A stretch of 64,000 nt of DNA from a bacterium (GCA_965213685.1 CBDBZY010000058.1:1-64000); one strand, 5' to 3'. Positions 1 to 64,000 are shown, counted from the first letter of the stretch. Notes: generated by a model not told the origin, from the letters alone. Numbers and translations: made by a program.

Positions 1-551
1 GCCTCCCGCCCGATGACGGGGTCCAGTTTCCCCTCGTCCGCAAACTCGGTGAGGTCGCGGCCGAACTCGTCCAGGGCCGGCGTCTTGCTCTTCTCGCGGG
101 AGCGCGCCGCCACCGGCTCTCTCAGGAGATTGATGGTCTGCTCGCGCGTCTGCTGCAGCTTGACGCCAAAACTCGCCAGGATTTTCGCCGCCAGGCCGTC
201 TTTCTCCCGCACGATGCCCAGCAGCAAATGCTCGGTCCCGATGTAGTTATGCCCCATGAGGCGGGCCTCCTCGACGGCGTACTCGAGCACCTTCTTCGCC
301 TTCGGGGTAAAGGGAATGTCTCCCTCCACCGGGCCGCTCAGACTCTTGGGCAGGTTGCGCTCGAGCTCCAGGCGCAGCTGTTTGGGGTCGACGCCCAGCT
401 TCTGCAGGACGGCTATGGCGATTCCGCCGCCGTCTTTCAGCACGCCCAGCAGGATATGCTCGGTGCCCAGGTATTCGTGTCTGTAGTGTTCCGCTTCCTC
501 TCTCGCCAAAATGATGACTTTGCGGGCGCGCTCTGTGAATCGCTTAAACAT
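1..551 (-). CDS. clpC: ATP-dependent Clp protease ATP-binding subunit ClpC (5' part; runs off window)
   Basis: Manual translation from ATG at 551: MFKRFTERARKVIILAREEA..YLGTEHILLG..GHNYIGTEHLLLG..TPALDEFGRDLT..GKLDPVIGR (two Clp-N repeats then start of AAA+ domain); GGAG RBS upstream; absent from ORF track because truncated. Confidence 0.93.
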   Translation of the reverse strand, partial: MFKRFTERARKVIILAREEAEHYRHEYLGTEHILLGVLKDGGGIAIAVLQKLGVDPKQLRLELERNLPKSLSGPVEGDIPFTPKAKKVLEYAVEEARLMGHNYIGTEHLLLGIVREKDGLAAKILASFGVKLQQTREQTINLLREPVAARSREKSKTPALDEFGRDLTEFADEGKLDPVIGRE

Positions 552-569
552 ACGGCCCTCCTTGCTTTT

Positions 570-1298
570 TCACCGGGCTATCTTCCCGTCCGCGACGACG
601 ACCACACGATCCATTCTCTCCGCCATCGAACTGTTGTGCGTCGCCACCAAAATTGTCTTCCCGCTTCTCTCGTGAATCTCCTGCAACAATTCGAATATCG
701 TCTCGGCGGTCGATGAGTCCAGGTTTCCCGTCGGCTCATCCGCCAGTATCAAAGAAGGATTGTTCATCAATGCGCGGGCGATCGCAACCCGCTGCTGTTC
801 TCCGCCGGAAAGTTCTCCCGGCCGGTGGCGCCACCTGTCGGCCAGGCCCACCCGGCTCAGCAATTCCTTTGCCTGATCCTCCACATCCTTTTTCCGGGCG
901 CCTCGAATCAGCGCGGGCATCATAACATTTTCCAGCCCCGAAAACTCCGGCAGCAGGTGGTGGAACTGGAACACGAAACCCACGTGCCGGTTGCGCAGTC
1001 GGGCCAATTCCGCCTCCGTGCGGTCGGAGAGGCGCTTGCCTTCCAGAATCACCTCGCCTCTCGTCGGACTGTCCAGCGCGCCCAGGAGGTGGAGCAGGGT
1101 GGTTTTCCCCGCTCCGGAAACGCCCATGATGGCCACCGTCTCGCCGTGGCCGACCTCGAGGTCGACCCCCCGCAGGGCCATCACCTCGCTGTTGCCCATG
1201 ACGTATGACTTCTCGAGTCCCCTGGCGGCGACCACCCGGGGCGCAGCCCCTCTCCCGGAAGTCGATTCCCCCATCGCCAGGATATCTGCATCAACCAT
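570..1298 (-). CDS. lolD: Lipoprotein-releasing ABC transporter ATP-binding protein LolD
   Basis: Walker [47 protein letters not shown]; adjacent to lolC/E. Confidence 0.9.
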
Positions 1299-2561
1299 AG
1301 CGGAGATTTTCTACCGGGTCGACGCGGGAGGCGCGCCATGCTGGATACAGGGTCGCCGCCAGACAGATGAGGACGGCCGCCGCCGCTGTCGCGGAAACGT
1401 CAAACGGCGTCATCTGTACGGGCAACCCGTCTATATCATAGACGCTGGGAGGCAGGATGTCCAGGCCGAACGCGCGCTCCAGGAAATCCTCCACCACGTG
1501 GAGGTTCCATCCCAGCACGAGCCCCCCTGCGGTTCCCAGCGCGGCGCCCGACAGGCCGATGAAGGCGCCCTGAATGAAAAAAATTCGCAAGATCGACCCG
1601 CTCGTCGCCCCCATCGATTTCAATATCGCGATTTCGCGCCCCTTCTCCATCACCACCATGACGAGGGAGCCGATGATGTTAAAGGCAGCGACGACGACGA
1701 CCAGAAGAAGAAGGATGGTCAGCGTGGTTTTTTCCGTTTTCAGCGCGGAGAACAGGTTCCGGTTCATCTGCTGCCAGGAGCGCGACCAATACGCTCCGGC
1801 GAGCGCGCCCTGAATCCGGCGCGAAATGCGCTCGGCCGAGAAGATGTCCCGCACGCGCAGGTGCACCCCGGTGACGGAATCCCCGAGTCCAAAGAACGCC
1901 TGGCTCTCTTTCATGGAGACGAACGCGAGGCCTGCGTCGTACTGGTAAAACCCGCTGCGAAAGATTCCCGCCACCTGGAGTTTTTTCGTCCGCGGCACCA
2001 GGCCCATCGGCGTCACCGCCCCCCACGGGGCTGATCATCGTCACCGAATCGCCCACGCGGACGAGCAGGCTTTTCGCGAGCTCGCCCCCGAGGATGACGC
2101 CGGGCCGGGCCCCGGGGGCCGTTCCCCCCGCCAGAATCTCCCGGAGCGAGCCTTCCTTCAGGTATCTGTTGATGTCCGTCACGTCGACTTCCCGGGAAGG
2201 GTCGACCCCCGCGCACGACCGAACCCATCACCCGGCCCCCGGACGAGAACATGGCCTGTCCATATACGAAGGGGCTGGCGGCGGCCACCCCCTCCTGCCC
2301 CCGCACCCTCTTCAGGACGTCCCGCCATTCGCGCATCGACGCCGCGTCCGACTTCACGATGACGATATGGCTCTGCGTGCCCAGGATTTTTTCCCGAAAC
2401 TCCCGCTGAAACCCCGTCATCACCCCCACGACGACGATGAGGGTGGCGACGCCGAGGGCGATGCCCAGCACGGATATCCAGGTGGTGAGGGAGACGAAGG
2501 CGAGATTGCTCCGCGCGCGCAGGTGCCTGAGGCCGATGAACAGTTCCGCGGAGAAGGGCAT
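1291..2561 (-). CDS. lolE: Lipoprotein-releasing ABC transporter permease LolC/E (two apparent +1 homopolymer errors)
   Basis: Three overlapping frames (2013-2561, 1679-2182, 1291-2016) join into one LolC/E protein if one C is removed at 2206-2210 and one at 2019-2024; motifs GIALGVATLIVVVGVMTGF, EKGREIAILKSMGA, ATLYPAWRAS. Confidence 0.85.
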
Positions 2562-2563
2562 CT

Positions 2564-4110
2564 TCAGCCCTGGTGCCGCCGCATCAGGGGGAAGAGGATC
2601 ACGTCGCGAATCGAATGCGTGTTCGTCAGCAGCATGGCGAGCCTGTCGATTCCGATTCCCTCGCCCGCCGTGGGCGGCAACCCGTATTCCAGTGCCGTGA
2701 GGTAATCCCAGTCGATCTCGTGGGCTTCCTCATCGCCGGCCTCGCGCGCCGCCTCCTGCTGCTCGAAGCGCGCGCGCTGATCGTCGGGATCGTTCAATTC
2801 CGTATAGGCGTTGGCGATCTCGCGACCGGCGACGATGAGCTCGAATCGCTCCACCGTGTCGGGGTCATCCTCCCGGCTCTTGGCCAGCGGCGAGAGGGAC
2901 TTGGGAAAATCATGGATGAAGGTGGGCTGCCGGAGCCTGGGCTCCACGAGTTCCTCGAACAGATACTCCAGGATGCGCGCATGGCTCATGTCGTCCGGCA
3001 AGGGGTATCCCTTCGGCCCGGCGACCTCCATCGCAAAACGGCGGGCCTTCTCCGCGTCTTCCAGCGCACCGGCCGGGCGCACCGCCGAGCGACACGATGG
3101 AATCGCGCCATTTGTGTCGCGCCCAGGGGGGGCCGAAACGAGATTTCCTCCTCCCCGTACCGCAGCGCGTCCCCGCCCAGAATGTCCTGTGCGAGGGAGG
3201 CCACCATCTCCTCCGTCAGGCGCATCAGGTCGTTATAGTCCGCATACGCCATATAGAACTCGAGCATCGTGAACTCCGGGTTGTGCTGCGTGGATATGCC
3301 CTCGTTCCGGAAATTGCGGTTGATCTCGTAGACGCGATCCATCCCGCCGACCACCAGGCGCTTGAGATACAATTCGGGCGCCACGCGCAGATACAGGGGC
3401 ATCTCCAGCGCGTTGTGGTAGGTGGCGAACGGCCTGGCCGCCGCCCCGCCGGCGATGGCCTGCATCATCGGGGTCTCGACCTCGAGAAAGTTCCGCTCGT
3501 CCAGAAAGCGGCGCATCGCCCGGATCATCCGCGTGCGCGTGCGAAACACCTCGGCGGCGTCGGGGTTCGCTATCAGGTCCACGTAGCGCTGCCGGTAGCG
3601 CGCCTCCACGTTTTGCAGGCCGTGCCATTTTTCGGGCAGCGGACGCAGGCTCTTCGTCAACAGGCACAACCCGCGCACCCAGACGGAGAGCTCCCCCATC
3701 CGCGTCCGGAAGACGCCGCCCTCCGCGCCCACGATATCGCCGATGTCCAGCTCCTTGACGAACTGAAACGCCTCCGCGCCCACCTCGTTCATCCGGATGA
3801 AGAGCTGGATGCGCCCCGTCCCGTCCCGCAGGTCAACGAAGGCGACTTTCCCCTGCACCCGCCGGGCGATGATTCTTCCGGCCACCGAAAAATTCCCTTC
3901 TCTCGCCTCATCGAAGCCATCCGCCGGCACCTCCCGAAACTCCCGCACGATGGCGCCAATCTGGTGCGTCGTCGAAAACCGGTTCACGAAGGGGTTGCCC
4001 CCCGAGGCGCGAATGCCCTCGAGCTTTTTCCTTCGCCGCCGGGTCAGGACATTCTCGTCATCGCGCGCATCCGCCGATGGCGCCGCTTCACCCGCCGCGG
4101 GGTCTTTCAT
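2564..4110 (-). CDS. lysS: Lysine--tRNA ligase, class II (two apparent +1 errors near 3076 and 3126-3132)
   Basis: [44 protein letters not shown] in the 5' ORF; [30 protein letters not shown] in the 3' ORF; start codon approximate. Confidence 0.93.
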
Positions 4111-4189
4111 CCCCTGCCCTCTCTCGTCATCCGGTAGATGTCGTTGCTTCTCCGCCCGTTCGCGCTCCATCCGTCCCCCTCCCCGACGC

Positions 4190-5312
4190 TCATCCGCGCG
4201 CGTTGGCCCGCGTCTCTATCAGGGAGAGAAGGTAGGCGTCGATGAACCCGTCGATGTTCCCGTCCAGCACGGCGTTGACGTCCGAGCACTCCACGTCGGT
4301 TCGATGATCCTTCACCATCCGGTAGGGATGCAATATGTAGGAGCGTATCTGGCTCCCGAACCCTATCGTCTTCTTCAGGGCGTGCTGCGCTTCTTTCGCC
4401 TCGTCGCGCTTGCGCTTCTCCCGCTCGTACAACTGGCCGCGCAGCAGCTTCATGGCCGTGGCGCGGTTCTTGTGCTGGCTTCTCTCGTTTTGGCAGGAGA
4501 CGACGATGTTCGTCGGCAGGTGGGTGATCCGCACCGCCGAATCCGTGGTGTTCACATGCTGGCCGCCCGCACCGGAACTGCGGAACACGTCGATTCTCAG
4601 ATCATTCTCGTCAATCTCGATTTCCACGTCATCCGACACCTCCGGGACGACGTCCACGGAAGCGAACGAAGTGTGCCTCTTCGAGCTGGCGTCAAAGGGC
4701 GAAATCCGTATCAGGCGGTGCACACCGACCTCCGCCCGAAGATACCCGTAAGCGTAATCCCCCTGAACGATCAGGGTGACGTTCTTCACGCCCGCCTCCT
4801 CGCCTCCGAGTATGGAGACGAGCCGCGCGCCATACCCCCTCTCCTCCGCCCATCTCACGTACATGCGAAAGAGCATCTCGGCCCAATCCTGGCTTTCGAC
4901 GCCGCCCGCTCCGGCGTTCACGCTGAGGATGGCGTTCGCCCTGTCCTCCTCGGAATCCATGATCAGCTGAAACTCCAGGCGCTCGGTCTCCCCCACGAGA
5001 ACGGAGAGGGCGCCCTCTATATCGCCCAGCAGTTCCGATTCAGGCGTCTCCTCCATCCGGAGGAGCTGGAGAAGCTCCTTCTGCTCTTGGAGTCTGTCGT
5101 TCAGGCCTTGCCAGTGCCGGATCGTTTTCTGAAAAGAAGAACGCTGCCGCAGCGTCTTTTGCGCGGCCTCGGGGTCGCTCCAGAAATCCTCCTCGGCGGC
5201 GCGCTTGTCCAGCCGGGCGCACTCCGCCTCCAGTCGATCCAGGTCAAAGCCGCCCCCGCAGTTCGAGGAGGCGCGCCTCTAGTTGCTCACATTCCCTGCA
5301 CACTTCTTCCAT
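4190..5312 (-). CDS. prfB: Peptide chain release factor 2 with programmed +1 frameshift
   Basis: SPF and GAGGQHVN motifs; short upstream frame [22 protein letters not shown] ends at CTT TGA C (5243-5249, minus strand) preceded by GGGGG internal SD; the +1 frame continues without stops into ORF 4190-5056. Confidence 0.95.
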
Positions 5313-5376
5313 CGCTATCTCCCATCCTCCAGGGCGGCGTCCATGACTCTCTCGCGCGGCGCGCACCGGCGCAGCT

Positions 5377-6924
5377 TCACCCATCATACCATACTCGATC
5401 GTCGCGCCCCGAGCCGAACAGTAAAAACGCCGCCCCGAAAACGAGGGCGCACAGATACGCGAACATATCGCCCATCCGCACATAGGCGGTGGGAGTGCCC
5501 CTTTTCGGCGAGACGGCGTCGGGATGCGTCCATTCCTGATAAAGGGGGCTGCGCTTGCGAATCGCGCCGGTGGGCGCGATCACCGCGCTGATCCCCGTAT
5601 TGGCCGCGCGAACGATGGGCACGCGGAACTCCACCGCCCGGAACGCCACCATGGACAGGTGCTGCTCGGAGGCCGCCGTCTCTCCGAACCACGCATCGTT
5701 CGTGATGTTGACGAAAAACTGCGCGTCCGCCATCCGCCGCGCCACGCGGGGGAAAATCGCCTCGAAACAGATCAGGACGCCAAACTTCCCTCCGGGGACG
5801 TCAAACGTCCTCGGCACGTCCCCCGCCTGGAACGTCCCGATCACCGGCACCAGTTTTTTCACGAAAAACAACAAGCCCTCGAGCGGAACATATTCGCCAA
5901 AGGGCAGCAGGTGCATCTTGTCGTAGCGGCCTATCTCCTCGCCGCCCGGGCCGAGGAGATAGGCCGAATTCGTCATCGCCGGGGCCTCTTTCGCGCCCCT
6001 CTCCCCGAGAGTTCCAAACAGCAGATAGGAATTCGCCTCGCGCGCGAGGCGGCGGACGCGCCTTCTCGCGTCCGCCTGCCCCTCATAGACAAAAGGGGCC
6101 GCCGCCTCCGGCCAGACGAGGAGGGGGGGAGCGGACAACCCCTGTTTCGGGAAGCGCCCCCGGAGGTCCCTCGTCAACCTTCCCATCTTCTCGACGATGG
6201 CACTCTGCCACCGGGGAGACCATTTCACGGACTGGTCCACGTTGCCCTGGACGATGCCCACCGGGCGCCCCGCGCTCCGCGCTTCGGCGGGCACCTCCCG
6301 CAAGCGCATGTGGCCATAGCCCAGGACGAGCGCCGTCGCGAGCGCAACGCCGGCGGCCACGGCGTAGGGCGCTTTCTGGGGGAAGCGAAAAAAATGCCAG
6401 ATCGCCGCGTTGACGAACACGATGAAAAACGAAACGCCATACACGCCCAGCAGATCGGCGACCTGGATGACGAGCAGCGAGCGATACTGGCTATACCCCA
6501 GCAAGGCCCACGGGAAGCCGGACAGGGCGTAGGCGCGCAACAACTCCAGAGAGACCCAGAGAGGCGCCGCAACGAGAAGGGCGAGGATGGAGCCGCCCGC
6601 CCGCATCCGCGCGAGAAAAAACGCGAACAGCGCCGGATACAACGCCAGATAGGCCGCGAGGGCAAAGGTGATCAGCCATGCGAGCGGCGTGGGCAGGCCG
6701 CCATACGTGGTCATGGAAATCTTCACCCACCAGACGATGATCCCGAAAGAGACCAGCCCGGCCACCAGTCCCAGCGCAAACGCTTCGTGCGCCTTCTTGC
6801 CCTCCAGTGCCCACAACAGGGGAACGAGCGCCACCCAGGCCAGGATTTCAAATCCGAACGGCGGAAACAGCGACGCCAGCAGGAGGCCCGAGAATATGGA
6901 ATACCCCACCCCCCTCGTTTTCAA
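5377..6924 (-). CDS. lnt: Apolipoprotein N-acyltransferase
   Basis: Multiple TM helices, GFPWALLGYSQ, VQGN, WPEAA, YDKMHLLPFGEYVP, LICFEAIFP, NITNDAWFG, RAANTGISA. Confidence 0.93.
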   Translation of the reverse strand: MKTRGVGYSIFSGLLLASLFPPFGFEILAWVALVPLLWALEGKKAHEAFALGLVAGLVSFGIIVWWVKISMTTYGGLPTPLAWLITFALAAYLALYPALFAFFLARMRAGGSILALLVAAPLWVSLELLRAYALSGFPWALLGYSQYRSLLVIQVADLLGVYGVSFFIVFVNAAIWHFFRFPQKAPYAVAAGVALATALVLGYGHMRLREVPAEARSAGRPVGIVQGNVDQSVKWSPRWQSAIVEKMGRLTRDLRGRFPKQGLSAPPLLVWPEAAAPFVYEGQADARRRVRRLAREANSYLLFGTLGERGAKEAPAMTNSAYLLGPGGEEIGRYDKMHLLPFGEYVPLEGLLFFVKKLVPVIGTFQAGDVPRTFDVPGGKFGVLICFEAIFPRVARRMADAQFFVNITNDAWFGETAASEQHLSMVAFRAVEFRVPIVRAANTGISAVIAPTGAIRKRSPLYQEWTHPDAVSPKRGTPTAYVRMGDMFAYLCALVFGAAFLLFGSGRDDRVWYDG

Positions 6925-8834
6925 GACCCGCTCGTTCGGGAAGCGCTTTCCCCGGTCCGCCCGGCAAGCGCGCCCGCGCCGCCGAGTTTCTCCCGCAGGG
7001 CGTCCACGATCCTCGGCGTGATGCCCTCCACCTCCAGGAGCCTGGCGTCGCTCGCCTCCAGCACGCCCCGCAGGCTCCCGAAAGTTCGCAGAAGCGCGCG
7101 CCGGCGCTTGGGTCCCAAGCCAGGCACGTCGTCCAGGCCGCTCCTCAGCCCGGCGCGCCTGCGGCGCGTTCGATGAAACGTCAGGACAAACCGGTGCACC
7201 TCGTCGCGAATCTTCTGCAGCATGAGCTTCGGGGTGCTCCCCTCCTTCAGCCGAACGGGGTCTTCCCGCCCGGGCAGGAAGACGACGTCCTGCGCCTCGG
7301 GGTTCTCCAGACTCCTGCCCTTGGAGATCGCGCAGACCGCCACGTCCGCGACGCCGAGCTCCTCGAGCGCCGAGACCGCCGAGGAGAGGTGCCCCTTTCC
7401 TCCGTCGATCAACAGCAGATCGGGCATCTCGCCCCCCTCGTTCACCAGACGCTCCAGGCGCCGGAAAACGATCTCGCGCATGGCCGCGTAATCATCGGGA
7501 AACTCTCCCGCGCCACGAACCTTGTAGCGGCGGTAGCCGTCCTTCAGCGGGCGCCCCTCCTGGAACAGGACGCTCGCGCCGACGATGTGGCTTCCCTGCA
7601 GATTCGACACGTCAAACGCCTCCATCCGCACCGGCAGCTCCTCCAGCCCCAACGCCCGCCGAATCTCCTCGAGCGTTTGCTGCTCCTTTCTGACCAGGGC
7701 GTTCTCCTGCTCCTGGACGTGCGAGGCGTTCTCGCTCGCCATCTCGACGAGCCGGCGCTTGTCCCCCCGGCGGGGGTGGAAGACGGACACCTTCCTCCCC
7801 CGCTTCTCCGACAGCCATTGCGCGATGAGCGAGACGTCGTCCACGGCGCAGGGCAAAAGCACCTCGTCCGGAAAAAACGTCTTGGTGCTGTAATACTGCT
7901 TCACGAACGCGGAGACAACCTCTCCGTCGGGAACGCCCTCGCGGGCGGCCGCGCGAAATCCCTGATCCCCCAGCAGCCTGCCCCCGCGAATGAAAAACAG
8001 GCGAAACGTCGCCTTCTCCCCAGCGCGATGACAGCCGAGCACGTCCTGGTCGCTCCCCTTCACGGACAGCATGGTCTGCCGCTCGGAGACGTGCTCGATC
8101 CCCCGCACCTGATCCCGCACCCGCGCGGCGGCCTCGTACTGCAACTCCTGGGAGTGCTCTTGCATCTGCCGCCTGAGCCTTCGCACCAGCTCCCGGTTTT
8201 TCCCCTTGAGAAAGTCCAGCGCGTCGTTCACGCCGCCGCGGTACGCTTCCCGGCTCTGGTGCCCGTCGCATGGCCCCAGGCACTGGCCCATCTGAAAATA
8301 GATGCACCGCTTCGCCGTCTTGTCCTCGACCCCGCCCGTGCAGGGGCGAATGTGAAACGTCTTCTGCAAAAAGCGGATGGTGCGTCTGAGGCTGCCCGCA
8401 GACGGGAAGGGCCCCAGGTAGGAATCGCCGCCTCCGGCGGGACGGCGGACGACGCTCAGGCGCGGGTAGTCCTCGCCCGTGCTGAACTTGAGATAGGGAA
8501 AATGCTTGTCGTCGCGCAGCAGGACGTTGTGGCGGGGCTGGTGCCTTTTCACGTAATTGCTCTCGAGGATGAGCGCCTCGACCTCGTTGGCCGTCACGAC
8601 GTGCTCAACCGTGGACAGCTCCTCCACCATCTTCTGAATCCAGGGGCCCCGCCCGGTTCTTTTGGCGAAATAGCTGCGCACCCTGCTCCGGAGGCGCAGC
8701 GCCTTGCCGACGTAAAGGACGTCTCCCGCCCGGTTCCGAAAGATGTATATGCCCGGCTTCTCCGGCAGGGATTTCAAAAACGAGCGGTCCTCCTCCACGG
8801 AGACCAGGCCGGCGGAAAGCGCGGAGGCGCTCAT
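6921..8834 (-). CDS. uvrC: Excinuclease ABC subunit C
   Basis: GIY-YIG start ([21 protein letters not shown]), UVR domain, [29 protein letters not shown]-terminal HhH. Confidence 0.96.
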
Positions 8835-10840
8835 CCCGCCACCTCGGGGGTTTCGAGGCCGATTCGCCTGCGCTCGATGGCGAGAATCTTGTCGCGAATC
8901 CCGGCGGCTCTCTCGAATTCGAGTTTCTGGGCCGCCTCGCGCATTCGGGCGCGAAGGGCGTCCAGTGCCGACGCATCCACCTCGGAGAGATCGGGCAAAT
9001 CCGCGTCGTCCCGCCCGAAGCCATCGTCCTCCCCCCCCTCGCCGGACGCTTCCAAGAGCGCGTCCATGCCGCGGCTGATGGAGCGGGGGACGATTCCGTT
9101 CGCCTCGTTGTGGGCGATTTGCGCCATCCTCCTCCTCTCCATCTCGTCCAGGGCGCGGCGCATGCTGTCGGTGATGCGGTCCGCATACATGATGACGCGG
9201 CCGTCCACGTGCCGCGCCGCCCGGCCCGAAGTCTGGATCAGGGAAGTGTCCGAGCGCAAAAACCCCTCCTTGTCCGCGTCGAATATGGCCACCAGGGCGA
9301 CTTCGGGCAAATCCAGTCCCTCGCGCAGCAGGTTGATCCCGATGAGCACGTCAAAGGCCCCCGAGCGCAGGTCGCGAATGATCCGCACCCGCTCGAGGGC
9401 GTCGATGTCGCTGTGCATATACCGAACCCGGACCCCCAAGTCCTCATAGTATTCCGTCAAATCCTCCGCGAACCTTTTCGTCAGGGTGGTGACAAGCGCC
9501 CGGTTTCCCGCCGCCGCCACCTCGCGCACCTCGGCCAGCAAGTCATCCACCTGCCCCTGCACGGAGCGAACCTCCACCGGGGGGTCCACCAGGCCGGTGG
9601 GCCGCAGCAGCTGCTCCACGACGACCCCCTCGCTTTTTTCCAGCTCAAAGGGGCCGGGGGTCGCCGAAACGTAGATCACGTTCCGCAGGTTCGCCTCGAA
9701 CTCCTCGAATCGCAGCGGGCGGTTGTCCAGGGCCGACGGCAGCCGGAAGCCATACGCCACCAGGTTTTCCTTCCGCGAGCGATCTCCGCGATACATCCCC
9801 CGCAACTGGGGGATGCTCTGGTGACTCTCGTCTATCACCACCAGGTGATCGCGCGGGAAATACGAAAACAGGGTCGCGGGCGGCTCACCCGTCAAACGCC
9901 CGTCGAGGTGCAGGCTGTAGTTCTCCACCCCGTGGCAGTAGCCCACTTCCCGGAGCATCTCGACGTCCTGCAAGGTTCTCTGCCGCAGGCGCTGCGCCTC
10001 ATGCGACTTGTCGAGCGCGTTCAGCTCCGCCACCTGTTCCCACAACTCCTTCTGGATGCCCTCGATGGCGCTCGAGAGCCTCTCCTCGGGCGTGATGTAA
10101 TGGCTGTTGGGGTAAATCTCCACCCGGCGGAGCCTCCGCAGGACGACGCCCCGCAGCGGATCGATTTCGGCGATGCTGTCGATCTCCTCCCCGAAGAACT
10201 CTACGCGAATCGCCTGCTCCTCCTCGTGGGCGGGCAGAATTTCGACGACGTCTCCGCGCGCGCGAAAAGAGGCGCGGCGCAGGTTCGCCTCCGCGCGGCG
10301 ATACTGGATCCGTATCAGCTGCGTGAGCAGCGCCTCGCGGTCCATCTCCATGCCGACGGAAATATCGACGTGCAGGTCAAAATAATCCGCCGGCGATCCC
10401 AGCCCGTAGATGGAGCTCACGCTCGCCACCACGATGACGTCCTCCCGCATGAGCGCCGAGCGCGTGGCCGCGTGGCGCAGGCGGTCCAGCTCGTCGTTGA
10501 TGGAGGCGTCTTTCTCGATGAACGTATCCGTGGTGGGCACGTAGGCTTCCGGCTGATAGTAATCGTAATAGCTGACGAAATACTCCACCGCGTTGTTCGG
10601 AAAAAACCCCTTGAACTCGTTGTAGAGCTGCGCGGCCAGCGTCTTGTTGTGGGCGATGACGAGCGCGGGCTTCCCCATTCTCTCGATGACGTTCGCCACC
10701 GTGAACGTCTTCCCGGAGCCGGTGACGCCCAGGAGAACCTGATGCTCCTGGCCCTCCTCGAACTGCCGGACGATGGCGTCTATCGCTTCGGGCTGATCGC
10801 CCGTGGGCGAGAATTTCGCATGGAGCTCAAAGGTGCCCAT
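8831..10840 (-). CDS. uvrB: Excinuclease ABC subunit B
   Basis: [54 protein letters not shown]-terminal UVR motif. Confidence 0.97.
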
Positions 10841-10936
10841 GAATGACGATCAACCTCCACCCCGACAGATCGCGAAACGCGCGGTGAAAAGCCCGTGGGA
10901 TGCGGGGCGGCGGATACACCCCCCTGCCCCGAAACC

Positions 10937-11470
10937 TCACCGTCCAGCGAGTCGGGCGGGGTGCAGGTATTTGTCCCATACATGCTGAACGGTTCGGGAA
11001 AGCCGATGGTTCAGGTGATGCGACAGGAGCCATCCGGGCTTTTGGGGCCGCCTCCGCATGCGCAGGCCCGCCTCATCGGGCGTGCGATCCCCTTTTTTCG
11101 CATTGCACTTCCGGCAGCTGCAAACCACGTTCTCCCATGTGGAGCGGCCGCCCCGGGAACGCGGCCGGACATGATCGACCGTCAAATACCCGCCCTGCGC
11201 CCCGCAGTATTGGCAGGTGTGCTCGTCTCGGCGCATCACGTTCTTCTTGCTGAACGGCACCTGGTGCCTGCGCGGAACATAGACATACGTTCGCAGGCGT
11301 ATGACGGAGGGGAGGCGAAACTCCAGCGTCTCGCTGCGGATGACCAGGCCGTTCGTCTCTATGGTGTCCGCCTTGCCCAGGAGCATCATCCGAATCGCAC
11401 GGCGGGCGTTGCAAATGTGGATCGGCTCATACGTCTGGTTGAGCACCAGAACGCGCGATTGCTCCAACAA
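10937..11470 (-). CDS. HNH endonuclease (McrA-like family)
   Basis: VLVLNQTYEP..LPSVIRL..RDEHTCQYCG..LTVDHVRPRSRGGRSTWENVVCSCRKCNAKKG; probable TTG start at 11470. Confidence 0.85.
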   Translation of the reverse strand: MLEQSRVLVLNQTYEPIHICNARRAIRMMLLGKADTIETNGLVIRSETLEFRLPSVIRLRTYVYVPRRHQVPFSKKNVMRRDEHTCQYCGAQGGYLTVDHVRPRSRGGRSTWENVVCSCRKCNAKKGDRTPDEAGLRMRRRPQKPGWLLSHHLNHRLSRTVQHVWDKYLHPARLAGR

Positions 11471-11587
11471 CCTATCCCCCCTCCCCTCCGTGCGGCGGGC
11501 GATGGGATGCGAAACGCCGTTTCTTCCTCCCCCCATTTATGTTGGCCTCGCCGCGCTTGTCAACGCGCAAGCCCCCTTTTTCGGGCA

Positions 11588-11617
11588 TTGCGAAAACGAG
11601 CGCCCGAATCCTATAAT
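11588..11617 (+). promoter_or_regulatory. Probable sigma70-type promoter for the PBP1A gene
   Basis: TTGCGA (11588-11593), 18-nt spacer, TATAAT (11612-11617), about 70 nt before the start codon. Confidence 0.55.
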
Positions 11618-11686
11618 GCGGGGGGTCTTCGCCAAACGGGGAGCGGCCCCCCGAAGCGTCGCACTCCCCCCAAAGAGGACGTCCCG

Positions 11687-13909
11687 TTGCTGCCCCGCTC
11701 CCGACCCGGAAAAATCATTCTCCTCGCCCTGGGCATTCTCGCCGTCACGTGCGGAGCGGGCATCGGGGCGGGCATCAGCTATCTGTATGATTTTCCCGAA
11801 CTCGAGCGCCTGCAAAACTACAGGCCCAACACCATCACGCGCGTCTACGCCCGCGGGGGCGAGCTGCTTGCGGAATGGTACCAGGAGAGAAGAAAACCCA
11901 TCCCCCTGAGCCGAATCCCCGTCACGCTGCGCCAGGCGTTTCTCGCGATAGAAGACAGCCGCTTCTACAACCACCCGGGCGTCAGCTATCCCGACATCTT
12001 GCGGGCGTTCACCAAAAACCTGCGCGCGGGCCAGTTCGTCCAGGGAGGAAGCACCATCACCCAGCAGCTGGCGAAGGTGCTCTTCCTGACGCCGGAGAGG
12101 ACGCTCCGGCGAAAAATCCGCGAAGCGCTTCTCGCTCTGGAGATGGAGCAGCGCTTCACCAAAGACGAGATTCTCGAATTCTACCTGAACCAGATATATC
12201 TCGGCAGCGGGGCGCATGGAGTCCAGGCGGCCGCTCAAATCTATTTCGGAAAAACGGTCGCCCAACTCACCCTGGCGGAATCCGCCATGATCGCCGGATT
12301 GCCCAAGGCGCCCACCCGGTTCAATCCGAGAATCCGCCCGGAAAAAGGGCTGCGGCGACGCAACCTGGTGCTCCGGCGCATGCGGATAGCCGGCTTCATC
12401 ACGGCGGCACAAGAGCAAAACGCCCGCAAGGAACCGCTCCAGCTCGCTCCCCGCGCGGCGAACCTCGTCCCCGAGGCCGCCTATTTCATCGAAAAGGCGC
12501 GCATCGGCCTCGGCCGCAGGTTCGGGCCGGCACTTTACAGGAGCGGCCTGCAGATTCAGACGACGGTTGACATCGGCTTGCAGAAAGTCGCCCACCAGGC
12601 GCTCCTCGACGGCGTGAGAAGAATCAACGAAAGGCGCGAGTTCCGAAGCCCGGGAGCGAAAATCCGGAGGCCGCCCCGCCTGGGGGACGGGTTCCAGTTT
12701 CACGTCCTCGACATCAAGGACAACCTGGTGAACGGGATGATCGGAGACTACGAGGCCGAGATGCGGCTCCCCAAACACATCGCCCCGCAAAGGCTCCGGG
12801 CGGGAGACCTCCTCCTCGGGCGCGTGACCGGGGCGGACCGCGCGCTCAGGAAACTGTCCCTGGAGTGGCAGGAAACCGTCCAGGGCGCCATCGTCGCGTT
12901 CGACCCCAAGACCGGCGCGCTCCGCGCCATGGTGGGCGGCACGAACTTCCGCCGCTTCCCCTTCAACCGCGCGACCCAGGCGCACCGCCAGCCCGGCTCG
13001 GCCTTCAAGCCCATCATCATGGGGACGGCGCTGTCCCAGGGCTACACGCCTGTCGACATTCTCATGGACACCCCCTTCGTCCGCCGGATGCCCGGCACGC
13101 CCAGGGACTGGAAGCCCAGGAATTACACCAACAAATTCTATGGGCCCGTCACCATGCGGAGGGCCATCGAGGGGTCGCTGAACCTGGCCACCATCAAATT
13201 GCTGGACCAGCTGGGCCCGCAAAAGGCCATCGCCTTCTCGCGCAGGATCGGCATTCGCTCGGAGATGCACCCCTACCTCTCCCTGGCGCTCGGCTCGCTT
13301 GAGGTGACGCCCTACCAGTTCACGGCCTCCTACATCCCGTTCGCCGCCCAGGGCATCTACGCGCGACCCTACGAGATCGCCAAAATCACCGACGGGAGCA
13401 ACCGGATACTCGAGGAAAGCGTCCCCACGACGCACCTCGCCATCGCGCCCGAAACGGCGTATCAGCTCCAGATGCTACTGCGCGGCGTGGTCACGAACGG
13501 CACCGGGAAAAAGGCCGCGCGGATCGGCGCGTTTCTGGCCGGAAAAACGGGCACGACGAACGAGTACAGGGACGCCTGGTTCATCGGCTTCTCGGAGGAT
13601 CTCGTCGTGGGCGTCTGGGTCGGACGCGACGACAACAAGCACATGGGCTATCGGGCCTCGGGCGGGGTCGCGGCCCTGCCCATCTGGATCGACGTGATGA
13701 AGGGATGGCTCCGGGGCAAGAAGCCGGGCGTTCGCCGCCCCGCGCCGCCGCCGGGCGTCACCCTGATGAAGGTGGATTCGCGCTCCGGCCACCTGCCCTC
13801 GGCGTGGTGCGAGGGGAAGCCGATATGGGAGGCGTTCCGGGAGGGGACGGAGCCCTCCGAGCCCTGCCCCCCGAAATCAAGCCTGCCGGGGATTCTCAAC
13901 GGCGGTTGA
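11687..13909 (+). CDS. mrcA: Penicillin-binding protein 1A (transglycosylase/transpeptidase)
   Basis: N-terminal TM; EDSRFYNH, GGSTITQQLAK, RKIRE, YLNQIYLG; SAFK, SLN and KTGT transpeptidase motifs; TTG start after AAAGAGG. Confidence 0.9.
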   Translation: MLPRSRPGKIILLALGILAVTCGAGIGAGISYLYDFPELERLQNYRPNTITRVYARGGELLAEWYQERRKPIPLSRIPVTLRQAFLAIEDSRFYNHPGVSYPDILRAFTKNLRAGQFVQGGSTITQQLAKVLFLTPERTLRRKIREALLALEMEQRFTKDEILEFYLNQIYLGSGAHGVQAAAQIYFGKTVAQLTLAESAMIAGLPKAPTRFNPRIRPEKGLRRRNLVLRRMRIAGFITAAQEQNARKEPLQLAPRAANLVPEAAYFIEKARIGLGRRFGPALYRSGLQIQTTVDIGLQKVAHQALLDGVRRINERREFRSPGAKIRRPPRLGDGFQFHVLDIKDNLVNGMIGDYEAEMRLPKHIAPQRLRAGDLLLGRVTGADRALRKLSLEWQETVQGAIVAFDPKTGALRAMVGGTNFRRFPFNRATQAHRQPGSAFKPIIMGTALSQGYTPVDILMDTPFVRRMPGTPRDWKPRNYTNKFYGPVTMRRAIEGSLNLATIKLLDQLGPQKAIAFSRRIGIRSEMHPYLSLALGSLEVTPYQFTASYIPFAAQGIYARPYEIAKITDGSNRILEESVPTTHLAIAPETAYQLQMLLRGVVTNGTGKKAARIGAFLAGKTGTTNEYRDAWFIGFSEDLVVGVWVGRDDNKHMGYRASGGVAALPIWIDVMKGWLRGKKPGVRRPAPPPGVTLMKVDSRSGHLPSAWCEGKPIWEAFREGTEPSEPCPPKSSLPGILNGG

Positions 13910-13919
13910 GGCCCGCCCC

Positions 13920-14952
13920 CTACCCCTCCGAGCGCTGCCCGCTGAAAATCGCCTCGACGAAGGCGTCGGCGTCAAAATCCAGCAGGTCTTCCACCGATTC
14001 GCCCACGCCGACATACCGCACCGGTATGCCGCTCTCATACGTGGCGCCCAGCACCACCCCGCCCTTGGCCGTCCCGTCGAGCTTGGTGAGGACAAGGCCC
14101 GTCACGCCGAGGGCCGGGCCGAACTCCCGCACCTGGGAGAGCGCGTTTTGTCCCGTCGTGGCGTCCAGGACGAGGAGCACGTCATGGGGGGGCCGCGCCG
14201 ATCAGGCGCCCCGCCACGCGACGGAGCTTTTTCAGCTCCTCCATGAGATTCTTCTTCGTATGCAGGCGCCCCGCCGTATCCACGAGCAGGAGGTCGACGC
14301 CGCGCGCCTTCGCCGCCTGCGCGGCGTCATAGACCACGGCGGAGGAGTCCGCCCCCTCCTGGTGGCGGACGATTTCGCACCCGCTGCGCTCCGCCCATAC
14401 CGCCAGCTGCTCGCCGGCCGCTGCGCGAAACGTATCCGCCGCCGCGAGCATGACCTTGTGCTTCTGCGTCGAGAACCGCGACGCGAGCTTCCCCGCCGTC
14501 GTCGTCTTCCCCACGCCGTTGACCCCCACCAGGAACGCGACCCTGGGCGCGCCCGCGGGCGGCTCCCGGGGCGTGAACGCAGGGGGGCGCGCGGGGTGCG
14601 CCAGGAAAGAACGCATGATCTCCCTGACGCGCGCCTTCGGGTCCTCCCCGGCGCCCTCCCCCGCTTTCAGCCTTTCCATCAGCCTCTCGACGACGAGGGG
14701 GCCCAGGTCCGCCATATAGAGCGCCTCCTCCAACGCATCGAGTGCCTCCGCGTCGAGGCGTCCCGCCAGCAGGCCGCCCGCCCGGGCGAGGAAGCCGCCT
14801 CGCGTCCGGGCGAGGCCTGCGCGCAACCTGCCGAACCAGCCCTTGCCGCCGGCAGCCTCCCGCGCATCTTCTTTTTTCCAAAAACCAGGGGACAAGGATG
14901 TTCCCTCCCGCGCGCGCCATGACAAAACCGGGCCCGACTCCCCGCGCGCCAC
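13920..14952 (-). CDS. ftsY: Signal recognition particle receptor FtsY (apparent +1 error in G7 run 14186-14192)
   Basis: [24 protein letters not shown], then [21 protein letters not shown] in the second frame; joined by removing one base. Confidence 0.92.
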
Positions 14953-14993
14953 GTTCCGGGAGAACGCTTCACCCGAGAACGCGGGCGACGCCG

Positions 14994-17900
14994 CTAGGCC
15001 GGCGATTCAGCCACCGCCCGCCCCGCGCCGTTCACCTTCGCCGCGCCTTCGCGATTCAGCTGGACGGAAACGATTTCTGAAACGCCCTTTTCCCGTTGCG
15101 TCACGCCGTAGAGCTGATTCGCGTATGACATGGTCTTCTTGTTGTGGGTGATGATGATGAACTGGCTCCGACCCTCGAGCTCCGCAATCACCTCCCGGAA
15201 GCGCGCGACGTTGGCGTCATCCAGGGTGGCGTCCACCTCATCCAGGATGCAGAACGGACTCGGCCGAACGCTGAACACCGCGAAGAGCAGGGAAAGCGCG
15301 GTGAGCGCCTTCTCCCCGGCGGAGAGGAGCATGATGTTGGAGGGACGCTTGCCCGGCGGCCGCACCTCAATGTCGACGCCCGACTCGAGGGGGTCGTCCG
15401 GATCGAGCAGGTACATGCGCGCCTCGCCCCCCTCGAACAGGCGCCCGAAAATGTCGGCGAAGGCGTTGCCCACCTCATTGAGTGCGGCCAGGAAGCGGGC
15501 CTTCGTCGTCCTGTTCAGCTTGCCGACCGTCGTGTGCAGGTCGGCGATGGAATTCTCCAGGTCCTGCTGCTGCTCCCGCAAGAATGCGTATTCCTGGTTG
15601 ATCTCGTCATACTCCTGCGCGGCCAGGGGGTTCACCTCCCCCATGCGGGAAAGCCTCTGGTTCAGCATCTCCAGGCGATTGCGCATCTCCTGGTAGCGGG
15701 GGAGTTCCTCCCGCCGGCTCCCGGCCGTCTCCTCGAGACGGATCCGGTATTCCGCCTCGGCGGATTCCAGCATGGCTTCCCGGCGGACGCGAAGGGTCGT
15801 CCGCCGCTCGGCCGCCGCGCGCGCGTCGTTCTGCAGGGCGGACGCCCGCCCCCGCGCCTCGCGAATCAGATCGCCCAGCTCCTCGTCGCGCGACTGCGCC
15901 TCCACCAGGGCGCCATGACGGGCGGCGCCCTCGGCCGCAGCACCGGCCTTCGCATCCCGGAGGGCGGCGATTTCCTCCTTGCTTTGCGCGAGGGTTTCCT
16001 GAAACCGCCCCCTTTTCTCCCCCGATTCGCGCTGCTCCCTCTCCCTGCGCATTCTGCGGGCCGCACTCCGGGATATTCCATCCGCAAGCCGCTCCGCCTC
16101 CGCCCGGCCGCCGGCGACCCGTCCGTTGAGATCCGTCAGGGCGACCTTTCTGTCCGTAAGGCGCGCCTCCGCCTCGGAATGCCGCCGGCCGGCGGCGCGC
16201 GCCTTCTCTTCCATCTGCTCTGTGCGGGAGGAGAGCTCCCGAACCGCCTCCTCCGCGCGCAGGCTTTCGTCCCGCGCCGCCCGCTCCTCATCCACGAGGC
16301 GCATCCGCTCCCCGTGCGTCCGCCGCCGCGCGGAGGCGAGCGCGGCCAGCCGCCTTTTCAGCTCCTCGCGCTTGTCCTCCGCCAGGCGGAGGGCGCCCTC
16401 CGCCTCCACGCGCATGACCTCGGCGCGCTGGTTCGCCTGCACCGCACGGTGCCGCTCCCGCTCCGCCCGCTCGAGTTCATCGCCCAGCCTCCGGGAGGTC
16501 GACGTCAACTCCAGGAGCTGCGCTTCGAGTCTTTCGACCTCTCGGCGCATCTCCTCGCGCCTTCTCGAGCGCTCCAGAAATCCCTCGTTGCGCGCCAGGC
16601 CGCCTTCCGCCGCGCCGTTCGCCCGAATGATCTCCCCCTCCAAAGTCACGCAACAGACGCCCTGCGGCCCGTTGCACCACGCCGCTTGCGCGGCGTCGAC
16701 GTCTTCGGTCACCACCACGTTTTCGAGCAGGGACGCCATCAGATGGCGATAGTCCGCGTCGCAGCGGACGAAATCCGCCGCCGCCCCCAGAACGCCCCCT
16801 CCCATGGGGGCGACGGTGGCTGGTCGCACGCTCGTCTCCATCGGCAGCGCCACCCCCCGCCCGGTGCCCGAGGCCACCAGCGCGCGAATCGCCTCCACCG
16901 CATCGCCCGGCGTTTGGACCACCACGCCCAGCAACGCTTCGCCGAGGGCCGCTTCGATGGCTTTTTCGAGCTTCGCGTCCACGCGGATGAGGTCGGACAA
17001 GGACGCCAGCACCCGCGCGCCGCAAGCCCGAAACGCCTCGGGGTCCGCAGCTCCGGTCGCACCGGAGGCGAGGATGCCCTCCAGGGCCGAGAGGGCGGAC
17101 CGCACCTCCATCAAGGATTCTTTCGTCTCGGCCACGGACTTCTCGTGGCGGCGCAACGCTCCGGACGCCTCCGCGCATTCGGAGCCGGCCCGCTCAAGCG
17201 CCCCCCTCGCCTGGCCTTCCGCCGCAACCAGCGATTCCACCCGGCCCCTCGCATCACGCACGCGGGCCTCGGCCGCCTCCAGCTGTCCCTCAAGCCCCCC
17301 TGCGTCGCCGGCCATCTTCTCTGCGGACTCGGCCAGTCCCTCCAGCCTGGATTCGATGGAGACGACCCGCTGGCGCGCCGCGCTCAGGCGCTCCCCCTCC
17401 TTCGCGCCCGCCCGCCTGACCTCGCCGAGCGCGCTCCCCAGTGCGCGCACCTCCTCCCGGGCGGCGGCCAGCTCGGCAGCGCCGGCGTCATGCCCGCGCC
17501 GCGCCAGGTCCGCTTGGGCCGCAAGCGTCTCCAGCGTGGAGGAAAGCGCCGTCCTCTCCCTCTCCAGTGCCGCGGTTTCCGCGTCCAGGGTCCGGATTTC
17601 ATCCGCGCGGCGCCCCTCCTCCGCGTCGAGTTCCACGAGGCGGCTGCCGAACATCTCGACCTGATTCTCCAGGCGCTGGAGGGCGCCCTCCACCTCCACC
17701 GCCCGGCGGCGGGCTTCGGCCAGCGCCTCCGAGCGCTCGGCCAGCAAAATACGCCCCTTTTCCCGCTCCGCTTCCAGGGAGGATATTTGCGCCGCAACCG
17801 CCTGTTCTTCCTCCTTGACGCGCTCATGCGCCTTTTCCACGGGCGCGAGCGCATCCACCAGCCGAAGGTAGTCGAGCATCAGGAGGCTTGCGGAGAGTTC

Positions 17901-18581
17901 GGCGACCTCGGTTCGGTATTCCTTGTGAAACGTCGCCTTTCTCGCCTGGCGGCGCAAGGAGCGCAGGCGCGCTTCTTTCTCGCGCATGACGTCGGCCACG
18001 CGAAGCAGGTTCGCCTGCGCGAGGTCCAGCTTCCGCAACGCCTCGTTGCGCCTGCTCTTGTACTTCATGATGCCGGCGGCCTCTTCAATCAGAAGCCGCC
18101 TGTCCAGGGGCCGCGCGTTGACGAGACTCTCGATCTTGCCCTGCTCCACGATGGAGAAGGTGTCGAGAGAGACGCCGGTGTCGAGAAACAAGTCGACGAT
18201 GTCCTTCAGCCGGCAAGGGTTGCGGTTGATGAGATATTCACTTTCCCCGGAACGATACAACCGGCGGGTGACCGCCACTTCGTCGAAATCCTTGAACGCG
18301 GGCGACGTCACCACGCCCCGGAGGTCGGCGACGCTGATCGAGACTTCCGCCATGCCGAGCTGCTTGCGCTCGGCACTCCCGTTGAAGATCACGTCCTCCA
18401 TCTTCTTCGAGCGCATGTTCCTGGGCGCCTGCTCGCCCAGCACCCAGCGCACGGCGTCGCACACGTTGCTCTTGCCGCAACCGTTGGGCCCGACGACGGC
18501 GGTAAGGCCCTCGCCGATTTCAATCACGGTCTTCTCGACGAAGGATTTGAACCCCTGCATCTCCAAGCGCTGGAATCGCAA
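14994..18581 (-). CDS. smc: Chromosome segregation protein SMC
   Basis: GFKSF, GPNGCGKSN, long coiled coils with hinge, LSAGEK signature, LDEVDA, ITH; TTG start after GAGGTG. Confidence 0.95.
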   Translation of the reverse strand: MRFQRLEMQGFKSFVEKTVIEIGEGLTAVVGPNGCGKSNVCDAVRWVLGEQAPRNMRSKKMEDVIFNGSAERKQLGMAEVSISVADLRGVVTSPAFKDFDEVAVTRRLYRSGESEYLINRNPCRLKDIVDLFLDTGVSLDTFSIVEQGKIESLVNARPLDRRLLIEEAAGIMKYKSRRNEALRKLDLAQANLLRVADVMREKEARLRSLRRQARKATFHKEYRTEVAELSASLLMLDYLRLVDALAPVEKAHERVKEEEQAVAAQISSLEAEREKGRILLAERSEALAEARRRAVEVEGALQRLENQVEMFGSRLVELDAEEGRRADEIRTLDAETAALERERTALSSTLETLAAQADLARRGHDAGAAELAAAREEVRALGSALGEVRRAGAKEGERLSAARQRVVSIESRLEGLAESAEKMAGDAGGLEGQLEAAEARVRDARGRVESLVAAEGQARGALERAGSECAEASGALRRHEKSVAETKESLMEVRSALSALEGILASGATGAADPEAFRACGARVLASLSDLIRVDAKLEKAIEAALGEALLGVVVQTPGDAVEAIRALVASGTGRGVALPMETSVRPATVAPMGGGVLGAAADFVRCDADYRHLMASLLENVVVTEDVDAAQAAWCNGPQGVCCVTLEGEIIRANGAAEGGLARNEGFLERSRRREEMRREVERLEAQLLELTSTSRRLGDELERAERERHRAVQANQRAEVMRVEAEGALRLAEDKREELKRRLAALASARRRTHGERMRLVDEERAARDESLRAEEAVRELSSRTEQMEEKARAAGRRHSEAEARLTDRKVALTDLNGRVAGGRAEAERLADGISRSAARRMRREREQRESGEKRGRFQETLAQSKEEIAALRDAKAGAAAEGAARHGALVEAQSRDEELGDLIREARGRASALQNDARAAAERRTTLRVRREAMLESAEAEYRIRLEETAGSRREELPRYQEMRNRLEMLNQRLSRMGEVNPLAAQEYDEINQEYAFLREQQQDLENSIADLHTTVGKLNRTTKARFLAALNEVGNAFADIFGRLFEGGEARMYLLDPDDPLESGVDIEVRPPGKRPSNIMLLSAGEKALTALSLLFAVFSVRPSPFCILDEVDATLDDANVARFREVIAELEGRSQFIIITHNKKTMSYANQLYGVTQREKGVSEIVSVQLNREGAAKVNGAGRAVAESPA

Positions 18582-18715
18582 ATTCAACACCTCACCGGGC
18601 GGACGTGCCTGATCCTCGCGGGGGGCGGCGCGAAGCGCCGCAAGGGCGGCAGGAATCAACAAGTTGCCAGAATTTCGCGGCGTCCGCAAAGCGAAGGGGC
18701 CGCCCCCACGGCGCG

Positions 18716-19470
18716 CTAGGCTTCCCCGAGCCTGTGAACCGCCTCCCGCGCGGCCGCCTGCTCGGCCTCCTTCTTCGTCGCTCCCCGCCCGTTTCCCCAT
18801 ACCCTGCGAGCGAGACGAACCTCGACCTCGAACTCCTTTTCGTGCTCGGGGCCGCTCTCCCGGACCAGGCGATAGCCGGGCAACTTGTTCCCCTTTTTCT
18901 GCGCCAGGCGCTGCAGGCGGCTTTTGAAATCCTGCGAGAGGGACTCCTCCTCCCGAAGGCCCGGCGTCCAGAGCCATGATTCCGCCCATTGTGCGCAGCG
19001 GTCATAGCCGGCGTCGAGATATATGGCGCCGACGAGCGCCTCGAGGGCGCCCGCCTCGATGGACGCCTTGCGTCGTCCGCCCGTCTTCTCCTCGCCCTTG
19101 CCCAGGCGCAGAAACTCCCCGAACCCGTGGCGCCGGAAAACGCTCGCCAGAGATCGGCCATTCACCCGCTCGGAGCGCAGGTGGGTCAGCACGCCCTCGT
19201 CATCCGCCGGAAAATCCCTCCAAAGCCTCTCCGTCACGATGAGCTGCAGGACGGCGTCGCCCAAAAACTCCAGGCGTTGGTTGGCTGCGGCGGGAGGCGA
19301 GCTTTCCTGGGAGAACGAGCGGTGCGTGAGCGCCTGAACGAGGAGCTCCTTGCGCGAAAACGAATAGCCGATCCGGGATTCGACTTCATCGAGCGTGAGG
19401 CGCTGCGCGCCGAAGGCGGGAGGCTTTTCCGTTCTCCCGCCGGCGGCGCCGTCCTTGCCGGGCGTATCAG
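18716..19470 (-). CDS. rnc: Ribonuclease III (start codon uncertain)
   Basis: ALTHRS, NQRLEFLGDAVL, EALVGAIYLD, dsRBD DFKSRLQ..GPEHEKEF..KKEAEQAAA. Confidence 0.92.
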
Positions 19471-20747
19471 GCAGCGTCGCTTTCCGCCCTTCGGAAGAGG
19501 AGCGAGGCGTTGGTTCCGCCGAACCCGAACGAGTTTGTGAGGGCAAAGCCGATGTCCGCTTTCCGGGCCGAATTGGGTACGTAGTCAAGATCGCATTCCG
19601 GGTCCGGGGTATCCAGGTTGATGGTGGGAGGGATGCGCTGGTTTTTCAGCGACAATATGGTGAACACCGATTCCACGCCTCCCGCCGCACCCAGAAGATG
19701 CCCGGTCATCGATTTCGTGGAGCTGACGTTGAGCGCATAGGCGTGTTCGCCAAACGTTCTTTTGATGGCCGTCGTTTCGAGCTTGTCTCCCGCGCCCGTG
19801 GAGGTGCCATGCGCGTTGATGTAATCCACGGCCCCGGGCGCGAGCCCCGCGTCGTCCAGCGCCATTTCCATGCAGCGGGCCGCCCCGTCGCCGCTCGGGT
19901 CCGGGGAGGTGATGTGGTGGGCGTCGGAGGTCAGCCCGTAGCCGACGAGCTCGGCGTAAATATTTGCCCCGCGCGCCACGGCGTGCTCGTAACGCTCCAG
20001 GATCATGATGCCCGCCCCCTCCGCCATCACGAACCCGTCCCTGTCGGCGTCAAAGGGGCGACTCGCCCGCTCGGGATCGTCGTTCCGGGTGCTGAGCGCG
20101 CGCATGGCGCAGAACCCGGCCATGGCCAACTCCGTGATGCAGGACTCGCCGCCGCCTGCCACGATAACGTCGGCCACGCCGCGCTGGATGCACTTCATCG
20201 CGTCCCCGATGGCGTGATTGCCGGACGCGCAGGCCGTCACGGTGCAGGTGTTCGGCCCCTTCAGCCCCCAGCGCATCGACACCTGGCCGGCGGCCAGGTT
20301 CGCCAGCAGCATCGGGATGAAGAAGGGGCTGATGCGTATCGGGCCCCTGTTCTCCAGGATGTGGATGTTCGACTCGATGGCGGGCAGGCCGCCCAGGCCC
20401 ACGCCGATGATGGCGCCATACCTCGGGGCCGCATCCTTGTCCGGGGCGTCCAGGCCCGCATCGTCGAAGGCCATCTGCGCGGCCGCGATGACGTACTGGA
20501 TAAACGTATCCATCTTCTTGAGTTCTTTGCGGCTGATGTAGTTCTCGGGCGCAAAGCCCCGGACCTCGCCGCTGATCATCGACGTCAGGCGATTCGAGGC
20601 AAAGCGGGACACCTTGCCGATGCCCGAGCGGCCCTGCATCAAGGCCTCCCAGTTTTCGTCCACCGACAAGCCCAGCGGGGTAAGCAACCCGACGCCCGTG
20701 ACGACGACGCGAACGTCCGACTTCGCTGATAATTCCTGACTGTCCAT
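19467..20747 (-). CDS. fabF: 3-oxoacyl-ACP synthase II
   Basis: RVVVTGVG, TACASG, YINAHGTST, KSMTGHLLGAAG, NSFGFGGTN. Confidence 0.96.
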   Translation of the reverse strand: MDSQELSAKSDVRVVVTGVGLLTPLGLSVDENWEALMQGRSGIGKVSRFASNRLTSMISGEVRGFAPENYISRKELKKMDTFIQYVIAAAQMAFDDAGLDAPDKDAAPRYGAIIGVGLGGLPAIESNIHILENRGPIRISPFFIPMLLANLAAGQVSMRWGLKGPNTCTVTACASGNHAIGDAMKCIQRGVADVIVAGGGESCITELAMAGFCAMRALSTRNDDPERASRPFDADRDGFVMAEGAGIMILERYEHAVARGANIYAELVGYGLTSDAHHITSPDPSGDGAARCMEMALDDAGLAPGAVDYINAHGTSTGAGDKLETTAIKRTFGEHAYALNVSSTKSMTGHLLGAAGGVESVFTILSLKNQRIPPTINLDTPDPECDLDYVPNSARKADIGFALTNSFGFGGTNASLLFRRAESDAA

Positions 20748-20784
20748 GCCACCTCTTCGGTTTGTTAGGCCAGGTGCGGCCTCG

Positions 20785-21033
20785 TCAATCTCCGGATACC
20801 TTGCCGATATAGTCGTACGCATCCTGCACCCTGGAGATTTTCTCCGCTTCCTCATCCGGTATCTCCAGGCCGAATTTCTCCTCAAAAGCCATCACCAGCT
20901 CTACGGTATCCAGCGAGTCCGCTCCCAGATCATCGGTGAACGAAGCCTCGGGCACCACCTTGCCAGGCTCCACGCTCAACTGCTCCACGATGATCTCCCT
21001 GATCTGTTCCTTGATTTTTTCTGTATCCGTCAC
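20785..21033 (-). CDS. acpP: Acyl carrier protein
   Basis: [18 protein letters not shown] phosphopantetheine motif; GTG start after GGAGGA. Confidence 0.96.
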
Positions 21034-21212
21034 GCCGCTTCCTCCGAAAATCCTTCTCTCAAATCGGTATCGAGTCGTCCCCTCGCCAACAGCCTGGATG
21101 CAACGCTCCTTGCGCCGCACCCGGGCGTTCATCCCGAACGCCATCCACCCCGCTCCCTGGCACGTCCGGGCGATGTCCGCCTTTCGGCGGCCATCATACA
21201 CGGACATGAAAT

Positions 21213-22151
21213 TCAGGCGAACTCACCCAGGGCCAAAGCCGTTTTTTCGAGACTCCGCGCATCTTCCACATTGTGCACCGGCACGCGCCTCAATATCCGC
21301 TTGTTCAATCCGGAGAGGACTTTTCCGGGACCCAGCTCGACCGCAACGTCGGGATTCTCCTCGCCCGCCGCGCACACGGCGTCCTCCCAGCGCACCGAAG
21401 AGCGAATCTGCCGCTTGAGCAGCTCCTTCACCTCTCCGCCCTTCCGCACGGGCCGCGCCGTCACGTTGGCGTAGACGGGAATCGCGGGCTCGGAGATATC
21501 CGCCTCGTCGAGCACCTCGCCCATGCGCTTCGCCGCCTCGCGCAGCAAAGAGCAATGAAAGGGCGCTCCCACCGGAAGCATGACCACCTTGCGCGCGCCC
21601 CTGTCCTTCGCCAGGCGCGCGGCGGATTCCACCGCCCTCCTCTCTCCCGAGAGAACATATTGGCCGGGGGCATTGTAATTTGCAACTTCCACCACGCCTT
21701 CGGTTTCCCCGCAGATGGCCTCGGCCGCCTCTCTTCCTATGCCGAGCAGCGCCGCCATGGCGCCGCCCCGCTCGGGCACGGCCTCATGCATGAACTGGCC
21801 CCTTTTCTTCACCAGCTCGATGGAGGTCCGAAAATCAATGGCCCCGGCCGCCAGCAAGGCGGAATACTCGCCCAGGCTGTGCCCCAGGGCGAGGGCGGGC
21901 CGGAAGCCGCGCTCGCAGAGCAGCGCGCAGGCGACATAGCTGTGAACCAGAATCGCGGGCTGGGTGTTGCAGGTGAGCGTCAGCTCCGACCTGGGGCCCT
22001 CGAAGCTGAGCTTGGCGAGGTCCCACCCCAGAATGTCGCTCGCCTGCTGATAGGCTTCCCGCGCGAGGGGAAACGCCTCGTAGAATTCCTTCCCCATGCC
22101 GACGTACTGCGAACCCTGGCCCGGAAACAAAAACGCAATCTTCGCACCCAT
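21213..22151 (-). CDS. fabD: Malonyl-CoA-ACP transacylase
   Basis: FPGQGSQ, TQPAI, GHSLGEY, APFHC. Confidence 0.96.
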
Positions 22152-22259
22152 CTTCCAACCCTTACGCTATGGACATGGACGGCAAAATCGTAATCTATGG
22201 GTCTGGCGGACAAAACGAGGGCGGGAGAAAAAGCGGAATCATACCGGACATACCTGTCA

Positions 22260-23249
22260 TCACTTCCATTCGACCAAGGCCGCACCCCAGGTGAGGCCTC
22301 CGCCGAAAGCGGCCATGAGCACGTTATCCCCGCTTCGGATTTTCCCTTCCCTCACCGCTTCATCCAGAGCGACCGGGATGGTGGCCGCGGACATATTGCC
22401 ATATTTGTTAATGGTGACGACCACCTTGTCCATGGACAATTTCAGGCGTTTCGCCACGGCTTCGATGATGCGCAGATTCGCCTGGTGCGGAATGAACACG
22501 TCCACGTCGTCCAGGCAGAGGCCGCTGCGCTCCAGCGTTTCATTGCACACGTTCGCGAAGTTGCGCACGGCCGTCTTGAACGTTTCCTGGCCCTTCATCT
22601 GCAGCAAGTGCTCCTTGTTCTGCACATCGCCCGGCGTCATGGGGGCGAACCGCGAACCGGAGCCGGGAACCAGGATGAGCTCCCCCTCCTTCCCGTCGCT
22701 GTAAATCTTGGAATCCATGACGCCCCTGCGCCCGTTTTCCGACGCTCCCACCACGACGGCGCCCGCCCCGTCGCCCCAGAGGACGCAAGTGCCCCTGTCC
22801 TCCCAGTTCGTCACCCGCGTCATCACGTCGGCGGAAACCAGGAGCACCCTTTTCATCACCCCTGCGCGAATGTAGGCGTCCGCCGCCTGGAGGCCGTAGA
22901 CGAAGCCCGAGCACGCCGCGTTCAAATCAAACGCCGCGGCCCGGCTCGCCCCGATATGGGACTGGAGCCAGCAGGCGGCGGCCGGGCACATGGTGTCCGG
23001 CGTGATGGTGGTCATGATGATGAGGTCGATGTCCTCGGCGTCCACGCCCGCGGCCTCCAGCGCCTGGCGCGAGGCGTGAACCGACAGGTGGGAGGTCGCC
23101 TCCTCGGGCTTCGCAAGGCGCCGCTCACGGATTCCCGTCCGCTCGCGAATCCACTGGTCGCTCGTGTCGACCATCTTTTCCAGATCGGCGTTCGAGAGAA
23201 CTCTTTCCGGGACGTAGGAACCTGTCCCCAGGATGACGGAGTGGGCCAC
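22260..23249 (-). CDS. fabH: 3-oxoacyl-ACP synthase III
   Basis: WIRERTGI, AACSGF, PHQANLRI, YGNMSAA, FGGGLTWG. Confidence 0.96.
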   Translation of the reverse strand: MAHSVILGTGSYVPERVLSNADLEKMVDTSDQWIRERTGIRERRLAKPEEATSHLSVHASRQALEAAGVDAEDIDLIIMTTITPDTMCPAAACWLQSHIGASRAAAFDLNAACSGFVYGLQAADAYIRAGVMKRVLLVSADVMTRVTNWEDRGTCVLWGDGAGAVVVGASENGRRGVMDSKIYSDGKEGELILVPGSGSRFAPMTPGDVQNKEHLLQMKGQETFKTAVRNFANVCNETLERSGLCLDDVDVFIPHQANLRIIEAVAKRLKLSMDKVVVTINKYGNMSAATIPVALDEAVREGKIRSGDNVLMAAFGGGLTWGAALVEWK

Positions 23250-23315
23250 AATGCGATTCCCTATGCGGGCGGGGGTGCTACCGAGTCGGATAGTATGCGA
23301 AAACCGGCCCGGATA

Positions 23316-24413
23316 TCAAGAGGGCTTCTTCTCCTCTTCCTCCTCCGTTACCCCCTCGTGGAAAATACCCGTGCGTATCTGGTTCCACAGCCTCCAGCCG
23401 ACGTCGGCGCTGCGCTGGATGGAAATGTGCCTGTCAATCTCTTTTTGCATCTTGGCGTTCAACTCCACCCGGACGATGTTCGCCGTCGTGCGGATGGCGT
23501 TTTTCACCGCCTTCGCGTTGCTCCGTCCGTGCCCGATTGTACAAATTCCACCCAGGCCCAGCAACGGCGCCGCCCCGTATTCGGAATAATCCGTTCTCTG
23601 GCGCATGGACTTCAGCCCGTTCTGCAAAAACATATACCCGATCTTGCTGCGGAGCGAATGGACGATTTGCTCCTTGAGCAGCGTCGTGAGCATTTCGCTG
23701 AGGCTCTCGCTCACCTTCAGGGCGACGTTGCCGGCGAACCCGTCGCACACGATCACGTCCGTGCCGCCCTGGAAGATGGTGCTGCCCTCCACGTTGCCCA
23801 CGAAGTTCAAATCGCTTTTCACAAAAATCTCGTGAACCGCCTTGAGCACGTCCGTTCCCTTGGAATCCTCGCCCCCCACGTTCAGCAAGCCCACGGTGGG
23901 GGCGGGCTTGCGGAGCACCTCCTCCGTATATACGGAGCCCATGACGCCAAACTGGAAGAGGTGCTGGGCCCGGGGGGTCAGGTTCGCCCCCACGTCCAGC
24001 ATCACGGAAAACCCCTTGAGGGTGGGAATCAGGGCGGCGATGGCGGGCCGCTGGACCCCTTGCATCCGCTGCAGCACCGCCAGACCCGTGGCGAAGGCGC
24101 CCCCGGTGTCGCCGGCGCTGAACACCGCCTGCACCTCCCCGCTCTTGACCAGCTGGAGGGCGACGCGCATGGATGAGTCGGGCTTGGATTTGACCGACTT
24201 GGTGGGCGACTCGCCCATCTCGATGACCTGGGTCGCCTCGCGAATCTCCAGAGGCTCGCCGAGCGCCCCCAAGCGCGCGAGTTCCGCTTCGATTTGCTCC
24301 GGGGCGCCCACCAGGATGGATTCGATGCCCTCCTCCCGGCAGGCTTCCACCGCCCCCTCCACAACAGCGGCGGGCGCGTTGTCTCCACCCATCGCATCTA
24401 TCGCTATTTTCAT
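23316..24413 (-). CDS. plsX: Phosphate acyltransferase PlsX
   Basis: IAIDAMGGDNAP, SAGDTG, RPAIA, LDVGAN, CDGFAGNVALK, YGAAPLLG, HGRS. Confidence 0.95.
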   Translation of the reverse strand: MKIAIDAMGGDNAPAAVVEGAVEACREEGIESILVGAPEQIEAELARLGALGEPLEIREATQVIEMGESPTKSVKSKPDSSMRVALQLVKSGEVQAVFSAGDTGGAFATGLAVLQRMQGVQRPAIAALIPTLKGFSVMLDVGANLTPRAQHLFQFGVMGSVYTEEVLRKPAPTVGLLNVGGEDSKGTDVLKAVHEIFVKSDLNFVGNVEGSTIFQGGTDVIVCDGFAGNVALKVSESLSEMLTTLLKEQIVHSLRSKIGYMFLQNGLKSMRQRTDYSEYGAAPLLGLGGICTIGHGRSNAKAVKNAIRTTANIVRVELNAKMQKEIDRHISIQRSADVGWRLWNQIRTGIFHEGVTEEEEEKKPS

Positions 24414-24434
24414 AACTTTTTTCCGGCGGCAGCC

Positions 24435-24614
24435 CTACTCTTTTACGTCCATTACCTTTTGCCCCTTGTAGTATCCGCAGACGCCGCATACCCGGTGGGG
24501 CAGCACCGGATTGCCACAGTTCGAGCAAACCGCAATCGATGGTTTCGCCGCTTTGTAGTGCGTTCTTCTTTTGCGGCCTCGCGTCTGCGAGTGCCGTCGT
24601 TTGGGAAGTCCCAC
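24435..24614 (-). CDS. rpmF: 50S ribosomal protein L32 (59 aa, zinc-ribbon type)
   Basis: Manual translation MGLPKRRHSQTRGRKRRTHYK..CSNCG..PHRVCGVCGYYKG; below ORF-track cutoff. Confidence 0.95.
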   Translation of the reverse strand: MGLPKRRHSQTRGRKRRTHYKAAKPSIAVCSNCGNPVLPHRVCGVCGYYKGQKVMDVKE

Positions 24615-24769
24615 GGGTGCCGCGCTCCTTTCCGGATGATGCGTCCAAAACGACCTTTTCTATTTCCCCACGCCCCGGCTCACGCCTCCGGCGCCTCATT
24701 CTCCAGAATGAATCGCCGCCATACTACCACAAATTTCAGACGCATCCTCCACCCCCCGCTCCACAAACC

Positions 24770-25327
24770 TCAAGAGCCCTCCCGCGCGGAGCCTCCGGGC
24801 TTCCAGTCCTGGAGCGGCGCCCACCTCGGGTCCGCCTCCGCCCCCGCGCCGACGGGCTTCCCCTCGTCGAGCTTCCGGCAGGTCTCGGGCGCCTCGCCCA
24901 GACACTTTTCCGGACACCTCGGCTGGATGGGAATCGCCAGTCCGATTTGATCGCGAACGGGCGCCGTGAGGTCCACCATCTCGTTTTCGATGCAGGCGAA
25001 CTCGAGCGCCCTTTCGTCCAGCTCGACTTCTCCCGCCGCACCGGAATCCTGAGGTGGACGAGAAAAGTAAACGCTCAGGGGCTCGCGGAACGGGAGAGGA
25101 AACTCCGCCAGCCCCAGGGCGCATTCGAGCAGGAGCCGGCCGCTCAGCCAACCCTCGAAGCGCACCTCGCCGGCGCCGGTTTTCTCGAGCCTCCCCGCCA
25201 GCTCCAGCCCGCAAGCCCTGTACCAGGTTTCCCCCGCCCCCGACAAATCATCCATCGTCAAGTCCAGATGGACGTCCAGCCCGTCATCCGGAATTCGGGA
25301 GAGCGGAAATTCCAGGGCTTTTCCCAT
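24770..25327 (-). CDS. yceD: DUF177/YceD family protein
   Basis: Position upstream of rpmF; VDLTAPVRDQI..IPIQPRC..C..DPRWAPL motif. Confidence 0.82.
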   Translation of the reverse strand: MGKALEFPLSRIPDDGLDVHLDLTMDDLSGAGETWYRACGLELAGRLEKTGAGEVRFEGWLSGRLLLECALGLAEFPLPFREPLSVYFSRPPQDSGAAGEVELDERALEFACIENEMVDLTAPVRDQIGLAIPIQPRCPEKCLGEAPETCRKLDEGKPVGAGAEADPRWAPLQDWKPGGSAREGS

Positions 25328-25416
25328 CTGTCGTTTCCCCGGAAGCGGCGCATCGCCGGACACATGCGCACGTCCCGTCCCATGCGCACCCGAGGCGAAG
25401 CGAGTCCAAACGAAAG

Positions 25417-25445
25417 AATATATGGGGGCGGCCAGATCGTGTCAA
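25417..25445 (-). promoter_or_regulatory. sigma70-type promoter for the yceD-rpmF-plsX-fab operon
   Basis: Minus strand TTGACA (25445-25440), 17 nt, TATATT (25422-25417). Confidence 0.65.
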
Positions 25446-25506
25446 ACAACAAAAGACAGGGAGCGGATTCGGGACGCCGCCCCATATTCCATGGAATGCG
25501 CGCGGG

Positions 25507-26460
25507 TCACGCGACCCCCCGCAGCAACTCCAGAAGCCGCCCCTCCCGAACGCCGCCGGTGGACACCCCGAACTCCCTCTTGCGCCCCCAGCGCAATATC
25601 GCGCGCACGACGATCAGGCCGGCGAGCGCCACGTCCTCGCGTCCCGCCTCGAAGCCGGGCAGCCCGCGCCTTTCCGCATGGGGCATCCGCGCGAATCGCC
25701 CGACCCATTCCTCAAAGAGGCGGGCCGGCAGCGAGAGGCCGTTCACCCCGCCGCCGGGCGGCGCGCCCCCCGTCAGAAACCACGCCAGCGCCACCACGCC
25801 GCCGCACCCGACGAAGGGGAGTTCCGCCAATTCCGCATCGCCGCAATCCACGCCCGCCAGCATCGCGTCCACCGCCTCCGCGCAAGCGTGCACCCGCGCG
25901 TCCGCCGTGGGCATCCGCCTCAGGTAGCGATCCGTCAGATAGACCACGCCGGCGGGAAGACTCGCCATCCGCCGCATTCCGCCGCCGGCGGCGAAGATGA
26001 GCTCCAGACTCCCCCCGCCAACGTCGAACACGAAGGCGCGCTCAGGCGCGGTCGCCTCCTGGCCGGCGAAAACGCCCGCCAGCGCCAGCCGCGCCTCCTC
26101 TTCCGCCGAAATGACGCGCATCGCGATGCCCAGTCGCGCGGTGCGCGCGATAAACGCGTCCGCGTTTTTCGCCTCACGCAGCGCACTCGTCGCGACGGCG
26201 TCGACGAGACGGACGCGGTGCGCCCGAATGATTTCCGAGAACCGCGAAAGACAGGCGAGCCCTCTCTCCATCGCACCCTCGGAGAGCAGCCCCGTCTCAT
26301 GCACTCCCTCGCCCAGGCGTATGAGTTCGCGCCAGCGGCCGCGCGGTGCCAGCCGCCCCGCCGCATCGAGCGTGGCAAGCGCCAAGCGGGCGGAGTTCGT
26401 GCCCAAGTCCACCACCGCGGCCAGCGGAGCGGAAGGGTCGCCGCGGGTCTCCTCAGGCAT
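25507..26460 (-). CDS. ppx: Ppx/GppA family phosphatase (short form)
   Basis: VDLGTNS, ATSALREAKN, EEEARL, DVGGGSLE, GVREG. Confidence 0.87.
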   Translation of the reverse strand: MPEETRGDPSAPLAAVVDLGTNSARLALATLDAAGRLAPRGRWRELIRLGEGVHETGLLSEGAMERGLACLSRFSEIIRAHRVRLVDAVATSALREAKNADAFIARTARLGIAMRVISAEEEARLALAGVFAGQEATAPERAFVFDVGGGSLELIFAAGGGMRRMASLPAGVVYLTDRYLRRMPTADARVHACAEAVDAMLAGVDCGDAELAELPFVGCGGVVALAWFLTGGAPPGGGVNGLSLPARLFEEWVGRFARMPHAERRGLPGFEAGREDVALAGLIVVRAILRWGRKREFGVSTGGVREGRLLELLRGVA

Positions 26461-26484
26461 GGGCCGGGCGGATTCGGGGTCTCG

Positions 26485-26994
26485 TCATGAATTTCGGAAG
26501 CGCTCCTTGTTCCTCATATAGGAGACGGCCGTGTTCTGGAAGCGCTCCCTTTCCCCGTCCGTGAGGTCGCGCACATATTTCGCGGGCGTTCCCAGCCAAA
26601 GGGTTCCCGGCTCGATCACCTTGTTCTCGGGGACGACGGCGCCCGCACCGACGACGGCACCCGCCCCCACCTGGACGTTGTTCAGCACGATGGCGCCCAT
26701 CGCGATGAGCGCGCCGTCTCCGACCCGGCACCCGTGCACGATGGCCATATGCCCCACCGAAACGTCATCGCCCAGAACGCAGTCGTATTTTCCGCCCTCG
26801 ATGTGGAGGATCGACCCGTCCTGTATGTTGGTGCGCCTGCCCACGCGGATGGGCATGTGATCCCCGCGCAAAACGCAGTTGTACCAAACGCTGCTCTCCT
26901 CGCCGATCTCCACGTCGCCGATGACGACGGCGGTCTCCGCCAGCCAGGCCGTTTCATGAACTTTGGGCAGGACCCCCTCGAAGGGAATCAACAT
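26485..26994 (-). CDS. Gamma carbonic anhydrase family (hexapeptide-repeat) protein
   Basis: VIGDVEIG..SVWYNCVLRGD..NIQDGSILH..VGHMAIVHGC. Confidence 0.9.
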   Translation of the reverse strand: MLIPFEGVLPKVHETAWLAETAVVIGDVEIGEESSVWYNCVLRGDHMPIRVGRRTNIQDGSILHIEGGKYDCVLGDDVSVGHMAIVHGCRVGDGALIAMGAIVLNNVQVGAGAVVGAGAVVPENKVIEPGTLWLGTPAKYVRDLTDGERERFQNTAVSYMRNKERFRNS

Positions 26995-27024
26995 GGGCGC
27001 GCTCTCCCTGGTTTCGTTTTCCGC

Positions 27025-28503
27025 TCACGAAGACTGCGATTCTCGCCCCTGCGCGGCACCGGACAACGGGCGGCGGGCCCCGCCGGGGGAGGAGGCGGAC
27101 TCCTTCGGCGGGGACAGGCTGTCCAGCATCGCGCGCCGCTCGTCCAAAACCCTCTGGAACGCCGGACGGAGCGCGCGGGGAAGCGGCATCCCCTTGGGAA
27201 GTTTCGCCTTCAGGGGGTCGAGGTATCGTCCCCGGCGGGTGATCCGGTAGTCGAGATGCGGCCCGGTGGACAGCCCGGTGGAGCCCACGTAGCCGATCAG
27301 CTGTCCCTGGACAACCTTTCGCCCCTTGCGAATCCCGCGCGCATATCGATACAGGTGGAGATAGGCGGTTCGGTAGCCCCCGCCATGGCGCAGCTTGACC
27401 ATCTTGCCGGCGGGGCCCTTGCGGCCCGCCCAGGTGACGACGCCGTCGGCCACCGCATGGACGGGCGTGCCCCGGGGAGCGGCGTAATCCACGCCGAGGT
27501 GGGGGCGGTAGCGCTTGAGCACGGGATGCAGGCGCCGCCTGGCGAAACGCGAGCTGACGCGCGTATAGCGTAGCGGAGAGCGCAAGAAGGCGCGCTTCAG
27601 GGATTCGCCCCGGAAGTTATAGTACCTGCCCCCTTTGTGGTCAAAATACACTGCGGCGTGGCGCATGCCCCGCACGGTGAGCTCGGCCGCCAGAATCTTT
27701 CCGTAGCCGACGAACTCATCGCCGAGATACCTGCGCTCCACCAACATTTTCAACTCGTCCCCGCTTTGCAAATCTTTGTGAAAATCCACGACGTACGCAA
27801 AAATGTCGCCCAGCCTGCCCGCGAGGACGGGCGCGCCTCCGCCGTCGGAGATCGCCCGATGCAGGGAGTGATCGATGCGGGACTGGATGCGGGCCACATC
27901 CACCACATAGGGAATCGGCTCCTCCTCCGCCTTCAGCCCGCCGCTCGGCGTTCGCGAGACCCGGAGCCTGCGCTCGCCGTTGAGGTGCAGAATGAATTCG
28001 TGAAACTCTTCCCCTCTTTTTTTCACCGCATATCGCCGGCCCGCCCGAACGCGCGAAAAAACGCGCCCCCCTTTACGGGTCGCCAGAATTCTCTGAATCT
28101 CGGAGTAGCGCAAGCCATGCGCGAGCAGCACGCCGATGACGGTATCCGTTCGCGAGAACTTGCCCGCGCGCACGGTGAGGGGGTCGCCTTTCGGCGGGCC
28201 GCCGCCTGGGGAGCGCCCCGGCGCATCGTCCTTCGATTCCCCGCGCCCCGGGTCTGCAGGCAGGCGGGCCATCTCCTCGACGCGCGCCGCTTTCTCGCGT
28301 GCGGCCACATCCTCGCGGACGGCCGGCCGCGCCGCGGATTTTTCAGGCGCAGCGGGAGGCGAATCCACGGGGGAGCGCCCCATGAGGAACGCGCCGACCG
28401 CGAGTGCCAGCAACGCGCCGACAACCCATATCCTCGCGGAATTGCCCCCGGCTTTCGGTTTGGGAGGAAATTGCGTGACGGGCCTTGCTCCCCTCCAGGC
28501 CAT
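27025..28503 (-). CDS. M23 family peptidoglycan DD-endopeptidase (MepM-like, membrane anchored)
   Basis: N-terminal TM; FLRSPL..SSRF..HPVL..HLGVDYAAP, YLHL, STGPHLDY (HxxxD and HxH zinc motifs). Confidence 0.9.
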   Translation of the reverse strand: MAWRGARPVTQFPPKPKAGGNSARIWVVGALLALAVGAFLMGRSPVDSPPAAPEKSAARPAVREDVAAREKAARVEEMARLPADPGRGESKDDAPGRSPGGGPPKGDPLTVRAGKFSRTDTVIGVLLAHGLRYSEIQRILATRKGGRVFSRVRAGRRYAVKKRGEEFHEFILHLNGERRLRVSRTPSGGLKAEEEPIPYVVDVARIQSRIDHSLHRAISDGGGAPVLAGRLGDIFAYVVDFHKDLQSGDELKMLVERRYLGDEFVGYGKILAAELTVRGMRHAAVYFDHKGGRYYNFRGESLKRAFLRSPLRYTRVSSRFARRRLHPVLKRYRPHLGVDYAAPRGTPVHAVADGVVTWAGRKGPAGKMVKLRHGGGYRTAYLHLYRYARGIRKGRKVVQGQLIGYVGSTGLSTGPHLDYRITRRGRYLDPLKAKLPKGMPLPRALRPAFQRVLDERRAMLDSLSPPKESASSPGGARRPLSGAAQGRESQSS

Positions 28504-28673
28504 CCAACAAAACCCCTTTTCCAGGCGGAGGCGGATGCTTTTCGGAAAAACGCGCGTCCCACACCGGAAACCCGATGCGGACGCCCTACTTGCGGGATGA
28601 TTCTAGCAGGAGTCAGGGATTTTTCCAACGAACGCCCCACGCGCCGTTTTCGTTGACGCGCAGCCCGCGCATC

Positions 28674-28718
28674 TCCCCGCATTTGCGAGACGAGCGCCCC
28701 GCCTCGTTTCCTTATATT
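28674..28718 (+). promoter_or_regulatory. Palindromic motif plus -10 box upstream of the phage-tail module
   Basis: CGCA-TT-TGCG at 28678-28687 and TATATT at 28713-28718 with no -35 at 17 nt; the same architecture recurs at 34701-34742. Confidence 0.45.
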
Positions 28719-28818
28719 CCAGGACCCCGGCCCCCTCTCCCGCGAGGCGGAGCGGCGGCCGGGGCCGACGGGAGCATCCGCGTCCTCCCAGCACGGGCGC
28801 GCCATCCGGGAGGGGGAA

Positions 28819-29899
28819 ATGGGGCATCGCTTCATGTATCAGAATCTCATTGGTGACGCGGCGGCCATCTCCGCCACTTCCGCGGAAAGCGGATTCGTCG
28901 GCGCGGGCGTGCCCCGCGTCGCCAACGGGGGCGGGTCGATGATCTTCTCGGGCGCCTACTCCGGAGACGGGCAGGAAGTCTATGCCGTGGAAATCGACAC
29001 CCCGGGCGACGTGGGGGACGCCCGCTTCAAATGGCGGAAGACGTCGACCCCCAAGGGCGGCTGGGAGGCCTGGAACGTGCCCACCGCCCCGACGGACGCC
29101 GCCCTGGATTCGGACGTGAAGGTTCGCTTCGTCAACGGGGCGCATCCGCCGGCGTTCGCCCTGGGGGATCGCTGGCAGGCGACGGCGAACCGCTTCCGCT
29201 CGCCCGGAAGAATCTACGACCTCGACCCCGGCTCCGGGGTGCGGAGCGCCTCGCCGCCCGAGGACGCCTGGGCACTTGGCGTGGATTTCGGCGCTGCGAA
29301 ATCGCCCGACGTCCTCATCGTCCACCAGCACAACTTCGCGCCGGGGACAAGACTCCGGATTCAGGCGAACGCCTCGGCGCACTGGGGTGCGCCCGCACTC
29401 GAGGAGGAGGTCGCCTGGCGGAGCGCCACCCTCGTCCACTACCTCGCCGCCACGCCCCGCTCGCATCGGCACTGGCGCCTTCTCTTGGAAGGCGGCGCCG
29501 CCAACCCGGACGGCTACCTGGAAGCGTCGGAAATCTATCTGGGCGGTTATTTTGAACCCGCCGACCATTTCTGGTTCAACAACGTGGTGGGAGAGGAATC
29601 TTTTGAGGAGTTCCGCGCGACGGAGAGCAGGGCGGAACGCCCGGTGCTCCTGAACCGGGGCCGCACGGCCACCCCTCCCCTATCAACACGTCTCCGACGA
29701 GCAGCGCGGCCGGTTTCTCGCCATGTACCAGGCGGTGAAGGACGTGGAAGCGAGGCGCGCCAAGCCCCTTTTCGTCCATCTGGACGTGGACGATCCCGCC
29801 TCGGTCATGCTCGCCGACCTCATGGGCGGCTTTCTGCCGCGCCAGCAGGGGCCGAACGACTTCTCCTTCGAGCTGGAGTTCAAGGAGAGACTCTCATGA
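28819..29899 (+). CDS. Phage distal-tail (Dit)-like structural protein, about 359 aa after removing one C at 29672-29675
   Basis: GGAGGGGG RBS; WRLLLE..NPDGYLEASEIYLGGYFEP resembles siphophage tail-tip proteins; corrected frame continues ..LPYQHVSDEQR..KPLFVHLD..FSFELEFKERLS* and ends in an ATGA overlap with the next gene. Confidence 0.6.
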
Positions 29900-30429
29900 G
29901 ACGCGCCACGGACAAGGCCATCGCGGACATCGCCAGGCATGAAGGCAAAACCGCGTTCGTCCTCTATCACCTGTCCACCGCCAGCGGGAAGCGCGTGTTT
30001 TGCGGGAAGCGGCCCCCCGACTCCCTGGTAGGGCAAGGGGGGCAAATCTATTTCCTCGACGGCGTCCGGCTCCTGGATGGCTCCCTCCTCCTCGGCGAGG
30101 GCGCGGAGACCCTCCTGGGCGTTCACGATTGGGTGAAGGATGGCGGCCGCTTCTCCCTCGGCGCGTTTCAGGGGCTCTCCGCTCTCGAAGCCTTTCGGGA
30201 GAAGGAATTGTCCGGCCTCACGATATCCATCCACAACGCCCCCGACGCGGACGGCCACGCGCGCATGAGCCGCATCCTCGCCACGGAGCCGATCGTGGGC
30301 GGGAGGATGGACGTCCGGGTGGGGTTTTCTGGACAAACCATATCCGACGTCCTCTCGCTGGCGAGCTTCACGGTACGCCGGGTCATCGAGCGCATCGACC
30401 TCGTCACGATAGAATGCGAGGGAAGCTAG
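29896..30429 (+). CDS. Phage tail hub-like protein (177 aa)
   Basis: ATGA coupling and GGAGAG RBS; YFLDGVRLLDGSLLLG motif seen in phage tail/baseplate proteins; beta-rich C-terminus; synteny. Confidence 0.55.
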   Translation: MRRATDKAIADIARHEGKTAFVLYHLSTASGKRVFCGKRPPDSLVGQGGQIYFLDGVRLLDGSLLLGEGAETLLGVHDWVKDGGRFSLGAFQGLSALEAFREKELSGLTISIHNAPDADGHARMSRILATEPIVGGRMDVRVGFSGQTISDVLSLASFTVRRVIERIDLVTIECEGS

Positions 30430-31641
30430 ATGGCCGACCTGACGAAAGACCGACTCTCGGATTCCTTTCCGATGGCGCGCGCCTCGCGATACAGCACCCC
30501 CGAATTCGAGGACGAAAGCCTCCCCATCGTCTATGGAGACGTAACCAGCCCGCCCCGCGCGCGGGCGGGAGTCTATGCGCCCCCGAAAATAGACGCCGCC
30601 GGCGCCGGCGTCTATTGCGTCGCCGGACACGAGATAGCGGGCGACGTCCGCCTGTTCGACGATGACGGCCGCATCGCGGAGGGCGACTACGCGCTGGACC
30701 TCGCCTCGAACTACCAGGGCAAGGGCGTCATCGCGACCGCCGCCTTCTCCGTTCCGCCAAACGGGCGCGTGACCGCCGTGTGCAAGGGCAAGAAGGACGC
30801 GGCGGGCACACTCATCGAAAACCCCGCCGGCATCGTCGAGGATCTGATGACCAGCGTCTGGGGGTTCAGCGAGCGGGACATCGACATGCAGTCCCTCGCG
30901 CGCGCAGCCGCCCGCGCGGACGCGCTGGGCTATCGGGGAGCCGGCATACTCATGGAGGACAGCGCGCCCGCCGACGTGCTCACGGCGCTACTGGGCGATT
31001 TTCTCGGCCGCTATGAAATCGACCCGTTCGGCCGCCTGGGGATTCGCATCGCCGGAGAGGAGTCCTTCGCCATTCTTCCCCAGAAGGTTCTGCCCCGCTT
31101 CCACGAATCGCGCGTCGAGGCGCACCTCGCGCGCGACACCGTCATCAACCAGGTGCCGACGCTTTATGCGCGGGACTACCTCGGCGGGCGGCACATGCGG
31201 CACGACGACGGGGAGGCCACCAAAAACGCATCCTCCCAAAGGCTCTACGGCGTCCGCAGACCCCCGCAAAGCCCGCTTCCGCTCGAGTGGGTGCGGCGAG
31301 AGAGCGTGGTCGCCAGGGTGCAGTCCCGCATCGTGGAGCGCTACCACCAGCCCACGCGGATGCTCACCATCGAGGACGTCACCCTCCGGGCGATCGAGGT
31401 CGAACCCGACGACTACGTGGCGTTCAGCGCGCCGTGGATGCGCTCGGAGAAGCTCGAACCCCTCGTCAATCAAATCGGGGAGGTGGTGGAGGTGCGCTGC
31501 GACCTCGACGAGCAAAGGATGGAACTCAAGATTCGGGACACCGGATTTTTCTTGACGTCCGCGTCTGGCCTCGCGGGTGCGCACACACTGAAAGGCGGTT
31601 GGCTTTTGGGCGCGGAGCGCGACGCCACCGCCTACGCATAG
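30430..31641 (+). CDS. Phage tail/baseplate hub (Tal/central fibre-like) protein, 403 aa
   Basis: LPIVYGD, IENPAGIVEDL, SQRLYGVR, IEVEPDDYV motifs typical of phage tail hub proteins; abuts previous stop codon. Confidence 0.6.
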   Translation: MADLTKDRLSDSFPMARASRYSTPEFEDESLPIVYGDVTSPPRARAGVYAPPKIDAAGAGVYCVAGHEIAGDVRLFDDDGRIAEGDYALDLASNYQGKGVIATAAFSVPPNGRVTAVCKGKKDAAGTLIENPAGIVEDLMTSVWGFSERDIDMQSLARAAARADALGYRGAGILMEDSAPADVLTALLGDFLGRYEIDPFGRLGIRIAGEESFAILPQKVLPRFHESRVEAHLARDTVINQVPTLYARDYLGGRHMRHDDGEATKNASSQRLYGVRRPPQSPLPLEWVRRESVVARVQSRIVERYHQPTRMLTIEDVTLRAIEVEPDDYVAFSAPWMRSEKLEPLVNQIGEVVEVRCDLDEQRMELKIRDTGFFLTSASGLAGAHTLKGGWLLGAERDATAYA

Positions 31642-31652
31642 GGGAGAACACG

Positions 31653-32594
31653 ATGTCCATCGGCGCCGACCTGTCCGCCCGCTACACAGAAGAGGCCGTC
31701 GGCGGCGGCCATCCGACGAAAGCCCGTGTCATCGACCGCCTCGCTCTCGCCGCCTTGTTCCAGGACGGAAAAATCAGGGCCCACAGGCAACCCGTCGAGT
31801 GCGCGGGCAGGCTCGACTACGTGAACGAGACCACCCTGGCATTCCGGCCGACGCTCCGCTCCGCCTATTGTCCCGCCGTCGCAAACCCCACCGCGGGGCG
31901 CCATGTGCCCTTCATCGACGGGGCGTCGGGCGACGTCTATTATGAGGATTTGCCCTGGGCGGGCATCACGATAACGAACGAGGGCCTCGCGGCAAACACC
32001 TCCTATTCCGTCTTCGTCCGCGACGATGGGCCGGTGCGCAGGCTCGAATTCCAGGCGGCGGCATCCTGGGCGTTCGACCCCGCCACCGGCCTGGCCCACA
32101 AGACGGGCGATAAGAGCCGCACCCTCGTCGGCATCGCCAGAACGAACAGCGCGTCGCGCTTCTCCCTCGCAAACAACGTGCTCGTCCGAAGCTTCTGGAA
32201 CAAGGCGGTATACGCCGCCGAATCCACCGGCCAGATCGCCACGACCAGGTCCACGACCTGGGCCTCCATCAACACGCAGGAGATATTGATGTGGCCGGGC
32301 CACGACGTCGTGCACCAGAAAGCGAGCGGGAACGGATGGGTGAGCTCGACGCAAACCCCGGGGCTGGTGGGCCTCGACATGGGCCTTCGGCTGTTCAACG
32401 GGACGGGGCAAGCGTATCCGGAAACCGAGATCATCGGGTCGTCAAGCAATGAGAAGGATAGTTTCGGGATGGCGAAAACGCAAATCTACTCGGGCGCGTT
32501 CGCCAGGGCGCACTCCACACTCGTCTTTCGCGTGAAGCGCACGGCCACCCTGAGCGTCGGGGACTATCTCTTCCAGAGCATCATCCTGATTTAG
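31653..32594 (+). CDS. Putative tail fibre / receptor-binding protein, 313 aa
   Basis: GGGGAG RBS; LAANTSYSVFV..LEF..KTGDKSRTLVGIART..SFWN module recalled from phage fibre proteins; Ser/Thr-rich beta C-terminal domain. Confidence 0.5.
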   Translation: MSIGADLSARYTEEAVGGGHPTKARVIDRLALAALFQDGKIRAHRQPVECAGRLDYVNETTLAFRPTLRSAYCPAVANPTAGRHVPFIDGASGDVYYEDLPWAGITITNEGLAANTSYSVFVRDDGPVRRLEFQAAASWAFDPATGLAHKTGDKSRTLVGIARTNSASRFSLANNVLVRSFWNKAVYAAESTGQIATTRSTTWASINTQEILMWPGHDVVHQKASGNGWVSSTQTPGLVGLDMGLRLFNGTGQAYPETEIIGSSSNEKDSFGMAKTQIYSGAFARAHSTLVFRVKRTATLSVGDYLFQSIILI

Positions 32595-32603
32595 GAGACC
32601 AAC

Positions 32604-33300
32604 ATGGAAATCGAAGCGACCAAGGGCGTCGGCCCGCATTTTCGCGGCGAGCTGGAAGCGATGGGGCTCGCGCATCTCTACCTGGGCAGTGCGCACAGCC
32701 TGCGGGCGAACATGACGCCCGACGCCGCCTGGCGGCCGGGACCCGGCGAGGCGGAAGGCGCCCGCCCGGAAATCCGGGGGGACCGGGACGGACGCCTGGG
32801 TCATCCGCCTGGCGGACGAGACCAGCGAAGCGGAGCGCGAGGCCATCATCGCCGCCCACGACGCGCACGCCCCCGACGGCGTCGCCCAGATTCACAGAGA
32901 CCGGGGCAAGGAGAAGCTCCACCTGCTGCTCAACAGCGCCAAGGCGCGCGTCGTGGGCGTGCCGGCGAGTGCTCTGGGCGGCAAACTCGCCGAGTATGGG
33001 GAGAAGGCCAACCTCATCGACGACTGGAAGCGGGACGCGGACTCCGACAAGCTCGCGAAGCCGGCGTTTTTGCTCATCAAAAACAGGAAAGACGCGCATC
33101 CGGCGCGCTACGCCTCGGGCCAAAGCGTGGTGGATGAATGGGCGACCCGAAGAGGGGTGCTGCGCGGCAAGCTCGCCTCTCTCCTGAAAATCTACGACGA
33201 AGGCGTGCGCGACATCCAGGATGCGAACGCCACTCCGACCGTGGCGGCCCTGGACGCCAGAATCGACGGGGCCGCCGCCGCTTTCGACGCCGTCAGCTGA
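32604..33300 (+). CDS. Putative tail-fibre assembly/chaperone protein, about 231 aa after removing one G at 32776-32781
   Basis: AGGAG RBS; ORFs 32604 and 32953-33300 join in one frame after a single deletion; helical C-terminus ending ..DIQDANATPTVAALD; lies directly after the fibre gene. Confidence 0.45.
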
Positions 33301-33683
33301 TGGCACCGGAGCCGAACGGAAAGGGGCTTCAGATTTTTCTGGCCATCCTGAGCGTCGCCGGCCTGGGCGTCGCCGCCTACACCCCGCTCTACAACCAGAT
33401 CGTGAACGTGGAGGCGCGCCTGGCGGCCCACATGCGCGAGCGCGGCCACCCCTGGCTTCTGGAGAACAACGCGGGCGCGCGCGTCCGCTTCCAGGAGGTG
33501 GAGACCCAGTTTCGCGAAGCCAAGACGATAGCCGATCTCAAGTTTCGGGAGCTCAAGGAAACCGCCCTGAAAAAAACGCGCGAGGACGCCCGGGCCTTCG
33601 GGCAAATCCTGCGCCGCCTGCGCGCGACCGAAATCGCGCTCGCCAGGCTGAGCGAGCGCCTTCCAAGGGAGCGTCAACCATGA
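33300..33683 (+). CDS. Small membrane-anchored coiled-coil protein (holin/lysis-like), 127 aa
   Basis: TGATG coupling; single N-terminal TM LQIFLAILSVAGLGVAAY then charged coiled coil; position of the lysis cassette after tail genes. Confidence 0.5.
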   Translation: MAPEPNGKGLQIFLAILSVAGLGVAAYTPLYNQIVNVEARLAAHMRERGHPWLLENNAGARVRFQEVETQFREAKTIADLKFRELKETALKKTREDARAFGQILRRLRATEIALARLSERLPRERQP

Positions 33684-33829
33684 TTCCCCATCTCCTCGCC
33701 GTGCTCTTCGCCGCAGCGACCGTCCTCTGCGCGGTCGCAGCCATCGAGCCGCGCCTCATCACGAACCACCTGTGGCATTTCATCAATCCCTGGGCGGCGC
33801 GGAACGGCCGACCGGGCGGCACATCCTGA
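33680..33829 (+). CDS. Small hydrophobic protein, 49 aa
   Basis: ATGA overlap, AGGGAG RBS; MIPHLLAVLFAAATVLCAVAAIEPRLIT.. single TM or signal peptide. Confidence 0.45.
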   Translation: MIPHLLAVLFAAATVLCAVAAIEPRLITNHLWHFINPWAARNGRPGGTS

Positions 33830-33963
33830 GAAGCGAGCGGCGATCCGCCCCCATACGGAAGCGTCCGCACCCGAAAAGGAACGCTTCTGTTGCCAGGGGC
33901 GAAAAAATGGTGTAATTTTCCCGCGTGCGTTGACAAGCCGCCTCCGCATGCCTGGAGATACTT

Positions 33964-34530
33964 GTGAACCCCGAACCCCGCGCGCACGAGAAGACGCCCG
34001 CACCCTGGGGGCGCGTCGGCGTCCTCGCCCTGTCATGTTTCCTGGTCGTGGCGTGCGGGCCCCTGCGCTCCAGGGAAGTGGACACGATACGCTACAGAAA
34101 ATGCTCCGTCACCACCCTGATAAACTACGAGACGCGCACGACGAGCCACCTGCTCGTATGCAATGGCGATCCCGACAGCGGGCAGCCAAAGAAAGTACCG
34201 CACGCGGCCATGAGCTGCGAACCCGGGAAACCGGTCCAGATAGTGCTCTACCCGGGCAGTCGCCAGTTTCATTTCGAGGAATTCATCGCCGTCCGCTACC
34301 GCTTCAACGGGCATGCGCCCGTGAGGAGCACGTGGCTCTGGCTGCCAAGCACCGGGTCAGCGGGCGTCGTGGCGCCCCCCTCCATCCTGAAGGACTTTCT
34401 GGCCGGCATCACGGCCCGGGAAATCCTGGCGTTTCAAGTCGGGAGCCTGCGGGGGCAGGTCAATTTCCGAAAATACGCGCTAAGAGCGCTCCACGATTGG
34501 AGGAACCGCTGCGCCGCTTCGGGGAGGTGA
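33964..34530 (+). CDS. Putative lipoprotein of unknown function, 188 aa
   Basis: GGAG RBS with GTG start; hydrophobic stretch ending in lipobox-like LVVA-C; several Cys; VRYRFN..W core. Confidence 0.55.
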   Translation: MNPEPRAHEKTPAPWGRVGVLALSCFLVVACGPLRSREVDTIRYRKCSVTTLINYETRTTSHLLVCNGDPDSGQPKKVPHAAMSCEPGKPVQIVLYPGSRQFHFEEFIAVRYRFNGHAPVRSTWLWLPSTGSAGVVAPPSILKDFLAGITAREILAFQVGSLRGQVNFRKYALRALHDWRNRCAASGR

Positions 34531-34605
34531 GGGGTCCGCCCGCCCGGACACGCCCGCCTCCTCGCCACCCCCTTCGCTCCCGGTCGGAGCCCCGAACGAA
34601 CGCCC

Positions 34606-34717
34606 CCATCCAACCCCGCGCCTTTTCGCATTTGCCATGCCCCACGGCGTCCACCCGTCTCTTGGCAGGAGACCTCGGACCATCAAACCCCGCGCCTTCT
34701 CGCATTTGCCATGCCCC
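34606..34717. repeat. Direct repeat pair, period 74 nt
   Basis: AACCCCGCGCCTT(T/C)TCGCATTTGCCATGCCCC at 34612-34643 and 34686-34717 (31/32 identical; extends 6 nt leftward with one more mismatch). Confidence 0.9.
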
Positions 34718-34812
34718 GGCCCCCTCCCGCCGCCGATACACTGCGCCCCGTCCGCCCCCGCGCGGAAGCGGCGGGGAGGGGAGGCGCATCTCACTCGAAA
34801 ACGGGGGAGCCC

Positions 34813-36708
34813 ATGCCGGAGCATCGCCACACCATCTCATTGAGCAGGAGAATCGACCTCGACATCTCCAACGCCCTGAAAGCGATGGGCTCTCTCAAAA
34901 AAGCGAAGCGCGCCTACGAGGAGAGCCTCGGGAAATGGGGAGAAGGCCGAAAGACGGGGGGAGCGTCCCTCGCGCTGTCTTTCCTGGAGAACCTCGCCGA
35001 CAAGACGGACGGTGCCGGCAGGGCGTTCACGAGGCAGCGCAAATCGGCCCGGCTGCTGGGCAAGGACTACCGCGTCCTGGCCGAGGCGCAGAACGCCGCG
35101 ACAGGCGCCATCGAGGAGGGAGCGCGCGCGGCGGGCCGGGCGCGCGCCGCCACGGACGCGCTGGACGACCAGGCCCGCGCGCACCGGGCGACGCTGGAAA
35201 AATCGAGCGCGGCCACCGCGACATCAGCGGAAAAACTCCGGGGCGTCACCCATTCATCCAGGGCAGCCGCCGCCGGGATCGACGCCGTGGGCAAAAGCGC
35301 GGCGAATACCGCCGGACTCGAGAAACTCACCAGGGCCTGCGATAAGCTCAAAAAGAAAACCACGGAGACCTCCGACGTCCTCCGGATCGCCAAAAGCGCG
35401 GCGAACGACTTCGCCGAGGCGAGCGGGGAGTCGCTCACCCAGTTTCTCTCCGACGCCCTCGCCGGCAAAATCGACAACGCCAAGGAGTTGTTCAACGACC
35501 TGAAAGACCACGCCATCAAGATGGTGCGGGACGCCGTCACCCAGATGGCGAGCGAGCAATTCATCCAGCCGCTGGTGGGCAAGCTGAAGGACGCGGGCGC
35601 GGGGCTGCTGGGCGACCTCGGCTCCGGGCTCCTGAAGATATTCGGTTTCTCCAAAGGCGGCCTGGTGAAAAAACCGACCCTGGGCGTCATCGGCGAGGCG
35701 GGGCCGGAACTCGTGCTGCCGCTGGCGAAAATCGGCGGCGAGGAGGGGCTCTTGCGCCTGTTCAAATCCGTCTCCGAGATCGAGGCGGCGAACCGGATCG
35801 GCGGGACGGCGATCCCCACCCAGGCGGGCGCCGAGGCCAGCGGCGCCCTGGCCGCGCGAATCGCGGCCGCGAGGGCGGCGTCGACCCTGCAAATCGTTCT
35901 CTCCACCATGCAGTTCCTGAGCGGCCCCAAAAACCTGAAGACGGGCGCGAATCTGGGCATCAACGTCGCGGGCGCCCTCCCCGGGCTCGCGGGTGCCACG
36001 GGACTCGCCGCCTTCGGGCCGGCGGCGGCCGCCTTCCTGGCCACCGACGTTCTCTTCAACAAGGGGGGCACCATCAAGAAGGGGCTTTCCCTCATCGGCT
36101 TCAAGGGACTCCTCAGCAAGTCCACGCCCTTCACCAGGAAAATGGGGAATCTCTCGCAGGCGGCCGGGCTGTATCGGACCCTCGACCGGTTTCTCAGGAC
36201 GGGCGAGGCGCGCGAGCGGGAGGACGTGTCGTTCCCCAAGGCGGTCTACCGAGGCACGATGAGTCCGGAAGGCATCCTGCGCAAGGAGGTCGGCCCCGCT
36301 TTCCAGCTCATCCGACGCTCGGCGGAGGCCGATGGCCTCTCTCCCCTGGAGGGGGTGCGCCGCTACTTTGGCGAGGAGTTGTACGCCGCCTATCTGCACT
36401 CGCTACCCGTCTTCGAGGGCGACGCGGCGGGGCGGTTCGTCAAGCGCTCCGCGCTCCGGCTCGTGGGCGAAGCCGGGCCCGAGCACATCGTGAACGTGAA
36501 CCACCCGCAATCCATCGACTTCTTTCAGCGCGGCGTGCGGCCCATCATCCGCGACGCCATACGGGAGGAACGCGCCGCCAGCGGAGGCGACACGCACGTC
36601 TATCACATTCACATCGAGGGAAACCTGATCGAGGATCGGACGCTCGAGAAGCTCTCGAGAAAGCTCGAAGACATCCAGAGGCGCCGCCGCCGCTACGGGC
36701 GCGCCTAG
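34813..36708 (+). CDS. Phage tape-measure-like protein, 631 aa
   Basis: GGGGGAG RBS; Ala/Lys-rich helical N-terminal half; FSKGGLVKKPTLGVIGEAGPELVLPL and a second LVGEAGPEHIV, matching the F-x-x-GG..GEAGPE C-terminal motif of siphophage tape measures; ends HVYHIHIEG..RRRRYGRA. Confidence 0.75.
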   Translation: MPEHRHTISLSRRIDLDISNALKAMGSLKKAKRAYEESLGKWGEGRKTGGASLALSFLENLADKTDGAGRAFTRQRKSARLLGKDYRVLAEAQNAATGAIEEGARAAGRARAATDALDDQARAHRATLEKSSAATATSAEKLRGVTHSSRAAAAGIDAVGKSAANTAGLEKLTRACDKLKKKTTETSDVLRIAKSAANDFAEASGESLTQFLSDALAGKIDNAKELFNDLKDHAIKMVRDAVTQMASEQFIQPLVGKLKDAGAGLLGDLGSGLLKIFGFSKGGLVKKPTLGVIGEAGPELVLPLAKIGGEEGLLRLFKSVSEIEAANRIGGTAIPTQAGAEASGALAARIAAARAASTLQIVLSTMQFLSGPKNLKTGANLGINVAGALPGLAGATGLAAFGPAAAAFLATDVLFNKGGTIKKGLSLIGFKGLLSKSTPFTRKMGNLSQAAGLYRTLDRFLRTGEAREREDVSFPKAVYRGTMSPEGILRKEVGPAFQLIRRSAEADGLSPLEGVRRYFGEELYAAYLHSLPVFEGDAAGRFVKRSALRLVGEAGPEHIVNVNHPQSIDFFQRGVRPIIRDAIREERAASGGDTHVYHIHIEGNLIEDRTLEKLSRKLEDIQRRRRRYGRA

Positions 36709-36798
36709 CCGGCGCGCGCCAATCCCAGGGCGTGGGGGAGAGGGCGAAATCCGACGTTTTCCCGCCCCGTTCGGAGAGTTTCTTGGTTTGGGTTTGGA

Positions 36799-38061
36799 TC
36801 AGGTGAGCGGGTCGAGTCCCAGCACCGCGCGGCGCACGAGCTCCATCGCATAGACCGGCGCGCGCGACTGCACGAACCGCTCGTTGCCACCGAAGCTCGA
36901 GGAGAAGGCGAAAACGTCCGCGCCCGTGTCCAGGGCCATGTGCGTGGGGCCCAGCGCCGGCGCCCGGCGGGAGTTCTCAGGCTCGATGTTCTCGGGCGGA
37001 TTCGGGCCGAAGACGGCGAGTCCCATGTCGGCGCCCGATTGTTCGCGCACCTCTCGGGCGAGGGCTCTCGCGAAGCTCCCGGCCTCCCCGCCCCCGTCCA
37101 CCCCGAACATGCCCGACAACTCTTCCGCATGAAGGCCAACGACGCCGCGCTTGAGGAACTTCACGCGATCCGGCCAGGCGTTCAGCCTCTGGATCAAGGC
37201 GCCGCCGGTGTTCGACTCGACTATCGCGATGCTCTTGCCGCTCTGCCCCAGCACGCGCGCCAGCGTCTCCTCGAGCGTCGCGTCGCCCGTGGCGTAGATG
37301 GCGGAGCCCAGGATTTCGCGCACCTTCACCTCCAGCCCGTCGATCATCGTTTCCGCCTCTTCGATGTCCGAGGCCCGGGCGGTGATGCGCACATCCACCT
37401 GCCCGGGGTGGGCGAGCACGCCGATGCTCGGGTTCACCGATTCGCGGAACAGGTCCGAGATCATCTCGTCAACCCGCGATTCGCCGAGGCCGCAGGTCTT
37501 CAGGGTGCGGGTGCGGATGACCTCGCCCAGGGCGAATTTCTCCTGCAGGATGGGCAGCGCGCACTCGGCGATGATGTAGCGCATCTCGTGCGGGACGCCC
37601 GGGCTCACGATGATGACCCCCCTCTCATCCTCGCACATGAAGCAGGGCGCCGTTCCGCGGGGGTTCTCGATGGGGGTCGCGCCGGCGGGGATGTAGGCCT
37701 GCTTCTTGTTGTTGTCGCTCATCCGAAAGCCGCGCCGCTGAAAGTAGGCGCTGATGTAGTCGTACAAATCCTCCCGGAACTCCAGCGGCACGCCCATCAC
37801 CCTGGCGCAGGCCTCTCGCGTCAAATCATCCACCGTCGGGCCAAGCCCCCCCGTGGTGATCACCACCTCGGAGCGCTCGTGCGCCTGCCGGATGACGCCG
37901 GCGATTCTGTCCAGGTTATCGCCGACGGTGGTCTTGAAATGCATGTTGACGCCTATCGACTTGAGCTGGTTGGCGATGAAGGCGCTGTTGGTGTCGATGA
38001 GGTCGCCCAGGAGCATCTCGGTGCCGATGGCGACGATCTCACCGCGAATAAGCTCTGCCAT
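36799..38061 (-). CDS. cinA: CinA family protein (molybdopterin-binding-like N-domain plus PncC-like C-domain)
   Basis: IGTEMLLGDLIDTNS, VGDN, TGGLGPTVDDLTR, NPRGTAP, PGVPHEM, ESNTGG. Confidence 0.9.
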   Translation of the reverse strand: MAELIRGEIVAIGTEMLLGDLIDTNSAFIANQLKSIGVNMHFKTTVGDNLDRIAGVIRQAHERSEVVITTGGLGPTVDDLTREACARVMGVPLEFREDLYDYISAYFQRRGFRMSDNNKKQAYIPAGATPIENPRGTAPCFMCEDERGVIIVSPGVPHEMRYIIAECALPILQEKFALGEVIRTRTLKTCGLGESRVDEMISDLFRESVNPSIGVLAHPGQVDVRITARASDIEEAETMIDGLEVKVREILGSAIYATGDATLEETLARVLGQSGKSIAIVESNTGGALIQRLNAWPDRVKFLKRGVVGLHAEELSGMFGVDGGGEAGSFARALAREVREQSGADMGLAVFGPNPPENIEPENSRRAPALGPTHMALDTGADVFAFSSSFGGNERFVQSRAPVYAMELVRRAVLGLDPLT

Positions 38062-38282
38062 GAACCGTTCCTTTATGTCGAAATCCTCGAACGCCGCTCC
38101 CCACAGGAGGTTCGCATAGTAGAGGAGCGGGCCTCCGGCGGCAAGGACATGATCCGGGCCGGATGGGGAGCAGCTCCGTCACAGGTTGCGTATGCGGAAG
38201 CGCTAAGGGGAGCGCCTGGAAGTGGACGAGACCTGTATCGGCGGCGAGGGAGGCGGCGGGCGCGCGCGGGCTCGGGGCGCCG

Positions 38283-38699
38283 CTACTTCTTCTCACATTT
38301 AAAGAATTGGCTGGGTTTAACCCGGTCCTGTGATGTGAAATCTGTGAAATCGTAATATAGTCCTATCTTCTTCGGCGTAATGATGAATGCGTATTTGTAG
38401 CCTTTTCTTCCAAAGTCCGGTCCAAAGTCCCATCGCCGATTAATTCCTTGGACTGTGAATTCCGCCCCATGCGTGTCCCCGAGACTTTCGACTTCACCGA
38501 AATCTAAGAAATCGGAGTTTGTGATTCTCAGTCTCCGTCGCGTGAGTTTGACCAGCGCGGTTCGATTGTATTGCCGCGTGTATTCGAAAAAATCAAAACA
38601 TTCCCATTGCTCGATGATTTGGAATTCTTCCTGAGCGTGGGTCGGGTTTGCGCAACAGACCAGAACGGCGATGAGGATATGCCGAAGCGCCGGTTTCAT
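38283..38699 (-). CDS. Hypothetical secreted protein (low GC)
   Basis: Open frame with G-rich RBS, signal peptide ending THA-Q; visibly AT-richer than flanks. Confidence 0.65.
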   Translation of the reverse strand: MKPALRHILIAVLVCCANPTHAQEEFQIIEQWECFDFFEYTRQYNRTALVKLTRRRLRITNSDFLDFGEVESLGDTHGAEFTVQGINRRWDFGPDFGRKGYKYAFIITPKKIGLYYDFTDFTSQDRVKPSQFFKCEKK

Positions 38700-38787
38700 G
38701 ATCCCCCCCTTGGCAATCAAAATCAGGAGAAAATCGTATTACCTCTCCGCAGGGCGCATCAAGCGGACAATCGCCAAGGGGACACTC

Positions 38788-39519
38788 TCAAGACGGCGCG
38801 ATCAGCCCGGAGAGGGCGAGCCAGCGCTCGAACCAGCGCCGCGCGCGTCGGTTCAAACCTTCCAGGTATGCCGGCGCATCGCGCAATATCGCCTGCGGCT
38901 CCGCATCCGAGCGCGGAGATTTCACATCGTCCCCGAACGCATCCAGCCATGCGGCTATGTCGTCGAACCCGACTTCGAGGTGAAACTGAAAGGCGTAGGC
39001 GCACTCTCCCCAGCGGAACGCCTGGTGGGGATACCGCGCGGAGGTCGCCAGGTGCACGGCGCCTTCCGGCAGGTCGAACGTATCCCCGTGCCACTGGAAA
39101 ACGGGGAAGGACGGCGCCTCGTCCCCGAGCAGCGGGTCCGCCTTCGCCTGCTGCGTCAACGCTACCGGAAACCAGCCGATCTCCTTTTTCTCCGCCGCCG
39201 GATACACGCGGGCGCCCAACGCGGCCGCCATGAGCTGCGCGCCCAGGCAAAGGCCGTAGACGGGAACCCCCGAGCGGACGGCCTCGCGAAGAAAACGAAT
39301 CTCATCCCCCAGCCAGGGATGTTTCTCCTCCTCATACACGCCCATGGGGCCGCCCAGGACGACGATGGCCCGGGCGCCCTCCAGCGCATCCGGAGAGCGC
39401 GGGAGGCGCTCCCCCCTGTGGAGGGCGACGTATCGGGACGGGACGCCTTTTTGCGCGAGCACCTCCTCGAGCAGGGAGAGCCTCTCCACGTCCACGTGCT
39501 GAAGCGCCAGAACCGACAA
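38788..39519 (-). CDS. Type 1 glutamine amidotransferase-like protein
   Basis: LQHVDVE, LGGPMGVYE, GLCLGAQL, FQWHGDTF, FQFHLE (Cys-His-Glu triad); TTG start inferred. Confidence 0.88.
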   Translation of the reverse strand: MSVLALQHVDVERLSLLEEVLAQKGVPSRYVALHRGERLPRSPDALEGARAIVVLGGPMGVYEEEKHPWLGDEIRFLREAVRSGVPVYGLCLGAQLMAAALGARVYPAAEKKEIGWFPVALTQQAKADPLLGDEAPSFPVFQWHGDTFDLPEGAVHLATSARYPHQAFRWGECAYAFQFHLEVGFDDIAAWLDAFGDDVKSPRSDAEPQAILRDAPAYLEGLNRRARRWFERWLALSGLIAPS

Positions 39520-39553
39520 AAAAGCCCCTCCCCCTCCCGCCGTCGAGCCGGGC

Positions 39554-40345
39554 CTACAGCCCGAGAATCGGGAGTGCGCACTCCAGACGCCGTATCTCGT
39601 AGTCCGGCGCCTCGCCCCCCTCCGGAATCGGCGCTCCCTTCCTGTTGAGCCACGCGCACGGCATCCCCACCCCCTGCGGGCCCTCCACGTCCGCCTCAAA
39701 GGTGTCGCCCACGAAGAGCACCTCGCCCGGTGCGGCGCCCAGCCCCCGGGCCGCATTCAGAAACAGGGACGCAGCCGGCTTTCGGAAACCCTCCTCCTCC
39801 GAAATGTGCACGGAATCGAGATAGGGAGCGATGCCCTCCCGGTCGATAATCCGCCGGGCGGTGGGAGCATGGTCGAAATTGCTGACGAGCGCTATCGGCA
39901 GGCCGGCGTCCTTCATCCTGCGCAAGACGTCGAGCCGAGCGGCGTCAAACACGACGGAACGCGCGATGCCCGCCATATGGGCGTTGAGGGCCGTTTGGGC
40001 GGCCCGTTCCCTGTCCTTCGGGGAAATCGCCACCAAAAGCGCCGCGAGGCGCCGGAAGCGATGTATCGAGCGAATCTCCCTGTGCGCGGGGTCGCGGTTG
40101 CGCTCCGCCCACACCTCCCGGGAATTCCGCAGCCAGAGCTGATGGAAGGCGGGATAGTTCGGCACCGGGAAGCCGCCCTCGTAGAGCGCGTCATAGGCCG
40201 CCCGGGACGTGGTCTTCTCCTCTTTTCCGTCAATCTCCACGGCCGGAAAAAGAGAGACGTCGAAATCAACGAGCGTGTCGAACAGATCGAACGCAACCGC
40301 GCGATATGGGGTCAAGGGAACTCCCGAGAAATGATCGCCGCCCAA
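39554..40345 (-). CDS. HAD family hydrolase
   Basis: FDLFDTLV, VSNFD, RKP, FVGDTFEADV. Confidence 0.85.
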   Translation of the reverse strand: MGGDHFSGVPLTPYRAVAFDLFDTLVDFDVSLFPAVEIDGKEEKTTSRAAYDALYEGGFPVPNYPAFHQLWLRNSREVWAERNRDPAHREIRSIHRFRRLAALLVAISPKDRERAAQTALNAHMAGIARSVVFDAARLDVLRRMKDAGLPIALVSNFDHAPTARRIIDREGIAPYLDSVHISEEEGFRKPAASLFLNAARGLGAAPGEVLFVGDTFEADVEGPQGVGMPCAWLNRKGAPIPEGGEAPDYEIRRLECALPILGL

Positions 40346-40364
40346 TCCGGCATGGACGCGAGAC

Positions 40365-40868
40365 TCAGTCGTAGGTACCTTCCATATCCATCTTCCGGTA
40401 GGCGCTGCCGTAAAAAAGAAGCGGAGCGCGCACCCCCTCCTCCAACAGCACGCGGGTCACGCACCCCACGACGATGGTGTGGTCTCCGCCCGGAAGCTTC
40501 TCGTGCAGGTCGCACTCCAAGGCGCCCACGTGCCCCGTGAGCAGGGGGGAGCCGTTCTCGCCGATTTCATGCGCTATATCCGCGAACTGATCCTCCGCGT
40601 CCCGGCCCTTGCCCGCGAACCAGTCCGAGGCGCTCTTCTGCTCCTCGGACAAAAAATTGATGGCGAACTTCCGCGCCTTCTGAACGACTTTCAGGCTCGA
40701 CGCCTCGTTCGCGTAGCAGACCAGGACGAGCGGGGGGTCGAGGGAGAGAGAAGAAAAGGCGTTCGCCGTCATGCCGCGGGCCCCGGTCTCCGTTCTCGCG
40801 GTGACGACGGTGACGCCGGTGGCGAACCTGCCCAGGGCGGTTCTGAACTCTTTCGGGTCGATGCGCAT
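40365..40868 (-). CDS. Flavin reductase family protein
   Basis: FRTALGRFATGVTVVT, GMTANAFSSLSLDPPLV, GGDHTIVVG. Confidence 0.92.
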   Translation of the reverse strand: MRIDPKEFRTALGRFATGVTVVTARTETGARGMTANAFSSLSLDPPLVLVCYANEASSLKVVQKARKFAINFLSEEQKSASDWFAGKGRDAEDQFADIAHEIGENGSPLLTGHVGALECDLHEKLPGGDHTIVVGCVTRVLLEEGVRAPLLFYGSAYRKMDMEGTYD

Positions 40869-40908
40869 GTGTTCCTTACCTCCCGGATGAACGCTGGGGA
40901 TTGTCCCG

Positions 40909-41964
40909 CTATCCGCGCCGCTCCCCCGCCTGCGCGACGGGCACCAGGAGCACCTTCAGCCCGACGCCTCGCCTCATGATGTCGAAGCCGGCCTCCCAGT
41001 CCTGGAGCGACAACATATCAGAGATCATGGCCTCCGTGTCGATCCGGCCCGCCTCCATCCACCGGAGCGCCAGGCGCCAGGCGGAGCGCTTCTGGCCGAA
41101 CGTCCCGACCAGGCGCACCTCCTTATACGCCAGCTGGTTCGCATCGACGGCAACCGGCGCGCCGGGCAGGCCTATCTGCAGGATTTCGCCCCCCTTTCTC
41201 ACCGATTCGAGACAGACGCCGAGCGCGTCCGGGGCGCCCGCCGCCTCGACCGCCAAATCGACTCCCCAACCGCCGGTCGCCTCCCGAACCGCCTCGGCGA
41301 CGTCCTCCCGCTCGGCGTCCACCGTCCACTCCGCTCCAAGCGAGCGGGCAAGGGCGAGCCTGTGCGCGTCTTTCGCGGTTCCCGCCACCATCACGCGGGC
41401 GCCGCGGGCGACCGCCACCTGGGCGCATCCCAGGCCAATGGCGCCCGGGCCCATGATGAGGACGAGGTCTCCCTCGCGCACGCAGCACTGCTCGCACATG
41501 CCGTGCGCGCACACCGCCAGAGGCTCCGAGAGTGCGGCCGCCCTCAGGCTGACGCCATCCGGCAGGAGGTGAACCGACGCGGCCCGGGTCACCACATACT
41601 CGGCGAAGGCGCCGCCGCTCACCACCCCGGCGATGTCGCGCGCCTCGCATCGGTTGTAGCGGCCCGAGATGCAATGCGGACATACGCGGCACGTCGATTT
41701 CGTGGGCTCCGCCGTCACCCGCGCACCCGGCGGAATCCCCTCGACCCCCCGGCCGACTTCCACCACGCGGCCCGAGAACTCGTGGCCCAGCACCACCGGG
41801 GGGAAGTAGTGAAAAAAATCGCCCGCGGCAATGTGGACGTCCGTGCCGCAGATGCCCGCGTGGGCAACCCGGATTTTCACCTGCCCGGGGCCCGCCGAGG
41901 GCTCCTCCACGTCGAGAAGCGCCATGTTGCCAGGCCCCTTCGCCCGCTTCACCAAGGCCTTCAT
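40909..41964 (-). CDS. Zinc-dependent (MDR) alcohol/polyol dehydrogenase
   Basis: GICGTD, GHEFSG, structural-zinc CRVCPHC..C, GPGAIG. Confidence 0.9.
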   Translation of the reverse strand: MKALVKRAKGPGNMALLDVEEPSAGPGQVKIRVAHAGICGTDVHIAAGDFFHYFPPVVLGHEFSGRVVEVGRGVEGIPPGARVTAEPTKSTCRVCPHCISGRYNRCEARDIAGVVSGGAFAEYVVTRAASVHLLPDGVSLRAAALSEPLAVCAHGMCEQCCVREGDLVLIMGPGAIGLGCAQVAVARGARVMVAGTAKDAHRLALARSLGAEWTVDAEREDVAEAVREATGGWGVDLAVEAAGAPDALGVCLESVRKGGEILQIGLPGAPVAVDANQLAYKEVRLVGTFGQKRSAWRLALRWMEAGRIDTEAMISDMLSLQDWEAGFDIMRRGVGLKVLLVPVAQAGERRG

Positions 41965-41994
41965 GTTCGCCTCGCGCGCGAGTGAGTGAGAATA

Positions 41995-42708
41995 TCAAGC
42001 GTTGAGCACGGCTATCGCCCGAATCGGCGAGCCCGACCCGCCGCGAATCTTGAGCGGAAGCCCGATATACAGGAACTCCTTGCCCACCACCTCCTCGATG
42101 TTGCAGAGATTCTCCGTGTTGGTGCGGCCCAGCTCGCGGCAAACGAGGTGGCAAGGGTATTCCGGGCTGGTCGCCATGTCCATGCTCGGGGCGTCGGTGC
42201 CCACGTTGATGGCGCCACACTCGCCATACACATACTCGGCCGCGTCGCGCGTCCAGCCGGCGTAGGCCGTGGTGTACAGGGGGGTCGGGTGGTGACGCCG
42301 GAAATGCCCGTACGTGTAGAGGAGGGTGTCGCCCGGCCGTATCTCGTAGCCGTAGCGGTCCAGCCGCCTTTTCACGTCGTCCGCGTTGATGTAGCCGTTG
42401 TCCTCCACGTTCTCGAAATCAATCGCTATCCCCCGGCTGTAGAAGGAATCGAAGTTCATCTCGTCGATGTGCGGCGCGTCGGGCGAGGGGTCCAGATGGC
42501 TGATGGAGTCCACATGCGTCGGCCCGTGCTCACAGAGCTGGACGATGCCGGAGTAATAGCTCATCTCGCTCTGGAAGCGGCCGCTGGCGGCGCTCTCCTC
42601 GTGCGTCATGTTCGTCCATCGCCAGGTTTCGGGATGCCCCACGAACACCGGCTGCCCTTGGTAGATTTCCTGCGTCAGATCCACAATCTCATGATTCTTG
42701 TACGACAT
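41995..42708 (-). CDS. Cyclase / kynurenine formamidase family metal hydrolase
   Basis: IVDLTQEI, EHGPTHVD (HxxTHxD), VGTDAPSMD, ENL, LPLKIRGGSGSPIRAIA; GGAG RBS. Confidence 0.9.
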   Translation of the reverse strand: MSYKNHEIVDLTQEIYQGQPVFVGHPETWRWTNMTHEESAASGRFQSEMSYYSGIVQLCEHGPTHVDSISHLDPSPDAPHIDEMNFDSFYSRGIAIDFENVEDNGYINADDVKRRLDRYGYEIRPGDTLLYTYGHFRRHHPTPLYTTAYAGWTRDAAEYVYGECGAINVGTDAPSMDMATSPEYPCHLVCRELGRTNTENLCNIEEVVGKEFLYIGLPLKIRGGSGSPIRAIAVLNA

Positions 42709-42874
42709 GGCGACTCTCCTTCGACCTGTTCGCTGTGATGAGTGAACCATCCTGCCATTCCCGACGCCCCGCCGACGGGCCACACCCCCCGGATCCGCAC
42801 GGAGAGCCGGTGAAATCCCTTCGCTCCCATCCGGCTTTCGGCAACGCGATGTCGTGGGTTTGGAACGCCCGTTG

Positions 42875-42903
42875 ATAGTAAGATTGCCCCGAACCCTTGT
42901 CAA
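42875..42903 (-). promoter_or_regulatory. sigma70-type promoter for the cyclase operon
   Basis: Minus strand TTGACA (42903-42898), 17 nt, TACTAT (42880-42875). Confidence 0.65.
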
Positions 42904-42980
42904 CGGAGCGCCCCGGCGGGGGCGCACGCATCCGGACCGGACGCGCGAGGCGACGAATAGAAAAAGGGGGGGAGCCGGAA

Positions 42981-43010
42981 TTGACACGGCAAAGCCCCCC
43001 TCCGTACCAT
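42981..43010 (+). promoter_or_regulatory. sigma70-type promoter for the mocA-adh-hpt unit
   Basis: TTGACA (42981-42986), 18 nt, TACCAT (43005-43010). Confidence 0.6.
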
Positions 43011-43050
43011 GCGCGGCGGGGAGGGCTCCTCTTTCATGGAGAGCGCCAGG

Positions 43051-43686
43051 ATGGCGGATTCGCGCCGCGTCACGGCGATACTGCTCGCAGCCGGCCTCTC
43101 GAAGCGCATGGGGCGGAACAAGCTCCTGCTTCCCCTGGGGGATGAGACCGTCATCCGAAAAACGGCGCGCGCCCTGTGCGACAGCGCGGCCTCGGAGATC
43201 ATCCTCGTCACGGGCCAGGCGGAGGAAATGATGCGGGAAGCCCTGCGGGGACTCGACCTGCGCGTCGCGCACAATCCCCGTTACGCCGAGGGGCAGAGCA
43301 CGAGCATGGTCGCCGGCCTCCGCGCGGCGGCGGAAACCGCCGACGCCTACCTGTTCGTTCTGGGGGATCAACCGCTGCTCACCCCCCGAATCGTGGACGA
43401 CATGATATCGCTCTACGACACGTCCCGGCCGGACGCGCTGGTCGTGGCACCACGCTTCGGGGGCAGGCGCGGAAACCCCACCCTGTTCTCCGCCGCCCTG
43501 AAGGACGAACTGCTGCGGACGAGCGGGGATGAGGGGGGGAGGCGCATCATCCGGAGGCTGGAGGCGGAATCTCCCGGGAAACTCGTTTTTCTCGACTTGC
43601 CCGATGATGATATGTTTCTGGACGTCGACACGGAGAAAGACTACGAATTCGTGCGTCGGAAGTTCCCCGCCCCTCCCATCGGGTAG
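43051..43686 (+). CDS. mocA: MocA/MobA-like nucleotidyltransferase (molybdenum cofactor cytidylyltransferase-like)
   Basis: LLAAGLSKRMGRNKLLL, GQSTS, LGDQP, GNPTLF, GDEGGR, DVDT. Confidence 0.82.
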   Translation: MADSRRVTAILLAAGLSKRMGRNKLLLPLGDETVIRKTARALCDSAASEIILVTGQAEEMMREALRGLDLRVAHNPRYAEGQSTSMVAGLRAAAETADAYLFVLGDQPLLTPRIVDDMISLYDTSRPDALVVAPRFGGRRGNPTLFSAALKDELLRTSGDEGGRRIIRRLEAESPGKLVFLDLPDDDMFLDVDTEKDYEFVRRKFPAPPIG

Positions 43687-43701
43687 CGAAGGAGCACCTC
43701 C

Positions 43702-44859
43702 ATGATCAAAGCGTTTCAAATCGCATCCGGCCCGCGCGTTCGCTTCGGCCGCGGCGAGACCGCCCACATCGGGGAGGAGGCGAGGAATGCGGGGCTCTCC
43801 AGGCCCATGCTCGTCACGGACGCGGGCCTCGCCTCGAGCGGAGCACTCGATTCCCTCATGGAGGCGCTTCAGGGCGCATCGGTCGATTACCGGTTCTACG
43901 ATCAGGCGGAGGCGAACCCGACGGACGCCAGCATCATCAGCGCCCGCGACTTTTTTCGTCAGCACGGGTGCGACGGCTTCATCGCCGCGGGCGGCGGGAG
44001 CAGCATGGACACCGCCAAGGCGACTCTGGCCATCACCGCGAACGGAGGCGTGCCGAGCGATTACTATGGCCGGGGGAAGGCCACGAAGCCCGGCCCGCCG
44101 CTCATCACGGTTCCCACCACGGCCGGCACGGGCAGCGAGGTAACCTCGAGTGCCATCGTCACGGACACGACGCGGAAGATCAAGACCGTCCTGGCCGACC
44201 CCTCGCTGTTCGCGCAGCTCGCCATCGTGGACTCCGGCCTGCTGGCCAAACTCCCCTCCCACATCGCGGCGGGGGCGATGATGGACGCCCTCACCCACGC
44301 GATAGAATCCGTCGGCTCCCCCAACTCCAATCCCTGGACGGAAGCCCTGGCGTTCCGGGCCATCGCCTGCATCGGCGACTTCGGCAGGGCGTATGTGGAT
44401 GACCCGTCGAACCCGGAGGCGGCCGACGCCGTCTCGCTCGCCGCCATGCTCGCGGGGCGCGCCTTCACCAACACGGGACTGGGCATCGTGCATTCGCTCG
44501 CGCACCCGCTGGGCGCCTACCACGGGACGCACCACGGCACGGCGAACGGCATCTTCTTGCCGCCCGTCATGGAATTCAACCTCCCCGTCATGCGGGAGTC
44601 CTACGCGCGCATGGCCCCCCTGCTGGCTCCTCCCGAGAACAGGGACGGCGCGGCGCGGACGGCGGAGGCGGCGATAGAGGCCATCCGCGCCCTCAACCGC
44701 GACATCGGCATTCCGCGCACCCTCCGCGAGGCGGACGTCGTGAACGAAAACCTCGACGTCATGGCGCAAGACGCGGCGGAGAGCCACCAGGTACACACCA
44801 ACCCGGTTCCCGCCAACCAGCAGGACATGAAGCGCCTGCTGCTGGCGACGCTGGAGTAG
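43702..44859 (+). CDS. Iron-containing alcohol dehydrogenase
   Basis: GGGSSMDTAK, VPTTAGTGSE, DALTHAIE, HSLAH..HHG. Confidence 0.92.
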   Translation: MIKAFQIASGPRVRFGRGETAHIGEEARNAGLSRPMLVTDAGLASSGALDSLMEALQGASVDYRFYDQAEANPTDASIISARDFFRQHGCDGFIAAGGGSSMDTAKATLAITANGGVPSDYYGRGKATKPGPPLITVPTTAGTGSEVTSSAIVTDTTRKIKTVLADPSLFAQLAIVDSGLLAKLPSHIAAGAMMDALTHAIESVGSPNSNPWTEALAFRAIACIGDFGRAYVDDPSNPEAADAVSLAAMLAGRAFTNTGLGIVHSLAHPLGAYHGTHHGTANGIFLPPVMEFNLPVMRESYARMAPLLAPPENRDGAARTAEAAIEAIRALNRDIGIPRTLREADVVNENLDVMAQDAAESHQVHTNPVPANQQDMKRLLLATLE

Positions 44860-44970
44860 TCCCCATGCCCGCCGGCGAGATATTGATGCTGGATGACCAC
44901 GCGGACACCAACGGGGTGCCGCCGAAGGCGACGCTGGAGTAGGCCCCATGCCCGCCGGAGAGATATTGAT
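44844..44970. repeat. 44-nt direct duplication of the adh-stop/hpt-start junction
   Basis: GGCGACGCTGGAGTAG(T/G)CCCCATGCCCGCCGG(C/A)GAGATATTGAT at 44844-44887 and 44927-44970 (42/44). Confidence 0.92.
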
Positions 44971-45469
44971 ACCCCAGGCGGACATCCGGAGGCGCCTGCC
45001 GGCGCTTGCCGCCGAAATCAACGCGGGCCTTCCGGCGGGGCCGGTTCACGTCGTCATCATACTCAAAGGCGCCGTTTTCTTCGGGGTCGATCTGGCCCGC
45101 GCCCTGGGGCGCGAAACGACGCTCGGCTTCCTCGCGGCCGCCAGCTACGGCAATGGCACCCGGAGGGAGGGACACGCGGAAATCGACCTGAAATACCTCG
45201 ACGAAATCGCGGGTCGGAACGTGCTGCTCATTGACGACATTCTCGATACGGGACATACGCTCTCCAGGACGCTCGCCCTTCTGGAGGAAAGAAACCCCGC
45301 CTCGATCCGGACGTGCGTCTTGCTGGACAAGCCCGCCAGAAGAGAGTTGGAGATACAGGCGGATCACGTCGGGTTCGTGATCGAAAACCGTTTCGTCGTC
45401 GGATACGGCCTGGACTGCGGGCAGGCCTACCGCACCCTGCCCGACATCCGAGCCTACGCGCCCGAATGA
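44948..45469 (+). CDS. hpt: Hypoxanthine phosphoribosyltransferase
   Basis: ILKGAVFF, SYG, VLLIDDILDTGHTL PRPP motif, LLDKP, FVVGYGLD..YRTLP. Confidence 0.88.
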   Translation: MPAGEILIPQADIRRRLPALAAEINAGLPAGPVHVVIILKGAVFFGVDLARALGRETTLGFLAAASYGNGTRREGHAEIDLKYLDEIAGRNVLLIDDILDTGHTLSRTLALLEERNPASIRTCVLLDKPARRELEIQADHVGFVIENRFVVGYGLDCGQAYRTLPDIRAYAPE

Positions 45470-45584
45470 AGCGGCAGCCCGGGCGCGCTTTTTGATCGGG
45501 GGGCACGGGGACTTCGCGCCGTCGGCACAGCGGGCGGCGATGCGGAGGGGGACGCGCCCCTCCGCCCATGGAGGAGCGGCGTTC

Positions 45585-46691
45585 ATGCCGATTCAGGAGA
45601 TGCGCGTTTGGGATACCGCGACGCGAGTCGCCCAGCAATCCAGAAACCGCTACGGGGGCGCCTCCATCGTGGAGCGGGTCGTGGTTCGCCTCACGAACGA
45701 CGATGGTGCGGAGGGCTGGGGCGAGGCGGCGCCACTGATGCACTTCACCCGGGAGACCGGAGCCGCGATGGCGGCCAAACTCCGCGAGGCCGTCCCCCGG
45801 ATACGGGGAAAGGAGGCGGACGCGCTGCGCGCCGCACTCGATGAAGTCGCGGATTTCGGCGGCATGGGCGCCGCCCGCACCGCTCTGGAGATCGCCGCCA
45901 TCGACCTGGACGCCAAAATCCGCAAGACGTCGTTCGCGCAAGCGTTCGGAGGGGAGAGGAGAAGCGCCGTCGCCCTCGACGGCGCCATCGGCCTTCTTCC
46001 GAACGAGGAGGCCCTCCAGAAGGCGGAGGCGCTCCTCGCGCAAGGCGTGCGGACCCTCAAGGTGAAATCGGGCGCCGACGCGGAGGCGGACGCCGATCGC
46101 ATCCTGAGGCTGCGCGAGAGATTCGGCCCGCAGGTCCAGCTGAGAACGGACGCGAACGGGGGGTTCTCGCCCGAGGAGGCGCTTCGCTTCACGGACAAGA
46201 TGCTCCGGGCGGGGCTCGAGCATTTCGAGCAGCCGGTGCTCCCCGCGGAGGAGAAATGCCTGGACGTCTTTCGGGAGATACGCGCCCGGGGGATGCAGGT
46301 CGCCGTGGATGAATCCCTGTTCTCCATCGAGGACGCGCACCGCCTCGTGGATGCGGAGGCCGCCGACGTCGCGCTCATCAAGCTCTCGAAATTCGGCGGT
46401 CCCACGAACGCCTGGAACGCGGCGCGGGTTTTTGACGCCGCCGGCAAGATCGCCCTCCTGAGCTCCCCCTATGAGTCCTTCATCGCCAAATCGGCGGGCT
46501 TCGCCCTCGCCCTCTCCCTGGAGAATGTGGACAGAGCCCACGAACTCGCCCACTTCCTGGATGAGGAGCCATACGCCGAGTGGCGCCACGCCATCTCCGG
46601 AGGCGCCTTCACGCGGGCAGACGCACACGGACACGGGGCGGCGGGCATCCCCGCCCGCATCGAGAAGATAGCCAGGACGCAGCCAGACTGA
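45585..46691 (+). CDS. Enolase superfamily enzyme, muconate-lactonising-enzyme subgroup
   Basis: GWGEA, KVK (KxK), DAN, EQP, DES, second Lys (IKLSKFGG); GGAGGAG RBS. Confidence 0.85.
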   Translation: MPIQEMRVWDTATRVAQQSRNRYGGASIVERVVVRLTNDDGAEGWGEAAPLMHFTRETGAAMAAKLREAVPRIRGKEADALRAALDEVADFGGMGAARTALEIAAIDLDAKIRKTSFAQAFGGERRSAVALDGAIGLLPNEEALQKAEALLAQGVRTLKVKSGADAEADADRILRLRERFGPQVQLRTDANGGFSPEEALRFTDKMLRAGLEHFEQPVLPAEEKCLDVFREIRARGMQVAVDESLFSIEDAHRLVDAEAADVALIKLSKFGGPTNAWNAARVFDAAGKIALLSSPYESFIAKSAGFALALSLENVDRAHELAHFLDEEPYAEWRHAISGGAFTRADAHGHGAAGIPARIEKIARTQPD

Positions 46692-46740
46692 GAACGACGG
46701 GCAAGCTTTTTTCCGCCGAGGAGAGAGGAGAAGAAACGGG

Positions 46741-47655
46741 ATGCGCCTCCCCGCGCAGGTACACATCGTCGAGGTGGGCACGAGAGACGGCCTCCAGAAC
46801 GAAAAGCGGTACGTTTCGCCCGAGGAGAAGATTCGGCTTCTGGACGCCATCACCGACGCCGGCGTGCGCCGCATCGAGGCGACGAGCTTCGTCAGCCCCA
46901 GACACGTCCCCCAGCTACGAGACGCCCGGGAGGTGCTCGCCGGCTGCAAGCGCAGGCCGGAGGCGGAGTATGAGGCGCTGGTCCCCAACGTTCGCGGGAT
47001 GGAGCGCGCCCTGGAGTGCGCGGTGGACCGCGTCATCCTGTTCGTCGCCGCCAGCGAGACGTTCAACCAGAAAAACATGCGGGCGAGCCGAAAGAAAATG
47101 CTCGAGGCGGCCCGCGAAGTCGCCCGTATGGCTGCCGGAGCGAACCGAAAGCTCAGGGGCGGGCTCGTCGCCGCGTTCGGCTGCCCGTATGAGGGGCGCA
47201 TCTCCTACGAGGACGTCGAATGGGTGGTCGGCGAATACGTGGACATGGGCTGCGATGAAATCGCCCTCGCCGACACCGTGGGCATGACAAATCCGGCGGA
47301 GGTAAAACGGCTCGTCCATCACATGCGCCGCCGCTTCCCCTCCGTTCGCTACGCCCTCCACCTCCACAACACGCGAGGCGCCGGCCTGGCCAACCTCGTG
47401 GCGGGCCTGGAGGCCGGTGTCGACACGTTCGACACGTCCATCGGCGGTTTGGGCGGTTGCCCCTTCGCCCCTCGTGCCACCGGCAACATCGCGAGCGAGG
47501 ACACCATCAACATGCTGCACGAGATGGGGGTGGAAACCGGGGTCGACCTCCCCCGGCTGCTCGAGGCCGTCGCCTGCGCGGAAAAAATTCTGAATCGCCA
47601 GCTGCCGGGTCAACTCCTCCACGCCGGAATCCCCGGGTGGGAGCCGCCGCGCTGA
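46741..47655 (+). CDS. Hydroxymethylglutaryl-CoA lyase family protein
   Basis: EVGTRDGLQNE, ADTVG, HLHNTRG, GLGGCPFAP..GN. Confidence 0.9.
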   Translation: MRLPAQVHIVEVGTRDGLQNEKRYVSPEEKIRLLDAITDAGVRRIEATSFVSPRHVPQLRDAREVLAGCKRRPEAEYEALVPNVRGMERALECAVDRVILFVAASETFNQKNMRASRKKMLEAAREVARMAAGANRKLRGGLVAAFGCPYEGRISYEDVEWVVGEYVDMGCDEIALADTVGMTNPAEVKRLVHHMRRRFPSVRYALHLHNTRGAGLANLVAGLEAGVDTFDTSIGGLGGCPFAPRATGNIASEDTINMLHEMGVETGVDLPRLLEAVACAEKILNRQLPGQLLHAGIPGWEPPR

Positions 47656-47866
47656 GGCGCCCGGGCCGGTGGCTGCCCCTCCTCCCGCGCAAGGCGCCCG
47701 CCCGCCCGCGTAACTCCCCTCTGCGCGCAGCGCGGCGGCCCATCCTGCCTCCCTCCCCGCCGACGTCGACCGGAAGGGCGAGCGACGAGAGACGGGTCGC
47801 GTTCATCGGGGAGAAAAACTTCTCCCCCGGGTTCGGGAAAATCCTTGACTTTGGCGCCGGGAATTG

Positions 47867-47885
47867 ATTGTATGCAATATACATT
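47867..47885. promoter_or_regulatory. AT-rich palindrome, probable GntR-family operator
   Basis: TGTAT-GCAAT-ATACA (47869-47883) just upstream of the RBS of the decarboxylase operon; TTGACT at 47845-47850. Confidence 0.55.
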
Positions 47886-47899
47886 TGGGGAGACACCCA

Positions 47900-49462
47900 T
47901 TGCCGCAGCAGCCGGGCCAGAAAAACCCGATAGATGAAATGAAGGAGCTTGCCGCCAGCGCCCGCGCGCTGGGGGGGGAGGCGGCGAAAGAGCGCCAGCG
48001 CAAGCAGGGGAAATTGACCGCCAGGGAGCGGATTCAACTCCTGCTCGACCCGGGCACCTTCTCGGAGATCAACCTTTTCGTCGAAACGCGCGCGTCGGAT
48101 TTCGGGATGGCCGCCAGGCGCGCGCCGGGGGATGGCGTCATCACCGGCAGCGGGCGCGTGAACGGCCAGCTCGCGTTCGTAGCCGCGCAGGACTTCGGCA
48201 CCCTCGGCGGCTCCCTCGGAGAGATGCACGCGGAGAAGATCGTCCGGGTACAAGAGCTCGCCATGAAGGCCGGCGCGCCCATCGTCACCATCCTCGACTC
48301 CGGCGGGGCGCGCATACAGGAGGGCGTCCTCGCGCTTCACGGCTACGCGCGCATCTTCCAGCGCAACACGCACGCATCGGGCGTCATCCCGCAAATTTCC
48401 GTCATCCTGGGCCCTTGTGCCGGCGGGGCGGTCTACTCGCCCGCCCTCACGGATTTCGTCTTCATGGTCGATGGCCTGAGCAAGATGTTCATCACGGGGC
48501 CGGACGTCGTCAAGGCCGTCACGGGAGAAGACGTGTCCGTGGAGGAGCTGGGCGGCGGCGCGGTCCACAGCGCGACGAGCGGAAACGCGCATTTCCTCGC
48601 CAAAGACGAGCGCCAATGCTTCGGGATGGTGAAGAAGCTGCTCTCTTTTCTGCCCTCGAACAACCTCGACGACCCTCCCCTGTCCGACGCGCCGCCGTGG
48701 CCGCCCGATGAGAACCCCGATCTGGACGGGGTCGTCCCGTCCGACGCGACGCGCGCCTACGACGTTCGGGACCTGGTGGCCAACGTCTTCGACGCGGGGG
48801 ATTTCCTCGAGGTGCAACCGGACTTCGCCAGGAACATCGTCGTCGGATTCGCCCGCCTGGGCGGGAAGCCCGTCGGCGTCGTGGGGAACCAGCCCGCGCA
48901 CCTCGCCGGCGTCCTGGACATCGACAGCTCGGACAAGCTCGCCCGCTTCGTGCGCTTCTGCGACGCCTTCCACCTCCCCGTCATCAACTTCGTGGACGTC
49001 CCCGGCTATCTGCCCGGCACCCAGCAGGAATACGGAGGCGTCATTCGCCACGGCGCCAAGGTGCTCTTCGCCTACAGCGAGGCGAGCGTGCCGAAAATCG
49101 CGCTCATCGTCCGCAAGAGCTACGGCGGGGCCTACGTCGCCATGAGCGGATTCGGCCTGGGATACGACCGCGTCCTCGCCTATCCGTTCGCCGAGATCGC
49201 CGTGATGGGCCCCGATGGCGCCGCCAACATCATCTTCCGGCGCGAAATCAGCGAAGCCCGAGACCCGCAAAGGATGCGCCAGGAGAAAATAGAGGAATAC
49301 CGAAGCCGCTTCGCCACGCCCTATGCGGCCGCCAGGCTCGGGCTCGTGGACGACGTCATCGAGCCGCGCCACACGCGGGGCGCGCTCATCCGCGCCCTGG
49401 AGATGACGGCGCGCAAGCGCGAGGACAGGCCGCGGAAAAAGCACGGCAACATTCCGCTGTAA
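47900..49462 (+). CDS. mmdA: Acyl-CoA carboxyltransferase (methylmalonyl-CoA decarboxylase alpha / PccB family)
   Basis: GKLTARERI, DGVITG, DSGGARIQEG, GPCAGGAVYSPALTDF, DVPGYLPG..QE, KKHGNIPL; TTG start after GGGGAG. Confidence 0.85.
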   Translation: MPQQPGQKNPIDEMKELAASARALGGEAAKERQRKQGKLTARERIQLLLDPGTFSEINLFVETRASDFGMAARRAPGDGVITGSGRVNGQLAFVAAQDFGTLGGSLGEMHAEKIVRVQELAMKAGAPIVTILDSGGARIQEGVLALHGYARIFQRNTHASGVIPQISVILGPCAGGAVYSPALTDFVFMVDGLSKMFITGPDVVKAVTGEDVSVEELGGGAVHSATSGNAHFLAKDERQCFGMVKKLLSFLPSNNLDDPPLSDAPPWPPDENPDLDGVVPSDATRAYDVRDLVANVFDAGDFLEVQPDFARNIVVGFARLGGKPVGVVGNQPAHLAGVLDIDSSDKLARFVRFCDAFHLPVINFVDVPGYLPGTQQEYGGVIRHGAKVLFAYSEASVPKIALIVRKSYGGAYVAMSGFGLGYDRVLAYPFAEIAVMGPDGAANIIFRREISEARDPQRMRQEKIEEYRSRFATPYAAARLGLVDDVIEPRHTRGALIRALEMTARKREDRPRKKHGNIPL

Positions 49463-49477
49463 GGCGAGGATTTTCCG

Positions 49478-49798
49478 GTGGATGCATTCGCACCCGGCAT
49501 TTTGCTGACCATCCTGGGCATGGGCGTCGTCTTCAGCTCCCTCCTCGTCCTGATGGCGGTCATCCATCTCCTGGAAAGAGCCCTGGGCACCGGGCGGCCA
49601 CAGGAGAACGCGGCGCAGGAACGGACGGAGCGCCCGCCGGAGGAGGAAGACCTCGCCATCGTTCTCGCGGCCGCCGCCGGGCACTTCCTGGAGACGGAGG
49701 GCGCCGAGACGCGCATTCCGCAGGTGCGCCGCGGCCAGCACTCCGTCTGGGCGCGAACCGCCCGCCTGGGCCGCCTCGGCCAGCGGGTGCGGCGTTGA
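49478..49798 (+). CDS. mmdD: OadG/MmdD-family membrane subunit of Na+-translocating decarboxylase
   Basis: TILGMGVVFSSLLVL TM, EEDLAIVLAAA, C-terminal SVWARTAR. Confidence 0.82.
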   Translation: MDAFAPGILLTILGMGVVFSSLLVLMAVIHLLERALGTGRPQENAAQERTERPPEEEDLAIVLAAAAGHFLETEGAETRIPQVRRGQHSVWARTARLGRLGQRVRR

Positions 49799-49868
49799 GG
49801 AACTCTCAGGGGCCCGCGGTTTCGCCGGCCCCCGGGGCCCGGGCGGACGCGGACCAGCGGAGGCGGCG

Positions 49869-50282
49869 TTGAGAGATTTTCATCTGACCATCAACGGAAA
49901 GCGCTACGCGGTGCGCGCCGGGCGCGACCCTGACTCGAACGATCTCCTCATCACGATAGACGGGCGGACGCACCGCGTGCAGGTGGAAGAGGAGGAGACG
50001 GGCGCCTCCGCCGGCGTCCGCCCGCCCGCCGCCGCCGCAACGCCCAGGCCGCCGGTGCGCGGCGGGGGCGGGGGAAAGATACTGGCCCCCCTGCCGGGGG
50101 TGGTCCTGTCCGTCGAGGCGGCACCTGGCGACGCGGCGCGCGCGGGAGACACCCTGATAGTCCTCGAGGCGATGAAGATGGAAAACGTGATCGCGGCGGA
50201 TTCGGACTGCGTCGTTCAGGCGGTGCACGTGCGACAAGGCGACAAGGTCGAAGCGTCCCAGCCGCTGATGGACGTTTCATGA
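49869..50282 (+). CDS. mmdC: Biotin carboxyl carrier subunit
   Basis: Ala/Pro linker, APLPG, EAMKMEN biotinylation motif. Confidence 0.9.
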
Positions 50283-51403
50283 GCCGCCTGTCCTCCCCGG
50301 TCGCCGACTTCATCTCCGTCACCGGGTTTTCCGGCCTGGCGGCGGGCGACGTCCTCATGCTCGGAATCTCCTGCCTCCTCCTCTACCTGGCCATACGAAA
50401 AGGCTTCGAACCCTTGCTCCTCGTGCCCATCGGATTCGGGATGCTGCTCTCCAACCTGCCCGAAACCGGCATTTTCGATGGCGGCGGCCTCATCCGCTAC
50501 TTCTATTTCGGGGTGAAGGCCGGCGTGTTTCCGCCGTTGATCTTCATGGGCATCGGCGCGCTGACGGACTTCGGCCCCCTGCTGGCCAACCCCAGGACGC
50601 TGCTCCTCGGCGCCGCCGCGCAGTTCGGCATCTTCGCCACGCTGCTCGGCAGCATCTTCCTGGGGTTCAGCCTGCCGGAGGCCGGCGCCATCGGCATCAT
50701 CGGCGGCGCGGACGGCCCCACGGCCATCTACACCGCCTCGAAACTCGCGCCCCACCTGCTGGGGCCCATCGCCGTGGCCGCCTACAGCTATATGGCGCTC
50801 GTCCCCATGATACAGCCTCCCATCATGCGGGCGCTCACCACGGAAGAGGAACGCGGGCGCGGAATGACGCAGCTCAAGGAGGTCGAGAAATCCGTTCGCA
50901 TCCTTTTCCCCATCGTCACGACGCTGCTCACGGGACTCCTCCTTCCATCCTCAGCCCCCCTCATCGGGATGCTCATGCTCGGAAACCTCTTCCGCGAGTG
51001 CGGCGTCGTCGAGCGTCTCCTCAAAACCTCCGAGGACGCGCTGCTCAACATGGTGACCATATTCCTCGGCGTGTCCGTGGGCGCCTCGATGACGGCCGAG
51101 AGCTTCCTGAAATGGGAGACCATCGGGATACTCCTGCTGGGATTCGTCGCCTTCGGCATCGGCACCGCCACCGGCGTGATTTTCGGCAAAATCATGGCGG
51201 CGTGCAGCCGCACGCCGATCAACCCCCTCATCGGCGCCGCGGGCGTGAGCGCGGTCCCCATGGCGGCGCGCGTCGTTCAAAAGGTGGGGGCCGACGAGAA
51301 CCCCGGGAATTTCCTGCTCATGCACGCCATGGGCCCCAACGTGGCCGGCGTCATCGGCTCGGCCATCGCGGCCGGCGTGCTGATATCCCTCATCCGAACC
51401 TGA
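50279..51403 (+). CDS. mmdB: Na+-transporting decarboxylase beta subunit (OadB/MmdB/GcdB family)
   Basis: [66 protein letters not shown]. Confidence 0.95.
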
Positions 51404-51418
51404 TGGAGCGAAACCCTC

Positions 51419-52609
51419 ATGGCTGGACCATTGGAAGGCATCCGGGTAGTCGACCTGACGCGCATCTTGGCGGGTCCGTATTGCACCATGATGCTGGGCG
51501 ACATGGGCGCTGAAATCATCAAGATCGAAAACCCCGACGGCGGAGACGACACGCGAGGCTGGGGCCCCCCCTTCCTGAACGGCGTGAGCACATACTTCCT
51601 CTCCATCAACCGGAACAAAAAGAGCCTCACGCTCAACCTCAAGCATCCGCGCGGGAAGGCGCTTTTGCGGGACCTGATTCTCGAAAGCGACGTCATGGTG
51701 GAGAATTTCCGGCCCGGCACCCTGGAGAAACTCGGCTTCCCCTGGGAGGAGATCCACCGCATCAACCCCCGGATGATATTCGCCTCGGTCTCCGGCTTCG
51801 GGCAAACCGGCCCCCGCAAGAACGAGCCCGGCTTCGACGTCGTCATCCAGGGCGAGGGCGGGCTCATGAGCATGACGGGAGAACCGGACGGCCCGCCCAC
51901 CAAGGCGGGCCCATCCATCGCGGACATCACGGCGGGGATGCTCGCCGCCCAGGGCGTCTTGCTCTCCCTCTATCACCGGGAGAAGACGGGGGCGGGCCAG
52001 ATGGTCGACGTCGGCATGCTCGACGGGCAGGTGGCTCTGCTCACCTACCACGCGAACGGCTACTTCGCCACCGGAAAAACCCCGCCGAGGCGGGGGAACA
52101 AGCATCCCTCCATCACCCCGTATGAGACGTACTCGTGCAGGGACGGGTATTTCAACCTCGGCGTGGGGAACGACAGCCTGTGGAGGAGATTCTGCGACGC
52201 GATGGGGCTGGGGAGCCTCAAGGCCGACCCCAGATTCGCCATCAACAAGGAGCGCGTGCGCCACCGCGAGGCGCTCCAGGCGATACTCGACCCCTTTTTC
52301 GCCGAAAAAACGGTCGCGCAGACGCTCGAAACCCTGCGGGGGGCGGGCATCCCCTGCGGCCCCATCAACACCCTCGGCCAGGTGCTGAACGAACCGCAGG
52401 TGCTCGCCAGGGAGATGGTGGTGGACCTCGACGTGCCCGTCGCCGGCCCCACGAAGGTGACCGGCGTGCCCATCAAGCTCTCCGCAACCCCGGGCGCCGT
52501 GCGCACCCCCCCGCCCACCCTCGGCGGACACACGGACGAGGTGCTGGAGGCCATCCTCGGAATGGATGAAACCCAAAGGTGCGCCCTCCGCCGGGAGGGC
52601 GTGGTGTGA
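51419..52609 (+). CDS. Family III (CaiB/BaiF) CoA-transferase
   Basis: LEGIRVVDLTRILAGPY, GAEIIKIE, NRNKKS, ENFRPG, catalytic Asp in SIADITAG. Confidence 0.93.
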   Translation: MAGPLEGIRVVDLTRILAGPYCTMMLGDMGAEIIKIENPDGGDDTRGWGPPFLNGVSTYFLSINRNKKSLTLNLKHPRGKALLRDLILESDVMVENFRPGTLEKLGFPWEEIHRINPRMIFASVSGFGQTGPRKNEPGFDVVIQGEGGLMSMTGEPDGPPTKAGPSIADITAGMLAAQGVLLSLYHREKTGAGQMVDVGMLDGQVALLTYHANGYFATGKTPPRRGNKHPSITPYETYSCRDGYFNLGVGNDSLWRRFCDAMGLGSLKADPRFAINKERVRHREALQAILDPFFAEKTVAQTLETLRGAGIPCGPINTLGQVLNEPQVLAREMVVDLDVPVAGPTKVTGVPIKLSATPGAVRTPPPTLGGHTDEVLEAILGMDETQRCALRREGVV

Positions 52610-52775
52610 TGATGACGGGGGCGGACTCTGATGAAATCCCCCCAAAGGGCGCAAGCCCTTCTCATCGCGCACGGGGGACCTTAAGGTTTGACGGGGGCGG
52701 ACTGGGAGAGAGGCGGAAATTCTACCTCGTCGGGCACTCGGGGGCCCGGGCAAGCGGGGTCCGGGGACTTCTGAC

Positions 52776-53444
52776 ATGCGCATACCAGGCGTTCAGATAG
52801 AAAAACCCAAGTCGCTGAGCATGATGGTGTCAGAGCAGATAAAGGACGCCATCCGGAACGGCATCTTTCAGCCGGGCGACAAGCTCATCGAGACGGCACT
52901 GACCGATTCCATGGGCGTGAGCAGAACGCCGCTTCGGGAAGCCTTTCGCGAACTCGCGGCGGAAGGCTACATCACCATCATCCCCCACAAAGGGGCGTTT
53001 GTCAGCCAGGTGAGCGAGGACGAGGTGCTGGACATCTACGCCATCACCAGCGTGCTGGAGGGCCTCGCCACGCGCCTCGCCACCCCGAGCCTCCAGAGGG
53101 GGGAGCCGAGGGAGAAGCTCCTCCAGCTCTTTCATCAACTCAAACGACGCCACGAGCGCGGCGAGGTGGATTCGTACTGGGCGGCGAATCGCGACTTCCA
53201 CCAGCACATCACGAACGCTTGCGAGAACTCCAGGCTCCAGGGACTCATCGAGAATCTCCGGCAGCAAATCATGAAGACCCGCGTGGTGACCCTCCACGCC
53301 CCCGGGCGCCTGGACAGCTCCATGAGCGAGCATGAGGAAATACTTCGCGCCATCCTGGGCGGCGACGGGAGAGGCGCCGAGCGTCTGGTGATAGAACATC
53401 TGGAAATTCAGGCGAAATTCGTGCTGGACCTCATCAAGCAATAA
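52776..53444 (+). CDS. GntR family regulator (FCD domain)
   Basis: wHTH GVSRTPLREA..L..EG; FCD NRDFH..N..SMSEHEEI..HL. Confidence 0.92.
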   Translation: MRIPGVQIEKPKSLSMMVSEQIKDAIRNGIFQPGDKLIETALTDSMGVSRTPLREAFRELAAEGYITIIPHKGAFVSQVSEDEVLDIYAITSVLEGLATRLATPSLQRGEPREKLLQLFHQLKRRHERGEVDSYWAANRDFHQHITNACENSRLQGLIENLRQQIMKTRVVTLHAPGRLDSSMSEHEEILRAILGGDGRGAERLVIEHLEIQAKFVLDLIKQ

Positions 53445-53491
53445 TCTCCGTCACAAACCACGCCCCCCGGCCCCCCGGCGCGGCCTCCGGC

Positions 53492-54604
53492 TCAGAACAC
53501 CTCCCGCGCGCTCCGGTGCTTCATCCGCAGGGACTCCGCCACGCCCGCGTGCGTGATGTGCCCCCTGGCCACGTTCAGGCCGTCGGCGATGTGCGGGTTG
53601 CGCATCACCGCCCCGCGCAGGCCCATGTTCGCCAGCTCGAGGGCATAGGGAAGGATGGCGTTCGACAACGCGATCGTGCTCGTCCGGGGCACGGCGCCGG
53701 GCATATTCGCGACGCCGTAGTGGATGACGCCGTCCACGACATAGGTGGGCCTGGAATGGTAGGTGGGCCGTATCGTCTCGACGCAGCCGCCCTGATCCAC
53801 CGCCACGTCCACGACGACCGCGCCCGGGTTCATCTCCCCCAGCATCTCGCGCGGCACCAGAACGGGGGGGCGCGCACCGGGAACCAGGACGGCGCCGATG
53901 ATCAAGTCCGCCTCGCGGACGGCCTCTCGGACGGCGAAGCGCGTCGACACCAGGGTCTTGACCCGGCCGTCGAAAATGTCGTCGATGTATTCGAGCCGCG
54001 CGTGGTTGATGTCAAAAACCGTGACGCCCGCGTGCATCCCGACCGCTATTTTGGCCGCGTTCTTCCCCACGATGCCCGCCCCGAGGATGACCACGTTTCC
54101 CGGGGGAACGCCCGGCGCCCCGGCCAGCAACACGCCGCGTCCGCCCAAGGTTTTCTCCAGATACTTGGCCCCCTCCTGAACCGCCATTCTCCCCGCTATC
54201 TCGCTCATGGGCTGCAGAATGGGCAAAACGCCATCGGGCGAACTCACCGTCTCAAAGGCGACGCCGGACACCCCTCCACTCACGAGGGCGCGCGCCAGAG
54301 GGCGGGAGGCGGCCAGGTGCAGGAAGGCGAACAGAATCTGCCCCTCGCGCATCAGCGAAAACTCCGATTTGAGGGGCTCCTTGACCTTGACGATCATCTC
54401 CCCCTCTTCCCAGACCTCCTCTGCGGAGGAAGCGACGCGCGCGCCCGCCCGCTCGAAATCCGCATCCGCAACGCCCGCGCCCAGGCCCGCGCCTCTCTCG
54501 ACGAGCACGGCGTGCCCGGCCGCGCAGAGTGCCTCTACGGCACCGGGCGAGAGGGCGACGCGGTATTCATCCCTTTTGATCTCTCTCGGCAGTCCGATTC
54601 TCAT
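53492..54604 (-). CDS. ald: Alanine dehydrogenase
   Basis: IGLPREIK..EYRVAL, VKVKEP, PMSEIAGR, GAGIVG, DVAVDQGGC, VANMPGAVPRTST. Confidence 0.95.
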   Translation of the reverse strand: MRIGLPREIKRDEYRVALSPGAVEALCAAGHAVLVERGAGLGAGVADADFERAGARVASSAEEVWEEGEMIVKVKEPLKSEFSLMREGQILFAFLHLAASRPLARALVSGGVSGVAFETVSSPDGVLPILQPMSEIAGRMAVQEGAKYLEKTLGGRGVLLAGAPGVPPGNVVILGAGIVGKNAAKIAVGMHAGVTVFDINHARLEYIDDIFDGRVKTLVSTRFAVREAVREADLIIGAVLVPGARPPVLVPREMLGEMNPGAVVVDVAVDQGGCVETIRPTYHSRPTYVVDGVIHYGVANMPGAVPRTSTIALSNAILPYALELANMGLRGAVMRNPHIADGLNVARGHITHAGVAESLRMKHRSAREVF

Positions 54605-55026
54605 CCAGCGCCCGTCCCGTCTTCCACCACATGAAACGTGCTCTCCGCCTCGGCGACGACCCGTCCGTCCCCCGCCCGGGTGGCTCTGCCCTCCAGAACG
54701 ACGAACCGCCCCCTTTTCTTCTTCAGCCTCCCCTCCAGCAGCAAGGGGGTGCCGACGGGCAGAGGGTCGCGGTAGCGAATCTCGCTTCGCGCCGAGTACG
54801 CGCGGGCACCTCGCAGGAAAAGCCAGTTCGCCATGACGTCATCGAGGACGCTGAAGAGAATTCCGCCATGGGTGACGCCGTCGTAGCCCTGGTGGAAGGA
54901 CTCCGGCGTGAACTCGGCGCGGCAGACATCCCCATCGAGCCGAAAGGCGATCCGCAGACCCACGGGATTCGCGGGCCCGCAGACAAAACAGCCGTCCGCG
55001 TCCGGGCGCCCCCTCGCATCAGACAA
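54601..55026 (-). CDS. PaaI family thioesterase
   Basis: CFVCGPANPVGL, HQGYDGVTHGGILFSVLDD. Confidence 0.85.
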   Translation of the reverse strand: MSDARGRPDADGCFVCGPANPVGLRIAFRLDGDVCRAEFTPESFHQGYDGVTHGGILFSVLDDVMANWLFLRGARAYSARSEIRYRDPLPVGTPLLLEGRLKKKRGRFVVLEGRATRAGDGRVVAEAESTFHVVEDGTGAG

Positions 55027-55053
55027 CGACGCGCCTCCACCTCACTGCGAGCC

Positions 55054-55085
55054 AAACAAAAAAGGAGAGCCTGCGCGGCTCTCCT
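55054..55085 (-). terminator. Rho-independent terminator after rplQ
   Basis: 9-bp stem AGGAGAGCC/GGCTCTCCT (55063-55085) followed on the minus strand by a U-rich tract. Confidence 0.75.
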
Positions 55086-55121
55086 CTCGAGCGTCTCCCA
55101 TACGCAGGGGGCCCCCTCCCC

Positions 55122-55544
55122 CTACGCCTCCCCTCGGGCCTCTCTTCTCTTGAGGCGGCGCTCCCGCCTCTCCTGCTCTCTCGACGTGTCCCTGTCCACC
55201 AATTCCAGGAGCGCCATGGGGGCGGCGTCTCCCTGTCGGGGGGGAAGGCGCAAAATCCGGGTATAGCCCCCGGGCCGGGCCGCATACCTCGGGGCGATGG
55301 TGTCCATCAGCTTCGCGACCGCGCCCGGGGTCTTGAGGTAGGACGCGACGCGGCGGCGCGCGTGCAGCGTGCCTTTTTTGCCCACGGTGATGATGCGCTC
55401 GGCGTGGCGGCGCACCTCCTTGGCCTTCGCCAGCGTCGTCCGCACCCTCTCCTCGTCAATGAGGGAGGTCACCATGTTCCGCGTCATCGCATCCCGATGC
55501 TTCGAGGTGCGCCCCAGTTTTCTGCCGTGCCATCGGTGCCGCAT
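55122..55544 (-). CDS. rplQ: 50S ribosomal protein L17
   Basis: MRHR..RKLGRTSKHR, TTLAKAKE, RPGGYTRI, RQGDAAPMA. Confidence 0.97.
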   Translation of the reverse strand: MRHRWHGRKLGRTSKHRDAMTRNMVTSLIDEERVRTTLAKAKEVRRHAERIITVGKKGTLHARRRVASYLKTPGAVAKLMDTIAPRYAARPGGYTRILRLPPRQGDAAPMALLELVDRDTSREQERRERRLKRREARGEA

Positions 55545-55555
55545 CTGTCTATGCC

Positions 55556-56575
55556 CTACCCTTCTTCGGAGTCATCCCGTCCGCCCGGCTCCCGGGGCGT
55601 GAGATGCATGTGGCCCAAATCCATTCCGAGGGACATGCCCATCCCCGTGAGAATATCACGAATTTCGTTCAAGCTCTTGCGGCCAAAGTTCCGCGTTTTC
55701 AGCAACTCGCCCTCCGATTTCTGCACCAGTTCCCCCAGGGTGCGGATTCGCGCGTTTTTCAGGCAATTATAGCTCCGGACGGAAAGCTCCAGCTCCTCCA
55801 CGCTTCTGCCGAGACTCTCCTCCATTCTTTTCTTGCGCTCGTCCACCTTGGGCGCCGGGGACGCATGCTCCTCCTCAAAATTGATGAATATCTGGAGGTT
55901 GTCCTTCAGTATTTTCGCCGCGTGGGCGACCGCATCCACCGGGACGACTGTTCCGTTCGTCTCCACGTCGAGGATCAGCTTGTCGTAGTCCGTGATGTCG
56001 CCCACCCGCGTCTTCTCCACCTGGAAGGAGCAGCGGCGGATGGGAGAGAAGATGGAGTCCATCGGGATGAACTGCGGGCCGAGGCTCAGGTCCACGTTTC
56101 TCTCCGCCGGTACGTAGCCGCGCCCGATGTTCGCCACCAGTTCCACGTCGAGCTCCGCCTCCTCGTTCATGGTGGCGATCTTCACGTCAGGAGTCAGCAC
56201 CTCCACGCCCTCGGGCGTCTCGACGTCTCCCGCCCGGAACTCGGCGGCGGAACCCGAATGCCGATACGACATGTGCGCCGGGGCCTTCTCCGGGTCCACG
56301 CGGATGACGACGTCCTTGAGGTTCAGGATGATTTCCGTCACGTCCTCCCTCACCCCCGGAATGCTCGAAAACTCGTGAAACACCCCCTCGATGCGCACGC
56401 CCGTGAAGGCGGAGCCCCGCAGGGAAGAGAGGAGCACCCGGCGAAGCGCATTCCCCAGCGTGACGCCGTACCCGCGCTCCAGGGGTTCGGCAACGAAGCG
56501 GCCGAAAGTATGCGTCAAACTCTCCGCCTGCGGCTCCAGGCCAGTGGGTTTGACCAGATCAGCAATAGCCGTCAT
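55556..56575 (-). CDS. rpoA: RNA polymerase subunit alpha
   Basis: EPLERGYGVTLGNALRRVLLSS, HEFSSIPGV, GRGYV, LSVRSYNCL, NFGRKSL. Confidence 0.97.
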   Translation of the reverse strand: MTAIADLVKPTGLEPQAESLTHTFGRFVAEPLERGYGVTLGNALRRVLLSSLRGSAFTGVRIEGVFHEFSSIPGVREDVTEIILNLKDVVIRVDPEKAPAHMSYRHSGSAAEFRAGDVETPEGVEVLTPDVKIATMNEEAELDVELVANIGRGYVPAERNVDLSLGPQFIPMDSIFSPIRRCSFQVEKTRVGDITDYDKLILDVETNGTVVPVDAVAHAAKILKDNLQIFINFEEEHASPAPKVDERKKRMEESLGRSVEELELSVRSYNCLKNARIRTLGELVQKSEGELLKTRNFGRKSLNEIRDILTGMGMSLGMDLGHMHLTPREPGGRDDSEEG

Positions 56576-56642
56576 CTCGGTTGGTCCTCCGTTCGGCGAT
56601 TGATCGCTTTTGGAAAAACGGGTCGAAACGCGCGTGCGCCGT

Positions 56643-57275
56643 TTACTTGGAATACAACTCCACAATCTGCTGCGCGTTGATGTCAATTTGAGAGTCGAGC
56701 AGGCTGGGCGGTTCCAGAACGCGCGCTTGCAGGTCGGCGTGGTCCACATCCAGCCAGGCGGGCACCCCGCGCACCTTCCCCTTCTCCGCGCTTTGCACGA
56801 TGAATCCGTTCTTTTTGCTTTTCTCCTTGACCTCGACGACGTCGCCCTTTCGCACGACGAACGCCGGGCGATTCACCTTCTTGCCGTTCACGCGAACGTG
56901 GTTGTGAACCACCAGCTGGCGCGCCTGATTCCTCGAATCCGCGAAACTCGCCCGGAACACGACGTTGTCGAGCCGGGATTCCAGCAGGGCGAACAGGTTG
57001 TCGCCGGTGACGCCCTTGCGCCGCGCCGCCTCCTTGTAATACAGCCGGAACTGCTTCTCCAGCACGCCGTACACCCGGCGCGCCTTTTGCTTCTCGCGAA
57101 GCTGGAGCCCGTATTCGCTCACCTTCCCCCTCGAGCGCGCCGCGCCGTGCTGGCCGGGCGGGAAGCTGCGCTTCTCAAAAGAGCACTTGTCCCCGATGCA
57201 ACGGTCGCCCTTCAGGAAGAGCTTCGCCCCCTCCCTTCGGCAGAGCCGACAAACCGAATCCTTGTATCGCGCCAA
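56643..57275 (-). CDS. rpsD: 30S ribosomal protein S4
   Basis: [42 protein letters not shown]. Confidence 0.97.
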
Positions 57276-57301
57276 AATTCAAACTCCCTCTTTGCCCTGG
57301 C

Positions 57302-57703
57302 CTAGACCCGGCGCCGCTTGCGTGGGCGACAGCCATTATGGGGAATAGGCGTTACGTCACGAATGAAACTCACCTCGAGCCCCGCCGCGGCCAGGGAGCG
57401 AATCGCCGCCTCCCGGCCGGAGCCGGGCCCGCTCACGTACACCTCCACCGAGGTGACGCCGAGGTCCAGCGCTTTTTTGGCGACGTCGGCGGCGGCCATC
57501 TGCGCGGCGAAAGGCGTGCTTTTCCGGGAACCCTTGAAGCCCTGCCCGCCAGCCGTCGACCAGCAAACCACGTTCCCGGCGGTATCGGAAATCGAGATCA
57601 TGGTGTTGTTGAACGTCGCCAGTATGTGCGCTTGGCCCTTGCCGATGGCCCTGCGCTCGCGGCGGCGCTTTCCGCCGCGTTTTCCTCTGCCCGCTTGCGC
57701 CAA
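57302..57703 (-). CDS. rpsK: 30S ribosomal protein S11
   Basis: [31 protein letters not shown]. Confidence 0.97.
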
Positions 57704-57741
57704 TTCAAACCTCCCGCCCTGTCAGGAACAAACCGAAAAGA

Positions 57742-58116
57742 TTACTTGTCCTTTTTCCTTGCGCCCACCGTCTTGCGAGGCCCCTTCCGGGTGCGCGCGT
57801 TCGTGTGGGTTCTTTGCCCGCGCACGGGGAGGCCGCGGCGGTGCCGAAGCCCCCGGTAGGTGCCGATGTCCATGAGCCGCTTGATGTTCATGGCCACCCG
57901 GCTGCGCAGGTCGCCCTCCACCGCGTATCCGCGCTCGATAATCTCGCGCAAGGCCTGCACCTCGCCCTCGGAGAGGTCTTTCACCTTGGTGAAGACGCTG
58001 ATGTTCGCCTCCTCGACTATCTTGTTCGCGGAGGTGCGCCCAATGCCAAAGATATACGTCAACGCGATGTTGACGTTCTTGTGGTTGGGAATGTCCACTC
58101 CGGCAATGCGGGCCAT
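57742..58116 (-). CDS. rpsM: 30S ribosomal protein S13
   Basis: [33 protein letters not shown]. Confidence 0.97.
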
Positions 58117-58139
58117 GCGAATCCTCCTCTGTTTCCGCT

Positions 58140-58253
58140 TCAGCCTTGGCGCTGTTTGTGTTTCGGGTTCGAGCACATGACGCGCACGACCCCCTTCCGG
58201 CGGATGACCTTGCACTTGTCGCACATGGGCTTGACGGAACTTCTCACCTTCAT
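58140..58253 (-). CDS. rpmJ: 50S ribosomal protein L36
   Basis: Manual translation [37 protein letters not shown]. Confidence 0.97.
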
Positions 58254-58286
58254 GTCCTGACTCCCGATCGCAGCCGAAAAAAACCC

Positions 58287-58574
58287 TTACTTGTAGCGGC
58301 TCGTTATCCGCCCCCTCGTCAAATCGTAGGGCGAGAGCTCCACCTTGACGTTATCCCCCGGAAGTATGCGGATGAAGTGCATCCGCATTTTCCCCGAGAT
58401 ATGGGCCAACACCCGGTGGCCCCCTTCGAGCTCGACGCGAAACATGGCGTTCGGCAGAGGCTCCACCACGATTCCGTCCACCTCGATGACGCCCTCCTTC
58501 GGAGCGCGCTCCTCGCGCTCGACCTGATCGCGCTTTCTGCGCCTCCGCCCCCCCTGACGGCGCGGTCTCCTCAT
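58287..58574 (-). CDS. infA: Translation initiation factor IF-1 (Arg-rich N-terminal extension)
   Basis: [39 protein letters not shown]. Confidence 0.95.
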
Positions 58575-59323
58575 GCCGCGAGGCTCAGAATGTCCGGGCC
58601 GTCGTCCGTGATGGCGACGGAATGCTCAAAATGCGCGGAGAGCTTCTCGTCCGCCGTGACAACCGTCCATGCGTCGCCCAAAACCTTCACCTCATGAACT
58701 CCCATGTTCAGCATGGGCTCAATCGCCAGCACCATGCCCGCCCTCAACTCCGGTCCCCTTCCGGGTTCGCCGAAATTCGGAACCTGCGGCTCCTCGTGGA
58801 GGTTCGTCCCCACCCCGTGTCCCACATAGGAGCGCACCACCGAGAAGCCGGCTCCTTCCGCATGCTTCTGCACGGCGTGGGAAATGTCCAGCAGCCGGTT
58901 GCCGGGCCGGGCCTGCTCGATCCCCTTGAAAAGCGACTCCTCGCAGCACTGCAGCAATTCCTTCGCCTCGGGGCCGACGCCCCCCACCGGGAAGGTGACC
59001 GCATGATCCCCGTAGTAGCCATACAATTTCGCCCCGACGTCCACGCTGACGATATCCCCCTCTTTCAGCTTCCTCCCGGAGGGGACTCCATGCACCACCT
59101 GCTCGTTCACCGAGGCGCATATGGTGTGCCGATAGCCCCTGTAGCCCTTGAAGGCGGGTATCGCCCCCTCTCCCCGGATGATCCGCTCCGCCAACGCATC
59201 CAGCTCCAGCGTCGAGACCCCCGGCCGGATGGCGTTCCTGAGCGCCTCCATCACGCTGATCACCACCCGGTTGCTGGCCCGCAGGCGCTCGATTTCTTTT
59301 TGCGAACGAAGGATAATAGCCAT
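58571..59323 (-). CDS. map: Methionine aminopeptidase type I
   Basis: [43 protein letters not shown]. Confidence 0.96.
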
Positions 59324-59952
59324 CAAGCGAGCACTTGGGCAATACCTGCCTCAATCCTCCCCGCGACTTCCTCGAAGCTGCCCTGGCCGTCGATCTCCGC
59401 GAGATTGCCCTTCGCGCGATAAAACGCCACCAAGGGCGCGGTATGCTCCTCATACACCTGGAGGCGGCGCATCACCGTGCTCCGCATGTCGTCCTCGCGC
59501 TGGTAGAGGTCTCCCCCGCAGGCGGAGCAAAGGGCGGTATCCATGTTGGGATACACCGCGCCGCACTTCTTGCAGGTGAGCCTCCCCGCCAGCCGCGAAA
59601 CCGCGACATCGTGCGGTATGCCCAGATAGACGACCACGTCCACGCTCTCGGCCAACACCTTTTCCAGCGCCTCTCCCTGCTCGATCGTCCTCGGGAAGCC
59701 ATCCAGGATAAAACCGTTCCGGCAATCTTCCCGGGCGATGCGCTCCTCGATAACCGACACGATGAGGTCGTCCGGCACGAGATGGCCCTGGTTGATGATG
59801 TCCTCCACCTGCTGGCCGAGCAGCGTCCTCTCCCCCACCGCCTGCCGCAACATGTCCCCCGTCGAGATTTCGGGTATCTGGAGGGACTTCGAGAGCAACA
59901 CGCCCTGCGTGCCCTTTCCCGATCCGGGAGGACCCAGAAAAATAATTCGCAT
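59323..59952 (-). CDS. adk: Adenylate kinase (zinc-LID type)
   Basis: GPPGSGKGTQ, STGDMLR, LDGFPRT, CKKC..CSAC LID, QREDD. Confidence 0.96.
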   Translation of the reverse strand: MRIIFLGPPGSGKGTQGVLLSKSLQIPEISTGDMLRQAVGERTLLGQQVEDIINQGHLVPDDLIVSVIEERIAREDCRNGFILDGFPRTIEQGEALEKVLAESVDVVVYLGIPHDVAVSRLAGRLTCKKCGAVYPNMDTALCSACGGDLYQREDDMRSTVMRRLQVYEEHTAPLVAFYRAKGNLAEIDGQGSFEEVAGRIEAGIAQVLA

Positions 59953-59960
59953 TTGCTATC

Positions 59961-61279
<1,319 letters not shown>

Positions 61280-61283
<4 letters not shown>

Positions 61284-61792
61284 GCGCTTTTATCTCCCTG
61301 CCTTGCGGGAAGAGCCACTATCTCGACGCTGCCCCCCGCCCCCTCTATCTTCTGGCGAGCCGACCGGCTGCATTTTTGCACCTGGAGGTGAAGCGCGCGA
61401 TCCACGTCGCCCTCGCCCAGCAGTTTGACGCCGTCTTTCGCCACCTTCCGCACGAGGCCGGCGGCCCGGAGGGCCGTGGCGTCCACGCGGGACTCCGGCT
61501 CGAGGACGCCCAGACGGCCCACGTTCAGCTCCGAGAACTCCTTTCGGAAGCGATTGTTGAACCCGCGCTTCGGCAAACGGCGCTGGAGCGGCATCTGCCC
61601 GCCCTCGAAGCCCACCTTCCGGCGGTAGCCCGAGCGCGACTTCTGCCCCTTGTGCCCGCGCGTGGAGGTCTTGCCCCTGTCGGAACCCGTCCCGCGCCCC
61701 ACCCGGCGCCTGGTGCGCACCGCCCCCTTCGGGGAGGACAAATCGCCCAGGCCGGTATATTCGTTCGCTGGTGTCGTGTCGTTCTCTGCCAT
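61280..61792 (-). CDS. rplO: 50S ribosomal protein L15
   Basis: [34 protein letters not shown]. Confidence 0.96.
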
Positions 61793-61806
61793 ATGAACCC
61801 GGGGCG

Positions 61807-61995
61807 CTACGCCCCCTCCTCCACTTCCACGAGGTGCTTGATCTTGAACACCATGCCGCGAATGCAGGCGTTGTCCCGCTTCACCACCGCCTGGTTGATT
61901 CGCCGGAGGCCCAAGCCCTGCAAAACGGCGCGCTGCTTGACGTTCGAGCCGGACACGCTCTTTCGCAGGGTGATCGTAATCGTATCGCCCATCAC
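61807..61995 (-). CDS. rpmD: 50S ribosomal protein L30
   Basis: [26 protein letters not shown]; position between rpsE and rplO. Confidence 0.93.
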
Positions 61996-62004
61996 GCCTT
62001 CCCC

Positions 62005-62544
62005 CTATTCCGCCGCGCCGCCATCTTCGGCGCCGACCCCCCTGAGCGCGAGCACGTCCTCTTTGTTGCGCAGCGCGCACAGGCCCGCCAGCGTCGCCTT
62101 GGCGGCGTTGTGCGGGTTGTTCGTGCCGATGCACTTCGTCAGTATGTCCCGCACGCCGGCGACGTCCAGCACCGCGCGCACGGGGCCGCCGGCGATGACG
62201 CCCGTGCCCCGCGCCGCGGGCTTGAGCAACACGCGGCCCGCGCCGAACCGGCCCAGCGTTTGATGGGGGATGGTCTCCTTGTCGAGCGCGACCCGGACCA
62301 TCGACTTGCGGGCCTTCTCCACGCCCTTGCGGATGGCCTCCGGCACCTCGTTCGCCTTGCCCATGCCGATGCCGACCTGGCCTTTTCTGTCGCCGACGGT
62401 CACCAGCGCGCTGAAGCTGAACCTGCGGCCGCCCTTGACCACCTTGGCCACGCGGTTCACGAAGATGACGCGGTCAATAAATTCACGCTCCTCGGGATTC
62501 GCGGCTTCCCTGCCCCGATCCCTTCTCCCTCCCCCTCGCGCCAT
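62005..62544 (-). CDS. rpsE: 30S ribosomal protein S5
   Basis: [37 protein letters not shown]. Confidence 0.97.
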
Positions 62545-62924
62545 CAGAAACTCACCCCCGTGTCCCGCACGCTGTCGGCCAGCGCCTTCACGCGGCCGTG
62601 ATAGAGATAGCCGTTGCGATCAAAAACCACCTTGCCCACGCCCTTCGCCCGCGCGCGGTCGCCCAGCAATTTGCCGACGATGGCGGCGCCCGCCACGTTG
62701 CCCCCGCCCGCGCTTTCGACGGCTGCGGCCTCGGCCGCAAAGCCTTTCTCGCGCGAGGAGGCGGCGGCGAGCGTCTGGCCCGAGGCGTCATCGATCACCT
62801 GGGCGTAAATGTGCGCGCTGCTCCGGAAAACGGTGAGGCGCGGCCGCTCGTCCGTCCCCCGGCTCTTCTTGCGGATTCTCACCTTGCGCTTGCGCCGCGC
62901 CTCCAGCTTGTTCAATCGGCCCAC
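62544..62924 (-). CDS. rplR: 50S ribosomal protein L18
   Basis: [39 protein letters not shown]. Confidence 0.96.
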
Positions 62925-62941
62925 TTCTCCCACCTCCCGCG

Positions 62942-63487
62942 CTACACGCCGGCCTTGCCGGCCTTGCGGCGAACCGTCTCGCCCGCATAGCGGATGCCCT
63001 TGCCCTTGTAGGGCTCCGGGGGCTTGACCTTGCGGATTTCGGCGGCCACCCATCCGACCACCTGCTTGTCGATGCCCTTCACCTTGATGGCCGTCCGGTT
63101 GCGGTCGCTCTGCACCTCGAAGGTGATGCCCTCGACCGGCTCGATGCTCACCGGGTGCGAATAGCCCACGCTCAGGACGACCCCCTTGTTCCGCTCCTCC
63201 ACGCGGTATCCGAGCCCGATGATCTCCAGCTCCTTCTCGAACCCCTTGGTCACGCCCTCAACCATGTTGGAGATCAGCGTGCGCGTGAGGCCGTGCAGCG
63301 ACTTGTCCTGGCGGGATTCGCTGATCCGCGAAACGACGATGTTGCCGCCGTCTATCTCCACCTTCGGGCGGTGGTGCAGCTCGCGCTCGAGCGCGCCGAG
63401 CGGCCCCCTGACGGAGATGCGGCGCCCGTCGAGGCGCACTTCCACGCCCGCGGGTATGGGAATCGGCATTTTTCCGATGCGCGACAT
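62942..63487 (-). CDS. rplF: 50S ribosomal protein L6
   Basis: [28 protein letters not shown]. Confidence 0.97.
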
Positions 63488-63497
63488 TCAATTCACC

Positions 63498-63899
63498 TCA
63501 CCAGACTTCACAAAGAACCTCGCCGCCCACTCCCAGCGCCCGCGCCTCCTCATCCGTCACCACGCCGCGGGAGGTCGTGAGAATGGCGATCCCCATGCCG
63601 TGGAGCACCCTCGGGACCGACTCCTTGTTCACATACACCCGAAGGCCGGGCTTGCTGATCCGCTTGAGGCCCGTCAGCACCAGCTTGCCGTCCTGGGGGG
63701 GCTTCAGCTCCACCTTGATCTCGCTCTGGCCCGTCGGGCCCGGCTCGACCTCGTATCCCTTGATGTAGCCCTGGGACTTGAGGATGCCGACGACCTGGGA
63801 TTTCAGCCGACTCCCTGGAATCGAGACGCTCGAATGCCCCGCGCGCACGGCGTTGCGAATGCGCGTCAGAAGGTCGGCGATGGGGTCCGTCATGCTCAT
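63498..63899 (-). CDS. rpsH: 30S ribosomal protein S8
   Basis: MTDPIADLLTRIRNA, RISKPGLRVY, GVGGEVLC. Confidence 0.97.
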   Translation of the reverse strand: MSMTDPIADLLTRIRNAVRAGHSSVSIPGSRLKSQVVGILKSQGYIKGYEVEPGPTGQSEIKVELKPPQDGKLVLTGLKRISKPGLRVYVNKESVPRVLHGMGIAILTTSRGVVTDEEARALGVGGEVLCEVW

Positions 63900-63915
63900 A
63901 TTCTTTTCTCTCCGG

Positions 63916-64000
63916 CTACCAGCTCGATTTCGTGACCCCCGGAATCTCGCCTTTCAGCGACAACTCGCGGAAGCATATCCGGCAAAGCTTGAAGCGCCTC
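63916..64000 (-). CDS. rpsN: 30S ribosomal protein S14, zinc type (3' part)
   Basis: Manual translation ..RRFKLCRICFRELSLKGEIPGVTKSSW*. Confidence 0.95.
   Translation of the reverse strand, partial: RRFKLCRICFRELSLKGEIPGVTKSSW

Follow-up and report, generated by a model that had tools for sequence, protein, structure and literature searches.

To our knowledge, just a few gene transfer agents (GTAs) that evolved independently are known, and nearly all work has been performed on the alphaproteobacterial one. The genes of this agent, RcGTA (Rhodobacter capsulatus and its alphaproteobacterial relatives), are spread over several loci. BaGTA (Bartonella), VSH-1 (Brachyspira), Dd1 (Desulfovibrio) and VTA (Methanococcus) are independent host captures of a tailed phage. 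Among the known tail bacteriocins, the R- and F-type pyocins have lost the head genes. No GTA from the Nitrospinota/Tectomicrobia lineage was found in the literature searched, which for sponge symbionts comprised the titles and abstract openings of the papers listed.

The nine genes described here, from a host lineage labelled Nitrospinae, Nitrospinota or Tectomicrobia, probably form the distal-tail part of a split head–tail particle system, which derives from a phage and is inherited with the chromosome; judging from the sequences, a domesticated GTA of independent origin is its most likely identity. As in BaGTA, VSH-1, Dd1 and VTA, the pattern would be that of an independent capture.

The window analysed is a stretch of 64 000 nucleotides (GCA_965213685.1 CBDBZY010000058.1:1-64000), in which the nine genes (g1–g9), all on the + strand, fill positions 28819–36708. 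ATGA overlaps were observed at the g1/g2 and g6/g7 junctions and a TGATG overlap at g5/g6; at g2/g3 the ATG immediately follows the TAG. GGAG-type ribosome-binding sites precede g1, g2, g3, g4, g5 and g9. The GC content of the module (0.65–0.69) lies within that of the remainder of the window (0.57–0.71). The left flank, outside the module, is a host Csd3-like M23 peptidase (27025–28503, − strand; Pfam PF01551, 4.9e-30, and PF19425) and the right flank, likewise outside, is the host cinA (36799–38061, − strand; PF00994, PF18146 and PF02464), the product of which is 87–88% identical in relatives. Core genes make up the neighbourhood (SMC, rnc, fabF/D/H, plsX, uvrB/C, PBP1, ribosomal proteins and secY). 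The Pfam scan of the window, comprising 61 ORFs or ORF pieces, gave no integrase, repressor, terminase, portal, capsid, sheath or tube outside the module. In all of these respects (tight coupling, host-like composition, placement between core genes and the missing phage functions), the first-pass annotation of the window was confirmed.

The reading frame is broken by one-base insertions near 29672 in g1 (an extra C in a C run) and near 32776 in g5 (an extra G in a G run). The extra base is missing at both sites from the Logan contigs of all four public runs, and g1 (359 aa) and g5 (231 aa) are intact ORFs in 7/7 relatives; the two frameshifts are therefore errors of this assembly and not decay, and the earlier statement that the module contains no decayed gene fragments holds. 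Assembly G000 is mixed, with three GC classes and indel errors (its portal gene reads in three frames, which may reflect a further such error), which would suit an artefact of chimeric assembly, here considered together with a helper-dependent satellite-like mobile element. Such an origin is scarcely credible. Single contigs of independent runs span the whole 4.5 kb stretch compared, with 0 (X1) or 34 (X3) differing letters; runs X1 and X2 may represent the sample from which the window came, and X3 and X4, of the same study, a variant with 33–34 SNPs. The junctions with host genes are the same in seven relatives, complete or draft, no direct repeats were found flanking the module and its dS is that of host genes.

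The order M23 peptidase/hexapeptide transferase, module, cinA was retained in 7/7 relatives examined; the M23 gene is missing at this place in three of these seven, and it adjoins cinA in both genomes that are devoid of the module (G009 and G010). All module genes except g8 are open in the same seven relatives, and one intact copy of g3 was found in each of 20 of the 22 other species of the genus. Nearly all of the genomes compared are metagenome-assembled, and the relatives are not independent samples. At the same dS (0.5–0.7), the median dN/dS was 0.17–0.39 for module genes versus 0.09–0.22 for the flanking host genes. Pairwise dS values of the module followed those of the host flanks (Spearman coefficient 0.94, 15 non-independent pairs). 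These values, not near 1, and the shared dS indicate maintenance by the host, as the annotation had proposed.

The tip genes were assigned using sequence families, gene position and structural models. g1 (28819–29899, + strand; 359 aa in relatives, two frames here) occupies the Dit position, lying directly between the tape-measure and hub genes in G041 and in the G027 prophage, and matches phrog_8610 (2e-8). The model of its L017 orthologue (pLDDT 72) is a CBM32/discoidin-like jelly roll (CBM32 match, Z = 10.5) that also matches viral tail proteins (E = 2e-8). No Dit chain was present among the Foldseek or VIA matches of this model, in which residues 250–359 are of low confidence and were barely tested. 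The name Dit given to g1 in the first-pass annotation fits its position and was not confirmed by its fold; in contrast to the T5 and lambda tips, a CBM32-like domain is present, and the model yielded no match to the usual Dit fold.

g2 (29896–30429, + strand; 177 aa), which overlaps g1 by ATGA, encodes a small tail-tip protein of no named family that is always found immediately upstream of the hub gene. It is 73–82% identical within the genus and 27% identical to the G026 protein; in G007 the C-terminus is different. No sequence match was obtained in Pfam, PHROGs, NCBIfam or the PDB. In the Atlas, its closest clusters consist of hypothetical viral proteins; seven of the 30 hits belong to a family set in which 13% of the members of the top cluster carry PF09931.

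g3 (30430–31641, + strand; 403 aa) was modelled with AlphaFold2 (pLDDT 82.4, pTM 0.77) and compared with the PDB using Foldseek. The best match was the DT57C baseplate (E = 7.7e-11), followed by the T5 pb3 tail tip (4.5e-10, TMq 0.56); further matches were to phages Chi and JBD30, the lambda tip and a chain of the RcGTA virion (PDB entry 6tba; 2.4e-6). For the hubs of these particles, E ranged from 7.7e-11 to 1e-6 with TMq up to 0.57 (0.55–0.57 for T5 pb3 and DT57C). The modelled fold of g3 is that of a siphophage baseplate hub (Tal, gp27-like) resembling T5 pb3, and the earlier designation of g3 as hub/Tal is supported by the matches to DT57C and T5 pb3 at about E = 1e-10. Unlike T5 pb3 and lambda gpJ, it consists of a 403-aa hub core devoid of long C-terminal extensions. 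No sequence match to g3 was found among 50 697 phage records.

g4 (31653–32594, + strand; 313 aa) follows the hub gene, the position held by the tail-fibre gene in G032 (phrog_863), and shares an N-terminal HPTK motif with its G026 homologue. Its nearest Atlas clusters are viral, and in one of them PF21916 (mtd_2nd) is found on 65% of members. Searches of Pfam, PHROGs and PDB sequences gave no match. For the fibre label of the first-pass annotation, a language-model lead was thus gained and family support was not; g4 is a candidate fibre or receptor-binding protein, as a lead.

The last gene, g9 (34813–36708, + strand; 631 aa, 559–631 aa within the genus), is tape-measure-like. Two GEAGPE motifs are present, and phrog_1535 ('tail length tape measure') was matched at 3.2e-7, and by orthologues down to 2.2e-12, the match covering mainly the GEAGPE region; orthologues also match phrog_1272 and phrog_4070. 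In the sister-genus genome G041, the g9 homologue (572 aa) sits between the gene after the tube gene and g1. The motif and the tape-measure assignment reported previously are both substantiated by these results.

Head, packaging and tube genes, predicted in the annotation to lie elsewhere in the genome, were located in two further loci. Locus A contains the large terminase, as two coupled ORFs (ATPase and nuclease), and the portal. Locus B, about 10 kb from locus A, contains a prohead-protease/major-capsid fusion, an HK97-gp10-like neck protein, small head–tail proteins, the tail tube (PF18906) and one further small gene; the capsid, neck and tube genes are arranged in a single operon-like row. 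In five complete chromosomes, these loci are at least 1.0 Mb from the tail-tip module (locus C). The immediate flanks of the three loci, as annotated, are host metabolic or core genes, among which no replication, integration or lysogeny genes were found. The terminase is split in 5/5 genomes and locus B is syntenic in 4/4. Using Pfam, PHROGs and NCBIfam, no small terminase was found at the loci and no recognisable holin or endolysin in the module or loci A and B.

Of the 23 genomes of the genus, 21 carry one copy each of the genes for the protease–capsid fusion, tail tube, terminase ATPase (71–80% identical across the genus) and portal. All four, together with g3, are missing from the same two genomes, G009 and G010, where the M23–cinA site is empty. 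These genomes are not sisters in a three-gene tree, in which G010 groups with G014 and G008 (support 100/98), and two independent losses of all loci together are indicated by this topology. For the genes of loci A and B, dN/dS was 0.19–0.49 (nuclease ORF 0.22, portal 0.19); the values for g9, p113 and the gp10-like gene (0.39–0.49) are above those of host genes. Each of the three loci occurs once per genome at a conserved place among core genes, evolves under purifying selection and diverges in step with the host, and a genome holds either all three or none. With the hub fold of g3 and the synteny and dN/dS of the module, these remote loci bear out the proposal of a host-maintained tail-tip kit belonging to a split, GTA-like locus. 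A complete particle system can thus show itself as a 'tail-only' island that represents one third of it.

The co-inheritance of the loci also bears on a stand-alone F-type non-contractile tailocin, formed by the module alone or with the tube locus. Such a reading is suggested by the window, which holds tail-tip and tape-measure genes only. F-type pyocins and monocins are likewise domesticated non-contractile tails with tape measure, hub and fibre among host genes. Tailocins, however, are devoid of capsid, portal and terminase, whereas here the same 21/23 genomes retain these genes along with those of the tail and the same two are devoid of both, the tube gene is in a row with capsid and neck genes, and two sister-genus genomes have head and tail genes in a single cluster. 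The tailocin option of the first-pass annotation was accordingly rejected as extremely improbable.

The same data were used to assess scattered, functionless remnants of an old prophage that hitch-hike or decay slowly. The scattering of the genes and the missing integrase and lysogeny genes are compatible with remnants, as are broken copies: G013 has an interrupted tube gene, frame breaks occur in g2, p113 and the terminase ATPase of G048, and G045 retains fragments only. Against this, ORFs have remained open in about 20 species at dS 0.5–0.7 and dN/dS 0.17–0.49, and neutral remnants would not stay intact at such divergence; the set is kept in 9/11 genera of the order, and two genomes that are not sisters have each lost every one of the loci. 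Remnants are thus very unlikely as an explanation; the frame breaks in G048 suggest that the system may be decaying in some lineages.

Across the order, the capsid gene was found in 35 of 44 genomes, g3 in 33 and both in 31. In G041, a contiguous cluster runs from the capsid gene to the tube, p128, tape measure, g1, g2, g3 and g4; its succession of tape measure, Dit-position gene, small gene, hub and fibre is canonical for siphophages. The G048 cluster is also contiguous and ends at a cupin/F420-ligase flank shared with locus B. We infer that the contiguous capsid-to-hub cluster of these two sister-genus genomes is the ancestral state and that, in the genus studied here, the tape-measure and tail-tip genes were transferred to a site at least 1 Mb distant, with their order permuted. 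Relocation would account for the unusual final position of the tape-measure gene, since the order in those two genomes is tube, tape measure, g1, g2, g3; the segment may have passed through a circular intermediate. The comparison between genera captures the break-up of a contiguous cluster into three loci and bears on how such elements lock into a host. Compared with other GTAs, the split into packaging, head–neck–tube and tail-tip loci and the permuted tail module are particular to this genus.

Like RcGTA, the system is a chromosomal siphovirus-like head–tail set that is distributed over several loci, is passed on vertically, is subject to purifying selection and is devoid of replication and integration genes, and the g3 model matches a chain of the RcGTA virion. 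Membership of the RcGTA family was rejected: g9 scored 28.9 bits against the NCBIfam model RcGTA_tape (cut-off 220), and no match to families named for RcGTA was found among the other 20 proteins scanned with NCBIfam. The capsid, unlike that of RcGTA, is a PF25209/NF045541-like protease–capsid fusion, with no match to the HK97 family PF05065 in 17/17 genus genomes searched; two ORFs together encode a gpA-like terminase (PF05876), and the host lineage is different. The domestication looks independent of RcGTA. The closest cultured-phage capsid is that of Microcystis phage Mae-JY22, matched over 81% of the length of the fusion but at 30.7% identity, and the ancestral phage apparently has no close relative among sequenced isolates. 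Capsids and terminases of this type are missed by the common Pfam models.

If the three loci are co-expressed by the host, non-contractile tailed particles would be formed. The tip would consist of g1, g2 and g3, and the tube would polymerise on it around g9, giving a tail of roughly 85–95 nm at 0.15 nm per residue of g9; g4 would bind the target cell. With the loci at least 1 Mb apart and free of replication and integration genes, such particles could not carry their own genome and would most likely package host DNA, as GTAs do. Three of the features by which GTAs are recognised were found: chromosomal structural and packaging genes of a tailed phage, no self-transmissibility as a unit, and vertical inheritance under purifying selection. 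A GTA would further be expected to package random host DNA in pieces too small for its own coding genes and to deliver this DNA to recipient cells. A domesticated head–tail particle used other than for transfer (for killing competitors, or for delivery or adhesion in the sponge habitat), with DNA packaging incidental or lost, would have the same anatomy and conservation. The split terminase, the absent small terminase, the fast-changing g5 and the variable g8 would fit such a particle in an arms race over targets or self-protection. A killing tail needs no terminase or portal, however, and here the terminase ATPase, nuclease and portal are all kept, the latter two at the low dN/dS given above; a non-transfer use is considered unlikely.

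For the GTA reading a fuller version can be proposed, which in our estimate may equally prove right or wrong: an old, independent GTA, present in most genera of an uncultured, Nitrospinota/Tectomicrobia-labelled and partly sponge-associated family, with a two-subunit large terminase, a tape-measure and tail-tip segment that in this genus left its original site as a circle and was inserted again at a distance of more than 1 Mb, and g5 and g8 setting recipient range or self-protection. If true, this would be a further GTA lineage, family-wide in an uncultured group, the domestication of tailed phages for host use would be commoner than thought, and a candidate route by which sponge-associated communities exchange genes would be at hand. 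The division of the large terminase between two ORFs is an oddity open to testing and may be linked to non-specific packaging.

The remaining genes lie between g4 and g9. g5 (32604–33300, + strand; 231 aa in relatives, two frames here) changes fast, with 13 non-synonymous versus 2 synonymous differences within the species. No family match was found in Pfam, PHROGs or NCBIfam, so that the chaperone label given previously has no family support. g6 (33300–33683, + strand; 127 aa) has a single N-terminal hydrophobic segment (window of residues 7–31) and a polar remainder; it is 76–84% identical in relatives (dN/dS 0.17), and its PHROGs match is to phrog_34951, of unknown function (E = 0.0045). g7 (33680–33829, + strand), overlapping g6 by ATGA, encodes a small membrane protein with a hydrophobic N-terminus (49 aa here, 40 aa in most relatives) and is kept in 7/7 relatives. 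g8 (33964–34530, + strand; 188 aa) is a predicted lipoprotein with a hydrophobic window at residues 13–36 and an LVVAC lipobox, which was read by eye from the sequence rather than with a prediction tool. The annotation had assigned lysis functions to g6–g8; hydrophobic N-termini were observed, and no lysis family was matched in Pfam, PHROGs or NCBIfam at E up to 0.01. Such libraries often miss small membrane proteins.

The copy number of g8 varies by species, from none to three tandem copies in relatives, at 31–42% identity. The spacer before g9 contains two 38-nt direct repeats (34606–34717, + strand; repeat family D1), 95% alike and 74 nt apart. The sequence around the start of g8 recurs within this spacer at 34669–34695 (repeat family D4) and could be the remnant of a lost tandem copy of g8.

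Between positions 28819 and 36708, nine genes (g1-g9) lie on the + strand, joined by ATGA/TGATG overlaps or by a stop codon directly abutting the next start, and six of them carry a GGAG-type ribosome-binding site upstream. The GC content of this module resembles that of the host and no att-like repeats were found at its ends. A Pfam scan of 61 ORFs or ORF pieces in the window placed the module between a host M23 peptidase gene and cinA, and assigned the ORFs outside it to core functions (SMC, RNase III, fatty-acid synthesis, UvrB/C, PBP1, ribosomal proteins and SecY), with no integrase, terminase, portal, capsid, sheath or tube among them. Gene calls, junctions and Pfam scan bear out the first-pass annotation, which had described co-oriented, coupled tail genes of host-like GC content at this position. 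A promoter scan gave no usable candidate upstream of g1, g8 or g9.

The contig holding the window (95 kb, about 65% GC) comes from a mixed assembly (G000; 7.97 Mb in total) with 71 contigs in three GC classes of about 65%, 50% and 45%. Codon-position GC located a frame change in g1 near 29670 and another in g5 near 32710-32780; both breaks are a single surplus base, in a C run in g1 and a G run in g5. Each gene (359 and 231 aa, respectively) is one open frame in all seven relatives, and the surplus base is absent at both sites in the Logan contigs of four out of four public runs, compared over 28819-33300; the read check against the runs covered these two sites. All four runs are from a single study. 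Apart from those bases, two are identical to the window and may be its own sample, and two represent a variant strain with 33-34 differences. Because the relatives are intact and the run contigs lack the surplus base, the frameshifts are assembly errors and the genes are intact, not decaying; the frame correction wanted by the first-pass annotation is of one base at each site.

Similar one-base indel errors occur elsewhere in core genes of G000. FtsY (13920-14952, - strand) breaks at 14180/14182. On another contig (C31) a luciferase-like and a cupin gene are each broken, and the portal gene reads in three frames, which may have the same cause; G000:C31:16116-17476 is among the regions showing this indel or mixed-assembly problem. 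A chimeric assembly was ruled out by the synteny of the module in 7/7 relatives and by run contigs spanning 28819-33300.

An AlphaFold2 model of g3 was obtained from 28 homologues (pLDDT 82). Its best Foldseek matches were DT57C and T5 pb3 (E about 1e-10, TMq 0.55-0.57), with Chi, JBD30, lambda, the RcGTA virion and T1 ranked lower. By its predicted fold g3 matches a siphophage baseplate hub, in agreement with the earlier hub/Tal call; a search of 50,697 phage records gave no match to it. g9, which has two GEAGPE motifs, and its orthologues matched tape-measure PHROGs with E values of 3e-7 to 2e-12, so that its designation as tape measure also held. Two other labels were not confirmed. g1, modelled on the intact L017 orthologue (pLDDT 72), had been named Dit; the model contains a CBM32/discoidin-like jelly roll (Z 10.5) and resembles viral tail proteins in BFVD (E 2e-8), and Foldseek and VIA detected no Dit fold in it, the C-terminal 110 residues being poorly modelled. 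g6, g7 and g8, labelled as lysis genes, have hydrophobic N-termini (g8 also a lipobox) and matched no lysis family in Pfam, PHROGs or NCBIfam.

None of g1-g9 matched Pfam even at E up to 10, the only NCBIfam match was a sub-threshold one to RcGTA_tape, and alignment profiles of g1, g2 and g4 against PDB sequences gave chance-level matches only. The neighbours of g2 and g4 in a protein atlas are viral clusters, neither gene falling in a family: for g2, 7/30 matches belong to a family set in whose top cluster 13% of members carry PF09931, and for g4 one cluster has an Mtd second domain in 65% of members. These neighbourhoods are leads only. Homologues of g1 and g3 in a large protein collection all belong to metagenomic bins with the labels Nitrospinae, Nitrospinota, Nitrospinaceae or Tectomicrobia, and include no named protein except fused forms labelled 'LamG domain-containing'. 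In other genera of the family the g1 homologues (~570-600 aa) carry LamG (PF13385), as do some g3 homologues (~640 aa) (together P0032-P0037, P0073-P0078; L036:10155-11960); the window's genus lacks LamG there.

A single open copy of g3 is present in 20 of the 22 other species of the genus (68-78% identity). The whole module lies between hexapeptide-transferase/M23 genes and cinA in all seven relatives fetched, as the proposed M23-module-cinA synteny predicts, M23 itself being missing from the flank in three. Median dN/dS is 0.17-0.39 for module genes, well below 1, versus 0.09-0.22 for flanking host genes (g5a, g7 and g8, too short or paralogous, are left out), while dS is equal in module and flanks at 0.5-0.7. 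For the six of eight genomes that had all three host genes, dS values of module and flanks rise together, with a correlation of 0.94 across 15 non-independent pairs. These values point to an old, vertically inherited and constrained module.

Searches of the genus for head genes with PF05065, PF04860, PF03237, PF03354 and phrog_2 were nearly empty. A verdict of 'no head genes' would be wrong, because the usual capsid, portal and terminase models miss this type. In two distant relatives (G027 and G032), g1- and g3-like genes lie inside ordinary siphophage-type prophages with a protease-capsid fusion, a portal, a terminase and a strong tape measure. PF05065 (HK97 capsid) misses both fusions, whereas phrog_29592 and PF25209 detect them; PF05065 by itself is no safe basis for a 'no capsid' verdict on phages of this type. 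With phrog_29592, taken from these prophages, as the query, one open gene of 700-800 aa was found in 21/23 genomes of the genus; in G000 it is on C31.

This gene opens locus B: protease-capsid fusion (PF25209), two small genes, HK97-gp10-like neck, 177-aa gene, tube (PF18906) and 128-aa gene, bounded by a diadenylate cyclase gene and cupin/F420-ligase genes, in identical order in four out of four genomes. Locus A (gpA-like terminase ATPase, nuclease ORF and portal) lies ~10 kb away, with host dehydrogenase and monooxygenase genes between. The tube that had been predicted elsewhere in the genome is thus located, as are capsid, portal and terminase. The terminase of the G032 prophage, used as a query, found nothing in five genomes; that of the genus belongs to a different family. 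It consists of two ORFs, an ATPase matching phrog_675 positions 26-344 and a nuclease matching positions 362-547; the two overlap at the TGA stop of the ATPase and the ATG or GTG start of the nuclease, with GGAGG ahead of it. The junction is the same in 5/5 genomes (G000:C31:~17380-19281, - strand; L030:13217-14946 in G001; also L025, L027 and L028), and the large terminase is naturally split. Neither a small terminase nor lysis genes were recognisable at the loci annotated. Genes of loci A and B have dN/dS values of 0.19-0.49 with host-like dS; a value of 1.85 (dN 2.1) for the F420-ligase flank was discarded as an alignment artefact.

Tube, terminase ATPase and portal are each present in 21 of the 23 genomes. 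The two without them, G009 (99% complete) and G010 (95% complete), are the same two that lack g3, and in both cinA is directly beside M23. They do not form a sister pair in a three-gene tree, where G010 groups with G014 and G008 (support 100/98), and because of this all loci seem to have been lost together twice. The tube gene of G013 (G013:C2:994499-997423) is interrupted by ~1.8 kb between query residues 239 and 233; an insertion element may be the cause, or the system may be decaying in this species.

Across the order the capsid gene was found in 35 and g3 in 33 of 44 genomes, many of them fragmented bins (both in 31, neither in 7, capsid only in 4, g3 only in 2). Two sister-genus genomes have contiguous capsid-to-hub genes. 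The row in G041 is capsid, neck, tube, p128 (the 128-aa gene that follows the tube), a 572-aa tape measure, g1 with a LamG insert, g2, g3 and g4; that in G048, which shows frame breaks, runs from portal and capsid to tube and p128, then after a 4.3-kb gap g1, g2 and g3, and stops at the cupin/F420-ligase genes that also flank locus B. The tape-measure-to-tip segment has therefore left the cluster in the window's genus. By coordinates it is now at least 1.0 Mb from the head loci in five complete chromosomes, and the tape measure is last in it, not first as in G041. Exactly this permutation would result if the segment had passed through a circle that was cut between the tape measure and g1; the module ends have no flanking repeats. 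Within ~5 kb after the terminase and portal of G026 (L018:16548-19442; L014:380-10730) come a 904-aa g1-like gene, g2, g3, a g4-like gene and a lytic transglycosylase, with no tape measure or tube recognised in the row; it may represent a short-tailed phage related to the ancestral one.

Judged by its gene content, the set appears to hold all that a non-contractile tailed particle needs. The loci examined contained neither replication nor integration genes, and they are too dispersed for packaging as one unit. Together with vertical inheritance under purifying selection, these features form the signature that a gene transfer agent leaves in a genome, and the split GTA locus put forward in the first-pass annotation is supported by loci A and B being co-inherited with the module. 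Its other option, a stand-alone tailocin, is disfavoured because head and packaging genes (capsid, portal and terminase) are retained in the genus. Neutral prophage remnants are likewise disfavoured, the frames being still intact at dS 0.5-0.7.

The putative gene transfer agent falls outside the RcGTA family: g9 scores 28.9 bits against RcGTA_tape (cut-off 220) and the capsid and terminase families differ, although the g3 model matches the RcGTA virion chain, below T5/DT57C. Cultured phages are distant from it, the best capsid match among them being Microcystis phage Mae-JY22 (31% identity). A search for related loci returned two only, and the public sequencing runs listed as containing window sequence included no RNA datasets. 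In full-text literature outside subscription journals and supplements, no paper joined gene transfer agents with Tectomicrobia, one of those with Nitrospin* concerned Alphaproteobacteria, and among the matches listed for sponge symbionts neither titles nor openings of abstracts indicated this lineage. The matches listed on domesticated, vertically inherited elements across phyla were unrelated; within these sources no earlier description of the particle system was found.

Between the window and the variant strain (runs X3 and X4), g1-g4 have 11 synonymous and 6 non-synonymous differences and g5 has 2 and 13, respectively; SNP density climbs from g1 towards g4-g5. The excess in g5 could mean that the target-recognition end is under diversifying selection or recombines. 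Beyond the module, GC falls to 0.57 at 38001-39000, between cinA and an amidotransferase gene; an ORF there (38283-38720, - strand; 145 aa, hydrophobic N-terminus) had no tblastn match in any of nine loci searched, and the stretch is probably a strain-specific insertion. g8, a predicted lipoprotein gene, is present in 0, 1 or 3 tandem copies depending on the species, at only 31-42% identity (L009 10825-12567; L010 11097-12755). In the window (33964-34717), the g8 start region recurs ahead of g9, where there are also two 38-nt repeats, and it looks as if a further g8 copy was lost.
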